From: Kofleriaceae bacterium
GTDB lineage: Bacteria > Myxococcota_A > Polyangia > Haliangiales > Haliangiaceae
Length of the DNA stretch: 64,000 bases
NCBI GenBank assembly: GCA_965215005.1
Contig: CBDCCZ010000006.1
Location: 64,001-128,000 of the forward strand
Reading direction: 5' to 3'
In this document: positions 1 through 64,000 of the stretch, one piece after another
How the letters are laid out: each line of letters begins with the position of its first letter
Numbering within the stretch: position 1 is the first letter of the stretch
The notes under the pieces: model-generated
Told to the model about the DNA's origin: nothing
What the model saw: the letters and a program-made list of their open reading frames with translations, nothing else
The model's database searches: none
Made by a program: the position numbers and the translations under genes

Positions 1-751
<751 letters not shown>

Positions 752-778
752 GAATTTGCAGAGGAAGATTGGACGAGC

Positions 779-807
779 TTTTTAGTCGGATAGGGTGCGG
801 CTGTCAA
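779..807 (-). promoter_or_regulatory. Sigma70-type promoter for tRNA-Leu
   Basis: Minus strand TTGACA (807-802), 17-nt spacer, TAAAAA (784-779), about 27 nt upstream of the tRNA 5' end. Confidence 0.7.
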
Positions 808-883
808 GGTGGTGTTCGGGGAAATCGGAGCTGTTGTCGGCGTCGTCAGGTGGTGCATAGTTGTCGTCCGATCGCCGGCTTCG

Positions 884-1552
884 ATGGAGTCTCCTAGCTT
901 TCACCGTCCTGCGCCTATGTCTCGCGCGGGGCTCGTTATGGCCCTGTATGGCGGGCTCTCGCTCGTCGCGATTTTGATATCGGCGGGGCGGGAGGACGTG
1001 GACATCTACCGCATCGAGGGGACGTCGACGGGATGGATGCTGCTGCTGAGTCCGCTGGTGGGCGTGGCGCTGGGGCTGTTGGTGGTGGGGCTGTCGCGGC
1101 TGGCGGTGGGTCGCTACGATTGGGCGCGGTCGCTGCATCACGACTTTCGCGAGCTGCTGGGGCCACTTACGCAGCGCGAGATCTTGGTGCTCGCGTTGGC
1201 GAGCTCGATCGGCGAAGAGCTGTTCTTTCGCGGTGCGCTGCAACCCTGGCTGGGAATCTGGCCGCAGGCGGTGTTGTTCGCGCTGCTGCACATCGGTCCA
1301 GGAATGCGTTTCTTGCCTTGGACGGCATCGGCGCTGGTGCTCGGGGCGACGTTTGGTCTGCTCTACCGCGGGACCGGTGATCTCGGCGCACCGATCGTTG
1401 CGCATTTCACAATCAATTATCTGAATCTGCACTTCATCGCTCGCACGGCCAATCCAGGTCGCATTGACGGCGGTGGCAGCGGCCGCTTTGGCAACGAATC
1501 GATGAGCGGCAGCTCGCAGACGCGCTCGGCGAATGCGGCAACGGACGCGTAG
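884..1552 (+). CDS. CPBP/CAAX (Abi) family intramembrane glutamic endopeptidase
   Basis: EELFFRG, FALLH and HFTINY motifs; several TM segments; start uncertain (884 or 918). Confidence 0.85.
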   Translation: MESPSFHRPAPMSRAGLVMALYGGLSLVAILISAGREDVDIYRIEGTSTGWMLLLSPLVGVALGLLVVGLSRLAVGRYDWARSLHHDFRELLGPLTQREILVLALASSIGEELFFRGALQPWLGIWPQAVLFALLHIGPGMRFLPWTASALVLGATFGLLYRGTGDLGAPIVAHFTINYLNLHFIARTANPGRIDGGGSGRFGNESMSGSSQTRSANAATDA

Positions 1553-1595
1553 GGGCAATGTTGCCCGCGGTCGCGGGCGCCGATACGGTACCGGC

Positions 1596-3269
1596 ATGGG
1601 CATTCGCTGGGTCGCCAGGGCGGCGCTGCTGGGTTGTCTCGCGGCGGGCGCGCCGGTCTCGGCCGACGAGACTTCGACCGGCGATAAGCTGCGCATCCTT
1701 TATTCGAGCCAGTTCACGTTCACCGACGGCGGGGTGCCGCTGGTGACGGTGGAGCTCATTGGCGGCGAAAGCAGCGCCAAGGTTTCGGCGACCGGCGGGG
1801 TTGTCGTGCAACCCGACGGCGCCGGCGGCGCGAGTATCGAGGCGGGCGATTCCGATGCGCCTTGGACGATCAGCATTGAAAACGGCCGGCCGGCGGTGGT
1901 CCGCGAGTGGACGGTGGTGGCGCGGCTTGCGCCCGAGGATGAAAAGGGCGCAGACGCCGAACAACGTCGCTGGCAGCGCCGTGGGTTGCGAGCAACGCGC
2001 TTCGAGGTGGGAACGGTCTTCGGGGTCGAAGGCGAGGTGATGGACACTCGCGAGCTATTGATCGCGGTGGACCCGGTTCGGGCGCCGGGTGGGGAGCGCA
2101 ATGCGCGGTCGCTGGCAACACGCTTTAAAGTAGAAACGTCGGTCTACACCGAGCTGGTCCGGCGCCCGCAAGGCACGATCGTTGCCCGGAGCGGCGCTAT
2201 CACCGTCCGCAATCCCTCAGTGCTGTGGTTTCAGCCGCGGCACCAGGAACGCACGATTGAGGTCGCCAACGTGCTGGTCGGCGCCGGCGGCTCGCAGCTG
2301 AGCACGCATCGCGAAGACCGCCGCTACTGGGGCAGCGTGTATGCGACGGTCGGCCGCGACGGCAAGCTCACGATCGTCAACGCGGTCGCAGCGGACAAGC
2401 TGCTGGCGGGACTGGTTCCCGCTGAGATGTATCCCGACGCGCCGATGGCCGCGCTCGAAGCGCAGGCGATCGCGGCTCGCACGGAGCTGATGGAGAAGCT
2501 CGGCACGAGGCATTTAGCCGACCCATTCTTGCTGTGCTCTTCGCAGCAGTGTCAGGTGTATTCGGGCGCGGGGCGCGAGCATCCGAGAACCTCAAAAGCA
2601 GTCGAAGCAACGCGCGGGATGGTCCTGATGCGCGACGGCGGCGGCCTGGTGGATGCGCGTTACAGCGCCGCCGATGGCGGCTTCAGCGAAAACAACGAAA
2701 CCATCTGGGGGGGAGCGCCGGATCCATCGCTACGAGGCGTGCTCGATCAGGCGCTGCAAGGAGCTCTGGCGAAGCGCTTCGCCGGCGGCATCAACGACGC
2801 CAACATCGGCGCATTTCTCGCCTTGCCGCCAGAGGCTACTTACTGCGGCCGAAGCAAGTGGTCCAAAGACCGCTGCCGCTGGCGTCGCCGTGTCGACGCT
2901 GCCGAGCTCAGTCGCGCGCTCGCGGCGCAGGCTCCGAACCTTGGTCGCGTGGTTGCGCTCGAGCCGCTATCGCGCGGCATCTCTGGCCGAATCAATCGAC
3001 TCGCGATCCGCGGCGATCGCGGTCGGCTGGTGATAGACGGCGAGCTCGAGATTCGTCGTCTACTGGGTGGCTTGCGCTCATCACTGTTCGTCGTCGAGTT
3101 GGAAGGGCCAGAAAAACGGCCCCACGGTTTCGTGCTGCGCGGCGGCGGGTTTGGCCACGGCGTGGGCATGAGCCAGCTCGGCGCGATCGGCATGGCGCTC
3201 GATGGTCGAGGTCGACTCGACATCTTGCGTCACTACTACCGGGGCAGCCGCGTACGGCGCCTATATTGA
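1596..3269 (+). CDS. SpoIID/LytB domain protein (secreted, peptidoglycan lytic enzyme-like)
   Basis: Signal peptide; VPAEM…ALEAQAIAART, CQVYSG, LRSSLF, GGGFGHGVGMSQLGA…ILRHYY motifs. Confidence 0.88.
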   Translation: MGIRWVARAALLGCLAAGAPVSADETSTGDKLRILYSSQFTFTDGGVPLVTVELIGGESSAKVSATGGVVVQPDGAGGASIEAGDSDAPWTISIENGRPAVVREWTVVARLAPEDEKGADAEQRRWQRRGLRATRFEVGTVFGVEGEVMDTRELLIAVDPVRAPGGERNARSLATRFKVETSVYTELVRRPQGTIVARSGAITVRNPSVLWFQPRHQERTIEVANVLVGAGGSQLSTHREDRRYWGSVYATVGRDGKLTIVNAVAADKLLAGLVPAEMYPDAPMAALEAQAIAARTELMEKLGTRHLADPFLLCSSQQCQVYSGAGREHPRTSKAVEATRGMVLMRDGGGLVDARYSAADGGFSENNETIWGGAPDPSLRGVLDQALQGALAKRFAGGINDANIGAFLALPPEATYCGRSKWSKDRCRWRRRVDAAELSRALAAQAPNLGRVVALEPLSRGISGRINRLAIRGDRGRLVIDGELEIRRLLGGLRSSLFVVELEGPEKRPHGFVLRGGGFGHGVGMSQLGAIGMALDGRGRLDILRHYYRGSRVRRLY

Positions 3270-3394
3270 AATTTTTCAGCCCGAAACCGCTTTTAGAAGA
3301 CCTCTCGTTGACGAGTCTACAGCGGCCGTCGTGAATAGAGACAACGGGGCAACTTTGGGACGCGCCCGGGACCGCAACAGGAGGCTGTATTGCT

Positions 3395-3607
3395 ATGGCT
3401 ATTGGCACAGTGAAATGGTTCAACGACGCAAAGGGGTATGGGTTCATCCAGAAGGAGGATGGGCGGGACGTCTTCGTGCACTACTCATCTATCGAGGGTG
3501 ATGGGTTTCGCACGCTGAATCAGGGGCAGCAGGTAAATTATGAGGAAGTCGATGGTCCCAAGGGTCTCTACGCGGCTCATGTAACCAAGGAGATGGGCGC
3601 TAACTAA
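3395..3607 (+). CDS. cspA: Cold-shock protein (CspA family)
   Basis: [15 protein letters not shown] and DVFVHYS RNP motifs; AGGAGG RBS upstream. Confidence 0.95.
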
Positions 3608-3718
3608 AAAGTGTCATCTTCGTAAGGTGTCTAACGTACAGATAGGCCTGCACCCGGTACATTAGGCATCCTAAGGCTGGAGCCAAGAAGTAGGCGCCAG
3701 GCACCACGATTTGCGGGG

Positions 3719-3767
3719 CAGAGCCACTATCCGCGAGGGGGACCCGATAGTGGCTCTGGCTTTTTTT
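3719..3767 (+). terminator. Intrinsic terminator downstream of the csp gene
   Basis: 13-bp perfect stem CAGAGCCACTATC / GATAGTGGCTCTG followed by GC-TTTTTTT. Confidence 0.8.
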
Positions 3768-3925
3768 GACGCATCGAGCCAAGGCGTCACGGCCGAGCTT
3801 CGGGGGGAGCTCGGTCGTGGCGCCTTTCTCACGTCGAGTCTGTCGCATGGCCCATGCCGCTGCAGCCACACGAGGAGACTGCTTAGCAGTGGCAAGGTGT
3901 CTTGCTAGCGTCTCGGAGGTTCAGC

Positions 3926-5629
3926 TCACGGGCCTTGAGCCCCGCGTGAGCTCGAGCCGCTGCGCCGCGTTGAACTGTCGGGAAACCAGCCACGCGAGTC
4001 GCCGTCTTTCTCGGCCGGCGCTTTGCTGAGGATGAACGGCTCGGCGTTGAACGTGCCGCACTGACGCTCGTTGCGGTAGAAGCCCCAATGCATGTACGCG
4101 CGCCCGTCCGGCGAGCGAATCACCTCCGGCGGCGGCTCGAAGGGTGCCGACGAATAGATCACGTCGATCGCCGCGACGTCGAAGGTGCTGAGCCCGGAGG
4201 TCCTAACGATGGTCGTCTTGTGCAGCGAGCCGTCTGCGTTGACGACGATCTCGAGCTGCACCATCAGCTCGGGATTGTTGAGCGGATGGCTCGCGCGTTT
4301 GCTGGCGAGATCCTCAAGGAAGCCAAATCCCCACCGCTCGTGGATGCTCTGATGCATTCGCGCGAGGTAGACGGCAAACGGCGCCGCTCGCGTCTTCAGT
4401 GCCGTTTGATTTCCTGGCCGTACCTCGGGTGTGAAGTTCTCCAGCGATGACTTGATCGCCCCGAGTTTTTTCTCCCAGCGGCCTCGTCGCGCCGACTTCT
4501 GCCGCCTTCCCACCTCGCGCTCGCTCGCGACCTGATCCTTGCCGACAATGCGCTCGTAATCGTTCATGTCGAGCTGCGTCTTCAGCCCCGGACTGCCCTT
4601 CTTGCCGCGCTTGCCCGGATCACCCGAGCGCGGCCTCTCGATGAGACCGCCGCGCCCTTCAATGCCGCGCATCGACAGCGCACCTTTTTTTTGCGGCGCC
4701 TCCTGCCCCTCGTCGCCGCCCTCGCCGCCCTCTCCGGCTGCGGCCTGCTCTCGGGCCTCACCGGCGTTCGTCCTGGCTTCGCTGGCGCGAAACTCGCGCG
4801 CCGCCTTGATGTCCTCCAGCTGCGCAATCTGCTCTTCTTCGGCGCCGACCTCTTCACTCGAGATATCGCTTTTGGACGACGCGGCCTGCTCTCCCTGCTG
4901 CGCTCGCTCGAGATTGGTTTCCGTGGCCCGCGTTTCTTCGGCGACATCGCGATTCTTGTCGGAGAGAAAGCGCGCGTCGTTAGGCGCGTCCTCGACCAGG
5001 TTCTCGTCGGCCACCTCCACCGATTTGAGGTTTTCCTGCTCAACCGGCGGTGGCGGCGGCGCTTGCTCACGCGGCGCTTCAGGGGGCGGCTCGGGCGGCG
5101 GCGATGGCTTCGGCGGTGGCGGCACCACCGCAACTGGCTCGAGCAGCCGCTCGGCCTCGATCTCCGGCTCTGGCAGCGTCACCGTGAGCTCCTCGTCCGC
5201 CGCCTCAGGCGCCTGTTGCCAAGCAACCTCCACCGCGTCGGGAACGAGTCCCAGCTCGACCTTCACGTGCACGGTGGCGTCGAGAGTGACGCGGCATTGA
5301 CTCGGAAGGCTCTCGTCCATTTCGCAGCCGTCCCAGCCACCAAACGTGCTGCCCTCATCGGTGATCACGGTGAGCTGAACGACGTCTCCCGTCTCGAACG
5401 AAGCGCTACAAGCCGAGCCGCAGTCGATACCGGCCGGAAGCGAGACGACCTTCCCTTCTCCGTCACCGATTAGCTCGACGATGAGTCGCGGCTTTGGTTC
5501 TGGCCTTGCCAGCTCGTAAACTAGCAACAGGCCTGCTTGCGCGACGAGCGAGGCCAGCGCTGCCGGCGCCAGCACCCACGGTCTGCGATATAAACGTCGT
5601 CGCGCCACGAGGATGGCCAGAGGCTGCAC
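3926..5629 (-). CDS. TonB-family protein: N-terminal TM, Cys-containing Ig/InlB-B-repeat-like domain, Pro-rich linker, TonB C-terminal domain
   Basis: GEGKVVSLPAGIDCGSACSASF…FGGWDGC; PPPPKPSPPPEPPP; IVVNADGSL…RTSGLSTFDVAAIDVIYSSAPFEPPP; start GTG 5629 inferred. Confidence 0.75.
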   Translation of the reverse strand: MQPLAILVARRRLYRRPWVLAPAALASLVAQAGLLLVYELARPEPKPRLIVELIGDGEGKVVSLPAGIDCGSACSASFETGDVVQLTVITDEGSTFGGWDGCEMDESLPSQCRVTLDATVHVKVELGLVPDAVEVAWQQAPEAADEELTVTLPEPEIEAERLLEPVAVVPPPPKPSPPPEPPPEAPREQAPPPPPVEQENLKSVEVADENLVEDAPNDARFLSDKNRDVAEETRATETNLERAQQGEQAASSKSDISSEEVGAEEEQIAQLEDIKAAREFRASEARTNAGEAREQAAAGEGGEGGDEGQEAPQKKGALSMRGIEGRGGLIERPRSGDPGKRGKKGSPGLKTQLDMNDYERIVGKDQVASEREVGRRQKSARRGRWEKKLGAIKSSLENFTPEVRPGNQTALKTRAAPFAVYLARMHQSIHERWGFGFLEDLASKRASHPLNNPELMVQLEIVVNADGSLHKTTIVRTSGLSTFDVAAIDVIYSSAPFEPPPEVIRSPDGRAYMHWGFYRNERQCGTFNAEPFILSKAPAEKDGDSRGWFPDSSTRRSGSSSRGAQGP

Positions 5630-5809
5630 GAACCGCGCCTTGAAAGGCGTGCTGCGGTATAGCAACGGCCGGGTGACGCGACAAGGCTTCCGGGCCGTTG
5701 CGTGGCCAGGGCTCCGCTTCGAACACTGCTCCCAACGGCTCACGCATTAGCGCACCGCCGGTGAGTCGTAACGCGGCAGCTCTTCTAGCGGTTCCCGAGT
5801 TTCCCTCCG

Positions 5810-6475
5810 CTAGAGCTTGCGATACACGCCGACCACCAGACCGATGATGTCGACCGAGCGAAACTCGTCGCGACGAACGATGATCGGCTTCATCGCCGCG
5901 TTCGCGGGTTCGAAGCGGATGTAGTCCTTCTCGGGATAGTAGCGCTTGACCGTCGCCTCCCCCTCGATCATCGCGACCACGATGTCGCCACGACTGGCGG
6001 TCGCGGTTTTCTTCACGAACACATAGTCGCCATCGAAGATGCCGTCTTCGATCATCGACTCCCCCACCACGCGCAGTCCGAATACTTCGCGGTGTGCACC
6101 GACGAAAAATCGATCGACCTTGACCGTGTCTTCGACATTCTCGACCGCTAGAATGGGCTGTCCGGCGGCAACCCGGCCCAAGATGGGGATCTCGCAAAAC
6201 TCTTGCCCAAGCCCCGCCAGCGGGATGACGTTCGACGGTGACGTCTTCTTCTTGCTCGCCACCTTCACCGGGCGCATCGCGCGCGACTTGAGATCTTCCC
6301 GCCGCAGGTGTCCCTTTTTCTCCAGCGCCTTGAGATGGTCGTTGACACCGTTGGTCGAGCGGATGCCGAAGTGCATCCCGATCTCTCGCAAGGTAGGCGG
6401 AAAACCGCGGTCGTTGATCGAGCCGCTGATGAAATCCAGAATCTGCTGTTGACGTAGAGTGAGTGCTTCGGGCAT
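5810..6475 (-). CDS. lexA: LexA SOS repressor
   Basis: LTLRQQQIL…[10 protein letters not shown]…HLKALEKKG wHTH; GRVAAG Ala-Gly cleavage site; GESM (Ser) and TVKR (Lys) dyad. Confidence 0.97.
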
Positions 6476-6522
6476 CTGCGGTTCCTCCGCACCTTTCTGG
6501 CCACGGCCGAGCATTTCGCTTA

Positions 6523-6548
6523 CCTGAACAATTGCACCGTACTGAACA
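6523..6548. promoter_or_regulatory. Candidate LexA operator(s) upstream of lexA
   Basis: Two CTGAACA (GTTCAG on minus strand) half-sites at 6524 and 6542, resembling the Myxococcus-type LexA box that ends in GTTCAG. Confidence 0.55.
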
Positions 6549-6558
6549 AAAGGTGGGG

Positions 6559-7536
6559 ATGTCAAATTACCGGCGCAGCGAGCGCCGCTCGGTCACCCGC
6601 CTCGCTGCAATCATTCTTGTGCTCGCCCTTGCTGTGGCCTCACGCGGCGCCGCGGCACCGCCTCCGCCGCAAGCTGCGCCCACCCGCGCCACTGTTTTGA
6701 CCAACCGCATCACTGCCGCCTACCTGCGCGGCGATGAAGATGCGCTGGCCCGTCTTGGTGCCGCCGCCTCGGCCACGGTTCTGGAAACCATGCTCAATTC
6801 CTCCGAATCTTCTCGCGTGCTCGCAGCGCTCGAAGCAGCGCCAGCGGCCCCCGATTCTTGGGCGCTGCTCGCCCGGCTCGCCGATCTCGCCGAAGCCCGC
6901 GACCGCATGATCGCCGCCCCCGCCGCGCGTCGCGCTGCGATCATCGCCGCGCGTCTCGATCGCGAGCTGCTCTTGCTCCACGACGTGCCCGACGACGACA
7001 CCCGCTACCTCCTCAGTCGATGGCGAGAGCTCGGCGCGCGCCCCGACCGCTGGGCCGACGTTCGCGTTCACGCGCTCGAGGTCTCGCTCGCCATCGCCGA
7101 CGCTCTGGGTGGCGACGCGCTTCCCGAAGACGTGGCATTCGACGTCGAAGCGCGGCTTGCCGACGCCGATCCCGAGGTGCGCCGAACCGCCGCGGAGCTG
7201 CTGCCAACCCCACTAACGCCGGCGCAGCGCGAGGCTGTTGCAGCGCTGGTGCGCGATGATCCGCAGCCTGAGGTGGCGCTCGCTGCCGCGCAGGCATTGT
7301 GCTCTGGGCTCGCCGCTGGCGACCCGGCCAAGCCGGCGATTCGCGCCTTGGGAGCCGCTGGCCTGGCCCGAATTCGTGCCGTGATCGCCAAACCCACCGC
7401 GGCCCCCGTTGCCGCAGTAGACGCCGCGCGTTGCCTGCTCGCCGATGCCTCGCCGCCGAGCCTTCTCGCTGTGGAGCGCTTGCAAGCGCGCTTGCCGCCC
7501 TATCTGGCCGCCGCGCTCACCGAGGAAGGCCGATGA
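6559..7536 (+). CDS. Exported HEAT-repeat-like protein
   Basis: Signal-like N-terminus; [16 protein letters not shown] and [19 protein letters not shown] motifs; stop overlaps murJ start (ATGA). Confidence 0.65.
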
Positions 7537-9158
7537 CCAGCAAGAGCCCGCTGCCGCCGACGATGGGGCCCATGGCCAAGCCGCCGCGCCTGGCTCGCGC
7601 CGCGGGCCTGATCGGCGCCGCGACCATGCTCTCGCGCATCCTGGGCCTGGCGCGCGAGCAGCTATTCGCTGCGTTGCTCGGCGCCACCGCCATGGCCGAC
7701 GCGTTCAACGTTGCCTTTCGGATTCCAAACCTGCTCCGCGACCTCTTTGCCGAAGGCGCACTTGCGCAGGCCTTCGTACCCACGTTCAAGGACAAGCTGC
7801 GCAATCGCGGCAAGGACGAGGCATTTGCATTGGCCAATCGCGTGGCCGGGACCATCGTCATCATCATTGCGCTCATCGTTCTCGTGGCTGCGCTGGTGGC
7901 GCCGCAGATCGTTGGAGTCATGGCCAGCGAGTTCGCCGGCGTCCCAGGCAAGTACTCGCTTACCGTCTTGCTTACGCGCATCATGCTGCCGTTCTTGGCC
8001 ATTGTGTCCATGGCAGCGGTGGCAATGGGCATGCTCAATGCGCAGGATCGCTACACCGCCCCAGCGCTAGCGCCCGCCATGTTCAATGTCATGAGTATCG
8101 GCACCGGGTTGGTGATCTGGCTTGGCGGCGTGACTGGCTCGTGGATCGCCATCGGCTGGTCGATAGGCACCCTGCTCGGTGGGCTCGCGCAGCTCGGTGT
8201 GCAGCTGCCGTCGCTGTTTCGCACCGGCTTTCGCCTGCGGCCAGCGCTCGATTTGCGGCTGCGCGATGAGGGCGTGCGGCGCGTGGCGTGGCTGATGGCT
8301 CCCGCGGTCGCCGGGCTTGCCGCGGTACAAGTCAATATCTTCGTCAATACCATGTTCGCGACCACCGAGCCCGGCGCGGTCTCGTGGCTCAATTATGCCT
8401 TTCGCTTCTTGCAGTTGCCTATTGGCGTCTTTGGCGTCGCCATTGGAACCGTCTCCACTACCCGCTACGCCGATGCCGCCGCCGATGACGACCCGCAGGC
8501 GCTCAGCGCTCACTTCACGGACGGACTGCGGTTGGTTGCGTTTCTCACCATTCCCGCGACCGTTGGCTTATGGCTGTTGGGCGAGCCAATTATCCGGCTC
8601 ATCTTCGAGCGCGGCCGTTTTGCGCCATTCGATACCGACATGACGACGGTGGCGCTGAAGTTCTTTGTGATCGGCTTGGTGTTTTACGCCGGTGTCAAGG
8701 TGGCTGCGCCGGCGTTTTACGCGGTGCGGCGGGCCCGAATAGCAGTGTATGCCTCCCTATTAGCCGTTGCAGGCAACCTGATCATAAACATTACGCTTCA
8801 TCCGCACTTCGGCTTTCGTATTCTGGCCTTTGGAACCGCCGTCGCGGCGATTCTGAACTTCACGATCCTCTATTCGTCGTTTGCTCGGCTGGTCGCACCG
8901 ATCAAACACCTCCCGCTCGCGTTTCACGTCCTGCGGGTGGTGGGCGCCTCACTGACCATGGGCGCGGTGGTGTTCTTGGTGCGCGGCGTCGTCCATGATC
9001 ACCTCGGCACCGAAGGCCTTTGGGTGCGGCTGCTCGCGGTTGGCGCTCCCATCGCGGCGGGTGTGCTGATCTACGCAGGCGCGTGCCGGCTGCTTGGCGT
9101 CGAGGAGCTCGAGCACTTCAGCGCTAAGCTGGCTCGCCGCTTCCGAGCACGCGGGTAG
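7533..9158 (+). CDS. murJ: Lipid II flippase MurJ (MviN)
   Basis: [45 protein letters not shown]; many TM helices. Confidence 0.95.
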
Positions 9159-9200
9159 AGGAGGCTGGCGCCTGCGCCCGAGTTTGTGCATCTTGCTGGG

Positions 9201-11210
<2,010 letters not shown>

Positions 11211-11219
11211 GCGCGACCG

Positions 11220-12731
11220 CTACAGCTCGTGCGGCATTTGCCGGCGCGGCGAACGAAAATACCGCAGCGGCGAGTAACTCAAGAAGTTCGACACTCGACT
11301 GGTGTAGAGGTCCGCGTAGTCGTTGACCTGCTCGCCAAAGCGGCTGTTTTCGTGACCCTCACGCAGGATCGGACCCCAATGGGGGTTATAGGTGCGATCG
11401 ATCGATGCTTCGAGAGCATCGCACTCCTCTTGCATGACACGCGCACGCATGCGCAGCGAGTCGAGCGTTTGCTTGACCTGCGAGCGCGCCTCCTCCAGCC
11501 GCGGGCGCAGCTCAGCGATATCATCGCCATCGCCGTCGACTAGCTTTTGCAGCCGCTTGAGCATCAGCACTTGATAGTCGATCTCCGACTCGATGTTGCG
11601 GCGGCGGCGGTCGAGCAGATCGAGGTCGCGGATCTCGCGCTCGAGCCGCTGCGACATGCCCTGCTCGACCTCGAGCTCCTGCAGCACCATGGCGGTGCGC
11701 CACGTGTGCCCTTTACGCAGCTTGAGGATGTCGCCGTAGATGTGATCGCCGATGTAGAGGACGCGCTCACCGCGCACCCCGGTCATGTCTTCGAAGTCCA
11801 AGATGTTGCCACCTTGATAGACCCGATCGCGGCTAAGCCGCTTGACCTGCCCTTCGATAGCGTTGCCGGTGATGGGGTCGAGCGCGACGAATGGCTCGCG
11901 CAAAGTAAAGAAGCCAGGTTTTCGGCCTCCGCAGATGGCGACGTCGAAGTAGTTGCGCCACGATGGATACGCGCGCCGCTCGCCGTCGAGAAGGTACGAC
12001 ATGACGGCGTTGGTGTAGTCGTAATAGGAGTTTGTGAGCAGAAACAGCTTCTTGCCCGATGAGCGCAGCTTGTGAAGCGTTTCCGCTAAGTTGGGATCTT
12101 TGACGATGAATCCCGGCAAATCGGCTTTGATCACCGACTTGAGAGTCTCGTCGCGATGCGCCTCATCGATGCTGGCGCGGATGTCATCGAAGAGCTCTTC
12201 GTAACTCGGACCATTCGGCTCGCTGTCAAAATAGTCGACGAGCGTCATGTACATGACGGCTTCCGGCAGTCCGAACAAGGTGTCGATCCAGGCGTAGCGG
12301 GGCTTGGAGAGATTGATGCGAGTGTTGCGATAGAGGTCGTGGCGCTCCTGCCGACTCAGCATGCGGAAGCCGTGATAGACGCGGCCAACATAGGCATGCC
12401 GGTCCATCTTGAAGACGTTGCCGAGCTCGCGATCGACCACCAAGCCGCGAATCGCGTAAGCGGGCTCGTAGTGGAGCGCGCGCAGGGTTTTGGGATAGTC
12501 GCGGTTCTTGATGAGCTTATCGATGGTGAGCTCGATGGAGAGCCGCTCGAGCCGCTCCTGATGATACAGCGCCAACGTGTAGTCCATGTCGAAGCCGATC
12601 AGCTCGATGGACGCAAGATTGGTGTTGCGATTGCAGTAGATGCGACTCTTGCGGGAGACGTCGATCTCGCTTCGGACATCACCGAGGAGCGCCGCCACCT
12701 GGGTCTCGACGTCATGGGCGGTTCGCGCCAT
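11220..12731 (-). CDS. HAD-IG family 5'-nucleotidase (cN-II-like)
   Basis: [30 protein letters not shown] motifs; [15 protein letters not shown]-terminus. Confidence 0.93.
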
Positions 12732-12930
12732 CGCTTCATGGTACCGCAGTCGCGGTAGGCGCAGTAGCCGCAGGCTGCTGCGGCGTTGGTGTGCGAAGCC
12801 ACTTCGCGACGCGCTCCCGAGCCGCCAGCGGGATGCTTCGAGGTAAGAATCTGCGCAGGTTTGCCGCATCTTCGGATGCAGCGCGCGGTTGCGTTGAATC
12901 CGTCAGGGCGCCCTGCTAGGGTCCGAGCGC

Positions 12931-13503
12931 ATGTCCTCTAGCGATGCTCCCTCAGCGCGTTTCAATCGCAAGGAGGATCCATTCGTCGAGCTCATCTCCG
13001 CGACCGCCATCGCGGAGCGCGTCGCGCTTCTCGGCGCTACGATCACCGCGGATTACCAGCGCCTCGGCGGCGACCTCGTGCTGGTTGGAGTGCTCAAGGG
13101 CTCCGTTATCTTCTTAGCGGATCTAGCGCGACAGATCGCGCTGCCCTGCACCTTGGAGTTCATCGGCATCGCCAGTTATGGCGACCAAACGAATTCCTCG
13201 GGAGTCGTGCAGATCACCAGCGATGTATCGCGTCCGGTGGCGGGTAAGCACGTTCTCATCGTCGAGGACATCATCGATACCGGGCTCACCGCCCATTATT
13301 TGATCGACAACCTCGCGACCCGAAGGCCGGCGAGCGTTCGGCTCTGCTCGCTATTGCACAAACCCGATCGCGCCGAGAAGCACGTCAACATCGACTATCT
13401 CGGCTTCACCGTGCCCAACAAGTTCGTCGTCGGCTACGGGCTGGATATTGCGCAGCAGTACCGCAACCTTCCGTTCATCGGCTACGTAGACGAGCGGGAC
13501 TAA
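12931..13503 (+). CDS. hpt: Hypoxanthine phosphoribosyltransferase
   Basis: [28 protein letters not shown]…YRNLPFI. Confidence 0.96.
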
Positions 13504-13516
13504 CCGGCAGGAGCGT

Positions 13517-14524
13517 ATGCGTCTGGAACAGCTGGCGCGACTACCCGAGGTACTGTTCGAGATCGGCAAGGCCATCGGTTCCGATGAGGACGTGAGCCTG
13601 CTATTGGCGCGCATCTCCAAGCTCGTGTGTGAGCTGCTGGCGGCGGAAGCCTGCTCGGTGATGCTGCTGGATTCGAGCCGCGCGTGTCTGCTCGCCAAGG
13701 CTGCCTATGGGGTGCGCGCTGAGCGCATGAAGCTGCTCTCGTTTCAAGTGGGAGAAGGCGTCGCCGGCTGGGTTTGCGAGCATGGGGAGCCGGCGCTGAT
13801 AGGCGACGTGAGCACCGATCCGCGCTTCGTGGTGCTGCCGGACTCGCGCACCGCGATTGTGTCGATGGCGTGCGTACCACTATTGGCGCGAGGCGCTCGA
13901 GTGGGCGTCATGACCGCCACGTCGGGCAAGAAGCACGCGTTTCACTCCGGGGATGTCGAGCTGCTGAGCTTCATCGCCAAGACCATTGCGCTGGACGTGG
14001 AGAACATTCGGCTGCACCGGGTGTCGGTGACGGATCCGCTCACCGGCGCCTACAACCGCGAGTTCCTGCAGCGTCGCCTGCCCCACGAGATGGACGCAGC
14101 GCGAACCCGCGGTGAGCCGCTCGCGGTGGCCATGGTCGATGTCGATCACTTCAAGTCAATCAATGATCGTTTTGGTCACGAGGTCGGCGATCGGGTGCTG
14201 GCGGAGGTGTCGCGGCGATTGCGGCGCGCGATCCGCAAAGAAGACCTGCTAGTGCGTTACGGCGGTGAGGAATTTCTCGTGGTGCTGCCACGAGCCGGCG
14301 CCGAGCGTGCCGCCGAGATCGGCGAGCGCATGCGGCGCAAGATGCAAGCAGAGCCCATCGCGGCGGTGACCGAGGCCATCGAAGTGCGGGTGTCGGTCGG
14401 GGTAGCGCAACACCGACGGCCAGCAGATAGCTCCGAGACCACCACCGAGTTGGTGAGTCGCGCCGATCAAGCGTTGTACAGCGCCAAACGCAACGGTCGC
14501 AATCGGGTGGAGGTAGCGCAGTGA
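13517..14524 (+). CDS. GAF-sensor diguanylate cyclase
   Basis: GAF domain (GEGVAGWV…DPRF); TDPLTGAYNR, DVDHFKSINDRFGHEVGD, RYGGEEF; RxxD I-site RKED. Confidence 0.93.
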   Translation: MRLEQLARLPEVLFEIGKAIGSDEDVSLLLARISKLVCELLAAEACSVMLLDSSRACLLAKAAYGVRAERMKLLSFQVGEGVAGWVCEHGEPALIGDVSTDPRFVVLPDSRTAIVSMACVPLLARGARVGVMTATSGKKHAFHSGDVELLSFIAKTIALDVENIRLHRVSVTDPLTGAYNREFLQRRLPHEMDAARTRGEPLAVAMVDVDHFKSINDRFGHEVGDRVLAEVSRRLRRAIRKEDLLVRYGGEEFLVVLPRAGAERAAEIGERMRRKMQAEPIAAVTEAIEVRVSVGVAQHRRPADSSETTTELVSRADQALYSAKRNGRNRVEVAQ

Positions 14525-15879
14525 GCGGCGGAGAAGGTTCAGGACCCGAGGAGGGGGGCGAGAAGGAGCACGAGGTCGGCAGCGAGGCGGAGCTCGCCGC
14601 GACCGATGACGAAGGATGGTCTCTCGCGGCTAAGCAGAGTCGCCGTCAAGACACCGACGAAGACGGGTGGGCAGAGGAAGCGCATCGGGCTCGCGCTGGC
14701 AAGCGCCGGCGCCCGGAGCAAGTCGCCGCGAGGCCGCAATCCGCTGCCAACGCGCAGGCTCAAGCCGACGCGCGGCCCGAAGCCCCCGCGGAGCCGCAGG
14801 TTGACGCGCAGACGTCTGAGGCCGACGCCAACGCGCAGACGGCCGACGCCAACGCGCAGACGGCCGACGTCAACGCGCAGACGGCCGACGCCAACGCGCA
14901 GACGGCCGACGTCAACGCGCAGACGGCCGACGCCAACGCGCAGACGATCGATGCGCCCACATCGCAAGTAGCGGCTGCCGCGCAGGCATCAGGGCCCCAG
15001 CTCGAGCCGTACGCCTTGCCCGAGGAGCGCGACTTGCGTGCCGCCGTGGGGGTCGACAGCGCTCGAGGCTCCGGCTCGAGTGCCGGCCGCCGCGGGCGTC
15101 GCGGCATCGCTGCCCTTGCTGGAGGTATAGCGGCGCTGCTGGGCGTCGCGGCGTTAATCGTGATCGGCTACTTCAACAGCGACCACTACGTTCTGGCTTG
15201 CGGCGCCGAGCAGGTAACGGCGGAACGCGGCCGCGCCTTTCCACCGTGGGGCACGGAGCGGCTTGCTGGCCCGGCGTGGCAACCCATTCCCATCGAGCCC
15301 AGCAGCAACTGCGAGACCCGCGAGATGACGAGTCGCGCGGAGCTCGAATCCGCGTTCGCCAAAACGCTCTTTGCCCGCATCGATAGGCTCTTGTCGGGCG
15401 ACGGCGTCAAAGACATTGCTCTGGCCGAGACCCTCATCACGCAAGGATTACTGATCTCGCGCACGCCCGCTCGCAACGAGATGCGCAGTCAGCTGCAGCG
15501 GATGCGCGGTGACATTCTCTATTGGCAAGCTGCCGACGAAGCACGCGCCGCCGCTGAGCGTCTGCGAGCTGCTGCCGAGCAGTTTGGCGCCGCCGCAGGG
15601 TTCAACCCTCGCCACGTTCGTGATGCTCAAGCCTGGGCCAATTTTCTGGCTGAGCTCGATACGCGGCTCACCCGTGGCCCCCGTGGCTCCAACGCGCCGG
15701 CATTGACGCCGGATGCGTCAGCCCCCATCACCGCGCCATCGGGACTCGACTTGACGCGCGATGAGGGCAGTGTCGATGCCGAGCCAGGAATTGCTTTGCC
15801 GCCCGAAGAAGCTCTGCCGGCAGCCCCCGACTCGCAACCGATTGACGCCGGCGTTCCGCGGGGCGGCGTGCTCCTTTAA
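14521..15879 (+). CDS. Hypothetical bitopic membrane protein with heptapeptide repeats
   Basis: GTGA overlap with the DGC stop; acidic disordered N-terminus, one TM (IAALLGVAALIVIGYF), helical C-terminal domain. Confidence 0.7.
   Translation: MSGGEGSGPEEGGEKEHEVGSEAELAATDDEGWSLAAKQSRRQDTDEDGWAEEAHRARAGKRRRPEQVAARPQSAANAQAQADARPEAPAEPQVDAQTSEADANAQTADANAQTADVNAQTADANAQTADVNAQTADANAQTIDAPTSQVAAAAQASGPQLEPYALPEERDLRAAVGVDSARGSGSSAGRRGRRGIAALAGGIAALLGVAALIVIGYFNSDHYVLACGAEQVTAERGRAFPPWGTERLAGPAWQPIPIEPSSNCETREMTSRAELESAFAKTLFARIDRLLSGDGVKDIALAETLITQGLLISRTPARNEMRSQLQRMRGDILYWQAADEARAAAERLRAAAEQFGAAAGFNPRHVRDAQAWANFLAELDTRLTRGPRGSNAPALTPDASAPITAPSGLDLTRDEGSVDAEPGIALPPEEALPAAPDSQPIDAGVPRGGVLL
14821..14946 (+). 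repeat. Coding tandem repeat, 21 bp x 6 (GCCGACG[C/T]CAACGCGCAGACG = AD[A/V]NAQT)
   Basis: Six contiguous near-identical units read directly from the sequence. Confidence 0.92.
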
Positions 15880-15916
15880 ACGTGTTGACTCGGCTGCGCC
15901 ACGTTGGTGGGCCGCC

Positions 15917-16936
15917 CTAGCTGCCCGCGCTCAGAGCGCGATCGATCTTGATCTTGAGCTCGACGTAGCGGCGTAGAAAGGTCGAGTGGCGGTCGCGGAA
16001 CGCCTGCAGATACCGCCGCTCGCGCCGTTGTAGACGCGCCGCTTCTTCGAGCTCCTCGAGCCGATCGAGAAGCTGTCGCGGGCTGTCAAACTCCTGCAGC
16101 AGCACTGAGGAGCGGCTGTCTTCGATGAGCTCGAGGGAGCCAGCGCCAGGAGCACCGTAGGCGAGTACGATGAGCTGCGGATCTTGTGCTTTGATGCTGC
16201 GCGTGACCATCGAGACCGGCAGGTCCGCCAACGTGTCGGCCACCAACACGTAATCGAACCGGGATGAGCTGGCGCGGTCGAGCGCTTCCCCGCCGGTCAC
16301 CGCGCGCTCAAACGCCCACGCCGAGGGCGCCATCTGCTGCAGCGCTTCCATGAGAGTTGCCTCGACATCGACCAGCAACACCCGCGCCGGTTCGCTGCGG
16401 CCAGGATTTCGGCCTGCTGAGCGATCGGCGGCATCGAGAGCGCGCTTTTCGGCATCGATGAAGCGCTCGAGAAACTCCTCGTGAACCTCGCGCACCTCGC
16501 TGAGCACCGAGTCGACCTGTCGGAGGTCGACCGAGCGGCCAACCGCATCCAGCACCCGCTGCTCCAGGTAAGGCACCGCATCGGGCGCTTTGAGAATGAT
16601 ATCCACCGCGCCCGCACGAACCGCAGCCACGCCGTCGTCAAACGACTTTCGCGGCATGAGGACGATGACCATCGACGTCGGTGACTGCTCTTTGACCGCC
16701 TTAATAGTGGCGAGCCCCGCACCAGGCTGCGGCGTGTCGAGATCGGTTAGCACCACGGTGAAGAATCGACGTTCGATTTCGCGATAGGCGGCAGTTGGCT
16801 CCGACACGCAGGTGACATGCAGCCCAGCGGCAGACAATAGCTGCGTCATCCCTTTCTGCACCCGCTCGTCTTTGTCCACGAGCAGCACCTCCGCACCAAT
16901 GAGAGCACGCGCCGCTCGCGTTGAGTCGTTTGTCAT
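15917..16936 (-). CDS. Response regulator with two receiver-like domains and helical linkers
   Basis: VLLVDKD…VVLTDL…GAVDIILK receiver; second degenerate receiver VLLVDVE…FDYVLVAD. Confidence 0.75.
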   Translation of the reverse strand: MTNDSTRAARALIGAEVLLVDKDERVQKGMTQLLSAAGLHVTCVSEPTAAYREIERRFFTVVLTDLDTPQPGAGLATIKAVKEQSPTSMVIVLMPRKSFDDGVAAVRAGAVDIILKAPDAVPYLEQRVLDAVGRSVDLRQVDSVLSEVREVHEEFLERFIDAEKRALDAADRSAGRNPGRSEPARVLLVDVEATLMEALQQMAPSAWAFERAVTGGEALDRASSSRFDYVLVADTLADLPVSMVTRSIKAQDPQLIVLAYGAPGAGSLELIEDSRSSVLLQEFDSPRQLLDRLEELEEAARLQRRERRYLQAFRDRHSTFLRRYVELKIKIDRALSAGS

Positions 16937-17832
16937 CTCGGTGCTCGGAAACGAAACGGCCAGACGAACGCGAGCGCATCGCGTCCGGGCGCGTTCGGCA
17001 ACGGCCAGCTCTTCACCAGTCCGATTAGGCAAAAGGCCAGCGACTCCGAGCCCGTCGAGTTGGAGACTGCTCGCACCGCTTCGGCTCGACCCGCCGGTGT
17101 CACCTTGAACTGCAGCTCGATGGTTCCTTGCAGCGGCGAGGTCGGCGAGCTTGCCTTGGCGGCTTGCTGATAACAGCGCTGAAGCTGCGCGTCGTGGCGC
17201 TTGACAACCAAACCTATCAGCGCCGCCACCTTCTCGACCTCGTCGGCAGTCGCAGGCCCGGCAGGACGGCCGGTATCGGCTGCGCCCTCACCATCATCTG
17301 CGCCCTCGCCATCATCGCTGGCCGGCGCCTCGCCACCTTCACTCGCTGGCGTCTCGCCACGGGATTCGCCACCGGCGGGACGCGACCGCGGCTTGCTGGG
17401 CACCTTGCGCGGCGCCTGCGCGCCTTTGCTTCTCGGTGGCTCATCCGTCGTCACCGGAGTCGGCGGCTCGACCTCGACCTCGACCTCGGAAACCACTTCC
17501 TCCGCCTCCGGCGCCACCCACGCCACCTCTGCCGCGCGCTGTCGCGCTCCGCAGTACGACACCATCATGGCGACACCGGCGACCACCAGCACCAGATCGA
17601 GCCCGAGTACCACCGCCACCCGACTCCGTCGTCCAGCGCGCGACGCCGGCAGCTCGAACAACGACACGTGCGACTCGTCGCGCATCCCCAAACTCTCGTC
17701 GGACTGCGACGCTCTCACCTCAGCACCAGGCGTGGCTTCCGCAGCCTCGCTCGAGGTCGCGAACCGCTGGCCGCATACGCCGCAAAAGCGCGATCCCTGG
17801 GGAGCCTCGGCGGCGCAGCTCGGGCAGCGCAT
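16933..17832 (-). CDS. Zinc-ribbon / TM / AgmX-PglI-like (TonB-like) C-terminal domain protein
   Basis: CPSC…FCGVCG N-terminus; TM; LQRCYQQA…GTIELQFKVTPAG…CLIGLVKSW…WPFRF. Confidence 0.75.
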   Translation of the reverse strand: MRCPSCAAEAPQGSRFCGVCGQRFATSSEAAEATPGAEVRASQSDESLGMRDESHVSLFELPASRAGRRSRVAVVLGLDLVLVVAGVAMMVSYCGARQRAAEVAWVAPEAEEVVSEVEVEVEPPTPVTTDEPPRSKGAQAPRKVPSKPRSRPAGGESRGETPASEGGEAPASDDGEGADDGEGAADTGRPAGPATADEVEKVAALIGLVVKRHDAQLQRCYQQAAKASSPTSPLQGTIELQFKVTPAGRAEAVRAVSNSTGSESLAFCLIGLVKSWPLPNAPGRDALAFVWPFRFRAPR

Positions 17833-17927
17833 AGGCGCCTATACTAGCACCGTCGTTTCCACCCAAACCGGTCCAGCGGCGTTCGATCGCACTGCTGTGA
17901 TACGCTTTCTGGCCGAGGTAACAGGGG

Positions 17928-19100
17928 ATGAGCCAGATCCTAGACCGCGTGCTCAGCGCCGCTCGCCAGCTCGGTGCGTCGGACGTGCATCTGAAAGCTG
18001 GATTGCCGCCCATCTTTCGCATCAAGGGCGAGCTGCGCACCGTTCGCGACGTGCCGGCGCTCACGCGTGAGTCGATTGCCAGCTTCGCGTTGCACATGAT
18101 GAACGATCGGCAACGCGAAGAGTTCGAGAAGAACATGGACGTCGATCTCGCCTACGGCACCCCCGACGGCGTGCGCTATCGCGTCAACCTGTTTCAACAG
18201 CGCGGCACCGTCGGTATGGTGCTGCGCTTGATTCCGCCGGAGGTGCCGCCGTTCGAGCGACTCAACCTGCCGGCGACCGTCCTCGGGCTCGCCGACAACA
18301 GCCGCGGATTGGTGCTGGTCACCGGTGTCACCGGATCCGGCAAGTCGACCACGCTCGCGGCGATGATCGACTACATCAATCAGCGCAACGCGTATCACAT
18401 CGTTACGGTCGAGGATCCGGTCGAATACGCGTTCCGCGACAAGCGCTCGGTGATCAATCAGCGCGAGGTCGGCTTCGACACCCAGTCGTTTGCGCGCGCG
18501 TTGCGTGCGGCACTTCGCCAAGACCCGGACGTGATTTTGGTTGGCGAGATTCGCGATCTAGACACCGTGAGCATTGCTCTGACCGCTGCGGAAACCGGTC
18601 ACTTGGTGTTGTCTACGCTGCACACGGTGGATGCGACCGAGACGATCAATCGGCTCATCTCGATGTTTCCCACGCATCAACAACAACAAGCGCGCCTGGC
18701 GGTCGCCGCCGTGCTCAAAGGCGTGGTCAGTCAGCGCCTGTTGCCGCGCGCCGACGGCAAAGGGATGGTTCCTGCCCTCGAGGTGATGGTTGCCACCGAG
18801 CGCGTGCGCGAGCTCATCGAGGACCCGCATCGGACGCGCGAGATCAACGACGCAATTGCCGAAGGCCTCCACCCTTACGGCATGATCTCATTCGACCAAA
18901 GCCTTGCCGATCTGGTAAAGCGTCGGCTGGTCACGTACGAGGAAGCCGTCAAGCACTCGACCAGCCCGTCGGACTTCGCGCTGCTCTTTCGCGGCATCTC
19001 TGGCGGCGCAACCCCTTGGGACGGCTCGAGCGGTGGCGAAGGCGATGCGTCGGCAGGGTTTAGCGATGAAGAACTGGAAATCGACAGGTTCGGCAAGTAA
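17928..19100 (+). CDS. pilT: PilT/PilU family type IV pilus ATPase (paralog)
   Basis: ASDVHL, GVTGSGKSTT, TVEDPVE, ALRQDPDVILVGEIRD, AAETGHLVLSTLHT. Confidence 0.9.
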   Translation: MSQILDRVLSAARQLGASDVHLKAGLPPIFRIKGELRTVRDVPALTRESIASFALHMMNDRQREEFEKNMDVDLAYGTPDGVRYRVNLFQQRGTVGMVLRLIPPEVPPFERLNLPATVLGLADNSRGLVLVTGVTGSGKSTTLAAMIDYINQRNAYHIVTVEDPVEYAFRDKRSVINQREVGFDTQSFARALRAALRQDPDVILVGEIRDLDTVSIALTAAETGHLVLSTLHTVDATETINRLISMFPTHQQQQARLAVAAVLKGVVSQRLLPRADGKGMVPALEVMVATERVRELIEDPHRTREINDAIAEGLHPYGMISFDQSLADLVKRRLVTYEEAVKHSTSPSDFALLFRGISGGATPWDGSSGGEGDASAGFSDEELEIDRFGK

Positions 19101-20550
19101 CCGGCAAGCGCATCTCGCGCTGCGCATTGCGATCATTCTCGCGATTTTATCCGCGCCTATCGCCGCGCTGGCCGGTAAGCGAATCGTGGTGCTCGACTTT
19201 GAGGGCCCTCGCGCCCGGTCGTTTCACCGCGCGGTCGAGCGCATCGTCGAAAAGAAACACAACGTCATCTCGCACCGCAAGTACATGCGCGTCGCCAAGC
19301 GCCTCAAGGCGGGCAGACCGACCGCAGAGAACGTGCAGCGAGTGACCGCGGAGCTGTCGGCAGATGGGGTGGTGGTGGGGGTGGTCGAGCGGCGTCGGGG
19401 ACGCTACGTGCTCACGTTGAAGTTGCGAGCCGGTGCCGATGGCGCGTTCGGCGAGGACATCGTGGTGCGGAGTCGGCGGCCGAAGCTGCGAGGCAGGGAC
19501 CTGCGTGAGGTCCGCCGCAAGCTACTTGCCGCGATCGAGGCGCTGCCCAGCAGCGGCGTCATCGAGCTCGACGAGCCGGTCGTGCTCGAAGAGCCAGTCG
19601 GAGAAGACGCGGGCGATGGGCAAGAGGTCGCGCCAGAGCCAGCTCCATCGCGGCCCGCCGAGGTCGCCGCACGCCCCGCCGAGGCCGAGGCAAACGCAAT
19701 CGCCGACGACAACGAAATCGCCGACGCCAACGAAACCGTGCCGCAGCCAAGCTCTCGTGAGCCGATCGATGCGATCGACTTGACGCTCGGCATGAGCTTC
19801 GTGGCTCGCCAGCTCGACTTCAACGTTGCAGCAAACCTTGGCCCGGCCTCGCCGCAAGGCTATGACGGCGCGCCGGTTGCGGGGGCCTACATCGAGGGCT
19901 CGTTCTACCCGCTGGCGTTGATAAGCGACGGCTTCCTCGCCAACATCGGCGTCACCGGCGTCTACGATCGCGTCATCGAGATCAAGTCGACGCTCAACTA
20001 CAACGCCGATGGTCGGTCGATGACTGCCAACCTCGGCACCACGCAGCAGCACTGGGGAGTGGGAGCCGTGCTCCGCTACGCCCTCGGCTCAGGGCCGAAG
20101 AGTCCAACCGTTCGCGCCCACGTTCGCTATAACCGCCTGAGCTTCCAAATCGCCAAAGACGAGGCTCCTGCAGGGGTCATGGTCGACATTCCCAACGTCG
20201 ACTACACCTATATCGATCCCGGCGTGGGACTCCGCTATCCGCTAACGAACGCGGTGGCGCTCGGCCTCGACGCCCGCTTCATGGTCATCACCGACACCGG
20301 CGAGATGCAGTCGACGGAGCAGTACGGAGCCGCGACAGTGTTCGGCGGCGAAGGCGAAGTGATGCTCGAATATCGCTTCCTCTCGGCCGTTTCCGCTCGA
20401 CTGGGCGGCCTCTATCGCACCATCGGCTTCGACTTCGACGGCAACGGAGCGCTCACGCGCGAGCGCGATGGCGACCCGCAGACCGAAGACGTTGGCGGTG
20501 CTCGTGATGTCTACGTCGGCGGCTACCTGGCGCTCGGTTTGACCTTCTGA
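19066..20550 (+). CDS. Hypothetical outer-membrane beta-barrel protein with basic N-terminal periplasmic domain
   Basis: Signal-like hydrophobic stretch; alternating beta strands; C-terminal YLALGLTF (Bam-type Phe); start uncertain. Confidence 0.65.
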   Translation: MKNWKSTGSASNRQAHLALRIAIILAILSAPIAALAGKRIVVLDFEGPRARSFHRAVERIVEKKHNVISHRKYMRVAKRLKAGRPTAENVQRVTAELSADGVVVGVVERRRGRYVLTLKLRAGADGAFGEDIVVRSRRPKLRGRDLREVRRKLLAAIEALPSSGVIELDEPVVLEEPVGEDAGDGQEVAPEPAPSRPAEVAARPAEAEANAIADDNEIADANETVPQPSSREPIDAIDLTLGMSFVARQLDFNVAANLGPASPQGYDGAPVAGAYIEGSFYPLALISDGFLANIGVTGVYDRVIEIKSTLNYNADGRSMTANLGTTQQHWGVGAVLRYALGSGPKSPTVRAHVRYNRLSFQIAKDEAPAGVMVDIPNVDYTYIDPGVGLRYPLTNAVALGLDARFMVITDTGEMQSTEQYGAATVFGGEGEVMLEYRFLSAVSARLGGLYRTIGFDFDGNGALTRERDGDPQTEDVGGARDVYVGGYLALGLTF

Positions 20551-20586
20551 TGAGGACCTGCGCGTTCGCCGGCGGCGCCGCGCTGC

Positions 20587-20835
20587 TCAGTGAGCCCGCA
20601 GGCGCTCGGCAAACTCGCGCAGCCGCTTGCCGACGTCGGAGAACACTCGCTCGGTAGTTTCGGCCATCTTCTCGCCGCCGCTGGCCAGCTGATCCTCGAG
20701 GTGCTCGAGCTTTGGCTCGAGGTCTTGCTTCCAATAATCCTTCGCTTCCATACCGCCGAGCTTGAGCTTGAGCAGGATTTCGTCGCGGAGCCGCGACAGC
20801 TCCGAAAGCGCGCTGGTCTTGTCTTGCGTGTTCAT
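20587..20835 (-). CDS. Small coiled-coil hypothetical protein (82 aa)
   Basis: LRDEILLKLKLGGMEAKDYW…LEPKL amphipathic helices; sigma54 promoter directly upstream. Confidence 0.7.
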   Translation of the reverse strand: MNTQDKTSALSELSRLRDEILLKLKLGGMEAKDYWKQDLEPKLEHLEDQLASGGEKMAETTERVFSDVGKRLREFAERLRAH

Positions 20836-20847
20836 GAGGGCATGATT

Positions 20848-20864
20848 TGCATACCGCAAGCCAA
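20848..20864 (-). promoter_or_regulatory. Sigma54 (-24/-12) promoter
   Basis: Minus strand TTGGCTTGCGGTATGCA: GG-N10-GC. Confidence 0.6.
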
Positions 20865-21045
20865 TCCTGAAGCCGCAGAACCCCCTCATTCACCGGGTTT
20901 CTGCCGGCAGTCGTGAGGCCTCCTGAGACGCTGTGTCGCATCTGTGACACTGAGGCGGATTCGCACCGGCTCAGCACCCTCCCACGTCCACCGACGGCGT
21001 CGAGCAATGGCTGACCGCCGCATTCCGCGATAGCTTTCTCCGGTT

Positions 21046-23706
21046 ATGCAGGCAGACCGGGTCCGTTCCAGCTTCCTCGAATTCTTTGCCGCCCGCCACC
21101 ACGAGCGCGTCCACTCCGCCTCCGTGGTGCCATCCGATGACCCGACGCTCCTGTTCACCAATGCTGGCATGGTGCCGTTCAAGGACGTCTTCACCGGCAA
21201 CGAGTCGCGCCCCTACTCGCGCGCCACCTCGTCGCAACGATGTGTTCGAGCCGGCGGCAAGCACAACGATCTCGATCAAGTCGGCAAGACCGCGCGCCAC
21301 CACACCTTCTTCGAGATGCTCGGCAACTTCTCGTTTGGCGACTACTTCAAAGAGGACGCCATCGCCTGGGCGTGGGAGCTCCTCACCGGCGTGTGGCAGC
21401 TGGATCCGAGCCGCCTGGTCATCACCGTCCACCGCGGCGATGAGGTCATGGGCCTGGGGCCAGATCGGGAAGCGCGAGCGATTTGGCGGCGAGTGTCGGG
21501 GCTCGGCGACGACCGCATCCTCGATATGAGCAGCAAGGATAACTTCTGGATGATGGGGGAGACCGGGCCGATGGGCCCGTGCTCCGAAATCCACTACTAC
21601 ATCCACGGAACGCCGCGCGCGATGCCGCCAGCCGCTGGCCCCGAGAGTGCTTGGGAGGGCTGGGTTGAGCTGTGGAACCTGGTGTTCATGCAGTACGAGC
21701 GCAAGGTCGCCGGTGGCGCGCTCGAGCCACTGCCGGCCCCTTCGATCGACACCGGTGCGGGCCTGGAGCGGGTCACCGCGGCGGTCCAAGGCGTAGTCTC
21801 CAACTACGAGACCGACCTGTTTACGCCACTCTTGAGCCTTGCGGCCGAGCTCGCCGGCACGCGCTATGGAAGCGATCCGCAGGCTGATACCTCGATGCGC
21901 GTCATCGCCGACCACGCGCGTGCCACAGCATTCTTGGTCGCCGACGGCGTGTTCCCCGATAAGAACGAACGCAACTACGTGCTGCGGCGCATCTTCCGCC
22001 GCGCGGTCCGCCACGGTCATATGCTCGGCATCGGCGAGCCGTTCATGCACGAGGTCTGCGCCAAGGTCATCGACATGATGAAGGGTGCCTATCCTGAGCT
22101 CGCCGAGCGCGCCTCCACCATCCGCGAGATCGCCACCGAAGAGGAGAAGCGCTTCCGGGCCACGCTCGAGCGCGGCATTCATCTCCTCGATGAGGAGTTT
22201 TTGCGCATGGAGCGTGCGGGGGAACAAGTCGTGCCGGGCGCGCGGGTGTTTCAGCTGTACGACACCTTTGGGTTTCCCGCCGACCTCACCGAAATCATCG
22301 CGCAGGAACACAACTACGCGGTCGACAACGAAGGCTTCGAAACCGCCCTCGCCGGGGCTCGCGAGCGCTCGAGCTTTCAGTCGAGCGACGTGGCTGTCGA
22401 AACACTCTATAAGCAACTCGCCGACGAGCTCGGCCCCACCGGGTTCCTAGGCTACGACGTCGACGAAGGCAGCGGGACCTTACTGGCGATCGTCCACGAG
22501 GGCCGGCGCGTCAACGATGCCCCGCGCGGCGCGCAGATCGCCTTCATCACCGATAAGACGCCGTTCTATGGCGAGTCCGGCGGTCAAATGGGCGACACCG
22601 GCGTCATCACCACCGCCGCCGGAGCAACGATTCGCATCGATGACACCAAAAAGCCGTTTGGCGACATGGTCGTCCATCTCGGCGAGGTCACCGAAGGTCG
22701 GGTGGCCGTCACCGACGAGGTTCGCTTCACCATCGACTCGCCGCGCCGGCAGCTCATTCGCGCAAACCACTCGGCGACGCACCTGCTCCACTTGGCGCTC
22801 AAGCGCTATCTCGGCGATCACGTGGCCCAAAAGGGCTCGCTCGTCGCGCCAGATCGACTGCGTTTCGACTTCGCCCACTTCAATCCGCTCACCGATGAGC
22901 AAAAGCGCCAGGTCGAAGATTGGGTCAACCGCGAGGTCTTCGCCAACCTCGACACCACCACCGAGGTGCTGTCCATCGAAGAGGCCAAGAAGCGCGGCGC
23001 GGTGGCGATGTTTGGCGAAAAATACGGCGCAACGGTGCGAGTCGTGGGCATAGGCGGCGAATCGCTCGAGCTCTGCGGCGGCACTCACGTACGCCGCACC
23101 GGCGACATCGGCCTATTCAAGATTGTCTCCGAGGCGGGTGTGGCTCAAGGTGTCCGTCGCATCGAGGCAGTCACAGGTCCCGGCGCCGTGCAGTACTTGC
23201 GGCGCCTCGAGGATGAGCTCACGACGGTGGGAACGCAGCTGCGCGTTGCACCCATGGAGGTGGCAACGCGCGTCGAAAAGATGACCGCCGAGCTTCGGCG
23301 GCTCGAGAAGGAGGTGCAGAGTCTCAAGGGTAAGCTCGCCTCGGGCGGTGCACGCGATCTCATGAGCGAGGTCAAAGACATCGGCGGGGTCAAAGTGTTG
23401 GCGGCGTCGACCGAGGTCGATGATCCCAAAGCGCTGCGCGACACCGGCGATTCGCTACGCGATCGGCTCGGCTCGGGGGTGGTGTTCTTGGCGGGGATCG
23501 GCGACGGCAAGGTGTCGATGGTAGCCATGGTGAGTAAAGACCTAACCAAGCGCTTTCACGCCGGAAAGCTTCTGCAAGCCGCTGCCGAAAAGGTAGGAGG
23601 GCGCGGCGGCGGCCGGCCGGATATGGCGCAAGGCGGCGGTAAAGACCCAGCCAAGGTCGCTGAGGCTGTCGATGCTGCGCTGGCCTACATTTCCTCGGTG
23701 GCGTGA
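21046..23706 (+). CDS. alaS: Alanine--tRNA ligase
   Basis: DPTLLFTNAGMVPFK, HHTFFEMLGNFSFGDYFK, NHSATHLLH, ELCGGTHV, GGRGGGRPDMAQGGG. Confidence 0.98.
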   Translation: MQADRVRSSFLEFFAARHHERVHSASVVPSDDPTLLFTNAGMVPFKDVFTGNESRPYSRATSSQRCVRAGGKHNDLDQVGKTARHHTFFEMLGNFSFGDYFKEDAIAWAWELLTGVWQLDPSRLVITVHRGDEVMGLGPDREARAIWRRVSGLGDDRILDMSSKDNFWMMGETGPMGPCSEIHYYIHGTPRAMPPAAGPESAWEGWVELWNLVFMQYERKVAGGALEPLPAPSIDTGAGLERVTAAVQGVVSNYETDLFTPLLSLAAELAGTRYGSDPQADTSMRVIADHARATAFLVADGVFPDKNERNYVLRRIFRRAVRHGHMLGIGEPFMHEVCAKVIDMMKGAYPELAERASTIREIATEEEKRFRATLERGIHLLDEEFLRMERAGEQVVPGARVFQLYDTFGFPADLTEIIAQEHNYAVDNEGFETALAGARERSSFQSSDVAVETLYKQLADELGPTGFLGYDVDEGSGTLLAIVHEGRRVNDAPRGAQIAFITDKTPFYGESGGQMGDTGVITTAAGATIRIDDTKKPFGDMVVHLGEVTEGRVAVTDEVRFTIDSPRRQLIRANHSATHLLHLALKRYLGDHVAQKGSLVAPDRLRFDFAHFNPLTDEQKRQVEDWVNREVFANLDTTTEVLSIEEAKKRGAVAMFGEKYGATVRVVGIGGESLELCGGTHVRRTGDIGLFKIVSEAGVAQGVRRIEAVTGPGAVQYLRRLEDELTTVGTQLRVAPMEVATRVEKMTAELRRLEKEVQSLKGKLASGGARDLMSEVKDIGGVKVLAASTEVDDPKALRDTGDSLRDRLGSGVVFLAGIGDGKVSMVAMVSKDLTKRFHAGKLLQAAAEKVGGRGGGRPDMAQGGGKDPAKVAEAVDAALAYISSVA

Positions 23707-23846
23707 AATGGCTTCGTGAGTGAGCTGCCCTAGGAGCCGCGCGGCAGCGAGTACCGCCTAGCACCGAGGCGCAACGCAGCGAGGCGCGCGTCAACAGACG
23801 CGAATTGACAGCATTCCGAGCGAAGCGGGATACTGGCCGCGCTCTG

Positions 23847-25352
23847 ATGGGATGGGAAGACACACGCGCGGCCCGGCGCGCTCCGCTAGTCCTGCGCATC
23901 AAGCTCGGCTATGACGATGTCGACAGCTTCATCGACAAGTTTGCCGGCAACATCGGCCACAGTGGCATGTTCATTCGCAGCCGCGCGCCCAAGGCGGTGG
24001 ATACCGACGTCAAGTTCGAGCTGCGGCTCGCCAACGACCTCCCGATCCTATCCGGCTACGGCGTGGTGCGCTGGACAGTCCCGTTCGACGCAACCGCACC
24101 GCGTGCATTGCACGGCATGGGGATCGAGTTCACCCGGCTGAGCAAAGACAGTCGCGCGTTGGTCGAGAGCGTGGTGGCACGGCGCGCGATGAGCGGCAGC
24201 GAGAGCGATGCGGTGGTACCGGCAACTGGCCCGCTGCGGCCGCCTCCCGGAGCGGCAATGGGCGATGACTCGGCCACTCGCATCGCTCGTGCGCCGAGTC
24301 CCGATGATGCGCCGACGCGGGTGATGCGCCCTGCCCGCGCCGAGCAAGCAAGGGGCGGCGAAGCGGCGGCCGAAGACGATGACACCGCGCCGCTCGAGCG
24401 TCTCACCGCGGCTGAAATTCTGGCCGACGAGGCAGACGGCGCGAGCAGCCATACCGACGCTGCTGCCGAGCGCGGCGGCGCCGCCGACGCTGCCCCAGCG
24501 CCCAATGCCCGCCGGCCCGCCGGCGATGCTCGCACCGGTGTTGCCGCGCACGCTGACTCTGACCTCGCAGCGCTGGCGCGCCGCTTCGAGGGCGACGCCG
24601 CGCGGCTGCAGCAAATCCTCGTGCGCGCGCGCGAGCTGGCCCGCGCGACCAGTCAAGATGAGCTAGCTGCGCTGCTCGCCCCGACGCCGCCCTTCCACAC
24701 CACGCTCGAAGATGCTCAGCGCGGGCTCGCTGCGCTACTTGGAGAAGCACCGCTAGAGGCACCACGAGTGGCTGTAGAGCAACCCACGCCGCACAAGCGC
24801 ACCGGCCAGCGCGCACCTACTCATCGCGCCTCTCCACGCGCCGCGCGCGGAGTCAACCAAGCCGCGCCAGTCACAGCGACGGCGAGCGCAGCCTCACCTC
24901 CTGCCAGCGAGCCCGGCACCACCGCATTCGACGTCGAGGTCGGCGATTTCGTCCCTCAGCCGGCGGAAAGCGATGACGATGACCAAGAAGTGATCGCCTC
25001 GAGCCCTCCGCCCGAGCGCCCTTCCGTAGTCGCCGCCGAGCTCGGCGTAACCGACAGCGGCTCCTACGACATCACCGATCTGATGGAGGAGCTCGACGAC
25101 GACGAGACCACGCGGATCGATCCCTTCGGAGCGCGCCTCATCGATGACATCTCCAGCGATCTCAGTGCCGACGCTCTCGACCCGGAGGCTTTGTCGGCGT
25201 CCGACATCGATGAGCTGCCGAGCGACGGCCCGATGGATCTAGCAAGCTTTGCCGATCCGCCCGAAGATGACCTCGATCGCACCCTCGCCGTCATCGACGA
25301 AGACACCGACGAGCGCAGCGAATCCAATCACCGCCGGCTGTCGAAGCACTGA
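23847..25352 (+). CDS. PilZ-domain protein (myxobacterial TIGR02266-like) with long acidic disordered C-terminus
   Basis: TRAARRAP (RxxxR), NIGHSGMFIRS, GVVRW…GMGIEF. Confidence 0.8.
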   Translation: MGWEDTRAARRAPLVLRIKLGYDDVDSFIDKFAGNIGHSGMFIRSRAPKAVDTDVKFELRLANDLPILSGYGVVRWTVPFDATAPRALHGMGIEFTRLSKDSRALVESVVARRAMSGSESDAVVPATGPLRPPPGAAMGDDSATRIARAPSPDDAPTRVMRPARAEQARGGEAAAEDDDTAPLERLTAAEILADEADGASSHTDAAAERGGAADAAPAPNARRPAGDARTGVAAHADSDLAALARRFEGDAARLQQILVRARELARATSQDELAALLAPTPPFHTTLEDAQRGLAALLGEAPLEAPRVAVEQPTPHKRTGQRAPTHRASPRAARGVNQAAPVTATASAASPPASEPGTTAFDVEVGDFVPQPAESDDDDQEVIASSPPPERPSVVAAELGVTDSGSYDITDLMEELDDDETTRIDPFGARLIDDISSDLSADALDPEALSASDIDELPSDGPMDLASFADPPEDDLDRTLAVIDEDTDERSESNHRRLSKH

Positions 25353-25434
25353 GGCCGGTCCTACGCTCGCGGCGCTCAACCACGTCTTGCTGCGGCGCCA
25401 GCGACGCCGGAGGTGCTGACGCGGCTCGGCAACG

Positions 25435-26805
25435 TCAGCGGCCGCAGTCGATCTTGCCTGCCTCGCAAACCGCCTCGATCACTCGCCGTGGGTCACCGTT
25501 CTCGCGCCGCCAAATGTCGGCGAGGCGGTCGGCGTGAGTGCGACCAGATTCGACGATCTCATGAAGGGGCTCGAGGTAGCCAAGCTCGCTGGGCATCTGC
25601 CGCTGGAGGCTCGCACGGGCGATTTGCATCAGCTCCTTGGCGAGCTCGCCGACCGTGTGGCCGGTGCTGCCGACCCGCGCCGCGAAGCCCTGCATGGGAA
25701 TGGCATCCGCGAGCTCGATGCGCTCCTCGAAGCGCAACCCCGCCGTCAACTTTGCAGCTGCGTCGCAGGCGTCGCGATCATATAGGAGCGCGCGCGACAG
25801 CGGCGCGAGCGCGAGAATCATCCCGAACGTGCCACCGTCGCAGCCACGAATCTCCAGATATCGCTTGAGCCGCGCTTCCGGGAACAGCGTCGACAAATGC
25901 AGCGCCCAATCATCGAGCGTCGCGTGATGACCGCGCCAACCCGAAGTAAGAAACTGGCGAAAGGTCATGCGCTCGGCCGGTTGATATCCGCCGCGATACA
26001 CGAAGTACATCGGCACGTCGAGCGCCCACTGAACGTAGTCTCCAAACACGTCGCCGTCCTCGAAGACGAACGGCAATAGTCCCGAACGCTCGCGGTCGGT
26101 GTCGCGCCAGATGTACGCGCGGTAGCTCTGATAGTCGGTGAGCGCGCCGTCGACGATCGGCGAGCTGGCGTAGATCGCCGTGAGGAGCGAGGTCACGCTC
26201 ATCACCCCTCGCATCTTGGCCATGGCGTCGTCTGCGTCGCCAAAGTCGATGTTGACCTGGACCGTGGCGGTTCGTTTCATCATCTCGTGGCCACGCGTAC
26301 CGACCAGCGGCATGTACTCGCGCATCACGTCGTAGCGCCACTTAGGCATCCACGAGACGTCCTCGATGCGCCCAAACGGCCGAAAGCCCATGCCCAGCCA
26401 CGCCACCTCCAGGCGCCTTGAAGGCTCATCGAGCTCGCCTAAGTAGGCGCACAAGTCAGCCTTCATCTCATCGGCATGCGCCACCGGCCGCGCGGCCAAC
26501 TCGAGCTGGCCACCAGGCTCGATCGTCACCTGCGCCTGGCCCTCCGACAGCGCGATGATGTGCTCCCCTTCTTGCACAGGCGCCCAACCGCGTTCGGCCA
26601 GTGCCGCCAACACCGCACCCACCCCGGCAGGACCCTCATAAGGCAACGGCTCGCCAACTTGGCCTTCGGCCACTCGGACGCCGTGCAGCTCGTGCTCGGT
26701 GCCGAATCGCCAGTCTTCCTTCGGCTTGCAAGCCGACTGGAAGTACTCGCGAAGCTCGTCAACGGAGGCGATAGGCTCGCCGGGCGTTTCTTGGACCAAA
26801 TACAC
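25435..26805 (-). CDS. gshA: Glutamate--cysteine ligase (plant/alphaproteobacterial type)
   Basis: WRFGTEHE, TIEPGGQLEL, WMPKWRY, MMKRTATVQVNID, HLSTLFPEARLKRYLEIRGCD; start inferred (ORF track over-extends). Confidence 0.92.
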   Translation of the reverse strand: MYLVQETPGEPIASVDELREYFQSACKPKEDWRFGTEHELHGVRVAEGQVGEPLPYEGPAGVGAVLAALAERGWAPVQEGEHIIALSEGQAQVTIEPGGQLELAARPVAHADEMKADLCAYLGELDEPSRRLEVAWLGMGFRPFGRIEDVSWMPKWRYDVMREYMPLVGTRGHEMMKRTATVQVNIDFGDADDAMAKMRGVMSVTSLLTAIYASSPIVDGALTDYQSYRAYIWRDTDRERSGLLPFVFEDGDVFGDYVQWALDVPMYFVYRGGYQPAERMTFRQFLTSGWRGHHATLDDWALHLSTLFPEARLKRYLEIRGCDGGTFGMILALAPLSRALLYDRDACDAAAKLTAGLRFEERIELADAIPMQGFAARVGSTGHTVGELAKELMQIARASLQRQMPSELGYLEPLHEIVESGRTHADRLADIWRRENGDPRRVIEAVCEAGKIDCGR

Positions 26806-26884
26806 GAGAGACCTGCCTGATGGAAAGAGCTGTTCATCGTAGGAGGCGGCAACGCCTCGCGTCAAACCATGGTAGCGTTCGGCC

Positions 26885-27313
26885 GTGGCTTCCGCCGCAA
26901 CAGTGATACCGCCACAAACCCGCATCGAGGGCCGAGTGGAAACCTCGGGTGACCTCGACGTGCGCGGCCGCTGCGACGGTGAGCTGCAGGTAGATGGCAC
27001 CGTCACCATTGCCGAAGGTGCTATCTGCCACGCGGTGATTCGCGCCCGGCGCGCGCTGGTTCGCGGCGAGGTGCTCGGCGCCGTCATGGCTACCGAATTC
27101 GTGCAAATTGCCGCCGGCGGCCGCGTCGTTGGCGACGTTCGCGCGCCGGAAGTGGCGGTCGATGCCGAGGCCGAGGTAACGGGCTCGGTTGATCTGCTGG
27201 CGCCCGCGCCGCAGTCGCTGCCACTCGAGCGCCTCGAGCTGCGAGTGCGCGGTGCTGGTGCCAAGCGCCCCCGCTTGCCGCGCCCGCAGCGGCCCTCTAT
27301 CGCGCCATCGTAG
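26885..27313 (+). CDS. Bactofilin (polymer-forming cytoskeletal protein)
   Basis: TVIPPQTRIEGRV…DLDVRGRCDGEL…GRVVGDVRAPEVAVDAEAEVTGSV beta-helix. Confidence 0.88.
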   Translation: MASAATVIPPQTRIEGRVETSGDLDVRGRCDGELQVDGTVTIAEGAICHAVIRARRALVRGEVLGAVMATEFVQIAAGGRVVGDVRAPEVAVDAEAEVTGSVDLLAPAPQSLPLERLELRVRGAGAKRPRLPRPQRPSIAPS

Positions 27314-27350
27314 CGTTAGCATTGCTCTCGATAGACGCTTTAGGACGCCC

Positions 27351-27938
27351 ATGAGTGACATCCGTGCCCATTTCGAACGGTCTGGTCTGGCCGTTCAGCA
27401 CCACCGCCTCCTCGAGCTCCTCACCCAGCTGGCGTACGAGCGCCGCGAGGTCACCCTCAGCTCAGGAAAACGCTCAGACTTCTATGTCGATTGTCGGCAA
27501 GTGAGCCTGCACGCCGAAGGGCACTTTCTGATCGGGCAGCTCCTGCGCGCCGCCATCGAGCATCATGCGCCTACCGCGCGCGCCGTGGGCGGAATGACGT
27601 TAGGTGCCGACCCGCTGGTGAGCGCCACCTCGATGACGTCGTTTCTCGCCGGCAAGCCGCTTCATGGCTTTCTCATCCGCAAAGAGGCGAAAGGGCATGG
27701 CACTGGGCAATTCTTGGAAGGCACCAAGAACCTGCGCCCCGGAATGCCAGCGGTCATCGTCGAAGATACGATCACCACCGGCGGCTCGCTGCTGCGGGCC
27801 ATCGAGCGCGCTCGACAGTTTGGCCTCGACATCGTCGGCGCCTTTGCCCTCGTCGATCGCGGCGAAGGCGGCCGCCAAGCCATCACCGCAGAAACCGCTC
27901 TCACGAGTTTGTACGAACGCGAGGACTTTCCAGCATGA
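27351..27938 (+). CDS. pyrE: Orotate phosphoribosyltransferase
   Basis: LSSGKRSDFYVDCR, GGMTLGADP, IRKEAKGHG, VEDTITTGGS. Confidence 0.95.
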   Translation: MSDIRAHFERSGLAVQHHRLLELLTQLAYERREVTLSSGKRSDFYVDCRQVSLHAEGHFLIGQLLRAAIEHHAPTARAVGGMTLGADPLVSATSMTSFLAGKPLHGFLIRKEAKGHGTGQFLEGTKNLRPGMPAVIVEDTITTGGSLLRAIERARQFGLDIVGAFALVDRGEGGRQAITAETALTSLYEREDFPA

Positions 27939-28573
27939 AGAACGCCCGCGGTGAGATTTTGCAGCTCTTGCGATGCGCCGCGCTGATCGTGTTGACCGCT
28001 TGCGGCGGCGCACGAGCGTCGTCGGATATTCGGCTCTCGGAAGAGTGGCCAGCGGAACCGGCAGAGTATGAGCAAGCGTATGAGCACTGGACGCGTAGCG
28101 GCACCGTGCGCCAAGGCTACGACCAAGTCCTGTCGGTGCACGGTACCTTCAAGTCGCCCGCGTGGCGCGCTGCGTATGTTCGCGAGCGGGCGGAAACCCT
28201 CATGCTGCCGCCCAATGAGCGCGCTCAGCTGCTAGCGACGCAACGGCAGGAAGCCAGCGAGTATCACGAGCTCGAGCTGTTGGTTTCCACCTACCATCGG
28301 GAAGAGAACGACCTCGTCAAAGGCGAGCGCTCGGTTTGGCGCCTCGCCCTCGTCGATGACGAAGGCAACGAGGTAGCGCCAGTCGCCATCCTCAAAGACC
28401 GCCGCCCCGAGAACGTCATCCGCGCCGAATACCCCGACATGAGCGACTTCGACACCGCGTACGTGATCCGCTTTCCGCGCACCATCGATATCCTCGGCAA
28501 TGGCGCGCGGCGCTTCTCGCTAAAGATGGCCTCCCCGCGGGGTGGCACCGAGCTCATCTGGCAAGCCGAGTAG
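27935..28573 (+). CDS. Hypothetical lipoprotein
   Basis: LIVLTAC lipobox; ATGA overlap with pyrE. Confidence 0.7.
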   Translation: MKNARGEILQLLRCAALIVLTACGGARASSDIRLSEEWPAEPAEYEQAYEHWTRSGTVRQGYDQVLSVHGTFKSPAWRAAYVRERAETLMLPPNERAQLLATQRQEASEYHELELLVSTYHREENDLVKGERSVWRLALVDDEGNEVAPVAILKDRRPENVIRAEYPDMSDFDTAYVIRFPRTIDILGNGARRFSLKMASPRGGTELIWQAE

Positions 28574-28604
28574 CGCTCGCGACGCCGCGCGGGGCGTCAG
28601 CTCA

Positions 28605-30740
28605 TCACTTCTTTTTCTTCTTCTTCTTTTTGCGCGCAGCAGTCTTTGCGCGCCCCGCCGGCTCCGACTCAGCCTGCGCCACAGGAGCCGTTTCGCTTGG
28701 CGGCGCCGCATCGGTTGGCGAGGCGGCATCGGTTTCCGCGACGCCTTGGCGACGCGCGGTCAGAGGCGCCGGAGCCGCATCCAGATCGGCCCGGCTCCAG
28801 CGATTCTCCGCAGGTCGAAACCAGGAAAGCAGTCGCTGCCACAGCGACGGCGGCTCGGGAAGCTCGAGCGCCTCGAAGCTCTCGCCGGCTTCGGCCCTTT
28901 GGTGCAGCTCGGAGCCGGCGCTGAAAAACGCCTCCTCGTCGGCGCTGAACTGCGCGACCGCTGCGGCGGCGCGAGAGGCTCCGCGATGAACCAACGCCGC
29001 CTCGGCCTCATGCGACGCGTCTCGACTATCGGCATCGCTTGGCGCGGCGACCGGCGCGCGGACTGCGGCGTCTGCATCTGCCGCCGCCACCGCAGCACGG
29101 CCAACGCGCGCCGCATCCGCCGCCTCGACCAGAACCGACGGATCGCCCTCGGCAGACGGCTCAGCCGTCACCTCTGCGACGAGGATTTCTCCAGACTTCT
29201 CGTCGGCTGCAGCGCCGGGTCGAGCACCCACCCGCTCGGTCTTGCTGCTCTCGTTTGGCGCGGCAACGTCTTCGTCTGCGGAATGATGTGCGAGCTTTGC
29301 CTCTGCCTTCACGGGATTCATCTCTCGGTGGGATGCTGTCGGAACCGAGACCGCGGGCGCCGCCGCAGCAGTCGCATCGGTCTCACTACTGGGTTTCGCC
29401 AGCGCTTGCCTCACCACGGTCGCCGGCTCGGGCGTGGTCTCGGCGGCGCGGGGCTGCGCGAAATCGGAAGCCGCTTCGGCAGCTCCTAGCGCGCCCTCGC
29501 GGGTGCTCGGCGCTTCGAGCACCTCGGCAACGGAAGCAGATGATCGCTTTGCGTTCGCCAACGCGTGCGACGTTTCTTGCGCGCCAACGACGATCTCTCC
29601 CACCGCTTCGGTGGCAGGGACGACTTGCGAAAGTCCCCCGTCACTTGGCGGCGGCATCGCGCTCGGCAGCAGCACCGTCCAATCGGTGCTCTTGGCCAGC
29701 TCTTCGCCACTTGCCGCATCGGCGAGCTGGGCGTCGGAGCCAAAATCTTGGCTTCCGAGCAGCCACTCCTCGACCTTGAGAGAGCTGCGAGTTGGCTGCC
29801 GCGGTGATCTGCCACCGACGGGGGTGATCACACCGATCCGTCGCAGTTGTTCGGCGACTCGCAAGGTTTCGAAAACTCGAAACGGAGCGTCCTCGATGAC
29901 ATCAGCGACGGTTCTATAGCCATCGAAGAGGCGCAAAACGCCGACGATGTCGCGCGGCATCGTCCGTCCAACCCGGCCCAACATCGCCACGTCGTGCTCG
30001 AAGATCGACGATGGCGATAGACGCGGGGCGACCGCCCGAATCTCGCCAAGAAACCGCGCGGCGTCTGCGAGCAGCTCCTTGCGGTCCAGGGGAATTTGGC
30101 GCCTGCGCACCACCGACTCGGTGCGCATTTCGAATTTGGCTTCGGTCCATAGCAGCAGCTGATGCAAGGCGGCTTGCGCATGCAGCACCCCGACCTGCGC
30201 CGAGGTCACCTCGCCTTCATAGAACCGCAGCTCGCCGCGTCGCAGCCCGCGCACCATCGTGAGCACGCCAGTGGCCTGCACCGCGGACAGCGCGCGCATC
30301 ACGTAATACACGCCGAGGTGATCGCCGAGGTTGCCGGTGGCGACGCGACGATGCGTGCCGGGCTTGGGGCTCACGAGGAGCTTCCCAACGGTCACCACGT
30401 CGCGCAAAAACGCCGGCTGCGACACCACCTCGGCAGCGCCAGCATCAAGCGCTTCTTGCCGCGTAACGCCGTTGCCGAGGTAGAGAATGGGGATCTCGCC
30501 ACCACGATCGGCGATCGCGCTGCGCAAGCTGGCCAGCATCGACTGCGCGCTCTCACGTGAGCCGGCGCCAGCAACGATCAGCTGAGTGGGCTCGTCGTGA
30601 TCGACATCGATCAGCGCACTGACCTGCGATGGCTCCGCCAAAGCCACCACCGCCGAGCCTTCGCGCTCGAACCCGAAGCGCACCGCGGCCTGCACGCGGG
30701 GATCGGACTGCACCAAAATGAGTCGCGAAATTACCGACAT
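28605..30740 (-). CDS. Atypical receiver + DUF4388 protein with long disordered tail and poly-Lys C-terminus
   Basis: Degenerate receiver; TGVLTM…GELRFYEGEVTSAQ…LLLWTEAKFE (DUF4388); ends RKKKKKKKK. Confidence 0.75.
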   Translation of the reverse strand: MSVISRLILVQSDPRVQAAVRFGFEREGSAVVALAEPSQVSALIDVDHDEPTQLIVAGAGSRESAQSMLASLRSAIADRGGEIPILYLGNGVTRQEALDAGAAEVVSQPAFLRDVVTVGKLLVSPKPGTHRRVATGNLGDHLGVYYVMRALSAVQATGVLTMVRGLRRGELRFYEGEVTSAQVGVLHAQAALHQLLLWTEAKFEMRTESVVRRRQIPLDRKELLADAARFLGEIRAVAPRLSPSSIFEHDVAMLGRVGRTMPRDIVGVLRLFDGYRTVADVIEDAPFRVFETLRVAEQLRRIGVITPVGGRSPRQPTRSSLKVEEWLLGSQDFGSDAQLADAASGEELAKSTDWTVLLPSAMPPPSDGGLSQVVPATEAVGEIVVGAQETSHALANAKRSSASVAEVLEAPSTREGALGAAEAASDFAQPRAAETTPEPATVVRQALAKPSSETDATAAAAPAVSVPTASHREMNPVKAEAKLAHHSADEDVAAPNESSKTERVGARPGAAADEKSGEILVAEVTAEPSAEGDPSVLVEAADAARVGRAAVAAADADAAVRAPVAAPSDADSRDASHEAEAALVHRGASRAAAAVAQFSADEEAFFSAGSELHQRAEAGESFEALELPEPPSLWQRLLSWFRPAENRWSRADLDAAPAPLTARRQGVAETDAASPTDAAPPSETAPVAQAESEPAGRAKTAARKKKKKKKK

Positions 30741-30861
30741 GGCTCAAGAAAAGCGGCTCTGAGTATACCCCTGCCGACCCTGCCGTGCCGATAGCCAATC
30801 CGTTATACTTGCCGGCGTCCGTGTACTACAACACCGCACCAACCACGGTTCCAAGCGCTTC

Positions 30862-32814
<1,953 letters not shown>

Positions 32815-32825
32815 CTGCCAGCCGC

Positions 32826-33308
32826 TTACTGGCCGCTCGTGCCGATCGCCAGTCGCGTCAAGCCAACCCGTTTGGCCTGCTCCATGACGCCCACGACGCG
32901 GCCATGCTGAACACCCTTGTCGGCCTTGAGCACCACCTGCGTGGCTTTATCGCGGACGAACGCGCTCTGAAAGATCTGCTGCAAGTCCGCCGGGTCGATC
33001 GGCTTGTTGTTGACCACCAGCTCACCCGACTGAAGGATCGTGACCACCAGCGACGGCTTCGAAGGATCGATTTCCTGCGCTTCGCCGCTCGGTAGATTCA
33101 CCTTGAGGCCCGCGCGCTCTTTCTGCGCCGCCTCTTCCTGAACTTCGCGCCGCTGATCCTTGGCGTGCTCGATCGAAGCCGACGAGGCGACCATGAAGAT
33201 GATCAGCACCACCAAGATCACATCGGTGAGCGGGGTGATGTTGATCTCGGCGAAGATGGCTTCTTCGGCGCCCTCGAGGTCGGCTTCAGGCAGCTGTCCG
33301 ATCGCCAT
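32826..33308 (-). CDS. exbD: ExbD/TolR family protein
   Basis: EINITPLTDVILVVLIIFMV, VVLKADKGVQHGRVVGVM. Confidence 0.9.
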   Translation of the reverse strand: MAIGQLPEADLEGAEEAIFAEINITPLTDVILVVLIIFMVASSASIEHAKDQRREVQEEAAQKERAGLKVNLPSGEAQEIDPSKPSLVVTILQSGELVVNNKPIDPADLQQIFQSAFVRDKATQVVLKADKGVQHGRVVGVMEQAKRVGLTRLAIGTSGQ

Positions 33309-33978
33309 GCGAGCCCTCCGCGGTGCTTGCGGTGGTGAGCGCGCCGCGCGTCGACCCCGGCCCCGACTCCTCGAGAAGCTCGAGAAACTCGTCGGTGAGC
33401 ATCTTGAGCTCGAGCGCAATACGCGCGAGCCGCTGATTGAAGAAGTTGTAGATGATCACCGCCTCCACGGCGACGAAGATACCCGCCGCCGTCGCCCATA
33501 GCGCCTCCGAGATACCTGGAGCAACGACCTCGAGACCGCCGCCGCCAACCTCGGCGATGTCTGCGAAGGCGAACATGATGCCGATGACGGTGCCGAAGAG
33601 GCCGACGAACGGCGCCGTGGCACCGATGGTGCCTAGGATCCAGAGCCGCTTCTTGAGATCCGCGGCAACCCGCACCCGCTCGCGATGCACCGCGCTGCCA
33701 AGCTTCTCCGGCTTGGTGCGCCCCAGCCGCTCATAGCCAACCAAAAACACGTCGGCGAGCGGCGATGCTGAGCGCTCACACGCCGAACGCCCCTCGTCGA
33801 GCGCGCCTCGGGTGAGACAACGAGTGACGGTATCGGCGAGGGCCTGCGCGCGCGCAGTGAACTTCCACTGCACGATGAGGCGCTCGAGGGCGACGGCCAC
33901 CGCCAAGACGGACATGGCCAGAATCGCCCACATGGCGAGACCGGCGCCGTTGAGGATTTCCCAGATTGTTAAGTTCAT
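33286..33978 (-). CDS. exbB: MotA/TolQ/ExbB proton channel protein
   Basis: LGTIGATAPFVGLFGTVIGIM, VAPGISEALWATAAG. Confidence 0.9.
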   Translation of the reverse strand: MNLTIWEILNGAGLAMWAILAMSVLAVAVALERLIVQWKFTARAQALADTVTRCLTRGALDEGRSACERSASPLADVFLVGYERLGRTKPEKLGSAVHRERVRVAADLKKRLWILGTIGATAPFVGLFGTVIGIMFAFADIAEVGGGGLEVVAPGISEALWATAAGIFVAVEAVIIYNFFNQRLARIALELKMLTDEFLELLEESGPGSTRGALTTASTAEGSHGDRTAA

Positions 33979-34186
33979 GGAAGGACTTCTGCAGGGGCGA
34001 GCGAAAACGTGACGCTCATTGTGGACTGAGTGGCCGCTGCGAGCCACTCGCCTGAGTTTGCATCCGCTGCTCGGAGCCTACGGTCACGTCTGCCGCGGTC
34101 CGATTGCCACATTGCCTAGGGTGAGTGTACCGCTACTGTGGGCGAGCGTTCTCCCTCTTACTGAACGATTTCATCTAGATTCCAAA

Positions 34187-34202
34187 CGGTATCGAGTTTG
34201 CT
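34187..34202 (+). promoter_or_regulatory. Sigma54 (-24/-12) promoter
   Basis: CGGTATCGAGTTTGCT: GG-N10-GC with TTGCT, 18 nt before the ATG at 34220. Confidence 0.6.
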
Positions 34203-34219
34203 AAATTCCCCGCACAACG

Positions 34220-34684
34220 ATGCGCTGTCTCATCATCGACGACGACGAATCACCGCGGCTGCTGATGGAGCGGTTGATAGAGCTGGCCGGTCACAAGGCC
34301 ACGGCGGTCGCCAGCTGCCGGGAGGCGGTGAAAGTGATGGTTCAAGATGGCTTCGACGTCGCCATCGTCGATATGGAGATGCCGGGACAAAACGGCACCG
34401 ACACCATCGACGCGCTGCGCGGTATCGATCCCCAGCTGCGGGTGCTCGTGGTGTCGGGGCATGGCGATCGGCGACACGTGATGGCGGCGCTGCAAGCAGG
34501 AGCCGACGGCTACATCCTGAAAGATGACCTCAGCGATTCGTTGGCGGCCTCGCTCATCGATGTACGCGCGGGAAACACGCCACTGAGCCCCCGCGTCGCG
34601 ACAATCATGCTCAATCAGCTGCGGCAGGCGCTCGGTTCGCACGTGGTGGCCACGCGCCCGGTGGCGCGGATCAAGCGCAACTGA
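34220..34684 (+). CDS. Response regulator (NarL-like receiver without obvious HTH)
   Basis: LIIDDD, IVDMEMP, VVSG, GADGYILK, then the LSPRVA linker but no LuxR HTH. Confidence 0.85.
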   Translation: MRCLIIDDDESPRLLMERLIELAGHKATAVASCREAVKVMVQDGFDVAIVDMEMPGQNGTDTIDALRGIDPQLRVLVVSGHGDRRHVMAALQAGADGYILKDDLSDSLAASLIDVRAGNTPLSPRVATIMLNQLRQALGSHVVATRPVARIKRN

Positions 34685-34778
34685 GCCCGAGCGCCCCGCG
34701 AAGCAGCAAAGGTCTACATGAGGCTCGCGGGGCAGCGCCGTGGGGCGCGGCTCCGCGAGCGGGGGAGATGCGGCAGGG

Positions 34779-37700
34779 CTATTTCGGCGTGGCGCTGGCG
34801 GCGCCGGCAATTACCGGCTCGGCGGAGGGCGCACGCGCCGCTGCCGGCTTGCGCTGCCAGCGGACGCCGGCGAGGGCGCGCCAGTCAGGGGTGCCGTAGC
34901 CCTCATCGGCGCCGAGGCCGCCGGCGATGAAGGCCGTCACCGAAGCGTCGATGGCGTAGCTGGCGCCGGCGAGGAGCTCGAGGTGATTGCGGTTGAACCG
35001 ACGCCACAGACGATCGGCCTCGGTGGCTCCCGCCAGGCTGGCGCTCAGCTCGATGGGCGGTCCGCCGCGGTCCTCGAAGCGGTAGCCCACGCCGAGATGC
35101 CAGAACAGCTCGTCATCGACGGTCAAGTCGATGAGCTGGCGCTGCCGACGCAGGCGGTAGCCAAGGTTGACCGCGGTGCGGACCGCGCCAAACCGGCGAC
35201 CGATGGCCAACTCCGGCGCCAGGCTGACGCCATCGCCGCGGAAGTCGCTCGCCGAGCCGAGCGGCGCGGTGACGCCGACGATGAGCGCCAGGTCGGCGCG
35301 GTGGCGCTGCTGCCGCAGGAATTGCACTTTGCTAACCAGGCGCAGATCTCCGAAGCCGCCACTCAGCTCATTCATCGGCGCGCCGGCGATGTCATCGGAG
35401 CCCTGCGATAGCACGACCGGTAGCTCGAGGCCGAGCTGCAGGCGGTCCCACAGCGCCACCGCACCGACTAAGCTGGCGGTGGTCCGCTGCCCGACCAGCG
35501 CGCCCGCGCGGACACGCTCGCCGGCGCTGCCGTCGTAAAGGACCAGTGGATCATTGGCGGTGCCGAGCCACAGACCGAGATTCCAGTGCAGATGCTCAGG
35601 AACCGCGGCCCACTCGACATCGAGCACGCCGTCCCGATCCATGGCCAGACGAAAGCGCTCCACCGAGAACGCATCGCTCTGTTGCGCCTTTGCCGGCGTG
35701 GCCAGTGCCATCACGAGCAGGGCCGCAGCGGCAATGGCCGCACTCCGCCGGCTTCTCAGGACCAGCAGCGCCAGCGCCAGCGCCACGGCCAGGCTCGAAG
35801 GCTCCGATCCGCCGGTGGAGCAACCGCCGCCGGTGACGCCGAAGCGGTCGTGGTAGCCGTCGCCGTTGGCGTCGTCGTCGCAGATGTCGCCGAGGCCATC
35901 GCCATCGAGGTCCTGCTGCGCGCCGTTGTCGGCGCTGGGGCAGTTGTCGAGCGCGTCCGGCACGCCGTCGGCATCGCTGTCCGCGGAGGACTCGTCCCCA
36001 GCATCGCAAGCGTCGCCGACTCCGTTCCGATCGCGGTCGCTCTGGTCCGGGTTGGCGACGTCGACGCAGTTGTCTACGTCATCCTCGATGCCATCGCCAT
36101 CGGCGTCTGGCGTCTCTACCGGCTCCTCGCCGTCGGGATCGCTCGGTTGATCGTCGGACGCGTCGTTGGGATCCCGCTCACCGGCGTCGACGCGGCCGTT
36201 GCGGTTGACGTCCTCGTCGCCATCGGTGACGCCGCCGCCATCGGTGTCGGCGCGGACCGCGCTGGTGGTGGTGCTCGCATGGCGATCGGACACGAAGTAG
36301 CCCGCCGCCAGATTGGTGTCAGCGCTGGGCACGGTCACGCCTCGCTCGGTGCCGTCGAACACGAGATCGTCGTCGCTGTCCGGGTCGAGCACGTTGATCG
36401 CGCCGTCGCCATCGGTGTCCTGGTTCCAGTTCGGCTCCTGGCCATCGATCACGCCGTCATCATCGCTGTCGCCATCCCGCGGGTCGGAGCCGGCGGCGAG
36501 CTCCTCGGCGTCACTGAGCCCATCGCCGTCGCTATCCTCCGGCGGCACGTCATCGTTGGGATCGTTCGGGTCGGTCTCGTGCGAGTCGACCGCGCCATCG
36601 TGGTTGGCGTCTTCGGCGCCATCGGCAACGCCGCCGCCATCGCTGTCGGCGGTGAGTGGATCGGTGGTGGACGCCGGGTCGGCATCCGCGACGAAGGTGC
36701 CTGCCAACAGGTCGGTGCCACGATCCGGCAGGGTGAGGCCGACTTCGGTGCCGTCGAACAAGCCGTCGTTGTCGCTGTCGGCATCGAGCGCGTTGCCGAG
36801 GCCATCGCCATCGCTGTCGGCGGCGGGCGCGGGCTCTTGACCGTCGATGATGCCATCGTCATCCGAGTCGCGGTCGAGTCGGTTGGTGCCGAGCTCGGCC
36901 TCGAAGGCATCGCTGGCGCCGTCGTCGTCGCTGTCGGTGTCGAGGTAGTCCGGGGTGCCGTCGCCGTCGGTATCGACTGGCGGTGTGCTGAGGTCGTCGT
37001 CGCCCGCCTCGATGCGATCGCTTATGCCATCGCCATCGGCGTCGGTGTCGAGGTAGTCGGGGATGCCGTCGCCGTCGTGGTCGCCGGTGCCCTCGTCGAG
37101 GTCGGCGATGCCGTCGCCGTCGGTATCGATGCGCCCGTCGTCAGCGGCGCGATTGGGATCGGTCTCGGCGCCGTCGACTCGGCCGTTGCGATTGGTGTCT
37201 TCGTCACCATCGGGCACGCCGCCGTTATCGCTGTCACGGTCGACCGGGCTGGTGGTGGTCGTCGGATCGCTGTCGGCGCGGAAGTTGCCAGCGCCGAGGT
37301 CGGTGCCCGGCGCCGGCGCGGTGAGGCCGAGCTCGGTGCCATCGCGCAGGCCGTCGCCGTCGGCGTCCGCGTCGAGCGCGTTGATCGCGCCGTCGCCGTC
37401 GGTGTCGTGGTTCCAGTTCGGCTCGTCGCCGTCGATGACGCCATCGTCGTCGCTATCGGCGTCGGTCGGCGAGGTGCCAAACCGGGTCTCCTCGGCGTCG
37501 GACAGGCCATCGCCATCGGTATCGACGGGCGGGGCGTCATCGGCGGCCACCGTGGGATCGGTTTCGCCGGGGTCGCGGGCGCCGTTCTTGTTGGTGTCCT
37601 CGGTGCCGTCGGCCACGCCGCCGCCATCGCTGTCGCGCAGCAGTGGGTTGGTGGTGCGACGCGGATCGGCGTCGGCGACGAACGCGCCAGCGCCGACGTC

Positions 37701-40700
37701 GGTGTCTGCGTCCGGCTCGGTGAGGCCGAGCTCGGTGCCGTCGAGCAGCCCGTCGTCGTCGGCATCCGGGTCGCGGGCGTTGATGAGGCCATCACCGTCG
37801 GTGTCGCTGCTCCAGTTGGGCTCGCGGCCGTCGAGAACACCGTCGTCGTCGCTGTCGGCATCGTGGGGATCGGTGCCGGCAGCGTGCTCTTCCGCATCCG
37901 AGAGGCCGTCGCCGTCGCTGTCGGTGGGCGTCGTGTCATCGCTTGAATTGTTCGGATCGGTGTCGCCGGCGCTGATGGCGCCGTCGTGATTGGGATCTTC
38001 GGCGCCATCGTCGACACCGCCGCCATCGCTGTCGGCGCGGGTCGGATCCGTCGTGGTCGACGGGTCGGCGTCGGCCACGAACGCGCCGACGCTGAGGTCG
38101 GTATCGGGATGCGGGCTGGTGAGGCCGACCTCGGTGCCGTCGAAGATGCCGTCGCCGTCGCTGTCGACATCGAGGGCGTTGATGAGGCCGTCGCCGTCGG
38201 TATCAGTCGTGGCGCCGGGCTCGGCACCGTCGGCGAGGCCATCGTCGTCGCTGTCGCCGTCGCGCGGATCGGTGCCGACGCGTGCCTCGTCGACATCGCT
38301 CATGCCGTCACCGTCGTCGTCTCGATCCCCGGCGTCGCATAGGCCGTCGCTGTCGAGGTCGGGTCCGTCGTTTCGCGGCTCGCTGCGACCCGAGAGGCAA
38401 TCCTCGCAGCCGTCGCGATCTGCGTCGCCGCAGACGAATCGATTGCGCGGATCGGAATCCAGGTCGTCGGCGACACCGTCGCCATCGGCGTCGACCTCGC
38501 CGGCATCGCAGATGCCATCGCCGTCGGTGTCGAGGCCATCATTGGCCGGCTGCGGGCTCCCGGTCATGGCGCAGTCGTCGCACGTGTCGGCGTCGGCGTC
38601 GCGGCAGACCAGCGGATTCGCAGGATCGCGGTCGAGAGCATCGGGGACCGTGTCGCCATCGTCGTCCGGGTCGCCGGCGTTGCACAGACCATCGAGGTCC
38701 GGGTCGTAGCCGTCGTTGTGCGGCGCGGGAGCGCCTTCGATTGCGCAGTCATCGCACAGGTCGGCGTCGCTGTCGCGGCAGCGGAGACGATCGAGCGGGT
38801 CGGAATCGAGCGCGTCGATGACGGTGTCGCCGTCGTCGTCATCATCGCCCGCATCACAGGTGCCATCGCTGTCGGTGTCGAGTCCGTCCATCGCCGGAGC
38901 GCTGGCGCCAGTGACGCTGCAATCGTCGCAGGAGTCGGCGTCGCTATCGCGGCACGCGAAGCGATTCAGCGGGTCGGAATCGCTGGCGTCGACGACATCG
39001 TCGTTGTCGTCATCGGCGTCGCCGAGGTCGCAGAGCCCGTCGCTATCGAAGTCGTCGCCATCGCTGGCCGGCGCGAAGACGCCGCCGACGGCGCAGTCGT
39101 CGCAGGTATCGCCGTCGCTGTCTCCGCAGCGCGAGGCCTGGGTGCGGTCGGTATCGACGTCGTCGGTGACGCCATCGCCGTCGGAATCGAGATCGAGGTA
39201 GTCGGGAGCGCTGTCGCTATCGGTGTCGACTTCTCCCTCGCTGCTGTCGGCGATGCCGTCGCCATCGGAGTCGACGTCGTACCAGCTGTCATCGCCATCG
39301 CCATCCGGGTCGCTGTTGCCGAGCGCCAAGCCGTCGGCGAGCTCGGTCGCGGTGTCGATGCCGTCACCATCGTCGTCCTGATCGCGCCAGTTGCCGATCA
39401 TGTCGAAGTCTGGATCGACGACACCCTCGACCTGGTCGAAGAGACCGTCATCGTCGCTGTCATCATCGAGGGCGTCGATGGTGCCGTCACCATCGGTATC
39501 GGTGCGGAAACCGCCGTCGGTCTCGACGAAATCGTCGATGCCATCGGCGTCGGTATCCGGATCGAACGGGTCGGTGCCGATGGAGCAGGACTCGTCGAAG
39601 GTCGCCAGGCCGTCGAAGTCATCGTCGACCGCCAGCGACAGGGCGTCGACCGACGCGCTGGTGCTGACCGTGGTCTTGACGGCGGCGTAGGTGTCGAGGA
39701 AGGACTCGTTGCCCTTGCCGTCGCCGTCGAAGTTGCCCCAAGCGCGGGCGTTGACGTTGGCGTCGGCCGGATCGGCCGGATTGCCGGCGCTAAGGCCATT
39801 GACGCCGGAGGCGGTGAGGCTCATCTCGCCGTTTGGCATGGGCTCGGCGTCGGCGGCGATCAAGCTGTCGTCCCAGTACATTTTCAGGCCGGTTCGCACG
39901 CCGTTGGCGGCCACCGAGAAGATGCGCATGCCCTCGAAGCTGGTCTCGATGTCGTTGCCGACGAAGTGGAACTCACCGACGTTGACGTAGACGACGCAGT
40001 CATACGACCCGTCCGGAACCGGCGCGCCGCTGTTGTCGGTACCGTTCCACGGCACCGCGTTGGCACCGGCGCTAACCGTGCCAACGATGAGCAGATCGTC
40101 CGGATCGGTGCGGTCGTAGACCGTGTCGCGATCGAGGTCGCAGACCAGGTTGTAGGTGCCGGCGACGTTGGAATCGAACTCGAACTGGCCGGTGCTCACG
40201 CCCGGCACCACGGCGTTGCAGCCGGTGGGTCCACCACGGAAGGCAAAGCCCGTTACCACCGGCGTGAGGGTGCCGTAGCGCGCGATCGCCGGCGGGTTGA
40301 GATACATCGGGTAGTACGGCGTGACCGCGTTACCGGCCACTGGGACGCTCTTGCCGGCCTGAGCGCCATCGACGCCGGTGGCGTTGCTGTTGATGGAGTA
40401 GCCATGGCCGGCCATGCCGTTTAGATCGAGCTCGACCACCGCATCGGTGGTCGGGCTGCCGCCGGGAACCAGCGCAAAGAAGCTGCCGTCGGAGGCGGCC
40501 TCGGCGCCGAAGCTGCCGGCGCTAAACTTCCAGTCGAGCGAGTAGAGGCGGCCCGGCTGAGCCGCGCCGGCGCCGGCGCAGCTCGAGCCGAGGACCGCGA
40601 TGTCCCAGCCGGTGAAGGTCTGCGTCGTGGAAAAGCGCAGCTCGTACGCGCCGGGCAGTCCGGCGGTCGGCGCGACCCGATCGCCCGAGGCAAGAGTGGC

Positions 40701-40973
40701 GATCAAGGTCCCGTCCGGAGCGGTGACCGCCATGGTGCCGGTGCCGGTCCAGGCGATGCACTCGTTGTCGGCGTCGAGGATGTCGACGTAGGCCACGGTG
40801 TTCACCTGCAGGCGCTGCCGAGCGCCCAGCTCCGCGGAGCCTTCCGCATGAGCGCTCGGTTGCCAGCTCATGACGGTGACGAGAGCCGAGGCGACGGCGG
40901 CGCTCAAGGTGCAAGTATGCAGATGCCTGCGAGGTCGATGCGGTCGCGTGGGCTTGTGCGCTGCGATGTTCAT
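34779..40973 (-). CDS. Very large surface protein: N-terminal domain, thrombospondin type-3-like Ca-binding repeats, internal MYXO-CTERM-like tag, second signal peptide, C-terminal beta-barrel
   Basis: Signal peptide ending AHA|EG; dozens of DxDxDG motifs; DNCP TSP3 units; [23 protein letters not shown]; TPAKA|QQ; barrel ending [13 protein letters not shown]. Confidence 0.85.
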
Positions 40974-41246
40974 GGGGGTCCTCGGCTCGATACCAGCTCG
41001 ATTAGCGTTTGCTCGACCAGCGCTCGTCGGCCCCGCGGTCGTCGTGCGGGGGATATAGGCACGCGTGGTCAGGGTGGGCGGATCCAACCGCCGGAATCGG
41101 CCGCAGGGGCGGCCAGCTGTACAGGCGGCCGCGCTTTTTTCATCGAGGGTGGGGAGCGTGGGGTACCGCAACCCTTGCGCTATCGCTGCGGCATTGGTTG
41201 ACTACCTGGTCCGCCTCTCTCCCACGGTTCCATGGAGGTCGCTGCG

Positions 41247-41522
41247 ATGAGTCGAATGGTTCAATGTGCAAAGCTTCAACGCGAGGCGCCCGGCCTCTCC
41301 TATCTGCCGTTCGACGATGAGCTCGGGCAGCGCATCTATGAGGAGGTTTCCGAGGAAGCCTGGCGCATGTGGCTCGAGCACTCAAAGATGATCGTCAACG
41401 AGTATCGGCTCGACCTAACCAGCGAAAAGGCCCACGAGCTGCTACGTGAGCAGTGCGAGTCGTTCTTCTTTGGTGAAGGCGCGGCGCTGCCGCCCGACTT
41501 CACCGCGCCGCCAGCAAAATGA
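41247..41522 (+). CDS. yggX: Oxidative damage protection / Fe(II) trafficking protein YggX
   Basis: MSRMVQCAKL…ELGQRIYEEVSEEAW…MIVNEYRL. Confidence 0.92.
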   Translation: MSRMVQCAKLQREAPGLSYLPFDDELGQRIYEEVSEEAWRMWLEHSKMIVNEYRLDLTSEKAHELLREQCESFFFGEGAALPPDFTAPPAK

Positions 41523-42964
41523 CGGAAGGTCTGGACACGACGGGGCCTCTAGCAGAGCCGGGCGCGATCGTGCTGGTGTCCTGCTATGAGCTCGGTCACC
41601 TGCCGCACGGCGTGGCCATGGCGGCAGGCTTTCTGCGGCGCGCAGGCTTTGCGCCGGTAACCGTCGACCTGTCCATCGAGAAGCTCGATGACGAAGCCGT
41701 TCGCGGCGCCTCGCTGGTAGCCATTTCGGTGCCCATGCACACGGCGCTGCGCCTCGCAGCGCCACTCATCGAACGCGTGCGTGCGCTCGCACCGGCGGCA
41801 GTCGTATGTTGCTACGGGGTTTACGCGCCGCTCAATGAAGCGTGGCTGCGACAGCTGGGCGTCGACTACGTCATTGGGGGAGAAGCCGAAGACGAGCTGG
41901 TCGCGCTCGCCACGGCTCTAGCCCAAGGTCGGCAGCCAACACCGCAGCTGGTCTCACTCGACAAGGTGCGATTTGCCGCGCCGCATCGCGAGCCGCCCGC
42001 ACTGCTGCAACGCCGCTTGCACAAGCACGCCCAGCTCGACCTCGGCAATGGCCAGCGGCGGCTCGTGGGCTACACCGAGACCACGCGCGGCTGCCTCGAT
42101 ACCTGCCGCCATTGCCCGATCCCGGCCGTGTATGGCGGGCGATTTTTCGCGGTTCCGCGCCAGGTGGTGTTGGCCGACATCGAGACCCAGCTCGCCGCTG
42201 GTGCCGAGCACATTACCTTTGGAGATCCAGATTTCTTGAATGGGCCCGGGCACGGGCTGGCCATCGCCGCCGAGCTTCATCGCCGCTGGCCACACGTCAC
42301 GTTCGACTTCACGGCGCAGGTGACGCACCTACTGCAGCAGCGTTCGCGGCTCCAAGAGCTGCCGGCGATGGGCTGCGCGTTCGTCGTGAGCGCGGTGGAA
42401 TCCCTAAGCGATACAGTGCTGGCTGCGCTGAAGAAGCGCCACCGTCGCGCGGCCGTCGAGGAATTGTTCGCTCTGGCTGACCAAGCGCATCTGGTGGTGC
42501 GGCCCACCTTCGTGACGTTTACGCCATGGACCAGCTTGGATGACGTGCGCGAGCTGGCTGAGTTTCTGGCTTGCTGGGGACTGGTCGATCACGTCGACCC
42601 CGTGCAGCTCTCGATTCGCTTGCTGGTGCCGCCGGGGTCGCTGCTGCTCAAAGCCGACGACACCCGCGGCGCCTTTGGGCCGCTCGACTCCGCCGCTCTC
42701 ACGCATCGATGGGTTCACGAGGATCCGCGCGTGGATGCGCTACAGCGCGCCATCGCGGCGCGGGTGGCGCTCGCTGCGCAGCGAGGCGATGACGCCCTCG
42801 ATGATAGTCACGCCGTGTTTTCCGCGATTCATGGGCTGATCTACGAGGCCCTTGGACAATCGCCACCAGAGCTGGTGATCCCGCGGCGCCGGGTGCCGCG
42901 GGTCACCGAGCCGTGGTTCTGTTGAAGCGAGCCCACCGAGAGCCAGTTCGGCTCTCTCGTTTGA
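41519..42964 (+). CDS. B12-binding-domain radical SAM protein of the CUAEP/CCAEP-tail family; predicted selenoprotein (TGA 42923-42925 = Sec)
   Basis: SCYELGH…ISVPMHTA B12-like domain; CLDTCRHC (CxxxCxxC); VTEPWFC-TGA-SEPTESQFGSLV-TGA. Confidence 0.85.
42926..42961 (+). promoter_or_regulatory. Candidate bacterial SECIS element
   Basis: Directly 3' of the in-frame TGA: upper stem GAGAGCC/GGCTCTC with loop AGTTC; possible lower stem AGCGAG/CTCGTT. Confidence 0.6.
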
Positions 42965-42965
42965 T

Positions 42966-44210
42966 CTACAAGAGTGGCGCAATGAAGAACTCGAGGGCGG
43001 CCGCGGCGCGGCGCAGCGCGTGGGTCACCGCGGCGCTGTCCGCGCCGTCGGCGAACACAAAGCCCATGTACGTGTTTCCTTCCGGCAGCGGCACGACGTG
43101 CTCCCCCAAACGCGCCGTGAGCACGACGTCGCGGATGAGCGGCATCACGGCCGCCGCGTCGATGCCGTCGATGCCGCGCAACACCCCGGCTTTCGGCACC
43201 GGCAGCATGTAAACGCCGCTGGCCCCGGAGCGCCGGCCCGCGAGAAGCTCGCCCACGTCGCGCCCAATGGCGTGGGCCAACAGGACCTCCGGCAGCGAAA
43301 CGCCCGCGAGCTCGAGAGTGCGGCCGCACAAGCCACCGATCGGCCGCGCCGCTAGCTCCAGGACCACCGGCTGCCCGCGATGCAGGCGCAGCTCGGCGTG
43401 AATGGGACCATTGACGACTCCAATGGCGCGGGCCGCCGCGGCCACCGCAGCAATGATCGCGGCTTGCTCGGGCGCGGAGCGCTGCGACGGCGTGACGTAG
43501 ATGGTTTCTGCGAACACCGGCCCCTCCAGCGGATCTGGTTTATCGAAGACGGCAATCGGCACCAGCCGCTCATGGTCTACCAGCGCCTCCACCGCGACCT
43601 CGTCGCCGTGCAAATATTCTTCGATCAAGATCAGCGCCGCGGCAGCTGGATTTTTGGCCTCGAGCTCTGGGTTTTCGAGCAGCTGACAGAGCCGCTGCAT
43701 GCGCGCCGCGAGCTCGCTGGAGTCATCAGCGCGCATCACGCCACGGCTGGCCGACAAATGCAGCGGCTTGATGACCACCGGAAAGCGCAGTGCCTCGGGC
43801 AAGCGACGGCTCTGACGCGGCACCACCGCAAACCGCGGCTGCGCGCATCCCGCTGCCGTGAGCGCCTGCCGCAGGCGCTGCTTATCGGCAGCCGCGCAGG
43901 TTGCCGCGACGGTGCCGTACCCGAGCCCCAACACCTCGGCGGCGCCAGCGGCGATGACTGCCGCATCCTCATCGAGGGCCAGAATTCCGGCCAGCGGTTT
44001 GGCGCTCGCGTGCTCGACGATCTGCTTCACGGCGCGCGTGGGATCGCGATAATCGAGCGGCCACGCGCCCTCGGGCCACAGCTCGGCCAGCTGATGACAG
44101 CGATCGGTGCCCACTGCCAATTCAATCTGCAACTGCGCCGCCGCACGTTCGAAGTCGCCAAGCGCATAGGCGCGCTTGGACGCGAGCAACAAAGCGACAG
44201 GCGCTGGCAT
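42966..44210 (-). CDS. ATP-grasp domain ligase
   Basis: DKQRLRQAL, FPVVIKPLHLSASRGV, ILIEEYLHGDEVAVE, HAELRL…VLELAARPIGG. Confidence 0.9.
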   Translation of the reverse strand: MPAPVALLLASKRAYALGDFERAAAQLQIELAVGTDRCHQLAELWPEGAWPLDYRDPTRAVKQIVEHASAKPLAGILALDEDAAVIAAGAAEVLGLGYGTVAATCAAADKQRLRQALTAAGCAQPRFAVVPRQSRRLPEALRFPVVIKPLHLSASRGVMRADDSSELAARMQRLCQLLENPELEAKNPAAAALILIEEYLHGDEVAVEALVDHERLVPIAVFDKPDPLEGPVFAETIYVTPSQRSAPEQAAIIAAVAAAARAIGVVNGPIHAELRLHRGQPVVLELAARPIGGLCGRTLELAGVSLPEVLLAHAIGRDVGELLAGRRSGASGVYMLPVPKAGVLRGIDGIDAAAVMPLIRDVVLTARLGEHVVPLPEGNTYMGFVFADGADSAAVTHALRRAAAALEFFIAPLL

Positions 44211-44236
44211 TGCCGCTGGTTTACCATCGCCGTTGC

Positions 44237-45319
44237 ATGCTGTCGCCCGGTGCCGAGTCGGTGGCGCTATTCCGGCAATTCCCAACGCTGTGCTCGCGTC
44301 TGCCGTGGGTGCATCTGGGCGCGTGGCCCACGCCGGTCGAGCCGCTGCGTCTGGCCAGCGGCTGCCAGCTGTGGGTCAAACGCGACGATGCCTGCAGCAG
44401 CCTCTACGGCGGCAACAAAGTGCGCACGCTGGAGGCAATGCTCGGCGTTGCCCGCGCATGCGGCGCGCAACGCATCTGGGCCACCGGCGCCTACGGCTCG
44501 AACCACGCGGTTGCAACCCTGGCGCACGCGCCCCGCGCCGGTCTGCAGGCCGGGGCCATCCTATTTCCGCAGCCAAGCTCGCCGCCGGCGCGTGCCAACC
44601 TCTCGGCCGCGCTCAGCCTTCGCCCTCACCTGCTCGCGCTCGCCAGCATTCTCGAGCTGCCCCTGGCCATGCATCGCGTTCGCCGAAATAGCCACGACTA
44701 CGTCATGCCTCCCGGTGGCGCCACGACCGAAGGCACCTTCGGCGCTCTCTCCGCGGCCTTCGAGCTCGCTACGCAGGTCGCCGCGCGCGAGTGCCCCCTG
44801 CCTCGTCGAGTCGTTATCGCGGTCGGCTCGACCTGCACCACGGCCGGTCTCCTTGCTGGACTTCACGCCGCTGCTCGCATGGGAGTGTGGCCGGGCGCGG
44901 TGCCCATCGTGCACAGCGTGCGGGTGACGCCGTGGCCAATCACCAGCCGCGCGCGCATCGCCTGGCTCGCGCAGCGCACGCTTCATCGACTCGAGCGGCT
45001 CGTCGGCGTCACGCTCGGTGTGAGCTACCGCGCCTTGCTGGCCAACCTCGTCGTCGATCGCCGCTTCATCGGCCGCGGCTACGGCCGTGCCACCCAAAGC
45101 GGTCGCCGCGCCCTCGCCCGGTTCGCCGACAGCGGCGCGCCCCCATTGGACTTGGTGTATTCGGCAAAATCCGCGGCCGCGCTACTCGCTTTGGCCAATC
45201 GCTCCCGCGGCCCACTCCTATATTGGGCAACCAAGTCGTCGGCCCCTCTGCCCATTGCAAGCGCCGCTGATGTCGCCGTCGCACCGGCGCGCGCCCGCCA
45301 TTGGCTCGAGCAGCCGTAG
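44237..45319 (+). CDS. PLP-dependent enzyme, D-cysteine desulfhydrase / ACC deaminase family
   Basis: PTP…LWVKRDD…YGGNKVRTLE, GSNHAVA, VGSTCTTAGL, LDLVYSAK. Confidence 0.88.
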   Translation: MLSPGAESVALFRQFPTLCSRLPWVHLGAWPTPVEPLRLASGCQLWVKRDDACSSLYGGNKVRTLEAMLGVARACGAQRIWATGAYGSNHAVATLAHAPRAGLQAGAILFPQPSSPPARANLSAALSLRPHLLALASILELPLAMHRVRRNSHDYVMPPGGATTEGTFGALSAAFELATQVAARECPLPRRVVIAVGSTCTTAGLLAGLHAAARMGVWPGAVPIVHSVRVTPWPITSRARIAWLAQRTLHRLERLVGVTLGVSYRALLANLVVDRRFIGRGYGRATQSGRRALARFADSGAPPLDLVYSAKSAAALLALANRSRGPLLYWATKSSAPLPIASAADVAVAPARARHWLEQP

Positions 45320-45431
45320 AGCGAGGGGCTGCGTGCGGCGGGCGCACTGGAGAAGCCACCGTTCGCGTCGCAGTGGAGCTCAACACCTGTCGGCTCGATC
45401 GCGCGCGCCGTCTTCGCAGGGCCTTGGCGGG

Positions 45432-45781
45432 CTCGAGCTGATCATGACGGCGCCTATGGTTGTCGCGAGCTGGATCACCCTGCAGTATTTAGGGCTCCAC
45501 CGTCGACCCCGGCATCTTCGGGTCGGGCAACAAAACCCTTCACAATGTCGTCGGAGGTAGTCTAGGTGTATCTCAACGTGATGATCGAAGCACCGGTCGA
45601 ACCCATGAGTACGATAATAGAGAAACACGATACCGTCCGACAGCTCGTCGACAATGGTTGGATTCACCTGTTCGCGATGGACGCGAACGGGCGCGTTAGC
45701 CACAAGCACGCCGGTGACTCGTCGTGGTCGGCCATCGAGCATCCCCTTCAGGAGAACCAGGCGTGCGCCCAGGTCTCGTAA
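45432..45781 (+). pseudogene. dabA: Frameshifted, internally deleted 3' remnant of DabA (DUF2309) inorganic carbon transporter subunit
   Basis: Three frames: LELIMTAPMVVASWITLQY / STVDPGIFGSGNKTLHNVVGG / LNVMIEAP…IIEKHDTVRQLVDNGWIHLF. Confidence 0.85.
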
Positions 45782-46989
45782 AGCGCCTTGGAATCTTGGG
45801 AGGCGGGCAGTTGGCGAAGATGCTCGCAGAAGCGGCGCTGCGGCAGGGAATCGCGCCAACAGTGCTCGTGAGTGAGGCCTCCGACCCCGCGGCCATCGAC
45901 GGGGCCACCCTCATCGTCGGGTCGCTGGATGCGCCTGCCGCACTGTCTGAGCTGGCAGCTAGCTCAGACGTGCTCACGCTCGAGAACGAGTTCATGGACC
46001 TAGACCAACTGGGGCGAGTCCTAGAGCAACATTCTGGGACGGTATTGCGACCGGGCGTCGAAAGCATCGCTACCGCCCAGGACAAGCTTGCGCAGCGGGG
46101 ACTGTTTCAGCGTCTGGGAATTGCGACGGCGGAGTTCGATCTCGTCCGCGCTGACTCTCTAGCGAGCGATCTCCAGCGAGTGCGAAAACGCTTTCCGAAC
46201 GGGTTCGTGCTCAAGTGGTCGCGCTTTGGCTATGACGGCCGCGGCAACCTGTTGGTTCCTTCCGGTCGAGAGGTCCCGCTGGAAGAGCTGGAAGAGTTTT
46301 GCCGCCTTGGCGAAACCCGAGGAGCCACCATCTACGCGGAGCGGATGGTGGACTTCGAGTGCGAGCTAGCCATGGTGTCGACGCGCGCGGCCGATGGCGA
46401 TCAAGTCTATTACCCTCTCGTGATCAGTCGACAAGAGCGCGGCGTGTGCAGGGAAGTCTACGGCCCCGCATCGGCCGCCGGCTACGATGAAGACCTCGAA
46501 CGAGCCGCCCGCGCGACCATTCGCTCAATCGCCACCGAGCTCGACCTCACGGGCACCTTGGCAGTGGAGTTCTTCCTAGAGCGCGATGGGCGTCTTCTGG
46601 TGAACGAAATGGCTCCACGAGTGCATAACAGCGGGCACTACACGCTCTTTGGCCAAACCCCGAGCCAGTTCGACCTCCACGTACAAGCGGTGATCGGCGC
46701 GCCGTTGTCGAGACCGGAGCTGCGCGGCCTCGGCGTCATGCGAAACCTCTTGGGCCCGTGGACAACACCACAGAACGTTACTTGCACCGCCCCCGCCGAG
46801 GCGCCACCCGAAGGCACCACGTTGACGTGGTACGGCAAGCAGCAGGTGTCGCCCGGTCGTAAGATGGGTCATCTGAGCGGACGAGCTACCTCACTTCAAG
46901 CCGCAATGGACTTGCTGGAGGCCATGGCGAGCTATGAAGCGCGATTTTGGAGCACCGTGAGCAGCTCCAACGAGGAGACCTCGCCATGA
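45763..46989 (+). CDS. purK: N5-carboxyaminoimidazole ribonucleotide synthase
   Basis: [61 protein letters not shown] before GTG 45763. Confidence 0.93.
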
Positions 46990-47516
46990 CCATTGAGCCA
47001 CCCCGCGTAGCCATCATCATGGGCTCCGACTCCGACTGGCCAGTGATGAGAGCCGCCGCCGAAGCGCTGCGTGAGCTTGACGTGAGCTATGAGACAGCAG
47101 TGATCTCGGCTCACCGCATGCCGCAAGAGATGGCCGAGTTTGCCTCCAACGCAGCGGCCCGGGGCATCGCGGTGATCATCGCGGGTGCTGGCGGCGCGGC
47201 TCACCTGCCGGGAATGGTCGCGGCACACACCGAGCTGCCGGTGGTCGGAGTGCCCGTGCCGATTGGCCATCTACAGGGCATGGATGCGCTGCTATCTATC
47301 GTTCAGATGCCCAAAGGAGTTCCCGTTGCGAGCGTCGCCATCGGCGCGGCGTTTAACGCCGGTATATTGGCCGCGCAGATGCTTGCCTCTGGCGGCGTCG
47401 AGCCCGATCGGGCGCTATCGGAGCGGGTGCTAGCCTATAAGGCAAGACTGCGACAGGCCGCGGCCGCAAAGACGCTTCCGCCGATCTCGAGTGTCGAGGA
47501 GGACGCAACAGGATGA
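46986..47516 (+). CDS. purE: N5-CAIR mutase
   Basis: [40 protein letters not shown]. Confidence 0.96.
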
Positions 47517-48412
47517 GACTGAGTCATCTGCGCGCACTCGAGGCCGAAGCCGTTCGCATCTTGCGTGAAGTGGCTGCCGAGTGCGAGCGTCCCGTGTTGC
47601 TCTTCAGCGGCGGGAAAGACTCGATTGCCCTCTTGCGCCTCGCAGTCAAAGCGTTTCGGCCAGCGCGGCTGCCCTTTCCGATCTTGCACGTCGACACAGG
47701 GCACAACTTCCCCGAGATCATCGAATTTCGTGACCGCCTGGTGGAAGCTCTGGGGGAAACGCTCATCGTCGCGAAGGTGCAAGATCGGATCGACCAAGGC
47801 TTACTGACCGATGAGACCGGCCCCGGAGCGAGTCGCAATCGACTCCAGATACCCGTGCTTCTCGAGGCGATCGCTACTCATCGGTTCGATGCTGCCATCG
47901 GCGGCGCTCGACGAGATGAGGAGAAAGCGAGGGCAAAGGAGCGGGTTTTTAGCCACCGGGATCGACATGGCCAGTGGGATCCTAAAAATCAACGCCCGGA
48001 GCTTTGGTCGCTCTACCACGGCAAACTTCGCCGAGGCGAGCACTTACGAGTCTTTCCGCTGAGCAACTGGACCGAGCTCGATGTCTGGGAATACATCGCC
48101 GCGGAAGAGATCGAAGTTCCCGAGTTGTATACCGCAAGAATCCGAACCGTGTTCGAACGAAGCGGTCTTCTCTACTGTCCTGCGCCGTTCGTCCACCGAC
48201 TGCCATCAGAGACTCTATTTGAGACAAAGGCTCGGTTTCGCACTGTTGGAGACATGACTTGCACCTGCGCAGTTCGGTCCCACGCCGAGACACTCGAGGA
48301 GATCATCGCCGAAGTGCGGTCCAGCCGGATCACCGAACGCGGCGCCACTCGTGCCGATGACCGTATGAGTGATGCAGCAATGGAAGACCGCAAGCGCGAG
48401 GGCTACTTCTAA
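47513..48412 (+). CDS. cysD: Sulfate adenylyltransferase subunit 2
   Basis: [51 protein letters not shown]. Confidence 0.96.
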
Positions 48413-48419
48413 ATCCGCC

Positions 48420-50474
48420 ATGACCACTTCTCCGCTAGACCCGAGCACTCAAGCTCCTGCGAGCCTGCCCGATCAGCTGCGGCTCGTCACCGCGGGAAGC
48501 GTGGACGATGGCAAATCCACGTTGATCGGTCGCCTGCTCTTCGACAGCAAGGCGATCTTCGACGATCAGTGGGAACAAGTTCGGGAGGTGAGCGCGCGCC
48601 GCGGAGACGAGCGCGTCGACCTGGCCCTCGTGACAGATGGTCTCCGCGCTGAGCGCGAGCAGGGCATCACCATCGACGTCGCGTATCGATACTTCTCGAC
48701 CTCCAAGCGCAAGTTCATCATCGCAGATGCGCCGGGGCACGTTCAGTACACGCGAAACATGGTCACCGGCGCGAGCACTGCCGATTTAGCGATCGTGATC
48801 ATTGACGCGCGCAACGGGTTCGTCGAACAGAGCAAGCGCCACATGTTCTTGGCGAGCTTGCTCGGAGTTCCCCATCTCGTAATTGCCGTAAACAAGATGG
48901 ATCTCGTCGGCTACTCGGAAGCTGTTTTCGAAAGGATCAAGCTAGACGTATCCTCATGGTCGGCAAAGCTCGAAGTGCGCGACCTCACGTTCATCCCGAT
49001 TAGCGCGGTAGTGGGCGACAACGTCATCGAGCGGAGCGCGAACATGCCCTGGTACGGTGGGAGTAATCTGCTGCACCACCTCGAGACCGTTCACATCGCG
49101 TCCGACCACAATCTGATCGATCTCCGATTTCCTGTGCAGTGGGTAATTCGCCCCCAGTCAGACGCCTACCGAGACTATCGCGGTTACGCCGGCGTAGTGG
49201 CTAGCGGCGTCATGCGACCGGGCGATGAAGTTGTCATCCTGCCAAGAGGAACCACCACCCGCATCACGCGAGTGGAAACATTCGATGGACCACTCGCCGA
49301 GGCATTTCCTCCAATGGCCGTCACGGTGCACTTGAAGGATGCAGTAGACGTGTCCCGCGGAGACATGCTGTGCAGACCGCAAAATCTACCGCATATTGGA
49401 ATGCGACTCGATGCCATGGTGGCTTGGATGAGCCGTAACCCTCTCTCTATTGGGAAAAGTTATGCCCTGAAGCAGGGCACCAGATGGACGAAGGCCACCG
49501 TATCGAGCATTCAGTACGAGCTCAACGTCAACACGCTGCATCGCGAAAGTGCGCAAACGCTGGCGCTCAATGGTATTGGTCGCGTTCAGCTGCAAGCCAC
49601 AGCACCCATTCCCTATGACGCCTACACGCGCAATCGCACGACGGGATCATTTATTCTGGTGGACGAGGCCTCCGGCGAAACTGTCGGCGCTGGAATGCTC
49701 CTTCAGCCACACACCGAAGAAGTCTTGGCGTTACCGGCTAGCGCGGAAACCGACAGGAGCGCAGGGGACGGTCGCCCTGGACTCTTCGTCACGGGTACTG
49801 ACACCGGAGTCGGAAAGACTGTGGTGAGTTGCGCTCTCGTCACAGCGCTCCGCAAGCAACAAGTTCGTGCCGTCGGCATGAAGCCCATCGCTTCCGGATG
49901 CGAAGCGACCCCCGAAGGACTGCGAAACGACGACGCAAGACTACTGCAGGCTGCCAGTGGAGTTAACGACTATGACCTCGTCAACCCCATTGCGTTCTTG
50001 CCGCCAATCGCGCCGCACATCGCGGCGGAACAAGTTGGGCAATCGATCTCGCTGGCCGCAATCGAGGTTGCCTTCCAGCGCCTCGCCGAGGATGCCGAAT
50101 TCATCGTCGTGGAGGGCGCAGGAGGCTACCGCGTGCCGCTTGCGACCGGCGGGCCGACCATCGCCGAGATTCCCAAGCGCTTGGGCCTCGGGGTGCTACT
50201 CGTCGTGGGCATCCGTGTTGGCTGTCTGAGCCACGCGATCTTGACCGCAGAGGCCATTCGCGCAGATGGATTAGAGCTCGTGGGATGGGTGGCGAACTGC
50301 CCAGACTCAACCGTTCTCGAAATAGACCGGCAAATCGCCACGCTCGCGGCCCACCTGGCCGCTCCGCTGCTGGGCGTCATCCCTTCACTAAAGCTCCGCG
50401 ACGAGAGAGACGCAAGCGTGGCGCATTCGTATCTGCACCTGCAACCGCTACTGTCGCGCCTAAAGGCGAAGTAA
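48420..50474 (+). CDS. cysN-bioD: Fusion of sulfate adenylyltransferase GTPase subunit CysN and dethiobiotin synthetase BioD
   Basis: GSVDDGKSTLIGRL, EREQGITIDVAYRYF, NKMD, ETVGAGM; then FVTGTDTGVGKT, KPIASG, APHIAA, VVEGAGG, GCLSHAILT, GWVAN in one uninterrupted frame. Confidence 0.92.
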   Translation: MTTSPLDPSTQAPASLPDQLRLVTAGSVDDGKSTLIGRLLFDSKAIFDDQWEQVREVSARRGDERVDLALVTDGLRAEREQGITIDVAYRYFSTSKRKFIIADAPGHVQYTRNMVTGASTADLAIVIIDARNGFVEQSKRHMFLASLLGVPHLVIAVNKMDLVGYSEAVFERIKLDVSSWSAKLEVRDLTFIPISAVVGDNVIERSANMPWYGGSNLLHHLETVHIASDHNLIDLRFPVQWVIRPQSDAYRDYRGYAGVVASGVMRPGDEVVILPRGTTTRITRVETFDGPLAEAFPPMAVTVHLKDAVDVSRGDMLCRPQNLPHIGMRLDAMVAWMSRNPLSIGKSYALKQGTRWTKATVSSIQYELNVNTLHRESAQTLALNGIGRVQLQATAPIPYDAYTRNRTTGSFILVDEASGETVGAGMLLQPHTEEVLALPASAETDRSAGDGRPGLFVTGTDTGVGKTVVSCALVTALRKQQVRAVGMKPIASGCEATPEGLRNDDARLLQAASGVNDYDLVNPIAFLPPIAPHIAAEQVGQSISLAAIEVAFQRLAEDAEFIVVEGAGGYRVPLATGGPTIAEIPKRLGLGVLLVVGIRVGCLSHAILTAEAIRADGLELVGWVANCPDSTVLEIDRQIATLAAHLAAPLLGVIPSLKLRDERDASVAHSYLHLQPLLSRLKAK

Positions 50475-50750
50475 GCCGCCTCGGAGGCTCCGTCCACCCT
50501 CCCCGCGAGTGGTGCACGAACCACGTTCTTCCGCGGCGTGAGAAGCGCTGGCACTCTGTGCGGGTGGATGAGCAGATGCTAACGAGCGCGAGAGGTTGGC
50601 TATTGCGGCGCCGGAGAGATCATCGACTAACGCGGCCGCTCGGCAGCGGCCTCGGTCGGCGCATCACGGGGTCGGCGAATCTTTGTAGTTGCGCGGCCGC
50701 CCAGAGGCGCTCGAGGAGGGCGCCGTCGAGGCGGCGCCACACCGCACTAC

Positions 50751-52196
50751 TTAGTTACAAATGCCTTCTGCAGAGTCGAAGCAGGCGCGCCCGCCTTGAT
50801 AGCAAACACAGGTGAATGCGCGATCGATGTTGCAGGTCTTCCTGAACGATGGGTAGTTGCCGCAAAGGGGCTCGCCATAGCGTTGCGTATCGGTGAGGCA
50901 GGTCTTGCCGCCGCCGCTACGAATGCAGGCTGCGATGGCTCGATAGTTATTCTTAAGGCCTGCCACGTTGCACTTGGTCGAGCCAAGCTTTGGCCCTTCG
51001 ACGGCGTGACGCTCGCAGCTACTACTCGTGACCTTCTGATAGATGGTCCAGACGTCTTTGCTAAAGAGCTCAAGGAGCTGATAGCGAATCGGGATCTGCC
51101 GTCCGAACAGCTTGAAGAAGTTCACGGCCGCGCCCACCGTTGCGTTGATGTTCACGCCCAGCTTGATGCCCACTTCCTGATTGGCTTGATGACGTCGCAA
51201 GAACAGGTTGGGGCCCGCATCTATATATAATCCGGCAACGCGAAACGGCGCGACGGTGACGCGGGGCTTGACGAATATCTTGCCCTCGAGCTGGAAATCA
51301 CTATCGGCAGTTATGCGTGGCGAGCCGCCGCGGCTTCGCGGCAGGTGCGCTCCGAGACGGGCCTGCCAGCCGCCGCCGCGGGTGTGGCTCGCCGAGCCTT
51401 CGATCCGCTCGCTGATCGTGACCGGCAGCGTCACCGCGATGTCGCCATCGTAGGTGGCCTGCACGCCAGCGATGAGCTCAACGGTGATGACCACGGGCAC
51501 CCATCCCGCAGAGACGACGAATTCACGCTTCATTCCCGGAATAGGTGTCTCGAAGCGCGAACTGGCTTTGCCGTGGGCTTCGAATACCAAGTCGAAGCGG
51601 GCGGCGATATCGATTGCATAGTCGGCGTGAAAATATTCATTCACCAGGTTCATCGACACCGCGATATCGGGTGTCACCGTGAGCTCGGCGTTGGCGACCG
51701 CAGCGCTTAGCGGTCCAACTTTGAGCAATGAGCGATCACCGAGGGGAAAGCGGATTCGCGGCCCGGCCCGCAGGTTGTTCAATGCAGGAGCGAAGCGCAC
51801 CGAGAAATCGAGCTCGGCGAACGCATCTTCCAGCGCAGCGGGCTCGGTTTTCACGATGATTGCATCATCATCCATAGGATCGATCGCAAGCACCCGACGG
51901 ATGCCGTCATCGGCGATCAAGATGGAGCCCAGCTGAATCGGCGACTCAGCTCCGTCATAGAGCAGCGTCATCGACTGGTCGGCAGCATCAAGTACTTCGA
52001 ATTCAGTCCCCGGTCCGACTCGCACTGCCTCCGGCTTGAGCTCTACCGAGCGCAGCTCCGAATCGACTGCCGTCGCGTCGAGCTCGCCCTCTGCGGGCGC
52101 TGTCGTGCATCCCGTGCCACCGACCAACATCGAGATCGCACCTAGAACCAAGGCTCTCCCAACACCAATGCCCCCGAGCTGCGCAGTTTCTGTCAT
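50751..52196 (-). CDS. Hypothetical lipoprotein, beta-rich body with 10-Cys C-terminal domain
   Basis: Hydrophobic leader ending GGTGC; C-terminal ~90 aa hold 10 Cys; start set at ATG 52196 from promoter position. Confidence 0.75.
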   Translation of the reverse strand: MTETAQLGGIGVGRALVLGAISMLVGGTGCTTAPAEGELDATAVDSELRSVELKPEAVRVGPGTEFEVLDAADQSMTLLYDGAESPIQLGSILIADDGIRRVLAIDPMDDDAIIVKTEPAALEDAFAELDFSVRFAPALNNLRAGPRIRFPLGDRSLLKVGPLSAAVANAELTVTPDIAVSMNLVNEYFHADYAIDIAARFDLVFEAHGKASSRFETPIPGMKREFVVSAGWVPVVITVELIAGVQATYDGDIAVTLPVTISERIEGSASHTRGGGWQARLGAHLPRSRGGSPRITADSDFQLEGKIFVKPRVTVAPFRVAGLYIDAGPNLFLRRHQANQEVGIKLGVNINATVGAAVNFFKLFGRQIPIRYQLLELFSKDVWTIYQKVTSSSCERHAVEGPKLGSTKCNVAGLKNNYRAIAACIRSGGGKTCLTDTQRYGEPLCGNYPSFRKTCNIDRAFTCVCYQGGRACFDSAEGICN

Positions 52197-52208
52197 GCGC
52201 ACAGCCTA

Positions 52209-52224
52209 AGCAACACCGATACCA
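52209..52224 (-). promoter_or_regulatory. Sigma54 (-24/-12) promoter
   Basis: Minus strand TGGTATCGGTGTTGCT, close to the TGGCAC-N5-TTGCW consensus. Confidence 0.7.
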
Positions 52225-52545
52225 TCGGGTCCAGAGCCAGAAATCCAGCCACACGACCCGGCGCAACGACCTCCGACCGCCCTGCGCTGGCCTGCAGCGG
52301 CTGCTAGAGCGCCAACCGCGGCCGAATCCGTCGCAGGCTACTGCAGTTGCCGGCACCTCTACATTGCACAGCATGGCCAGCGACTGCACACAACCAACAT
52401 CACTAGCGGATCATCCGCGTACATCTCCAAATGAGACATCGAAATGGTATTCGAGATTCGCCTGCCCTCGCCGCGCATTAGGCGGGCGAGATCGCGCCAT
52501 GCCTCCTGCGGCGGACGGCTATGTGACGGCTATGAGCCCGCGACT

Positions 52546-53610
52546 CTAATTCTTCTGCTTGCTCGAACGTTGGGTACCGAGGATCTCGCGGCGGCACGGC
52601 TCGATGAGCTCGGCCGTGACGCGGGCCCGATAGACGATGGGAGTGCGGTCGCGAAGCTGGCGCGCGATGCGAGCCGCTTCGACGCAGCGGCGGGCGGTGA
52701 GCGCAGCGCGCAGCGCTTGCAGCTGGGCCTCGCTCCAGCTGGCGTCTTCGTCGCCAGCTTCCTCGGCTTGCTCGCTGTACAAAGGCGCGGACGTGGCAAC
52801 GGGCGCAGCCGGCGCGGCCTCAGCAGACGACGTAACCGACCCAGACGCAGGCGCAGAATCGGTAGCCTCCGGTTTGGCGCTGCGCGCGGCTGCTCGCCGC
52901 TCGCGCTGAGCCCTTCCGGCGCCGGCCGCCTCGTCGGCCATCGCCGCCGCCTGCGGCTCGGCGGCTCGACGGCTCGGCGCTCCGCGGGGTTTCTGTGACT
53001 CTACCGCCGCCTTCTCGGTCCGCTCTTCGCGCTTGCCGATCGCTCGGTCAGCCGCAGCCGACGGCGCATCGTCACTTCCAGCCTCGAGGGCCGCCTCGAG
53101 CTCGAGCGCCATGGCCTCGTCGGCCAACCCTGCTGAGCGCGACAAATCACCGCCCACCACCGCCTCCCCTGCGGCGCTCGCACCGCCTCCCACGCTCTCG
53201 AGCGACGCAGGAGCTGCAGCGATGCGCGGCTCGGCGACTCGGTGCTCGCCGCGGATCAGCAGCGCGCCCGCGACCCCGGCGACGACCACCAAGGTGGCCA
53301 CGGCGGCGGCGGCAGGGTGTGCGGTGAGCGGAGCCAAGAAGTCGCGCATCCGCTCCCACCAAGAACCCGCTGCGGGGGTGCTGGGAGCTCGCTTGCCGGC
53401 TTCATGGAGCAGCCGCTGACTGAGCGCCGCAGGCGGCTCCAGCGCCGGCACTTTGTGCAGCTCCTCGCGGGCTTCGGCCATGCGGGCCAGAGCACCTCGA
53501 TCCTCAGGATGAGCCTCGAGGTGCCTCTCGAGCTCCGCCGACTCGACGTCGTCGAGCTCACCGTAGAGCCGGCCGACGAGGAGCGCGTCAATGGATTCGT
53601 TCTGCGACAT
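52546..53610 (-). CDS. Putative transmembrane anti-sigma factor (degenerate zf-HC2)
   Basis: LYGELD…LERHLEAHPEDR, EPPAALSQRLL, TM segment, low-complexity periplasmic region. Confidence 0.7.
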   Translation of the reverse strand: MSQNESIDALLVGRLYGELDDVESAELERHLEAHPEDRGALARMAEAREELHKVPALEPPAALSQRLLHEAGKRAPSTPAAGSWWERMRDFLAPLTAHPAAAAVATLVVVAGVAGALLIRGEHRVAEPRIAAAPASLESVGGGASAAGEAVVGGDLSRSAGLADEAMALELEAALEAGSDDAPSAAADRAIGKREERTEKAAVESQKPRGAPSRRAAEPQAAAMADEAAGAGRAQRERRAAARSAKPEATDSAPASGSVTSSAEAAPAAPVATSAPLYSEQAEEAGDEDASWSEAQLQALRAALTARRCVEAARIARQLRDRTPIVYRARVTAELIEPCRREILGTQRSSKQKN

Positions 53611-53789
53611 GGCGAGCTCGGGGCATCTTAGCGTTGTTGGGCGCCGCCGGCGAATCCTTGCGCGGGACGGCTGCGCGGCGGGGCCTACAGCGTTGCACGC
53701 CCCAGCGGCGCGCTTGGTCTAACCCCGGCGAATTCAAACCCCGAAGCCCCGGCCTTGCCCGCCGACGAGCCTCGGCCGATGCTCCATTC

Positions 53790-54575
53790 ATGAGTGTTTT
53801 TCGACCCGACATCCTCGCTGGCCACGTCGCGCTCATCACCGGTGGCGGCAGCGGCATCTGCAAAGGCATCGCGCATGCTTTCGCCGCCCATGGCGCCAAC
53901 GTCTGCATCACCAGCCGTAAGCAGGAGGCGCTCGATGCTGCCGCCGCCGAGATCGCCGCCGCGACGGGTGGCCAGGTGTTAGCGGTGGCCGCCGACGTTC
54001 GTGAGCTCGAAGCTCTGCAGAACGTGGCGGCGAAAACCATCGAGCGCTTTGGCCGCCTCGATACCTTGGTCAATGGCGCGGCTGGCAACTTCTTGGCGCC
54101 GGCGGCAGCACTTTCCTCCAATGCTTTCAAGACGGTCGTAGACATCGACCTCATCGGCACGTTTCACGGGTGCAAAGCAGCGTTCGAAGCGCTGCAAGCC
54201 AGCGGCGACGCGCTGATTCTCAACATCAGTGCCACCCTGCACTACCACGGCACGCCATTGCAGCTGCATCCCTCCGCCGCCAAGGCAGGCGTCGACGCGC
54301 TCACGAAGAACCTGGCCGTCGAGTGGGGGCCGATGGGCATCCGCGTCAATGGGATCGCGCCGGGGCCGATCGGCGACACCGAGGGGATGCGTCGGCTCGC
54401 CCCGGGCGAGGTTGGCGACAAGCTGCGAAAGCACATTCCGCTCGGTCGCCTGGGCCGCATCGATGAGATTGCACAAGCCGCGGTTTACTTGCGCTCGGCC
54501 GCCGCGAGCTACATCACCGGTGCGGTTTTGGTCGTTGATGGTGGCCAGTGCATCGCGGCGCCGTCATTCATGTAG
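53790..54575 (+). CDS. SDR oxidoreductase, 2,4-dienoyl-CoA reductase-like
   Basis: ITGGGSGI, NGAAGNF, ISATLHY, AAKAGVD, IAPGPI…EG. Confidence 0.9.
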   Translation: MSVFRPDILAGHVALITGGGSGICKGIAHAFAAHGANVCITSRKQEALDAAAAEIAAATGGQVLAVAADVRELEALQNVAAKTIERFGRLDTLVNGAAGNFLAPAAALSSNAFKTVVDIDLIGTFHGCKAAFEALQASGDALILNISATLHYHGTPLQLHPSAAKAGVDALTKNLAVEWGPMGIRVNGIAPGPIGDTEGMRRLAPGEVGDKLRKHIPLGRLGRIDEIAQAAVYLRSAAASYITGAVLVVDGGQCIAAPSFM

Positions 54576-54589
54576 CTTGAGAAACAGCA

Positions 54590-55888
54590 TCAGGACATCC
54601 GCACCCAGCGAATCAGCTCGCGCAGCGAGGGCCGCTTGCCATGCATGAGGATGCCCACGCGGTAGATGCGCGCCGCGAGCCACACCACTGCAACGGTTGC
54701 AACGAGCAACAGCGCGAGCGAGAGCACGACGTCGCCGGCGGTGGCGCCGCCCATGAGCCAACGCATCGGCATCAGCACCGGAGAGGAGAATGGGATGAGC
54801 GTGAGCAGCTCAGCGGAGCTCGAGCGTGGATCGTTGGCCACAATTTGCACGCAAAGCACCGGAATGAGCAAGAACAGCATCACCGGTGTCTGTGCCTGCT
54901 GCGCTTCCTGGTCGCTGTTGACCATCGCGCCAACGGCAGCATAGAGCGACGAGTAGAACGTATAGCCGGCAAAGAAGTAGGCAAGAATCACCGCCACGTC
55001 GACGACGCCGAGCGCGGGCAGGTCAAAGCCACCGCCGCTCACGCCAAACAATCCGAGAATGACGTCTTGATAGCGCACCAACACCGCGGCAATCAGCGCC
55101 CAAATGCCCAGCTGAAACAATCCCACAGCGCCGACGCCGACGATCTTGCCGAGCATCAGCGCGTGCGGCTTGATCGCGCTAACGAGGATCTCGACGACGC
55201 GGCTGGTTTTCTCCTGCACCACGCTGCGCAGAACGTTTACGCCGTACAGCAGAATCGCCATGTAGAGGATGAACATCACCACGTAGCCGGTGATGAACAG
55301 AGCAGCGCCAGAGGTAGCCTGGGCGCGGCCGGTGGTGTGGCGCGGGATGACGAGCACCGGCTCGAGCACCTTGCGCGCGACCGCTGCGGAAACGCCGGCG
55401 TGGGTGGCGCGCACGCGCTGCACCGCGAGCACGACCTGGCGCTCGAGGAGCGTCATGATCATGAGGCTCGTGGCGTTGTCGCCGCTATAGATGACGTTGG
55501 GGAAGTCGCTCGTTAGAAGATTCTCGGGCACGACGAGAAATCCATCGATCTCTTCGGACGCGATCTGCGCGAGCAAGTCCTTCTCCGGCGTCTCCGTGGC
55601 CACCAGCTCGGCGTGGATGCGGACCTCGGCGAGCGAGTCGATTAGCTCAACGCCAACTTGGCCGCTGCGATCGATGATGCGCACCTCGGTGGCGTCTTTG
55701 GCAGCATCGGCGGCAAGCAGAGCCGGCACGACGATGACGCCGACCATTCCAATCGGCCCAAGTATGGTGACGATGACAAACCAAATGGTGCGGACGCGCT
55801 CGCGAAATTCGCGCCGCGCGATCACCATCCAAGGAGCACGCCTGCCTGTCATCCGGGTCCTCTCGTTGCTCCGCAGCAAGCTTCGCAC
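54590..55888 (-). CDS. ABC-2 transporter permease (NatB/YhaP-like)
   Basis: IARREFRERVR, VVQEKTSRVVEILVS, GKIVG, IPFSSPVLMPMR, RIYRVGILMHG; alternative start 55852. Confidence 0.9.
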   Translation of the reverse strand: MRSLLRSNERTRMTGRRAPWMVIARREFRERVRTIWFVIVTILGPIGMVGVIVVPALLAADAAKDATEVRIIDRSGQVGVELIDSLAEVRIHAELVATETPEKDLLAQIASEEIDGFLVVPENLLTSDFPNVIYSGDNATSLMIMTLLERQVVLAVQRVRATHAGVSAAVARKVLEPVLVIPRHTTGRAQATSGAALFITGYVVMFILYMAILLYGVNVLRSVVQEKTSRVVEILVSAIKPHALMLGKIVGVGAVGLFQLGIWALIAAVLVRYQDVILGLFGVSGGGFDLPALGVVDVAVILAYFFAGYTFYSSLYAAVGAMVNSDQEAQQAQTPVMLFLLIPVLCVQIVANDPRSSSAELLTLIPFSSPVLMPMRWLMGGATAGDVVLSLALLLVATVAVVWLAARIYRVGILMHGKRPSLRELIRWVRMS

Positions 55889-56857
55889 TCAGCGCGCCGA
55901 CTTCACGGCGTGACGCGCTTTGTCGGAGCCGACTCTGTCGACGAAGATCTGGTGCAGGCTCGGCTCGACACGCTCGAAGCGACGCACCACCAACCCCTGC
56001 CGCACCAGCTCTTCGAGCACCGCCTGCGGACGGACCTCGGTTGCGAGCTCGAGCTCGTCATAGCCGTTTCGCGCCCGCAGCACCGCCACCAATCTGGGAT
56101 CGTCGAGCACCGTCTGTCGGGCTCGCGTCGCTTCGGCCTCGGTCTCGAAGGCAACCGCGAGCAGCCGCTCCCCCGCGGCCTCGCGCTTGACCTCGGCGAG
56201 CGCCCCTTCGACCACTTTGCGACCGCGCGCGATGATGCATACGTAGTCGCAGATCTTTTCAGCTTGCTCCATGAGGTGGGTCGAAAACAGCACCGTGCGG
56301 CCGAGGGCGCGTTGCTCGAGAACGATCTCCCGCAACACCTCGGCATTGATGGGATCGAGACCGCTCCAGGGCTCGTCGAGAATCACCAGCTCGGGCTCGT
56401 GGATCAGCGCGGAGGCAAACTGCACCTTTTGCTGCATGCCTTTAGACAGGTCTTGCACCTTGTTGCGCGCCCAATCGTCCAGGCCTAGCTTGGTGAGCCA
56501 ATCGCCCGCGCGCCGCATGGCATCACGAGTGCCAATGCCCCGCAGCTCGGCGAAAAACGTCAACGTCTCACCTACACGCATCTTGGGATACAGGCCGCGC
56601 TCCTCGGGCAAATAGCCGATTCGCCGCGCCGCCTCGCGCCCCGGCGAAAGCCCTTCCAGCAGGGAAATATCGCCTTCATCCGGCGCCGCGATGTCATTGA
56701 TCATCCGCAGCGTGGTGCTCTTGCCGGCGCCGTTGGGACCTAGCACTCCATAGATGACGCCCGTCTTCACCTCGAATGACAGCGAGTCGACCGCCAGGTG
56801 ATCGCCGTAGCGCTTGGTGACGCCACGCAAGCGCAGGCTGTAGGGTTCATCGTCCAC
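55889..56857 (-). CDS. ABC transporter ATP-binding protein (NatA/YhaQ-like)
   Basis: GPNGAGKST, GYLPEERGLY, LSKGMQQK, ILDEPWSGLDP, STH. Confidence 0.92.
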   Translation of the reverse strand: MDDEPYSLRLRGVTKRYGDHLAVDSLSFEVKTGVIYGVLGPNGAGKSTTLRMINDIAAPDEGDISLLEGLSPGREAARRIGYLPEERGLYPKMRVGETLTFFAELRGIGTRDAMRRAGDWLTKLGLDDWARNKVQDLSKGMQQKVQFASALIHEPELVILDEPWSGLDPINAEVLREIVLEQRALGRTVLFSTHLMEQAEKICDYVCIIARGRKVVEGALAEVKREAAGERLLAVAFETEAEATRARQTVLDDPRLVAVLRARNGYDELELATEVRPQAVLEELVRQGLVVRRFERVEPSLHQIFVDRVGSDKARHAVKSAR

Positions 56858-56872
56858 GGCCAGCGGAGCTTA

Positions 56873-57850
56873 TCAGCTCGACGGGTCGGTTTTCGCGCCT
56901 CCGCCGAGGAGGTAGAGGATTGCCATCCGCACGGCCACCCCATAGGTGACCTGATCGAGAATGACCGAGCGATCGCCGTCGGCGATGTCGGGCATCATCT
57001 CCACGCCGCGATTGATAGGACCTGGGTGCATCACGATGGCGTCGGATTTGGCGTACTCGAGGGTGCGGGCCGAGAGCCCAAAGTAGCGCGCATACTCGCG
57101 AGTATTGGCAAAGCGCGAGGATTCGCCAGCCATACGCTCGTTTTGCACCCGCAGCATCATCACCACGTCGGCCCCTTCGAGCGCTGGCTCGAGCCGATGG
57201 TGCACCGTGACGCGCTCCCGGGTGGCCTCGCCGCCGATCCCCGCAATCCCCGCAGGAATCAGCGACAGGGGCGCGCAGAGGCGCACCCGCGCGCCGAGCT
57301 TAGTGAGCGCGTGAATGTTGGAGCGCGCGACGCGTGAGTGGTCGATATCGCCGACGATGGCGACTTCGAGGCCCTCGATCTGTCCTTTGTGGCGACGAAT
57401 CGTCGCGCAGTCCAGCAGCGCCTGAGTGGGATGCTCATGGGTTCCATCGCCGGCGTTGACCACAGCAGCGTCCAAATGCTTGGCAATGAGCGCGGGTCCA
57501 CCGGAGGCGCCTACCCGAATGACGACCACGTCGGGGTTCATCGCCATCAGGTTGCGAGCGGTGTCGAGAATGGTCTCGCCTTTGGAGGCCGAGGACCCCG
57601 AGCCGCTGATGTTGATGGTGTCTGCCGATAGCCGCTTACCAGCGATCTCGAACGAGGTGCGAGTGCGGGTGGAGTTCTCGAGGAACAGATTGATGATAGT
57701 GCGGCCGCGCAGCGTTGGAACCTTCTTGATCGAGCGCTCGCTGATCGCCAAGAACTGCTCCGAGAGCTCGAGAATCTGCAGCAGGTCGATCGGCTCGAGC
57801 GGCGCGATGGCGAGCAAATGACGATGCGGAAAGGCGCGCACTTCACTCAT
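56873..57850 (-). CDS. pyrB: Aspartate carbamoyltransferase catalytic subunit
   Basis: [48 protein letters not shown]. Confidence 0.97.
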
Positions 57851-58470
57851 GGCTCTTCCCCTCGGATGCGCACCACGACGCTGTCATCGTGACCGAGCTC
57901 TCGCAGGAGCACCTTTACCGACTCCTGGGCTTCGGTATCGGCGCCCAAGCCGACATAATCGGGCCGAATGGGCAGCTCGCGGTGGCCGCGATCGACGAGC
58001 ACCGCCAGCTCGACCGCCTTGGGGCGACCGAAGTCGGTCAACGCATCGAGCGCGGCTCGCACGGTGCGGCCGGTGTAGAGAACATCGTCGACCAACACCA
58101 CGCGGGTTCCCTCGAGCGCGAACGGCAACTCGGTGGGCCCGATTTCTGGCCTGGGCAATCCCTCGAAGACGTCGTCGCGGTAGAGCGTGATGTCGACGGC
58201 TCCCAGCGGCGGCGCCTGGCCCTCGATGGACTCGATGAGCGCCCGCAGGCGCTCGGCCAGGTGCAGCCCGCCGGTGCGGATCCCGACCAGCGCGACGCCG
58301 GCGACACCGCGGTGCCGCTCGACGATCTCATGAGCAATTCGACGGAGCATGCGCGCAATCGCGCTGTCGTCGGCGAGCACGCGCCGGACCACGAGGGCTT
58401 CGTCTCGCGCGGCGGGCGGTTTGTTGGCGGCCACGGCTCCCTGCCTAGCGAAACCCGCGGCCGCGGTCAA
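57847..58470 (-). CDS. pyrR: Bifunctional pyr regulator / uracil phosphoribosyltransferase PyrR
   Basis: [49 protein letters not shown]; start uncertain. Confidence 0.95.
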
Positions 58471-58522
58471 GCGACTCGTGGTCGTTCGCGCCGGCAGGCG
58501 GTGCAGCAGTGGGGTATCTTAG

Positions 58523-59392
58523 GTGCGGGTGAATCCTTCGGAGCGACTGGGAGCGGTCCTCGACGGCCGATACAAGCTGGTGCGGCTCATCGGACGCGGC
58601 GCGATGGCCGATGTCTATAAGGCCTTCGACCGGCTCACGGGTCGTGAGGTGGCGGTGAAAATCCTGCGGTTGTCGTTGGCGCGCGACACCGAAGCGGTGC
58701 AGCGGTTTCAACGTGAGGCGCGAGTACAGGAGATGGTGTCGCACCGCAACGTCGCTGCGTTGCACGGCGGCGGCGTGACTCCGGCACGAGAGCCGTACCT
58801 GGTGGTAGAGCTGCTGGTCGGACGGTCGCTGCGCACCGTGGTCAAAGGCGAGGGGCCGGTGGCGGTGGAGCGCGCCGCTAGCTACGCCTGGCAGGCACTG
58901 CAGGGGCTAGCGGCGGTCCATACCATGGGCGTGCTCCATCGCGATCTCAAGCCCGCCAATTTGATGCTCGAGCCCTCCGAGGGGCCGGTCGAACGGGTGG
59001 TGCTCATCGACTTTGGCTTTGCGGCGCTACACGGCGGCTCGCGACTCACCGCGCAAGGGCACGTGGTGGGCAGCTTGTCGTACTTGAGCCCGGAGCGCCT
59101 CACCGGAGAGAGTGGCGACGAGCGCTCCGACCTCTACGCGATGGGCGTGATCTTCTATGAGCTGGTAGTCGGCGCGCCGCCGTTCGATGCCACCGACGAC
59201 TACGAGCTCATCAACGCGCACCTGCAAACGCCGCCGGTGGCGCCGCGCGCTGCCAATCCCGCCGCGCGCATACCCGAGGCGGTGGAAACGCTGATCTTGC
59301 GGGCGCTTGCCAAGCAACCCGCGCAGCGCCCCGCCAACGCCAGCGCCATGGCTGCGGAGCTCGAACGCGCGATGATTGGCGTGGGGAGCTGA
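58523..59392 (+). CDS. Stand-alone Hanks-type Ser/Thr protein kinase
   Basis: IGRGAMADVY, VAVK, HRDLKPAN, DFG, GSLSYLSPE, SDLYAMG; start may be GTG 58529. Confidence 0.92.
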   Translation: MRVNPSERLGAVLDGRYKLVRLIGRGAMADVYKAFDRLTGREVAVKILRLSLARDTEAVQRFQREARVQEMVSHRNVAALHGGGVTPAREPYLVVELLVGRSLRTVVKGEGPVAVERAASYAWQALQGLAAVHTMGVLHRDLKPANLMLEPSEGPVERVVLIDFGFAALHGGSRLTAQGHVVGSLSYLSPERLTGESGDERSDLYAMGVIFYELVVGAPPFDATDDYELINAHLQTPPVAPRAANPAARIPEAVETLILRALAKQPAQRPANASAMAAELERAMIGVGS

Positions 59393-59396
59393 GGAG

Positions 59397-60299
<903 letters not shown>

Positions 60300-60383
60300 G
60301 GTGGCGGCATCTTTGCCAACCCGCGGTGACGCAGTCAACTCGACCCCTGCGAATTGCCCCGCTGGCCGCCATGACGTAAGGCA

Positions 60384-61151
60384 TCAGCGGGTGAGCATCT
60401 CGCACTGGCCGCGCATGTCGATGAAGTCGGCCGCGAAGCTGGTTCCGCGATCTCCACCGCCGCTCCAATCGGCGCGCGCAACCAGCAGCACGTCGCCATC
60501 GAGCTCATACGCGACGATTTCCGCCGCGACGTAGGGATTGTCGTAGGGGTCGGCGAGGCCCAAGTCGACCCATTGGTCACCGCAGCGCAGCTCGATGCGA
60601 TCTTCTTCCACCGCGTCCTCGCCGGCGTCGCCAAAGGCAAAGCTGCCATCACCCTGGCGCTCGCGCCGCAGCGCCCCGCCGGCGAGCTCGATGGTGGCGC
60701 CCGGCGCCAAGACCGCGCCCTGCTCCGCGGGCAGAAGCGCAAACTCGTGGTCAACCAGCTGCTGACGCGCCGTCGCGAGCGCGCTGGCATCGATGCGCGC
60801 CACGTCGACCGCGCCTTCGCCGGGCGCATAGCCGTAAACCGATACCGATCGCCCCTCTTCTCCGACGAACAGCACAAAGTAATCGCCGCCGCCGATTCGC
60901 GACACGTCGGGACCAACGCAGGCGACGGTCTTGGCCGCAGGGGCGTAGGCAAAACATTCACCAGGTCCGAGCTCGCCTTGTGCCAAGGCCTGCAAGCGAG
61001 CATCGATGGCCGCCGGTAACCCATCGGCGGCAGGCGCTGACGTCGCTGGCGGACCTTCTCTTGGCGCGGTCGCCGGTTGCGCGGCAGGCGGACTCTGGGC
61101 GCACCCCGCCGCCGCCGCGAAAAAAATCATCAGCCCGGAAACGATGCGCAT
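60384..61151 (-). CDS. Hypothetical lipoprotein
   Basis: MRIVSGLMIFFAAAAGC lipobox; Pro/Ala-rich linker. Confidence 0.7.
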   Translation of the reverse strand: MRIVSGLMIFFAAAAGCAQSPPAAQPATAPREGPPATSAPAADGLPAAIDARLQALAQGELGPGECFAYAPAAKTVACVGPDVSRIGGGDYFVLFVGEEGRSVSVYGYAPGEGAVDVARIDASALATARQQLVDHEFALLPAEQGAVLAPGATIELAGGALRRERQGDGSFAFGDAGEDAVEEDRIELRCGDQWVDLGLADPYDNPYVAAEIVAYELDGDVLLVARADWSGGGDRGTSFAADFIDMRGQCEMLTR

Positions 61152-61363
61152 CGAATCGATTCTCGCCGTCCGCTGCGCACCTGTCGAGGTAGGCAAATGC
61201 CGCTGAGGAAGGACGTGGGCAGCGCTTTGCGGCCGAAACAGGCGGCGCGAAAGCCGCTCTCGTTGACACCGCATGAACTCGAATCGAGCACAGAACTGAA
61301 TTCAAATTCATGTTTTTTCATAAACGAAAACAGTTATTTACGTACACATCGGGCAACGATTTC

Positions 61364-61392
61364 TTGACTTTAACTGGTCGATTGACCAGTTT
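61364..61392 (+). promoter_or_regulatory. tetR promoter with overlapping palindromic operator
   Basis: TTGACT (61364-69), 17 nt, CAGTTT (61387-92); perfect inverted repeat AACTGGTC-gatt-GACCAGTT (61372-61391). Confidence 0.75.
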
Positions 61393-61398
61393 GTCGCC

Positions 61399-62073
61399 AT
61401 GGCGAAAGCCCGCGCCAACCGCAGCCCCCGTGCTCGCGATCCCGAGAAGACCAAGGCCAAGATCCTTCGGGCTGCCACCGATCTGTTCACTCGCCTAGGG
61501 CTCAACGGCGCCAGCCTCGATGACATCTCGAAGAAGGCCGGCGTCAACCGCGGCCTCATCTACCACTATTTCAAAACCAAAGAGTCGCTGTTCGATCACG
61601 TGCTCGCGCGGCCGCTCGCGGCGTACGTGCAGACCCACCTCGAGTTCCTCCAGCACCGCGAGCTCGACTTGGTTGGGCTGCGCGAGTCGACCGCGAGCTT
61701 CTTTCACTTCCTCCGCGAGCACCCGGAGCTGGTGCGCCTGCTCGGCTGGACGCTCGCGATGCGCCGTCTGGCGATCGACGTAGCGCAGCTCGAGCTCACA
61801 CGGGTGCTATTTGCGCGCGCTGTGGAGCGCATCGAAGAAGCCCAGCGCAGCGGCGCGATCCGCCGCGAGCTCGATGCTCGTCACCTCCTGGTGACCATCA
61901 TCGACCTCTGCGTCGGCTGGCACTTGGGCAAGATTGAATGGGCGGAAAAGCTTTCGTGGACGCAACGCGATGCGCGCGAGCTCGATGACGAACGCCTCGC
62001 CGCCATTCTCGACGTGCTGGAAGCAGCGGTTCTGCCGCGACCCACACCGGCGAATACAGGAGAAGAGACATGA
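61399..62073 (+). CDS. TetR/AcrR family transcriptional regulator
   Basis: ILRAATDLF…GASLDDISKKAGVNRGLIYHYFKTKESLF. Confidence 0.94.
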   Translation: MAKARANRSPRARDPEKTKAKILRAATDLFTRLGLNGASLDDISKKAGVNRGLIYHYFKTKESLFDHVLARPLAAYVQTHLEFLQHRELDLVGLRESTASFFHFLREHPELVRLLGWTLAMRRLAIDVAQLELTRVLFARAVERIEEAQRSGAIRRELDARHLLVTIIDLCVGWHLGKIEWAEKLSWTQRDARELDDERLAAILDVLEAAVLPRPTPANTGEET

Positions 62074-62711
62074 ATCGATGGCTCGCACTTTCCGTTGCGG
62101 TGCTTGCGGCCCTGGTAGGCTGCGCGACCGATGAGCCACCTGCGGGAGGCGACGTGTCGCTGCATGCGCGTCTGGCGACCCGCGCCTTCTTGACGCTGGA
62201 GCCCTCGAGCGCCGTTGGGCTCGCCGCGTATGACCTCGATGGGACGACTCTGGAGTGCGCGCAACCGGCGCTCACCGGCGGGCAGGCGATTCTGCGCAGC
62301 AGCGAGGAGCTGCTTCTGGTCGAAAAGCTTGAGATTGACCTCTCGGACGTGGTCATCACGCCTGCCGCGACCAGCGCGAGGCTCGCGCTCACCGACGTGA
62401 GGCTGCGCCTCGGCACTCAGCTCGTGATCGAGCCGACGTGGGCCGCGGACGGACATGCAGTGCGCGGCGGGGGCACCGCCGACGTGCTCCTAGACTGGGC
62501 GCTCGTGACGCCCGCGGGGCCATCACCACTCGCCACGCAGCGGCTCCGCGACGTCGAGCTCTACGTGGACGTAACCCGTGGCGACGACCACACGGTGACG
62601 GCCACCGTGACCGCTGAGGTCGCCGGTTTCGTTGACCGCGTCGAGGTTCATGACTTCCGCCTCGCCGTCAGCGCAACCTCCACCGAGGTCGCCGCGGTCG
62701 AAGTGCGTTAG
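62070..62711 (+). CDS. Hypothetical lipoprotein
   Basis: LAALVGC lipobox; ATGA overlap with tetR; GGAGAAGAG RBS. Confidence 0.75.
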   Translation: MNRWLALSVAVLAALVGCATDEPPAGGDVSLHARLATRAFLTLEPSSAVGLAAYDLDGTTLECAQPALTGGQAILRSSEELLLVEKLEIDLSDVVITPAATSARLALTDVRLRLGTQLVIEPTWAADGHAVRGGGTADVLLDWALVTPAGPSPLATQRLRDVELYVDVTRGDDHTVTATVTAEVAGFVDRVEVHDFRLAVSATSTEVAAVEVR

Positions 62712-62749
62712 CCCCACGAAGGTCCTCGCCGCACCTACTGCATCACCCC

Positions 62750-62765
62750 TGGGCGCGGCGTTGCT
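62750..62765 (+). promoter_or_regulatory. Possible sigma54 promoter for the kinase gene
   Basis: TGGGCGCGGCGTTGCT: GG-N10-GC. Confidence 0.4.
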
Positions 62766-62809
62766 ATCATCAAGGATTGCCGCGCTCGGCCGATTGCTTG
62801 CTTGGACGC

Positions 62810-64000
62810 ATGATTGGCACGCACATCGGCAACTATCGGATCGTGTCCAAGCTTGGCGGCGGGGCGATGGGCGACGTGTACTGCGCCGAACACTCCACCA
62901 TCGGGCGACGGGCGGCGGTCAAAGTTCTCAAAGACTCCATTGCGCTCGATCCCGCGCTGCTCGCGCGATTCTTCGATGAAGCGCGCGCCGTCACTGAGAT
63001 TCGCCACCCCAACATCGTCGACATCACCGACTTCGGAACGGTGGATGGACGGCACTACATCATGATGGAGCTACTCGAGGGCGAGACGCTCGAAGCGCGG
63101 CTCAGTCGAACTCGTGCCATGGGTCCCGAGGTGGCGGTCTCGATCGCAGCGCAAGTGGCCTCGGCGCTCGGCGCCGCGCATGAGCACTCGATCGTCCACC
63201 GCGATCTCAAACCCGAGAATCTCTACATAACCGAGCATGCAGACTATCCAGACTGGGTAAAGGTGCTCGATTTCGGCATCGCCAAGCTCACCGGCGGGAT
63301 GCCGCAAGGACGCGAGCGCACCCAGGTGGGGATGCTCCTCGGCACCCCGGCGTATATGTCACCCGAGCAGTGCCGCGGTGCCGAAGAGCTCGATCATCGC
63401 AGCGACATCTACTCGCTCGGGGTGGTGCTGTATCAAATGGTGGTAGGCCGCCTGCCGCACGACGGCGGCAGCATCGCCGAGCTCTTGGCAGCGCACCTGC
63501 ACGATGAGCCGGTCCCGCCCAAGAAACTCGTCAAGTCACTGCCAGATGCTCTCGATGCCGTCATCGTCAAAACGATGGCGAAGGACCCGGCGCAGCGCTT
63601 TCAAGACATGCGCAGCCTCCGCCAAGCGCTCGATGCCATCTATCGCACCCCCAACAAGTTTCGTCGCGAGACACCGGTGGCCGCCATCGTAGCGGCTCCT
63701 CGGCGGGCTGAGGGTCCGGCTGTCGATACCAACATCTTGCGCCAAATCAAAAATCGGCCGCGCCCGAGCAAGCCGGCGCCAAAGCGGCGGAGCAAGCCGG
63801 TAGTCGATCGCCTCGCTGTCGGTACCTTCTCGACCGGCCGGGTCGGCGAAGAGCTGGCGCGCATCATTCTCGAACGGGTTCGTGAAGGCCGTCTGGTGTT
63901 GCCGGCGATGCCGCAAACCATCGCTAAGACGATGGAGCTCATCAACAACACGGATCTCAGCTTTGCCGACCTAGCAGCGGTGCTCGAGACTGATCCGCTG
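62810..64000 (+). CDS. Ser/Thr kinase fused to an HDOD domain (3' truncated; absent from ORF track)
   Basis: Manual translation: LGGGAMGDVY, AVKVL, HRDLKPEN, DFG, GTPAYMSPE; then LVLPAMPQ…LAAVLETDPL (HDOD start); no stop before window end. Confidence 0.88.
   Translation, partial: MIGTHIGNYRIVSKLGGGAMGDVYCAEHSTIGRRAAVKVLKDSIALDPALLARFFDEARAVTEIRHPNIVDITDFGTVDGRHYIMMELLEGETLEARLSRTRAMGPEVAVSIAAQVASALGAAHEHSIVHRDLKPENLYITEHADYPDWVKVLDFGIAKLTGGMPQGRERTQVGMLLGTPAYMSPEQCRGAEELDHRSDIYSLGVVLYQMVVGRLPHDGGSIAELLAAHLHDEPVPPKKLVKSLPDALDAVIVKTMAKDPAQRFQDMRSLRQALDAIYRTPNKFRRETPVAAIVAAPRRAEGPAVDTNILRQIKNRPRPSKPAPKRRSKPVVDRLAVGTFSTGRVGEELARIILERVREGRLVLPAMPQTIAKTMELINNTDLSFADLAAVLETDPL

Follow-up and report, generated by a model that had tools for sequence, protein, structure and literature searches.

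Four genes stand with almost no space between them in the 64,000-nucleotide stretch of Kofleriaceae DNA analysed here (the window), which raises the question of whether they form one pathway and, if so, what this pathway makes. The genes code for YggX, a radical SAM protein (rSAM) with a predicted Cys-Sec tail, an ATP-grasp ligase and a PLP enzyme (Table 1). The initial annotation described this tight layout, and its coordinates match exactly. The yggX and rSAM frames overlap in an ATGA (41519-41522), and the 3' end of the rSAM gene reads ...EPWFC-TGA-SEPTESQFGSLV-TGA, so that the extended frame stops at 42964, a 1-nt gap away from the stop codon of the ligase gene at 42966 on the minus strand. 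The ATG codons of the ligase (44210, minus strand) and of the PLP enzyme (44237, plus strand) are 26 nt apart. By homology, the start codons used here are the likeliest choice for all four genes. Since the rSAM and ligase genes are convergent, and the ligase and PLP genes divergent, the four do not constitute one operon here. The family assignments made at the outset (YggX, rSAM, ATP-grasp ligase and a PLP enzyme of the desulfhydrase-type fold) are borne out by profile scores.

Table 1. Features of the locus, in window coordinates.
Feature	Position	Strand	Description and basis
yggX	41247..41522	+	91 aa; Fe(II)-trafficking/oxidative damage protection protein; NF003817
rSAM, CUAEP/CCAEP-tail (seleno)protein, ArsL-related	41519..42964	+	481 aa, TGA read as Sec469 (very likely); NF040546
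CxxxCxxC [4Fe-4S] motif of rSAM (C192, C196, C199)	42092..42115	+	translation; alignment
In-frame TGA, predicted selenocysteine of the Cys-Sec tail (WFC-U-SEP)	42923..42925	+	homologous tails; Sec machinery
Predicted SECIS hairpin	42938..42956	+	7-bp stem GAGAGCC/GGCTCTC, loop AGTTC
L-amino-acid-ligase-like ATP-grasp enzyme	42966..44210	-	414 aa; ATP-grasp_4 + LAL_C2; co-occurrence
Ligase Cys295 in the R-x-I-G-G-L-C loop	43326..43328	-	family alignment
PLP enzyme, D-cysteine desulfhydrase/ACC deaminase family	44237..45319	+	best matches below cut-off

The rSAM scores 574.6 bits against NF040546, whose cut-off of 500 bits it passes even if truncated at the TGA. It shares with this family the CxxxCxxC motif, invariant in 125 aligned sequences, and a C-(U/C)-x-E-P tail near the C-terminus (WFC-TGA-SEP), which here and in the closest relatives reads C-U-S-E-P instead of C-U-A-E-P. 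Proteins of NF040546 are termed uncharacterised, with no partner genes or function named in the passage that treats them (10.1101/2022.07.06.499078). The TGA is very likely read as Sec: it aligns with TGA in 59 and with a Cys codon in 18 of 77 homologous tails, the predicted SECIS hairpin follows just downstream, and the genome carries selA, selB, selD and tRNA-Sec, as is the case for bacterial selenoproteins. The SECIS stem pairs at a mean of 6.33 of 7 positions in 58 TGA tails versus 3.95 of 7 in 19 Cys tails, while slid registers pair only at 3.0-3.7. The stem also covaries, with several pair types per position among the tails, and its local fold has a z of -2.2. In a comparison that covered 50 of the 80 rSAM loci, selA was found in 30 of 32 TGA-tail genomes versus 12 of 18 Cys-tail genomes. 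Confidence in Sec insertion is strong.

Judged by profile scores, the characterised family closest to the rSAM, by a wide margin, is not a B12 methylase but ArsL, which forms the carbon-arsenic bond of arsinothricin. The ArsL model NF040542 gives 264 bits, short of its cut-off of 450, and the next family gives 65. Residues 18-408 of the rSAM align to an annotated ArsL (33% identity over ~390 residues, E 3e-70) with an equal two-domain layout, and both proteins end in a cysteine tail. Of 90 positions highly conserved in the family, 59 have an identical residue in both ArsL-type sequences tested, whereas the other 31, among them an invariant PMH motif, differ from ArsL. The three-cysteine RCCLKC tail of ArsL is absent; in its place the rSAM has only two adjacent Cys/Sec residues (WFC-U), situated after ~50 extra residues. 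ArsL splits SAM into MTA and an aminocarboxypropyl (ACP) group and cannot bind its As(III) acceptor without the cysteines at its C-terminus (10.1101/2024.02.01.577332; 10.64898/2026.04.29.721666). It has been described as the sole CxxxCxxC enzyme to generate an ACP radical (10.1101/2024.02.01.577332). According to a review, the best catalyst on methylarsenate was an ArsL tail mutant named MCCA (PMC13598754, section 5.1), a name that, as we read it, denotes a tail with just two adjacent cysteines, as in the rSAM.

The ligase is composed of Pfam ATP-grasp_4 and LAL_C2 domains and matches no family model above cut-off. Its profile finds PDB 3vot (E 9e-71), to which its predicted structure (pLDDT 93.5) is similar with a TM of 0.84 and 23% identity in the structural match. 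The domains, the fold and the conserved catalytic Lys, Glu and Arg of the ATP-grasp site are those of L-amino acid ligases (BL00235/PDB 3vot, BacD/YwfE, RizA, LdmS). Unlike 3vot, the ligase family has an invariant Cys in the loop that follows the catalytic Arg. This residue, Cys295, lies six positions beyond Arg289; 75 of 76 sequences have a Cys there and the remaining one (L023) a TGA, and all 80 of 80 metagenome loci encode Cys. In LdmS, according to the part of PMC9486568 concerned with this site, the residues right after the catalytic Arg line the pocket that takes up the side chain of the activated amino acid. GshB exceeds its cut-off in four of the five module genomes tested, this one included, and the ligase is therefore not simply a glutathione substitute. 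The ATP-grasp protein of the Priestia RCCLKC (ars) cluster, with 23% identity, was rejected as an orthologue.

The ligase is the true core partner of the rSAM. It is present in 75 of 79 rSAM genomes. Of 80 rSAM loci, 40 have it next to the rSAM gene, 32 of these with both genes co-oriented, and it was detected in 35 of the 39 other rSAM genomes, those without such adjacency. In the phylum of this bacterium both genes occur in the same four of 251 genomes, and in a sample of 201 Chloroflexota genomes 48 of the 50 with the rSAM have the ligase. A relative (G149) lacks both at the same chromosomal spot. Conversely, a CUAEP rSAM is missing from 12 of the 60 Chloroflexota genomes that carry the ligase, and in such genomes an NfuA-like Fe-S carrier adjoins the ligase gene in 13 of 13 loci. 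The ligase is thus not in all cases dependent on the rSAM. Over 83 rSAM/ligase pairs, mirror trees show a correlation with an r of 0.64, and 32 of 56 supported rSAM splits recur in the ligase tree; this is not used as proof because kin share trees.

The third member of the module is YggX here and an NfuA-like substitute in other lineages. YggX (PRK05408), the single match in this genome, scores 118 bits against NF003817 (cut-off 74) and has the conserved Cys7. YggX adjoins the rSAM in 33 of 80 loci and the NfuA-like carrier does so in another 18, without overlap. The initial annotation proposed an uncharacterised compact pathway that included the PLP enzyme. With the ATP-grasp gene co-occurring with the rSAM across phyla, such a pathway is well supported for the rSAM, the ligase and the iron helper; the PLP enzyme is not part of it.

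These three proteins likely act in a two-step pathway to a small molecule, rSAM then ligase, a reading to which we assign a probability of roughly 40%. The rSAM would transfer ACP from SAM to a soft atom carried by its predicted Cys-Sec tail; in the second step the ligase would couple the resulting amino acid to another one, with Cys295 gripping the heteroatom side chain of the rSAM product. YggX or NfuA would supply or protect iron or an Fe-S cluster. By analogy with ArsL, confidence in ACP chemistry without cobalamin is moderate; it is moderate, too, for the role of the iron helper, and weak to moderate for the idea that the ligase takes the rSAM product as its substrate through Cys295. A trivalent arsenic species, alone among the candidate acceptors in having a biochemical precedent, has close to an even chance under this mechanism. 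Sulfur or selenium, for which the chance is somewhat lower, would fit the gene context better, and a Se/S product of the module is possible.

Both ArsL-type genes inspected lie in ars clusters. The rSAM locus lacks the arsM, arsQ, arsR and arsN context of the arsQML arsinothricin cluster, and the partners of the rSAM are instead the ligase and YggX or NfuA. Eleven ars-cluster protein queries found matches in only 6 of 141 module loci (four ArsB-like, all from a single genus, one ArsM-like and one weak) and in none of 80 metagenome loci. ArsM does not exceed its cut-off in this genome and is present in 24 of 50 module genomes, and no recurring exporter or resistance gene was found around module loci, metagenome loci included. 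Several observations run against the two-step pathway: ars genes do not travel with the module as they do with the two ArsL-type genes inspected, no exporter or resistance gene recurs, the rSAM differs from ArsL at 31 conserved positions, its tail offers two thiols/selenols and that of ArsL three, the Priestia ATP-grasp protein is no orthologue of the ligase, and a fifth of the ligase-bearing Chloroflexota genomes dispense with the rSAM.

The last of these fits an arrangement in which the ligase and the iron helper are the core and the rSAM is an accessory lost in some lineages. The ligase would then directly modify YggX or NfuA, or supply them with a small iron or Fe-S ligand of its own making. 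Besides its constant place next to NfuA in rSAM-less genomes, the ligase has YggX beside it in 16 of 30 loci without an adjacent rSAM and an NfuA-like protein in four more; 26 well-flanked metagenome ligase loci include YggX or an Fe-S carrier in 23 cases versus the rSAM in 19. Strong YggX matches in Chloroflexota fall in rSAM genomes in 34 of 35 cases, and rSAM genomes without one have the NfuA-like gene beside the ligase in 15 of 15 checked. YggX or Nfu, however, also keeps its place by the rSAM where the ligase gene lies apart (e.g. L032, L064, L068, L083, L008, L039), 78 of the 251 genomes in the bacterium's own phylum have YggX, nearly all of them without the module, and the frequency of GshB counts against the proposal as well. 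Apparent ligase-YggX fusions (P0154, P0160, P0148, P0150, P0153, P0156, in part fragments), like those of ligase with rSAM (P0125) and YggX with rSAM (P0129), include garbled stretches of a kind common in frameshifted assemblies; they were rejected as Rosetta-stone evidence and counted as adjacency only. A candidate fusion of the ligase with a sulfite reductase (P0123) was also noted. On balance the arrangement with ligase and iron helper as the core is unlikely. Improbable is a conventional rSAM, a 5'-deoxyadenosyl or cobalamin-dependent enzyme that modifies a dipeptide made by the ligase and uses the Cys-Sec tail as redox arm or metal ligand. With the ligase acting first, it could persist without the rSAM; moreover, the rSAM N-terminus matches Pfam B12-binding (36.9 bits, cut-off 32.1), its confident predicted structure (pLDDT 94.7) has AprD4, MgmA, TsrM and OxsB among its fold matches, and the family-specific invariant residues M73, H74 and H198 are unlike ArsL. 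Yet B12-rSAM family models reach at most 65 bits, far below cut-off, and ArsL aligns across the same N-terminal region. The 'B12' label first given to the rSAM is probably misleading, because no cobalamin is mentioned in the main text of the paper in which ArsL, the nearest characterised relative of the rSAM, was reconstituted and assayed (10.1101/2024.02.01.577332).

It is also conceivable, if very unlikely, that the three genes are only a co-inherited iron or oxidative-stress set with unrelated reactions. Their order and orientation vary, half of the loci have no adjacent ligase, and NfuA is presented, in the relevant part of PMC8593673, as a general Fe-S carrier under oxidative stress. Against this, rSAM and ligase accompany each other almost one to one in samples of two phyla, both are absent at one spot in G149, and Cys and TGA alternate in both proteins. 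The slightest chance is left to a single Se/S pathway of all four genes, as first annotated, which is largely refuted as a general pathway. The packing is tight, and close relatives (L007, L063/G244, G089, L181) have yggX, rSAM, ligase and PLP genes in this order, but just 2 of 80 rSAM loci and 1 of 80 metagenome loci of the ligase have the PLP gene as a neighbour, and it was rejected as a pathway member. The predicted co-occurrence came true for the ATP-grasp gene and failed for the PLP gene. Of 19 close PLP orthologues (E<1e-70), 16 are in genomes without the rSAM and three in rSAM genomes; G164 has rSAM and ligase and no PLP match at E<=1e-40, and in G149 the PLP gene stands directly behind yggX. 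It is a local neighbour inherited independently of the module. Its product has the PALP fold and shares the GGNK lysine, SNH and GST motifs with the D-cysteine desulfhydrase/CuyA/ACC deaminase family, and aligns to 7ysk (E 1.5e-23) with the same YS motif. D-cysteine desulfhydrase (PRK03910) and CuyA-type matches are all below cut-off (best CuyA, 125 vs 450 bits), and no named family is matched above it.

A more specific version of the two-step pathway is improbable. Here, ArsL-type organometallic ACP transfer would not be confined to arsenic but would be the chemistry of a widespread selenoenzyme that makes (seleno)homocysteine on an S- or Se-loaded Cys-Sec arm, and a Cys/Sec-dependent ligase would turn it into a new thiol or selenol dipeptide for iron or Fe-S trafficking with YggX or NfuA. 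If true, YggX would gain a concrete biochemical partner. A literature search found no paper on the rSAM-ligase-YggX/NfuA module. NF040546 is a large selenoprotein family without an assigned function, present in about a quarter of the sampled Chloroflexota, and its fixed ligase partner and interchangeable YggX/NfuA make it a directly assayable three-protein system. In abundant uncultured bacteria the module may lead to a new peptide of the organoarsenic, thiol or selenol type, as well as to a ligase that uses Cys/Sec. Of the other neighbours, a formyltransferase was considered as a module member and rejected: it lies near 8 of 80 loci, all labelled Chloroflexota, and its matches in this genome are only distant ones.

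The ATP-grasp ligase and the radical SAM protein (rSAM, family NF040546) of the window belong to a three-component module, completed by an iron helper that is either YggX or an NfuA-like protein, which is real and widespread. The four open reading frames and three junctions described in the initial annotation agree with our coordinates. The yggX and rSAM genes overlap by ATGA, the stops of the extended rSAM and the ligase are 1 nt apart, and the divergent starts of the ligase and PLP genes are spaced by 26 nt. Because the rSAM and ligase genes converge in the window, the four genes are not one transcript; the two are co-oriented in 32 of the 40 relatives with an adjacent ligase.

Features of the window and of two other loci
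Feature	Position	Strand	Remark
Asp-rich ORF	34779-41171	-	2130 aa, long Asp-rich repeats; divergent from yggX
yggX	41247-41522	+	
rSAM	41519-42964	+	predicted Cys-Sec tail
ATP-grasp ligase	42966-44210	-	
PLP gene	44237-45319	+	
DabA-like ORF	45566-45781	+	71 aa; match limited to final 31 positions of DabA (PF10070)
purK-like, purE, cysD	45724-48412	+	follow the module locus
CysN-BioD ORF	48390-50474	+	CysN (residues 28-443) and dethiobiotin synthase BioD (466-636) domains
L023 ligase orthologue	L023:8428-9651	+	TGA in place of the invariant GGL-C cysteine
L137 ATP-grasp protein	L137:1477-2700		Priestia plasmid NZ_CP064271.1; unrelated to the ligase

Neighbours were counted within 7 kb of 80 rSAM genes. 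The ligase adjoins the rSAM in 40 loci (with a partial match besides at the edge of locus L081), YggX is present in 33, and an NfuA-like or Nfu-domain gene occurs in 18, none of which is a YggX locus. A ligase orthologue (E ≤ 3.6e-55) is found elsewhere in 35 of the 39 genomes covering the other 40 loci, which brings the total to 75 of 79 rSAM genomes; two of the four ligase-less genomes are assemblies of 1.4 and 1.7 Mb. Leaving out the unpublished genome G254, the distant-ligase count is 34/38 genomes and that of YggX 32/79 loci. Kin are not independent, and we therefore give counts and not p-values. Among 251 genomes of the window's own phylum, the rSAM and the ligase are confined to the same four, one of which (G244) is probably the same genome as locus L063. 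In 201 genomes of the Chloroflexota (the phylum of genome G294), the rSAM is found in 50, the ligase in 60 and both in 48, and 34 of the 35 strong YggX matches (E < 1e-29; 11 weaker matches excluded) fall in rSAM genomes. Fifteen of the 16 rSAM genomes there without a strong YggX were checked, and the NfuA-like gene adjoins the ligase in all 15. Eighty independent metagenome ligase loci, many of them short, contain the rSAM in 49 cases, YggX in 42 and an Nfu/IscA-type gene in 13.

The ligase occurs without the CUAEP rSAM in 12 Chloroflexota genomes, 11 of which have no rSAM match at E ≤ 1e-6 and one distant rSAMs only. An NfuA-like gene is adjacent in all 13 ligase loci of rSAM-less Chloroflexota genomes; the helper is therefore associated with the ligase and not with the rSAM alone. 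A Chloroflexota group with ligase and NfuA-like genes, in which the CUAEP rSAM was not found (loci L139-L151), is the best place for studying the ligase alone. YggX is present in 78 of the 251 own-phylum genomes and is common there without the module; it is thus not exclusive to it. Many module YggX proteins (loci L022, L026, L029, L033, L052, L086, L121, L127 and others) carry an extra cysteine near the start of an N-terminal extension that the window's YggX lacks.

The initial annotation had proposed one compact candidate Se/S pathway for all four genes. The ligase does co-occur with the rSAM, but the PLP gene lies outside the module. It is near the rSAM in 2 of 80 loci, both close relatives, and in 1 of the 80 metagenome ligase loci, so that the co-occurrence expected of it in other genomes fails. 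Close PLP orthologues (E < 1e-70) occur in 19 genomes of the own-phylum sample, only three of which have the rSAM, and genome G164 contains the rSAM and the ligase and no close PLP orthologue. In G149, a genome of the same family with the same upstream genes, the PLP gene directly follows yggX and the rSAM-ligase pair is missing. On these counts and this gene order, the PLP gene was rejected as a module member and is regarded as a passenger. As judged from gene order, the rSAM-ligase pair is gained or lost as a unit, and the PLP gene remains in the chromosome.

In the family-model search, the window rSAM reaches 574.6 bits for NF040546 (cut-off 500). The runner-up, the ArsL model, gives 264 bits and misses its cut-off of 450; no other model exceeds 65 bits. 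The tail is covered in 77 of 80 related genome loci; the codon aligned with the window TGA is TGA in 59 of them and a Cys codon in 18. The window's genome encodes selA, selB, selD and tRNA-Sec. The search for selA covered 50 of the 80 loci, namely every Cys-tail locus (18) and 32 of the 59 with a TGA tail; selA is present in 30/32 TGA-tail and 12/18 Cys-tail genomes. A 7-bp stem, the predicted SECIS, sits 13-31 nt 3′ of the TGA; it has on average 6.33 pairs in 58 TGA tails versus 3.95 in 19 Cys tails (slid registers give 3.0-3.7), with several pair types at each position. The TGA/Cys alternation, the Sec genes, the selA distribution and the conserved stem make selenocysteine read-through very likely. 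The family has already been catalogued as a selenoprotein without assigned function (10.1101/2022.07.06.499078).

The ligase has the fold of an L-amino acid ligase (profile E 9e-71 and TM 0.84, both to 3vot). Its Cys295, in the motif R-x-I-G-G-L-C, is a cysteine in 75 of 76 genome sequences and TGA in locus L023, and its equivalent is kept in 80/80 metagenome ligase loci, which were found with four search patterns, one spanning the residues just before Cys295. In LdmS, residues following the catalytic Arg are reported to line the pocket in which the activated amino acid sits (PMC9486568). This pocket position and the invariant Cys295 suggest that the window's ligase would handle a thiol-reactive side chain. 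The L023 genome contains selA, and its ligase is probably an ATP-grasp selenoprotein with Sec at the TGA; a clear SECIS was looked for 3′ of that TGA and not found (local fold z -0.8). The database protein P0123 (1176 aa, a single record) is a clean-looking fusion that joins a ligase orthologue to a PSP1-like domain and to a complete sulfite reductase hemoprotein.

ArsL, the C-As bond-forming rSAM of the arsinothricin pathway, is reported to convert SAM into MTA and an iron-bound aminocarboxypropyl species; As(III) bound by the C-terminal cysteines then attacks this species (10.1101/2024.02.01.577332; 10.64898/2026.04.29.721666). The window rSAM is 33% identical to an annotated ArsL; at 59 of 90 conserved positions it matches both ArsL-type sequences tested, and at 31 it differs. 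By analogy, the simplest reading, to which we give a probability of roughly 0.4, is that the window rSAM would use ArsL-type chemistry on a two-ligand Cys-Sec tail, and that ligation would come after this step. Arsenic as the acceptor would have biochemical precedent in ArsL, including its tail mutant MCCA (PMC13598754), but is without genomic support. Eleven ars-cluster query proteins, ArsC and Acr3 not among them, match 6 of 141 module loci and none of the 80 metagenome loci, and no ArsM scores above cut-off in the window's genome. The two ArsL-type genes that were inspected have ars genes as neighbours, and a narrow distribution is reported for arsQML (PMC8552651). Sulfur or selenium as a candidate acceptor fits the Fe-S context. 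It would also explain why the ligase persists without the rSAM, because homocysteine has sources other than the module. The sulfite reductase fusion can be put beside this sulfur or selenium reading. NfuA is reported to have a role under oxidative stress (PMC8593673).

Within the literature searched, which mostly excludes subscription journals, the module is undescribed and its selenoenzyme is catalogued but uncharacterised. The sole relevant item on CUAEP, CCAEP or NF040546 was the Haft preprint, and no paper was found in this literature on YggX, radical SAM and ATP-grasp together or on a bacterial selenoprotein with ATP-grasp and selenocysteine. The ArsL and ATP-grasp literature covered holds nothing on this module; bioRxiv supplements (e.g. 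ArsL family figures), which lie outside this coverage, may mention the family. Neither CUAEP nor ATP-grasp occurs in the main text of the 2026 selenoproteome review (PMC13188914).

Several other genes were seen. The unrelated ATP-grasp protein of L137 shares an ars cluster with an rSAM that has an RCCLKC tail. This cluster, in which arsM is not annotated over the stretch covered, is possibly an arsinothricin-type peptide pathway. Six Methylomirabilota-type loci (L010, L012, L025, L027, L065, L071), one lineage only, have bacillithiol-type genes, which we take to resemble BshA and BshC, a few kb downstream of the rSAM. In the window, the Asp-rich ORF is probably a surface protein, the DabA-like ORF is likely a remnant, and the purK-like, purE and cysD genes are ordinary housekeeping genes. 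The CysN and BioD domains, each above its NCBIfam cut-off in a single ORF, represent an unusual fusion or an artefact.

Follow-up and report, generated by a model that had tools for sequence, protein, structure and literature searches.

A UGA codon very probably read as selenocysteine extends a CUAEP/CCAEP-tail radical SAM gene in a Kofleriaceae bacterium

Results

The TGA at 42923–42925 of the window (the whole stretch of DNA analyzed, 64,000 nt) is very probably a selenocysteine (Sec) codon, for which we estimate a probability of about 0.93, and positions 41519–42964 of the forward strand encode a 481-residue radical SAM selenoprotein of the NCBIfam family NF040546, with Sec at residue 469 and the real stop at TGA 42962–42964. 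A hidden selenocysteine had already been proposed here in a first-pass annotation, and this proposal is upheld by a family profile that spans the codon, the alternation of TGA and Cys in homologues, the conservation of the tail, a covarying hairpin downstream and the complete Sec machinery of the genome.

The uninterrupted open reading frame (41519–42925, +) gives a protein of 468 aa with the C-terminus VTEPWFC, in which the last Cys codon (TGT 42920–42922) is directly followed by TGA 42923–42925. Beyond this codon the same frame, translated with TGA as U, reads SEPTESQFGSLV up to TGA 42962–42964, i.e., the residues after U469 are S-E-P-T-E-S-Q-F-G-S-L-V in this order. Base 42965 is the sole spacer between the end of the radical SAM gene and the stop codon of the convergent ORF (42966–42968). 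Sequence and translation thus agree in every detail with the frame layout first described (EPWFC before TGA, a continuation, a second TGA and a 1-nt gap). Residues 18–130 (41570–41908, +) form an N-terminal B12-binding-like (Rossmann) domain (Pfam PF02310, 36.8 bits, cut-off 32.1), and this call agrees with the AlphaFold model and its Foldseek matches AprD4, TsrM, MgmA and OxsB. The radical SAM [4Fe-4S] motif CX3CX2C is found as C-L-D-T-C-R-H-C (C192, C196 and C199; 42092–42115, +) in a domain recognized by PF04055 (40.5 bits); this score, like that of PF02310, lies above the gathering score. The codons of the vicinal pair Cys468 (TGT) and Sec469 (TGA) occupy 42920–42925 (+), within the invariant motif P-R-x-x-E-x-W-F-C-U-x-E-P.

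The recorded gene call (P0002, 468 aa) ends at 42925. Taken literally, this would mean that TGA 42923–42925 is a genuine stop, that the protein ends at Cys468 and that the hairpin described below, lying between two convergent genes, acts as a terminator or arose by chance, a reading which we consider very improbable. One argument against it comes from the profile of NF040546, named “CUAEP/CCAEP-tail radical SAM (seleno)protein” by NCBIfam, which bridges the TGA: the read-through protein scored 593.2 bits (E 3.2e-178; curated equivalog cut-off 500), with residues 17–478 aligned to profile positions 1–467 of 468, and a six-frame search of the genome gave 586.8 bits for the radical SAM gene. The C-[U/C]-A-E-P tail of the family is present as W-F-C-U-S-E-P, with Ser replacing Ala, as is its architecture of a CX3CX2C radical SAM core and an N-terminal B12-binding-like domain. 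The earlier assignment to the CUAEP/CCAEP-tail family, with Sec or Cys at this site, is therefore correct.

The family itself is not new. Public homologues, labelled Haliangium and Kofleriaceae, already bear the NF040546 name, and a preprint mentions the CUAEP-tail family as an uncharacterized CU-motif selenoprotein (Haft, 2022). As the family, its Sec and its Cys-Sec motif were previously catalogued (NCBIfam; Haft, 2022), the novelty is low. The first-pass annotation had further described this copy as a CUSEP variant with a vicinal Cys-Sec pair. This variant is real but not distinctive, since 11 of 19 Sec forms from the Myxococcota relatives (this gene counted) have CUSEP. In a multi-phylum set, CUSEP occurs in 7/62 Sec forms, all under Myxococcota-type labels; it is the ordinary form of this Myxococcota lineage.

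An alignment of homologue C-termini, proposed earlier as a check, revealed an alternation of TGA and Cys in one and the same column. Our sample of relatives comprised 61 genomes (the genome itself and 60 relatives) with 22 strong radical SAM matches, 19 of which contain exactly one in-frame TGA and three of which contain none; at the aligned position the former have TGA (19/22) and the latter Cys (3/22). Among 80 loci from at least eight phyla, TGA was found at 62 and Cys at 15, while the remaining three are cut by contig ends. Cys in place of TGA at 15/80 and 3/22 loci speaks against a genuine stop, and so does the conservation of the post-TGA frame as protein across phyla. Lack of conservation past the TGA would count against Sec; here, C468, U469, E471 and P472 are shared by all 19 aligned proteins, and homologues retain [A/S]-E-P behind the Sec. 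In the same alignment, E464, W466 and F467 flanking the Cys-Sec pair are also invariant, as are C192, C196 and C199 of the cluster motif (19/19). No Cys is invariant apart from these three ligands of the cluster and the pair in the tail, which makes an auxiliary cluster unlikely.

A decaying copy, in which a Cys codon has mutated to TGA to leave a pseudogene or truncated allele, would require a single base change from TGT or TGC. We regard this explanation as even less credible than a genuine stop, since the TGA is kept in 19/22 relatives and at 62/80 loci from many phyla, with a matching hairpin every time, and the gene is otherwise intact with every invariant residue present.

The candidate bacterial SECIS element, identified by folding and homologue comparison, is a hairpin at 42938–42956 (+) with a 7-bp stem, GAGAGCC (42938–42944) pairing with GGCUCUC (42950–42956), and the loop AGUUC (42945–42949). 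It starts 12 nt past the TGA and lies within the coding tail, in the codons for E-S-Q-F-G-S-L. The hairpin was found in 19/19 Sec forms and is absent from Cys forms. Across the 19 Sec forms, compensatory changes occur at six of its seven pairs and the G of the loop is invariant (19/19). Paired cells made up 85% of the hairpin alignment, compared to 33–59% for slid controls, and none of 500 shuffles was as good. For the 33 nt after the codon, the median minimum free energy was −13.6 kcal/mol in 61 Sec forms vs. −6.2 kcal/mol in 15 Cys forms, a comparison between non-independent relatives whose p-value is overstated.

Perfect 7-bp hairpins with loops of 3–8 nt start at 73 of the 64,000 positions of the window, which has 65% G+C, and the chance of one starting within 13 nt after a given stop is about 1.5%. 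The fold of a 71-nt region did not differ significantly from shuffled sequences (z = −1.2), and single-sequence fold statistics were therefore set aside as evidence. An unexceptional local fold and a hairpin between two convergent genes, of a kind that is not rare at this G+C content, would also suit a genuine stop followed by a terminator or chance structure; against this, the hairpin covaries, is missing from Cys-encoding forms and carries no T run 3′ of its stem. By itself the hairpin is merely suggestive, and it becomes decisive only through the homologue comparison. A search of 42700–43200 against Rfam (E ≤ 10) returned no SECIS family and just four matches at the level of chance, although the general bacterial SECIS model is not expected there. 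The hairpin with a G in its loop, 12 nt past the TGA, which had been noticed from the letters, is hence confirmed, and covariation limited to Sec forms supports its action as SECIS and not as a terminator.

Sec insertion also requires its machinery, and a search for selA, selB, selC and selD, suggested with the first-pass annotation, located all four in this genome, each scoring over its curated cut-off: selA at 541.5, selB at 313.1 and selD at 299.6 bits, and selC as a tRNA-Sec of 75.1 bits (cut-off 47), also called by ARAGORN as tRNA-SeC with anticodon tca. This complete set is a further argument against a genuine stop. SelB with Sec-tRNA(Sec) would accordingly be predicted to recognize the hairpin at 42938–42956 in the coding sequence downstream of the UGA, Sec would be inserted beside Cys468, and translation would stop 12 codons on, at TGA 42962–42964. 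Concerning the Cys forms, selA was not found in one genome (G016, 99% complete) but is present in two others (G038 and G041); the Cys form is therefore not explained simply by loss of the machinery.

Directly upstream lies a yggX-type gene for an Fe(2+)-trafficking/oxidative damage protection protein (41232–41522, +; 96 aa; Pfam PF04362, 117.8 bits; NCBIfam NF003817, 118.1 bits, cut-off 74). The stop codon of yggX (TGA) and the start codon of the radical SAM gene (ATG) share bases in ATGA, and because of this overlap both genes are probably co-transcribed. yggX is immediately 5′ of the radical SAM homologue in 19/22 loci of the relatives, an adjacency which may partly be synteny. YggX is single-copy in 47 of the 61 genomes, many of them without the radical SAM gene, and was for this reason rejected as a specific partner, leaving only the adjacency. 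Among 77 multi-phylum loci, a same-strand adjacent gene for YggX, Nfu or DUF169, i.e., Fe or Fe-S helpers, was found at 46.

The convergent gene (42966–44285, −; 439 aa) encodes an ATP-grasp protein of the L-amino-acid-ligase type (Pfam ATP-grasp_4, 98.6 bits; LAL_C2, 54.1 bits). In the Myxococcota sample, its ortholog accompanies the radical SAM gene in 21/22 genomes and was found in none of the 39 genomes that lack this gene, and an ATP-grasp gene is close to the radical SAM gene at 37/77 multi-phylum loci. The ligase is likely a pathway partner in this lineage. As a universal partner it was rejected: of 41 planctomycete genomes sampled, four carry the radical SAM gene, and just one of these four has a strong ATP-grasp ortholog. 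Further neighbors include a PLP enzyme (D-cysteine desulfhydrase/CuyA type), a LysA-like decarboxylase, an FGE-sulfatase domain protein, an ABC ATPase, DUF169 and two ORF families without any NCBIfam match. None of these other neighbors reached a curated NCBIfam cut-off naming a pathway.

Discussion

For a selenoprotein specialist, the Sec finding itself is unsurprising. Its practical side is that the recorded gene call is 13 residues short and omits the most conserved and probably catalytic motif. The same shortfall affects most public metagenome homologues, many of them filed simply as “radical SAM superfamily enzyme YgiQ”. A large family across many soil and sediment phyla retains a rare vicinal Cys-Sec pair; enzymes with the CU tail come from Myxococcota, Acidobacteriota, Planctomycetota, Methylomirabilota, Chloroflexota, Nitrospirota and Gemmatimonadota.

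Hints on the role of this pair come from ArsL. The ArsL family (NF040542) was by far the next-best NCBIfam match (263.9 bits, E 2.9e-78, residues 18–412), followed by a third family at 65 bits. This score falls below the NF040542 cut-off of 450; on the basis of sequence, the CUAEP-tail family appears to be a sister family of ArsL, its closest characterized relative. To our knowledge, ArsL is the one radical SAM enzyme with the canonical motif that forms a carbon-arsenic bond. Its tail-bound arsenite is presented to the SAM-derived 3-amino-3-carboxypropyl group at the [4Fe-4S] cluster. As described in the available text of two reports, ArsL converts SAM to methylthioadenosine and a 3-amino-3-carboxypropyl group, its Cys-rich C-terminal tail binds the As(III) substrate, and the enzyme without its tail keeps SAM cleavage and loses product formation (10.1101/2024.02.01.577332; 10.64898/2026.04.29.721666).

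By analogy with ArsL, we tentatively suggest a mobile arm: the tail with its Cys-Sec pair would carry a soft substrate atom. The conserved E-x-W-F-C-U-x-E-P tail would move as in ArsL, and the pair could either bind a soft atom, e.g., a metalloid or chalcogen, or directly attack the SAM fragment on the cluster as nucleophile. Supply of the cluster might fall to the Fe or Fe-S helper encoded next to the enzyme, which is YggX in this genome and Nfu or DUF169 in other phyla, and the ATP-grasp amino-acid ligase could then process the product in this lineage. CU motifs are rare and common to metal-handling proteins, e.g., HgcA and MerT (Haft preprint). Counting against the arm mechanism are the ArsL score under the cut-off, two soft ligands vs. 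three, the failure of the ATP-grasp association in planctomycetes and the absence of arsenic genes: no ars operon context (arsM, arsQ) was found in the 13 ORFs scanned (33286–52202), and annotated neighbor clusters from 77 loci contained no arsenic genes.

The pair could instead be a redox centre, opening and closing a selenenylsulfide as at the thioredoxin reductase C-terminus; a radical intermediate of ordinary 5′-deoxyadenosyl chemistry would then be quenched or reduced by an H atom or electrons from the pair. Interchange of Sec and Cys at one site is typical of redox-active residues, and the tail motif, which is not a thiol cluster, has invariant aromatic and acidic neighbors (E464, W466, F467, E471 and P472). 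The AlphaFold model (pLDDT 86.6, pTM 0.88), a two-domain fold in which the predicted tail has a pLDDT of ~71, falling to <50 beyond residue 472, likewise gave as top Foldseek match AprD4 (E 2.4e-17, TM 0.63), an ordinary 5′-dA radical dehydratase. Nevertheless, we consider this option rather unlikely: by sequence the nearest characterized family is ArsL and not AprD4 (263.9 vs. 23.2 bits), the ArsL tail is a substrate-binding site according to the available text on that enzyme, and no thioredoxin or reductase partner occurs among the annotated conserved neighbors.

Coming back to the substrate arm, a wider and quite improbable extension would make the CU-tail enzymes a widespread second branch of the ArsL type. 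In these enzymes, the arm with its Cys-Sec pair would either trap a soft atom or react directly with the 3-amino-3-carboxypropyl group of SAM at the cluster, thereby building an unusual carbon-heteroatom bond; the resulting non-proteinogenic amino acid would be ligated into an antimetabolite peptide. If true, many lineages of uncultured soil bacteria would use the ATP-grasp enzyme to make a small peptide resembling arsinothricin or phosphinothricin. The adjacency of Fe/Fe-S helpers and the co-occurring ATP-grasp ligase offer handles for biochemistry.

Compared to known systems, the protein shares with NF040546 the B12-binding-like domain, the CX3CX2C core and the C-[U/C]-x-E-P tail with Sec in the same column, and differs by an Ala-to-Ser exchange behind the Sec (CUSEP). 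The radical SAM selenoproteins TIGR04167 (rSAM_SeCys) and TrsS (NF045646), listed in two reviews (PMC9312934; PMC13188914), also carry Sec, but belong to other families with other motifs, e.g., GxxU in TIGR04167, and neither was among our 15 NCBIfam matches at E ≤ 0.01. With AprD4 (6fd2), TsrM (6wte), MgmA (9ccb) and OxsB (5ul3), the Foldseek matches (E 2.4e-17 to 7e-14, TM 0.55–0.69), the model suggests a common B12-domain radical SAM fold, at 12–19% identity and with no Cys-Sec tail in any of the four. A profile search of PDB sequences gave no match better than E 2e-8, and no ArsL structure was among the sequence or Foldseek matches.

In thioredoxin reductase (GCUG) and MerA, C-terminal arms with vicinal Cys-Sec or Cys-Cys shuttle electrons or Hg(II) to and from the active site. 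The mobile-arm analogy to these enzymes is a working one and concerns unrelated flavoprotein disulfide reductase folds without sequence relationship. As for ArsL, its tail motif RCCLKC, with three As(III)-binding Cys, is absent here, where the tail reads PRVTEPWFCUSEP without a CCxxC. The two tails are not homologous: WFCU[A/S]EP has two soft ligands, a Cys and the Se, vs. three Cys in ArsL, the shared core is followed by about 55 additional residues before the tail, and the neighborhood lacks ars genes. Nonetheless, the match covers nearly the whole ArsL profile, both proteins have the canonical CX3CX2C motif, and each carries a short, conserved motif of soft ligands right at its C-terminal end.

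Family membership and gene end

The radical SAM ORF at 41519..42925 (+) comprises 468 codons and ends R-V-T-E-P-W-F-C, with the Cys codon TGT (42920-22) directly before TGA 42923-25; the contig's recorded product stops at the same TGA (468 aa). Past it, the frame stays open for 12 codons (S-E-P-T-E-S-Q-F-G-S-L-V) up to a second TGA (42962-64), one base from the stop codon (42966-68) of the convergent ORF 42966..44285 (-), and a perfect 7-bp stem (GAGAGCC 42938-44, GGCUCUC 42950-56; loop AGUUC) starts 12 nt past the first TGA. The TGA after WFC, the open frame behind it, the distance to the convergent gene and the hairpin had been read correctly in the first-pass annotation.

In NCBIfam, the read-through protein of 481 residues, searched with Cys in place of Sec, falls into NF040546 (“CUAEP/CCAEP-tail radical SAM (seleno)protein”) with 593.2 bits at a curated equivalog cut-off of 500, which confirms the assignment made from the DNA alone to this family with Sec or Cys in its tail. 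As the alignment of residues 17-478 covers profile positions 1-467 of 468, the model itself spans the TGA. Pfam places a B12-binding domain at residues 18-130 and a Radical_SAM domain at 187-350, and the cluster motif reads C192-x3-C196-x2-C199. Public homologues from e.g., Haliangium, Kofleriaceae and Methylomirabilota already carry the NF040546 name, and the family is covered by a preprint (Haft, 2022; 10.1101/2022.07.06.499078), which gives structure and function as not well known and connects CU motifs with the handling of heavy metals (HgcA, MerT, SAO system). No other relevant paper in the searched literature contains “CUAEP” or “NF040546”, the one further “CUAEP” match being an unrelated creatine-kinase paper; two selenoproteome reviews (PMC9312934, PMC13188914), which give other radical SAM selenoproteins (TIGR04167, TrsS), contain neither term. 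Since NF040546 and its Sec are on record in NCBIfam and the preprint, the gene counts as an ordinary member of an already catalogued family of selenoproteins, recorded too short.

Recoding of the in-frame TGA

A profile search of the window’s genome and 60 relatives found NF040546 above the cut-off in 20 of the 61 genomes and as partial genes at contig ends in two more. Nineteen of these 22 matches contain exactly one in-frame TGA and three contain none; the TGA occupies a single alignment column, where the three exceptions (loci L027, L030, L031) read TGC. A wider scan over one genome per species yielded 557 relatives. The best 80 loci were titled as Myxococcota, Nitrospirota, Acidobacteriota, Planctomycetota, Methylomirabilota/Rokubacteria, Chloroflexota, Gemmatimonadota or Dormibacterota, and 62 of them have TGA in the tail column, 15 have a Cys codon and three are cut off by a contig end, a Sec:Cys ratio that is biased as an estimate because one of the two scan patterns coded Cys-Cys. 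Although both sets share some genomes and are not independent, each displays the alternation of Cys and TGA that the first-pass annotation had proposed to look for. All seven Nitrospirota-labelled loci are Cys forms. Two further loci, L070 (titled Nitrosotalea sp.) and L099 (titled uncultured Clostridia), resemble Methylomirabilota and Blastocatellia loci, respectively, in tail and neighbors and may reflect wrong bin labels or mis-binned contigs.

Conservation continues beyond the codon at which the recorded product places a true stop: (A/S)-E-P follows U or C in 22/22 relatives’ tails, and P460, R461, E464, W466, F467, C468, U469, E471 and P472 are invariant in an alignment of 19 proteins. 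The tail had been singled out as a CUSEP variant, which is its actual spelling, but CUSEP is the commonest form among the Myxococcota relatives (11/19 Sec forms; CUAEP 8/19). In the multi-phylum set it occurs in 7/62, all in records labelled delta proteobacterium, Myxococcales or Kofleriaceae.

In isolation, the hairpin is weak evidence for a SECIS element. The fold of the 71-nt region containing it does not stand out from shuffled sequences (z = -1.2), and 73 of the 64,000 window positions (65% G+C) start a perfect 7-bp hairpin with a loop of 3-8 nt, a rate that corresponds to a chance of ~1.5% for one starting within 13 nt behind any given stop. Among the Sec-form relatives, however, the stem recurs at the same position with differing sequences in 19/19. 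In an ungapped 45-nt alignment, 85% of the cells in the 7-bp helix pair, with compensatory double changes in 6/7 pairs and covariation as high as observed in 0/500 column shuffles; shifting the 3′ arm by 1-3 columns lowered pairing to 33-59%. Unpaired cells stem mostly from sequences with a loop one base shorter, and column 24, the loop G, never varies. Across the multi-phylum loci, with one too-short Sec locus omitted, positions +10 to +42 (33 nt) fold with a median of -13.6 kcal/mol (-19.8 to -8.0) in 61 Sec forms vs. -6.2 kcal/mol (-10.7 to 0) in 15 Cys forms (Mann-Whitney p = 1.5e-8, overstated as relatives are not independent). The hairpin is a conserved predicted structure, present in Sec forms and absent from Cys forms.

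The window’s genome (6.2 Mb, 62 contigs, 92.8% complete) encodes the full set of selA, selB, selC and selD that the first-pass annotation had named, all above cut-offs: tRNA-Sec (75.1 bits against a cut-off of 47; ARAGORN calls it tRNA-SeC, anticodon tca) as well as selA (541.5 bits), selB (313.1 bits) and selD (299.6 bits), each over its curated cut-off. The selD match (contig C11, 57587-58495) lies inside a 774-codon stop-to-stop frame, which far exceeds the 311-position model, and possibly encodes a fusion protein. Evidence that missing machinery explains the Cys form is mixed: selA was not found in one of three Cys-form genomes (G016, 99% complete) and was found in the other two (G038, G041).

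Alternation, downstream conservation, the covarying hairpin and the Sec machinery combined make a true stop, a terminator hairpin or a pseudogene very improbable. By computation, TGA 42923-25 is shown to be a predicted Sec codon, recoded in a SelB-dependent manner via the in-frame hairpin, as had initially been proposed, and the predicted product of 481 residues would carry a vicinal Cys468-Sec469 pair. The value of this result lies in a corrected annotation, a SECIS element cleanly demonstrated by comparison and some context leads to function.

Neighboring genes

Directly upstream, overlapping the radical SAM start by ATGA, lies the gene of a 96-aa YggX-type Fe(2+)-trafficking/oxidative damage protection protein (PF04362 117.8 bits; NF003817 118.1 bits). 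The convergent gene 42966..44285 (-) encodes an ATP-grasp enzyme of 439 aa with an L-amino-acid-ligase C-terminal domain and weak NCBIfam similarity to BacD and DdaF. Divergent from it, 44210-45319 (+) encodes a PLP-dependent enzyme of the D-cysteine desulfhydrase/ACC deaminase/CuyA/XcbE group (best 125.4 bits, under all cut-offs), which also adjoins the ATP-grasp gene in the two closest relatives with flanks long enough (L024, L026) and is a possible third pathway gene.

Past the ATP-grasp gene follow a PurK-like gene, just short of curated cut-offs, CysD, and the sulfate adenylyltransferase large subunit CysN at 48369-50474 (+), above the cut-off of the CysN subfamily model (TIGR02034 569.5 bits, residues 37-444). 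The domain usually fused to CysN is the APS kinase CysC; here, the C-terminal domain instead resembles dethiobiotin synthase BioD, hitting TIGR00347 with 155.1 bits (cut-off 83.3) over residues 473-643 as well as Pfam AAA_26. On the other side, just upstream of yggX, ends a 2130-codon ORF (34779-41171, -). It combines bacterial thrombospondin type 3 repeats with a FlgD Ig-like domain and probably encodes a giant secreted or surface protein.

Among the 22 relatives’ loci, YggX is immediately upstream in 19 (of the three without it, two are truncated on that side) and the ATP-grasp gene lies inside the 1.5-kb flank in 12. ORF clustering and Pfam analysis of 77 multi-phylum loci revealed the ATP-grasp ligase in 37, in arrangements varying among Myxococcota, Methylomirabilota, Acidobacteriota and some Planctomycetota, an Nfu/NifU-like Fe-S carrier in 26 (mostly directly downstream), YggX in 19 (upstream; Myxococcota and Chloroflexota) and DUF169 in 15 (mostly downstream; Planctomycetota); Nfu, YggX or DUF169 is adjacent on the same strand in 46/77. 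YggX as a system-specific partner is ruled out, being a single-copy gene in 47/61 genomes. In the 61-genome profile, an ATP-grasp ortholog (E <= 1e-30) is present in 21/22 genomes with the radical SAM gene, the sole exception being 83% complete (G047), and was found in none of the 39 without it, although both genes lie apart in several (~600 kb in G028; separate contigs in G012, G024, G041 and G058). A planctomycete sample (G063 and 40 relatives) rules it out as a universal partner: the radical SAM gene, each time with one TGA, occurs in 4/41 genomes, only one of which (G103, adjacent) has a strong ortholog, and a weak match comes from a genome that lacks the radical SAM gene.

Moreover, seven planctomycete loci (L061, L075, L077, L084, L089, L107, L109) share a same-strand block downstream (+0.1 to +4.9 kb) of DUF169, a ~160-aa family for which no match was found, a LysA-like PLP decarboxylase (TIGR03099 246.6 bits, under cut-off) and an FGE-sulfatase domain protein, with no ATP-grasp gene nearby. 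Six of the seven Nitrospirota-labelled loci feature an unannotated ORF family of ~136 aa upstream, ~1.4-1.8 kb from the Cys codon in L055, L057, L059 and L110 and near in L072 and L105, in the position that YggX takes in other phyla; it has no Pfam or NCBIfam match.

Putative function and comparison with ArsL

Among characterised families, ArsL (NF040542, “RCCLKC-tail”; 263.9 bits over residues 18-412) comes closest to the read-through protein, the following family reaching 65 bits. According to one preprint (10.1101/2024.02.01.577332), ArsL has a canonical CX3CX2C motif, yet its cleavage of SAM yields methylthioadenosine plus a 3-amino-3-carboxypropyl group that is attached to As(III). Its C-terminal Cys motif serves to bind arsenite, the substrate, and not a second cluster, and without the tail SAM cleavage is kept and the product lost. 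A later one (10.64898/2026.04.29.721666) describes As binding by all three tail cysteines and an Fe-C bond linking the cluster and the gamma carbon of the 3-amino-3-carboxypropyl group, with nucleophilic attack by arsenic proposed. No ars genes were seen among the annotated neighbors of the radical SAM gene.

Besides the three cluster ligands, no cysteine other than the one paired with Sec is invariant in the 19-protein alignment, and an auxiliary cluster is therefore unlikely. The AlphaFold model (pLDDT 86.6, pTM 0.88 overall) drops to ~71 in the tail and is disordered past residue 472. The tail of the NF040546 family stands on a C-terminal extension beyond the ArsL-like core. The best reading, tentatively held at a probability of roughly 35% by analogy, is an ArsL-like enzyme with a Cys-Sec arm. 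Such an arm could carry a soft substrate atom or itself act as nucleophile toward the cluster-bound SAM fragment, and the adjoining Fe/Fe-S helper genes would suit a cluster under stress or consumption. Alternatively, the Cys-Sec pair could form a redox-active selenenylsulfide serving ordinary 5′-deoxyadenosyl chemistry, the main rival and one held only slightly less probable.

Follow-up and report, generated by a model that had tools for sequence, protein, structure and literature searches.

How does CysN, a GTPase of sulfate assimilation, come to share one polypeptide with dethiobiotin synthetase (BioD), and does the join serve either pathway? The question is raised by an open reading frame on the forward strand of the window, the whole 64,000-nucleotide stretch analyzed here, which belongs to a Kofleriaceae genome (GCA_965215005.1, contig CBDCCZ010000006.1, positions 64,001 to 128,000). 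We consider this frame a genuine, rare fusion that yields a bifunctional polypeptide, with each half performing its ordinary job (probability, roughly 65%). Coordinates are collected in Table 1.

Table 1. The cysN::bioD fusion, its parts, and the genes preceding it (positions within the window)
Feature	Position	Strand	Details
purK (N5-CAIR synthetase)	45724..46989	+	Pfam ATP-grasp, RS_preATP-grasp-like, PurK_C; opens same-strand cluster
purE	46947..47516	+	Pfam AIRC, 199.8 bits; TGA overlaps cysD ATG (ATGA, 47513-47516)
cysD (catalytic ATP-sulfurylase subunit, CysN partner)	47513..48412	+	TIGR02039, 411.9 bits (cutoff, 396.6); Pfam PAPS_reduct
cysN::bioD fusion ORF	48420..50474	+	684 aa plus stop; translation, Pfam, NCBIfam, bridging Logan contig
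CysN part	48480..49700	+	GTPase domain (Pfam GTP_EFTU, residues 21-203), domain II (D2, 258-318), domain III (GTP-eEF1A_C, 330-427)
Linker QPHTEEVLALPASAETDRSAGDGRPG	49701..49778	+	26 aa, residues 428-453; between Pfam domains, no stop
AGGAG in linker	49755..49759	+	7-13 nt upstream of the start of stand-alone BioD relatives (P0389: MRGIFVTG...)
BioD (dethiobiotin synthetase) part	49779..50471	+	Residues 454-684; TIGR00347, alignment to 1a82_A; Pfam AAA_26 (BioD fold), 454-658

The single frame is open from 48369, gives 684 amino acids when counted from the ATG at 48420, and carries no stop or frameshift across those 684 codons. A complete CysN (residues 20 to 427) is followed by the linker and a complete BioD (residues 454 to 658). 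ETVGAGML occupies residues 420 to 427 (49677 to 49700), and F456 of FVTGTDTGVGKT begins at 49785, both as placed by an earlier sequence-only reading (near 49700 and from ~49785). That reading had described one frame with a linker of ~25 residues and a BioD partner in place of the APS kinase CysC, and the description holds: the linker has 26 residues, Pfam detected no APS_kinase domain (PF01583) in the frame, and the bifunctional CysNC model NF004035 scored below its cutoff (658.7 versus 715 bits), the match ending at model position 484 of 632. The extension of the CysNC match into residues 454 to 477 was set aside as generic P-loop likeness only. Automatic annotation would probably assign such a protein to CysN or CysNC, masking the only bioD found in the genome.

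The join is genuine and no assembly artifact, because it lies in one open reading frame, is crossed without difference by a Logan contig, and recurs in two further proteins. The Logan contig (16,657 bases; run X1; depth, 4.65) was assembled separately and spans 48653 to 51500 with no differences and no gaps, bridging the junction; run X1 is possibly the source sample of the assembly, and the contig hence counts as an independent assembler, though not as an independent sample. The frame is continuous in it across 49700 to 49790, the interval for which the sequence-only reading had asked for read support. The homologous CysN-BioD junction is the same in P0256 (JGI; 69% identical over residues 177 to 488) and P0012 (Logan; 55% identical overall), which come from two unrelated assemblies. 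A misjoin or base error in the metagenome-assembled genome, concealing a stop between two separate genes, would suit a draft in 62 contigs, the low depth in the sole run holding the stretch, and the breaks of Logan contigs within the conserved G-domain region (48052 to 48079 and 48653 to 48673). However, those breaks lie ~1 kb upstream of the junction, the contig and the two homologous proteins speak for continuity, and a separate bioD would be left without a usable start codon and ribosome-binding site; we regard an artifact as extremely improbable. The sequence-only reading was right that there is no stop; its remark that no internal start codon is evident needs a small correction, since an in-frame ATG lies at 49695 (M426, within the conserved GAGM motif) and an in-frame TTG at 49725 (L436, in the linker), neither with an upstream Shine-Dalgarno-like motif. 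The AGGAG within the linker may just possibly be a relic of an old bioD ribosome-binding site.

The architecture is very rare and lineage restricted. It was absent from all 137 other genomes of the family, and searches of billions of proteins returned three instances (the window, P0012, and P0256); no published description of a CysN-BioD fusion was found in the literature, in line with the earlier view of the architecture as unusual. A metagenome scan with P0256 listed 80 loci, all CysN or CysNC and none with BioD, and did not return the 1,030-bp contig of P0256 itself. Linker lengths in the three fusions differ (26, 21, and 14 residues). In P0256, the BioD frame is lost after 36 residues of the domain; a frameshift, a true truncation, and an error are all candidate causes. 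Whether the three fusions had a single origin is undecided: the free CysN tree parts P0012 from the window and P0256 and needs two changes, and a tree holding all three together was not rejected (AU test, P = 0.221).

The CysN half matches TIGR02034 over its full length (569.6 bits; cutoff, 336.1; residues 20 to 427 on model positions 1 to 406 of 406). It retains GSVDDGKST at residue 26, DAPGH at 103, and NKMD at 158, which we take to be the G1, G3, and G4 motifs of translational GTPases, and it keeps 118 of 124 near-invariant CysN columns, most of the 6 changes being conservative. By sequence, the predicted role of this half is GTP hydrolysis driving APS synthesis by CysD. The cysD stop codon (TAA, 48410 to 48412) is followed 7 nt later by the ATG of the fusion, and cysD itself appears intact and translationally coupled.

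In the CysN tree, this half nests in the clade of stand-alone (~430-residue) forms, away from CysNC forms. Chance recombination between two domains that each begin with a P-loop, one of the origins offered by the sequence-only reading, would mean a swap of CysC for BioD; it was rejected as unlikely, given a CysN from the stand-alone clade and a linker resembling a former CysN tail plus spacer. Stand-alone CysN proteins end 1 to 7 residues past GAGML, and the linker probably consists of such a tail followed by the old intergenic spacer.

The window's CysN has a long end branch (0.51 versus a median of 0.12), and APS kinase matches in the genome fall on two contigs: C5, which carries a second, complete cysD-cysNC set of the classical kind, and C33, which has a cysC by itself; for these reasons, the CysN half may be redundant or shifting its role. 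This leads to the alternative that a drifting, redundant CysN is merely a translated leader, lending an acquired bioD its promoter and ribosome-binding site. The changes at 6 of 124 near-invariant columns, where most control rows show 0 or 1, and a cysD score barely above its cutoff (Table 1) point the same way. Four of the 49 control rows nevertheless equal or exceed the window's count, the GTPase motifs are intact, the frame is unbroken over its whole length, and cysD is intact and coupled. We consider the leader explanation unlikely.

The BioD half matches TIGR00347 completely (155.1 bits; cutoff, 83.3; residues 456 to 626 on model positions 1 to 166 of 166) and aligns end to end with Escherichia coli dethiobiotin synthetase (1a82_A, residues 4 to 215; E = 4e-49). 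Its P-loop, GTDTGVGKT, occupies residues 459 to 467 (49794 to 49820). The E. coli positions T11, K15, T16, K37, S41, D54, and E115, presumably the P-loop and substrate/Mg residues, are all identical, and E12 is replaced by Gly, as in most close relatives. With 58 of 59 near-invariant columns kept and an end branch of 0.23 (median, 0.39), this half appears catalytically intact and is predicted to close the ureido ring of 7,8-diaminopelargonate with ATP and CO2. The suggestion that it might be a repurposed BioD-like ligase finds no support in the window, given the conserved columns and E. coli catalytic positions and its standing as the only bioD to accompany bioF, bioA, and bioB.

The source genome (92.8% complete) contains one bioD-family match, the fusion itself; it is the only bioD found, and a second may conceivably lie in the missing sequence or in the 8,000 bases withheld from the genome. 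The sequence-only reading had left open whether separate bioD, cysC, and bioABF genes lie elsewhere: no other bioD was found, cysC lies on C33, and the rest of the pathway is present elsewhere above cutoffs (bioF, 432 bits; bioA, 542.9 bits; bioB, 376.4 bits). In a relative (G022), the gene row reads yidC-khpB-mnmE-bioF-bioA-bioD-rsmG. The source genome has the same row lacking bioD, with ~460 bp between bioA and rsmG and no bioD remnant; a clean deletion has removed the native bioD from a syntenic bioF-bioA-bioD operon.

The fused BioD is of a gamma/betaproteobacterial type, foreign to the family's own. In the BioD tree, nine BioDs of the family fall into a clade of their own (SH-aLRT, 99), whereas the window, P0012, and the stand-alone protein P0389 group inside gamma- and betaproteobacterial BioDs (SH-aLRT of the grouping, 81). 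Among the full-domain matches listed, identity is 33 to 44% to family BioDs, against 44 to 55% to Pseudomonadota and 68% to P0389 (227 residues). A contig scan with exact query peptides, which finds solely BioDs sharing those peptides, kept 80 loci, all labeled Pseudomonadota except one labeled as a Streptomycetaceae MAG. At E ≤ 1e-42, none of the order's 146 genomes and none of 400 sampled from the class had this BioD type, against 1 of 400 sampled from the phylum. Base composition gives no foreign mark on the bioD part (GC3, 0.70 versus 0.69 in the cysN part).

In the history we propose, a proteobacterial-type bioD would have been acquired and come to sit immediately downstream of a stand-alone cysN; loss of the cysN stop codon and of the start codon of bioD would then have turned a short spacer into the linker, and the native bioD, last in its bioF-bioA-bioD operon, would have been deleted afterwards. 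We infer this order of events, together with retention of both activities and no channeling between the halves. The proposed intermediate, an unfused cysN-bioD neighbor pair, was seen in none of the loci examined. In the resulting protein, the N-terminal 427 residues would serve as CysN, the GTPase driving the CysD ATP sulfurylase encoded immediately upstream, and the C-terminal ~230 residues would be an active dethiobiotin synthetase. With the native bioD deleted, the fused copy is now presumably the cell's only BioD, made from a purK-purE-cysD-cysN transcript. The fusion seems to stand in for the original bioD, creating no new kind of pathway. Around the cluster, the window's flanking genes showed shared synteny beside cysN in 0 of 93 loci and none beside purE in three relatives; a promoter and terminator scan of 45000 to 51500 gave counts at chance level, Rfam gave no match over 40000 to 56000, and none of the sequencing runs listed for this stretch contained RNA.

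BioD is a homodimer, and P0012 invites a reading in which dimerization is what counts. Its BioD domain keeps 26 of 59 near-invariant columns, has lost the equivalents of the P-loop Lys, K37, and E115, and lacks ~46 alignment columns, with a well-conserved C-terminal half; Pfam AAA_26 still matches at profile positions 90 to 192 (44.4 bits). To judge from these losses, the domain is catalytically dead and yet retained, which counts against the reading that each half does its ordinary job, since a domain kept solely for catalysis would not be expected to persist in this state. It leaves room for a structural (dimerizing) role: BioD would fill the C-terminal slot of CysN that CysC, itself a dimeric P-loop kinase, usually takes, its main part being to dimerize or regulate CysD-CysN; the protein in the window would have kept synthetase activity as an extra, and P0012 could do without it. 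In Mycobacterium tuberculosis CysN, CysC occupies residues 424 to 614, starting at about the residue where BioD does in the fusion, and is reported to be dimeric in the crystal and in solution (PMC4373884). In two relatives (G008 and G029), CysN bears a C-terminal extension that has lost the CysC P-loop and gives no APS_kinase match. Against this, the closest CysN relatives function at ~430 residues without a C-terminal domain, so CysN needs none; the dead domain of P0012 may be in ongoing decay (end branch, 1.75 in the BioD tree); and P0256 loses its BioD frame early in the domain. We consider a structural main role unlikely. The wider proposal is no likelier: that the CysN C terminus is a general docking slot for dimeric P-loop domains, into which an acquired BioD was exapted in the manner of CysC, moonlighting as a synthetase in the window and acting as scaffold only in P0012. 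Were it true, an enzyme would have been caught at two stages of turning into a scaffold; in any case, P0012 hints that C-terminal P-loop domains of CysN can persist for noncatalytic reasons.

The join could also couple the two pathways, so that sulfate activation and dethiobiotin synthesis are matched in their stoichiometry, location, or regulation, with the use of sulfur by BioB as rationale. The fusion exists and has persisted in two lineages at the least, perhaps three, and the operon shared with cysD fits. The two reactions have no common intermediate, though; the architecture is extremely rare, P0012 carries an apparently dead BioD and P0256 one that is broken or truncated, and bioF, bioA, and bioB lie elsewhere, outside a sulfur context. 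None of the findings requires the physical coupling that the sequence-only reading had offered as one possibility, and we think functional coupling highly improbable. On the preferred reading of two ordinary enzymes in one chain, both halves are textbook enzymes, and no new chemistry is implied. The locus is then a well-documented cross-pathway fusion that would mislead "Rosetta stone" inference of function, and a case of xenologous displacement at single-gene resolution, in which a foreign-type, cysN-fused bioD replaces a native gene excised from a conserved operon.

Among known systems, the closest in layout is CysNC/NodQ, which likewise has an N-terminal CysN, an upstream cysD, and a C-terminal P-loop domain ~25 residues past GAGM. 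The fusion differs in that its C-terminal domain is BioD and not APS kinase, that BioD serves an unrelated pathway, so that there is no handover like that of APS to CysC, and that its CysN derives from the stand-alone clade. Stand-alone CysN proteins (~430 residues) of Sandaracinaceae-type Myxococcota are 65 to 72% identical to residues 18 to 430 and occur in the same cysD-cysN pair, but they end soon after GAGML, as noted above, with no added domain. The BioD half resembles the E. coli-type enzyme (PDB 1a82/1dad series) in its full-length alignment and catalytic positions, and P0389 in identity and tree position; both of these are free-standing, whereas in the fusion the linker to CysN replaces the start Met. 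BioD is also half of a two-enzyme polypeptide in within-pathway fusions with BioA, BioF, or BioC-type methyltransferase, including plant BIO3-BIO1, and among the 120 matches listed many proteins combine PF13500 with PF00202, PF00155, or methyltransferase domains. In those fusions, the partners catalyze adjoining steps of biotin synthesis, whereas the partner in the window is GTP_EFTU, D2, and GTP-eEF1A_C, that is, CysN of sulfate assimilation.

The cysN::bioD fusion gene is a single unbroken frame of 684 codons (open reading frame listing and translation), in agreement with the sequence-only reading, which had CysN passing through the linker into BioD without a stop. Its landmarks also lie where that reading placed them, with ETVGAGML at residues 420 to 427 and F456 of FVTGTDTGVGKT starting at 49785. 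The same reading saw no evident internal start codon; in-frame candidates do exist (ATG at 49695, which encodes the Met in the conserved GAGM motif, and TTG at 49725), but neither is preceded by a Shine-Dalgarno-like sequence. The frame exceeded the NCBIfam cut-offs for CysN (TIGR02034; 569.6 bits versus 336.1) and the BioD equivalog (TIGR00347; 155.1 bits versus 83.3), and scored below that of the bifunctional CysNC model (658.7 bits versus 715), where the match stops at model position 484 of 632.

The CysN-BioD fusion is a real feature, observed correctly. Read support across the linker came from the only public run holding this stretch, where a Logan contig 16,657 bases long, at a depth of 4.65, spans 48653 to 51500 with 0 differences and 0 gaps; the run may be the source sample of the genome, and the contig counts as a second assembler, not a second sample. 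Contig breaks were confined to ~1 kb upstream of the junction, inside the highly conserved G-domain, where summed contig depth (48585 to 48818) climbed from ~5 to a peak of 1,421. This spike is evidently due to other organisms in the sample, many of which share near-identical words of the segment. At the sequence level, the join is supported independently by two other public proteins. P0012 (609 aa; Logan, on three contigs) likewise runs CysN-linker-BioD and, over 649 aligned columns, is 55% identical to the fusion. P0256 (324 aa; JGI, 1,030-bp contig) is 69% identical over residues 177 to 488, and its similarity continues through the linker into GVFVTGTDTGIGKTVVSCALVAALRDRGVEAVGMK. The three linkers (26, 21, and 14 residues) are equal in position.

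Coordinates of the fusion gene, its neighbors, and related loci (window positions unless a contig, locus, or residue range is named)
Feature	Location	Strand	Remarks
cysN::bioD	48420-50474	+	
Three CysN/EF-Tu-type domains	residues 21-203, 258-318, 330-427	+	Pfam
BioD fold	residues 454-658	+	Pfam AAA_26
Linker, 26 residues	49701-49778	+	between Pfam domains
AGGAG	49755-49759		7-13 nt upstream of old bioD start position
ATP-grasp L-amino-acid-ligase-like gene	42966-44285	-	ATP-grasp_4, LAL_C2
PLP-dependent (PALP) enzyme gene	44210-45319	+	
ORF, 483 aa	50751-52202	-	no Pfam match; hydrophobic N terminus, Cys-rich C terminus
ORF, 354 aa	52546-53610	-	no Pfam match
bioA-rsmG gap, ~460 bp, without bioD	own genome, C54, locus L043 6255-6718		outside window
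cysD and classical cysN-cysC fusion	own genome, C5:51558-54256	-	outside window; 650-aa open frame
Lone cysC	own genome, C33:25906-26361	+	outside window; beside weak PAPS-reductase-family match
CysN with ~125-aa C-terminal extension	G008, L012 1426-3129	+	
CysN with ~125-aa C-terminal extension	G029, L013 1429-3111	+	

CysN-BioD combines two well-known enzymes in a domain architecture that is new and very rare. Residues 400 to 684 matched 193 proteins of 376 to 1,197 aa (E ≤ 0.001); among the 120 listed, GTP_EFTU and AAA_26 occurred together in the query and P0012 only, the remainder being BioD fused to BioA-, BioF-, or BioC-type domains. The 120 matches listed for the whole protein were the query, P0012, and 118 CysN proteins of 406 to 470 aa without a further domain. 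An exhaustive HMMER search of 1.84 billion cluster representatives (residues 330 to 684) gave 12,584 matches, with P0256 the sole junction-spanning one among 150 listed. No match across both halves was found in 40 relatives (whole genomes) or in 137 other species-representative genomes of the family (best score, 123.8 bits, versus 694.7 for the window), a tally that takes in two unpublished genomes (G067 and G068) with ordinary separate matches. The sequence-only reading had not recognized the architecture, and three instances among the listed matches bear it out; the literature search likewise returned no relevant full-text report of CysN or sulfate adenylyltransferase fused with dethiobiotin synthetase or BioD.

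The CysN half has its G1, G3, and G4 motifs and keeps 118 of 124 near-invariant columns, the six changes being mostly conservative; most of 49 control rows have 0 to 1 changes, and four have 6 to 10. Residue 276 (49245 to 49247), a near-invariant Ser in the 49 nonfused CysN proteins, is replaced in the two full-length fusions, by Arg in the window and by Gly in P0012. In a 52-row tree, the window CysN and P0256 are sisters (support, 99) nested among stand-alone CysN of ~430 aa, several of which carry the name Sandaracinaceae or Sandaracinus in their source databases, and well apart from the family's CysN-CysC fusions and the genome's own cysNC. End branches are long (window, 0.51; P0012, 0.62; median, 0.12). 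The linker probably corresponds to a short tail plus spacer, because stand-alone CysN relatives stop 1 to 7 residues past GAGML and stand-alone BioD relatives start 2 to 5 residues ahead of FVTGTDTG. Replacement of CysC through recombination at the P-loop, which the sequence-only reading had offered as one option for two P-loop-initial domains, is countered by this linker and by the stand-alone clade. The AGGAG within the linker may be a trace of what preceded the old bioD start and is suggestive only. Directly upstream lies cysD, its start overlapping the purE stop. With a second cysD-cysNC set and a separate, lone cysC elsewhere, sulfate activation is therefore encoded twice in the genome.

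The fused BioD domain is intact. It aligns to E. coli dethiobiotin synthetase (1a82_A, residues 4 to 215; E value, 4e-49), and all of T11, K15, T16, K37, S41, D54, and E115, the P-loop and substrate/Mg positions, are identical. At E12 it has Gly, which most of its close relatives share. In a comparison with 16 close stand-alone BioDs, 58 of 59 near-invariant columns are kept, and its end branch is 0.23 (median, 0.39). It is also the only bioD-family match in the genome (6.2 Mb, 92.8% complete), where bioF, bioA, and bioB each score above cut-off.

By sequence comparison, this BioD is not of the family's own type. It is 33 to 44% identical to family BioDs (listed full-domain matches), 44 to 55% to the 80 best GTDB loci (Pseudomonadota by title, bar one MAG labeled Streptomycetaceae), 55 to 61% to a group of BioDs from metagenomes (two labeled "Myxococcales bacterium"), and 68% to stand-alone P0389 (227 aa). 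In a 56-row tree (quick IQ-TREE, SH-aLRT), nine family BioDs form a separate clade (99), and the window BioD, P0012, and P0389 group (81) within a gamma/betaproteobacterial-type clade. No BioD this close to the window's (E value, ≤1e-42) turned up in the 146 other genomes of the order or in a class sample of 400, and a phylum sample of 400 gave one (G273, with an ordinary bioF-bioD-bioA row). In relative G022, the bio row reads yidC, khpB, mnmE, bioF, bioA, bioD, and then rsmG (opposite strand), with a response regulator gene, tsaD, and rsmA beyond it. This row recurs in the genome of the window with the bioD place empty, and tblastn with either BioD found no remnant in the bioA-rsmG gap (best E value, 0.02); the native gene is therefore displaced by the fused, foreign-type BioD.

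The segment 47513 to 52202 (cysD, cysN::bioD, and the 483-aa ORF) has a G+C of 0.59 to 0.62 (window mean, 0.652), below its flanking genes (0.63 to 0.70), and its neighbors showed no synteny with relatives' cysN or purE loci. The 483- and 354-aa ORFs are convergent with the fusion gene. Farther upstream, the ligase-like and PALP genes are divergent, their called 5′ ends overlapping by 76 bp.

In P0012, the BioD P-loop is lost (GTDTGVGKT to STDAACGVD) with the K37 and E115 equivalents and ~46 alignment columns; 26 of 59 near-invariant columns are kept, and the C-terminal half is still clearly BioD-like. P0256, known from the protein alone, follows BioD for 36 domain residues, after which come 16 unrelated residues and a stop. 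So the only carrier known to be without another bioD keeps an intact domain, unlike the other two. The three fusions may have had one origin or two: the free CysN tree places P0012 outside the window's clade, across a branch of SH-aLRT 95, and therefore needs two changes; a tree uniting the fusions was not rejected (AU test; delta lnL, 8.6; P = 0.221), and the BioD tree is compatible with a single origin.

A neutral or mildly useful fusion is the simplest account. An acquired bioD would have come to sit behind cysN, the intervening stop and start would have been lost with both activities retained by the polypeptide, and the native bioD, then dispensable, would have been deleted. In the established pathways, sulfate activation and dethiobiotin synthesis have no common intermediate, and nothing found requires metabolic coupling. 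The main interest is a documented xenologous displacement by a fused gene, with a caution for annotation and for fusion-based inference of function. The protein is most likely bifunctional without metabolic coupling; as the main alternative, BioD could also, or instead, be a dimerizing module in the slot held by CysC in CysNC. The dead BioD domain retained by P0012 is in keeping with that alternative, as are the C-terminal extensions on CysN in relatives G008 and G029, which align with the CysNC linker (...ERRARLGQ...), have no P-loop or Pfam APS_kinase match, and may be degenerate CysC domains. So is Mycobacterium tuberculosis CysN, in which, according to the published account (PMC4373884), the CysC domain in this slot begins at residue 424 and is dimeric.
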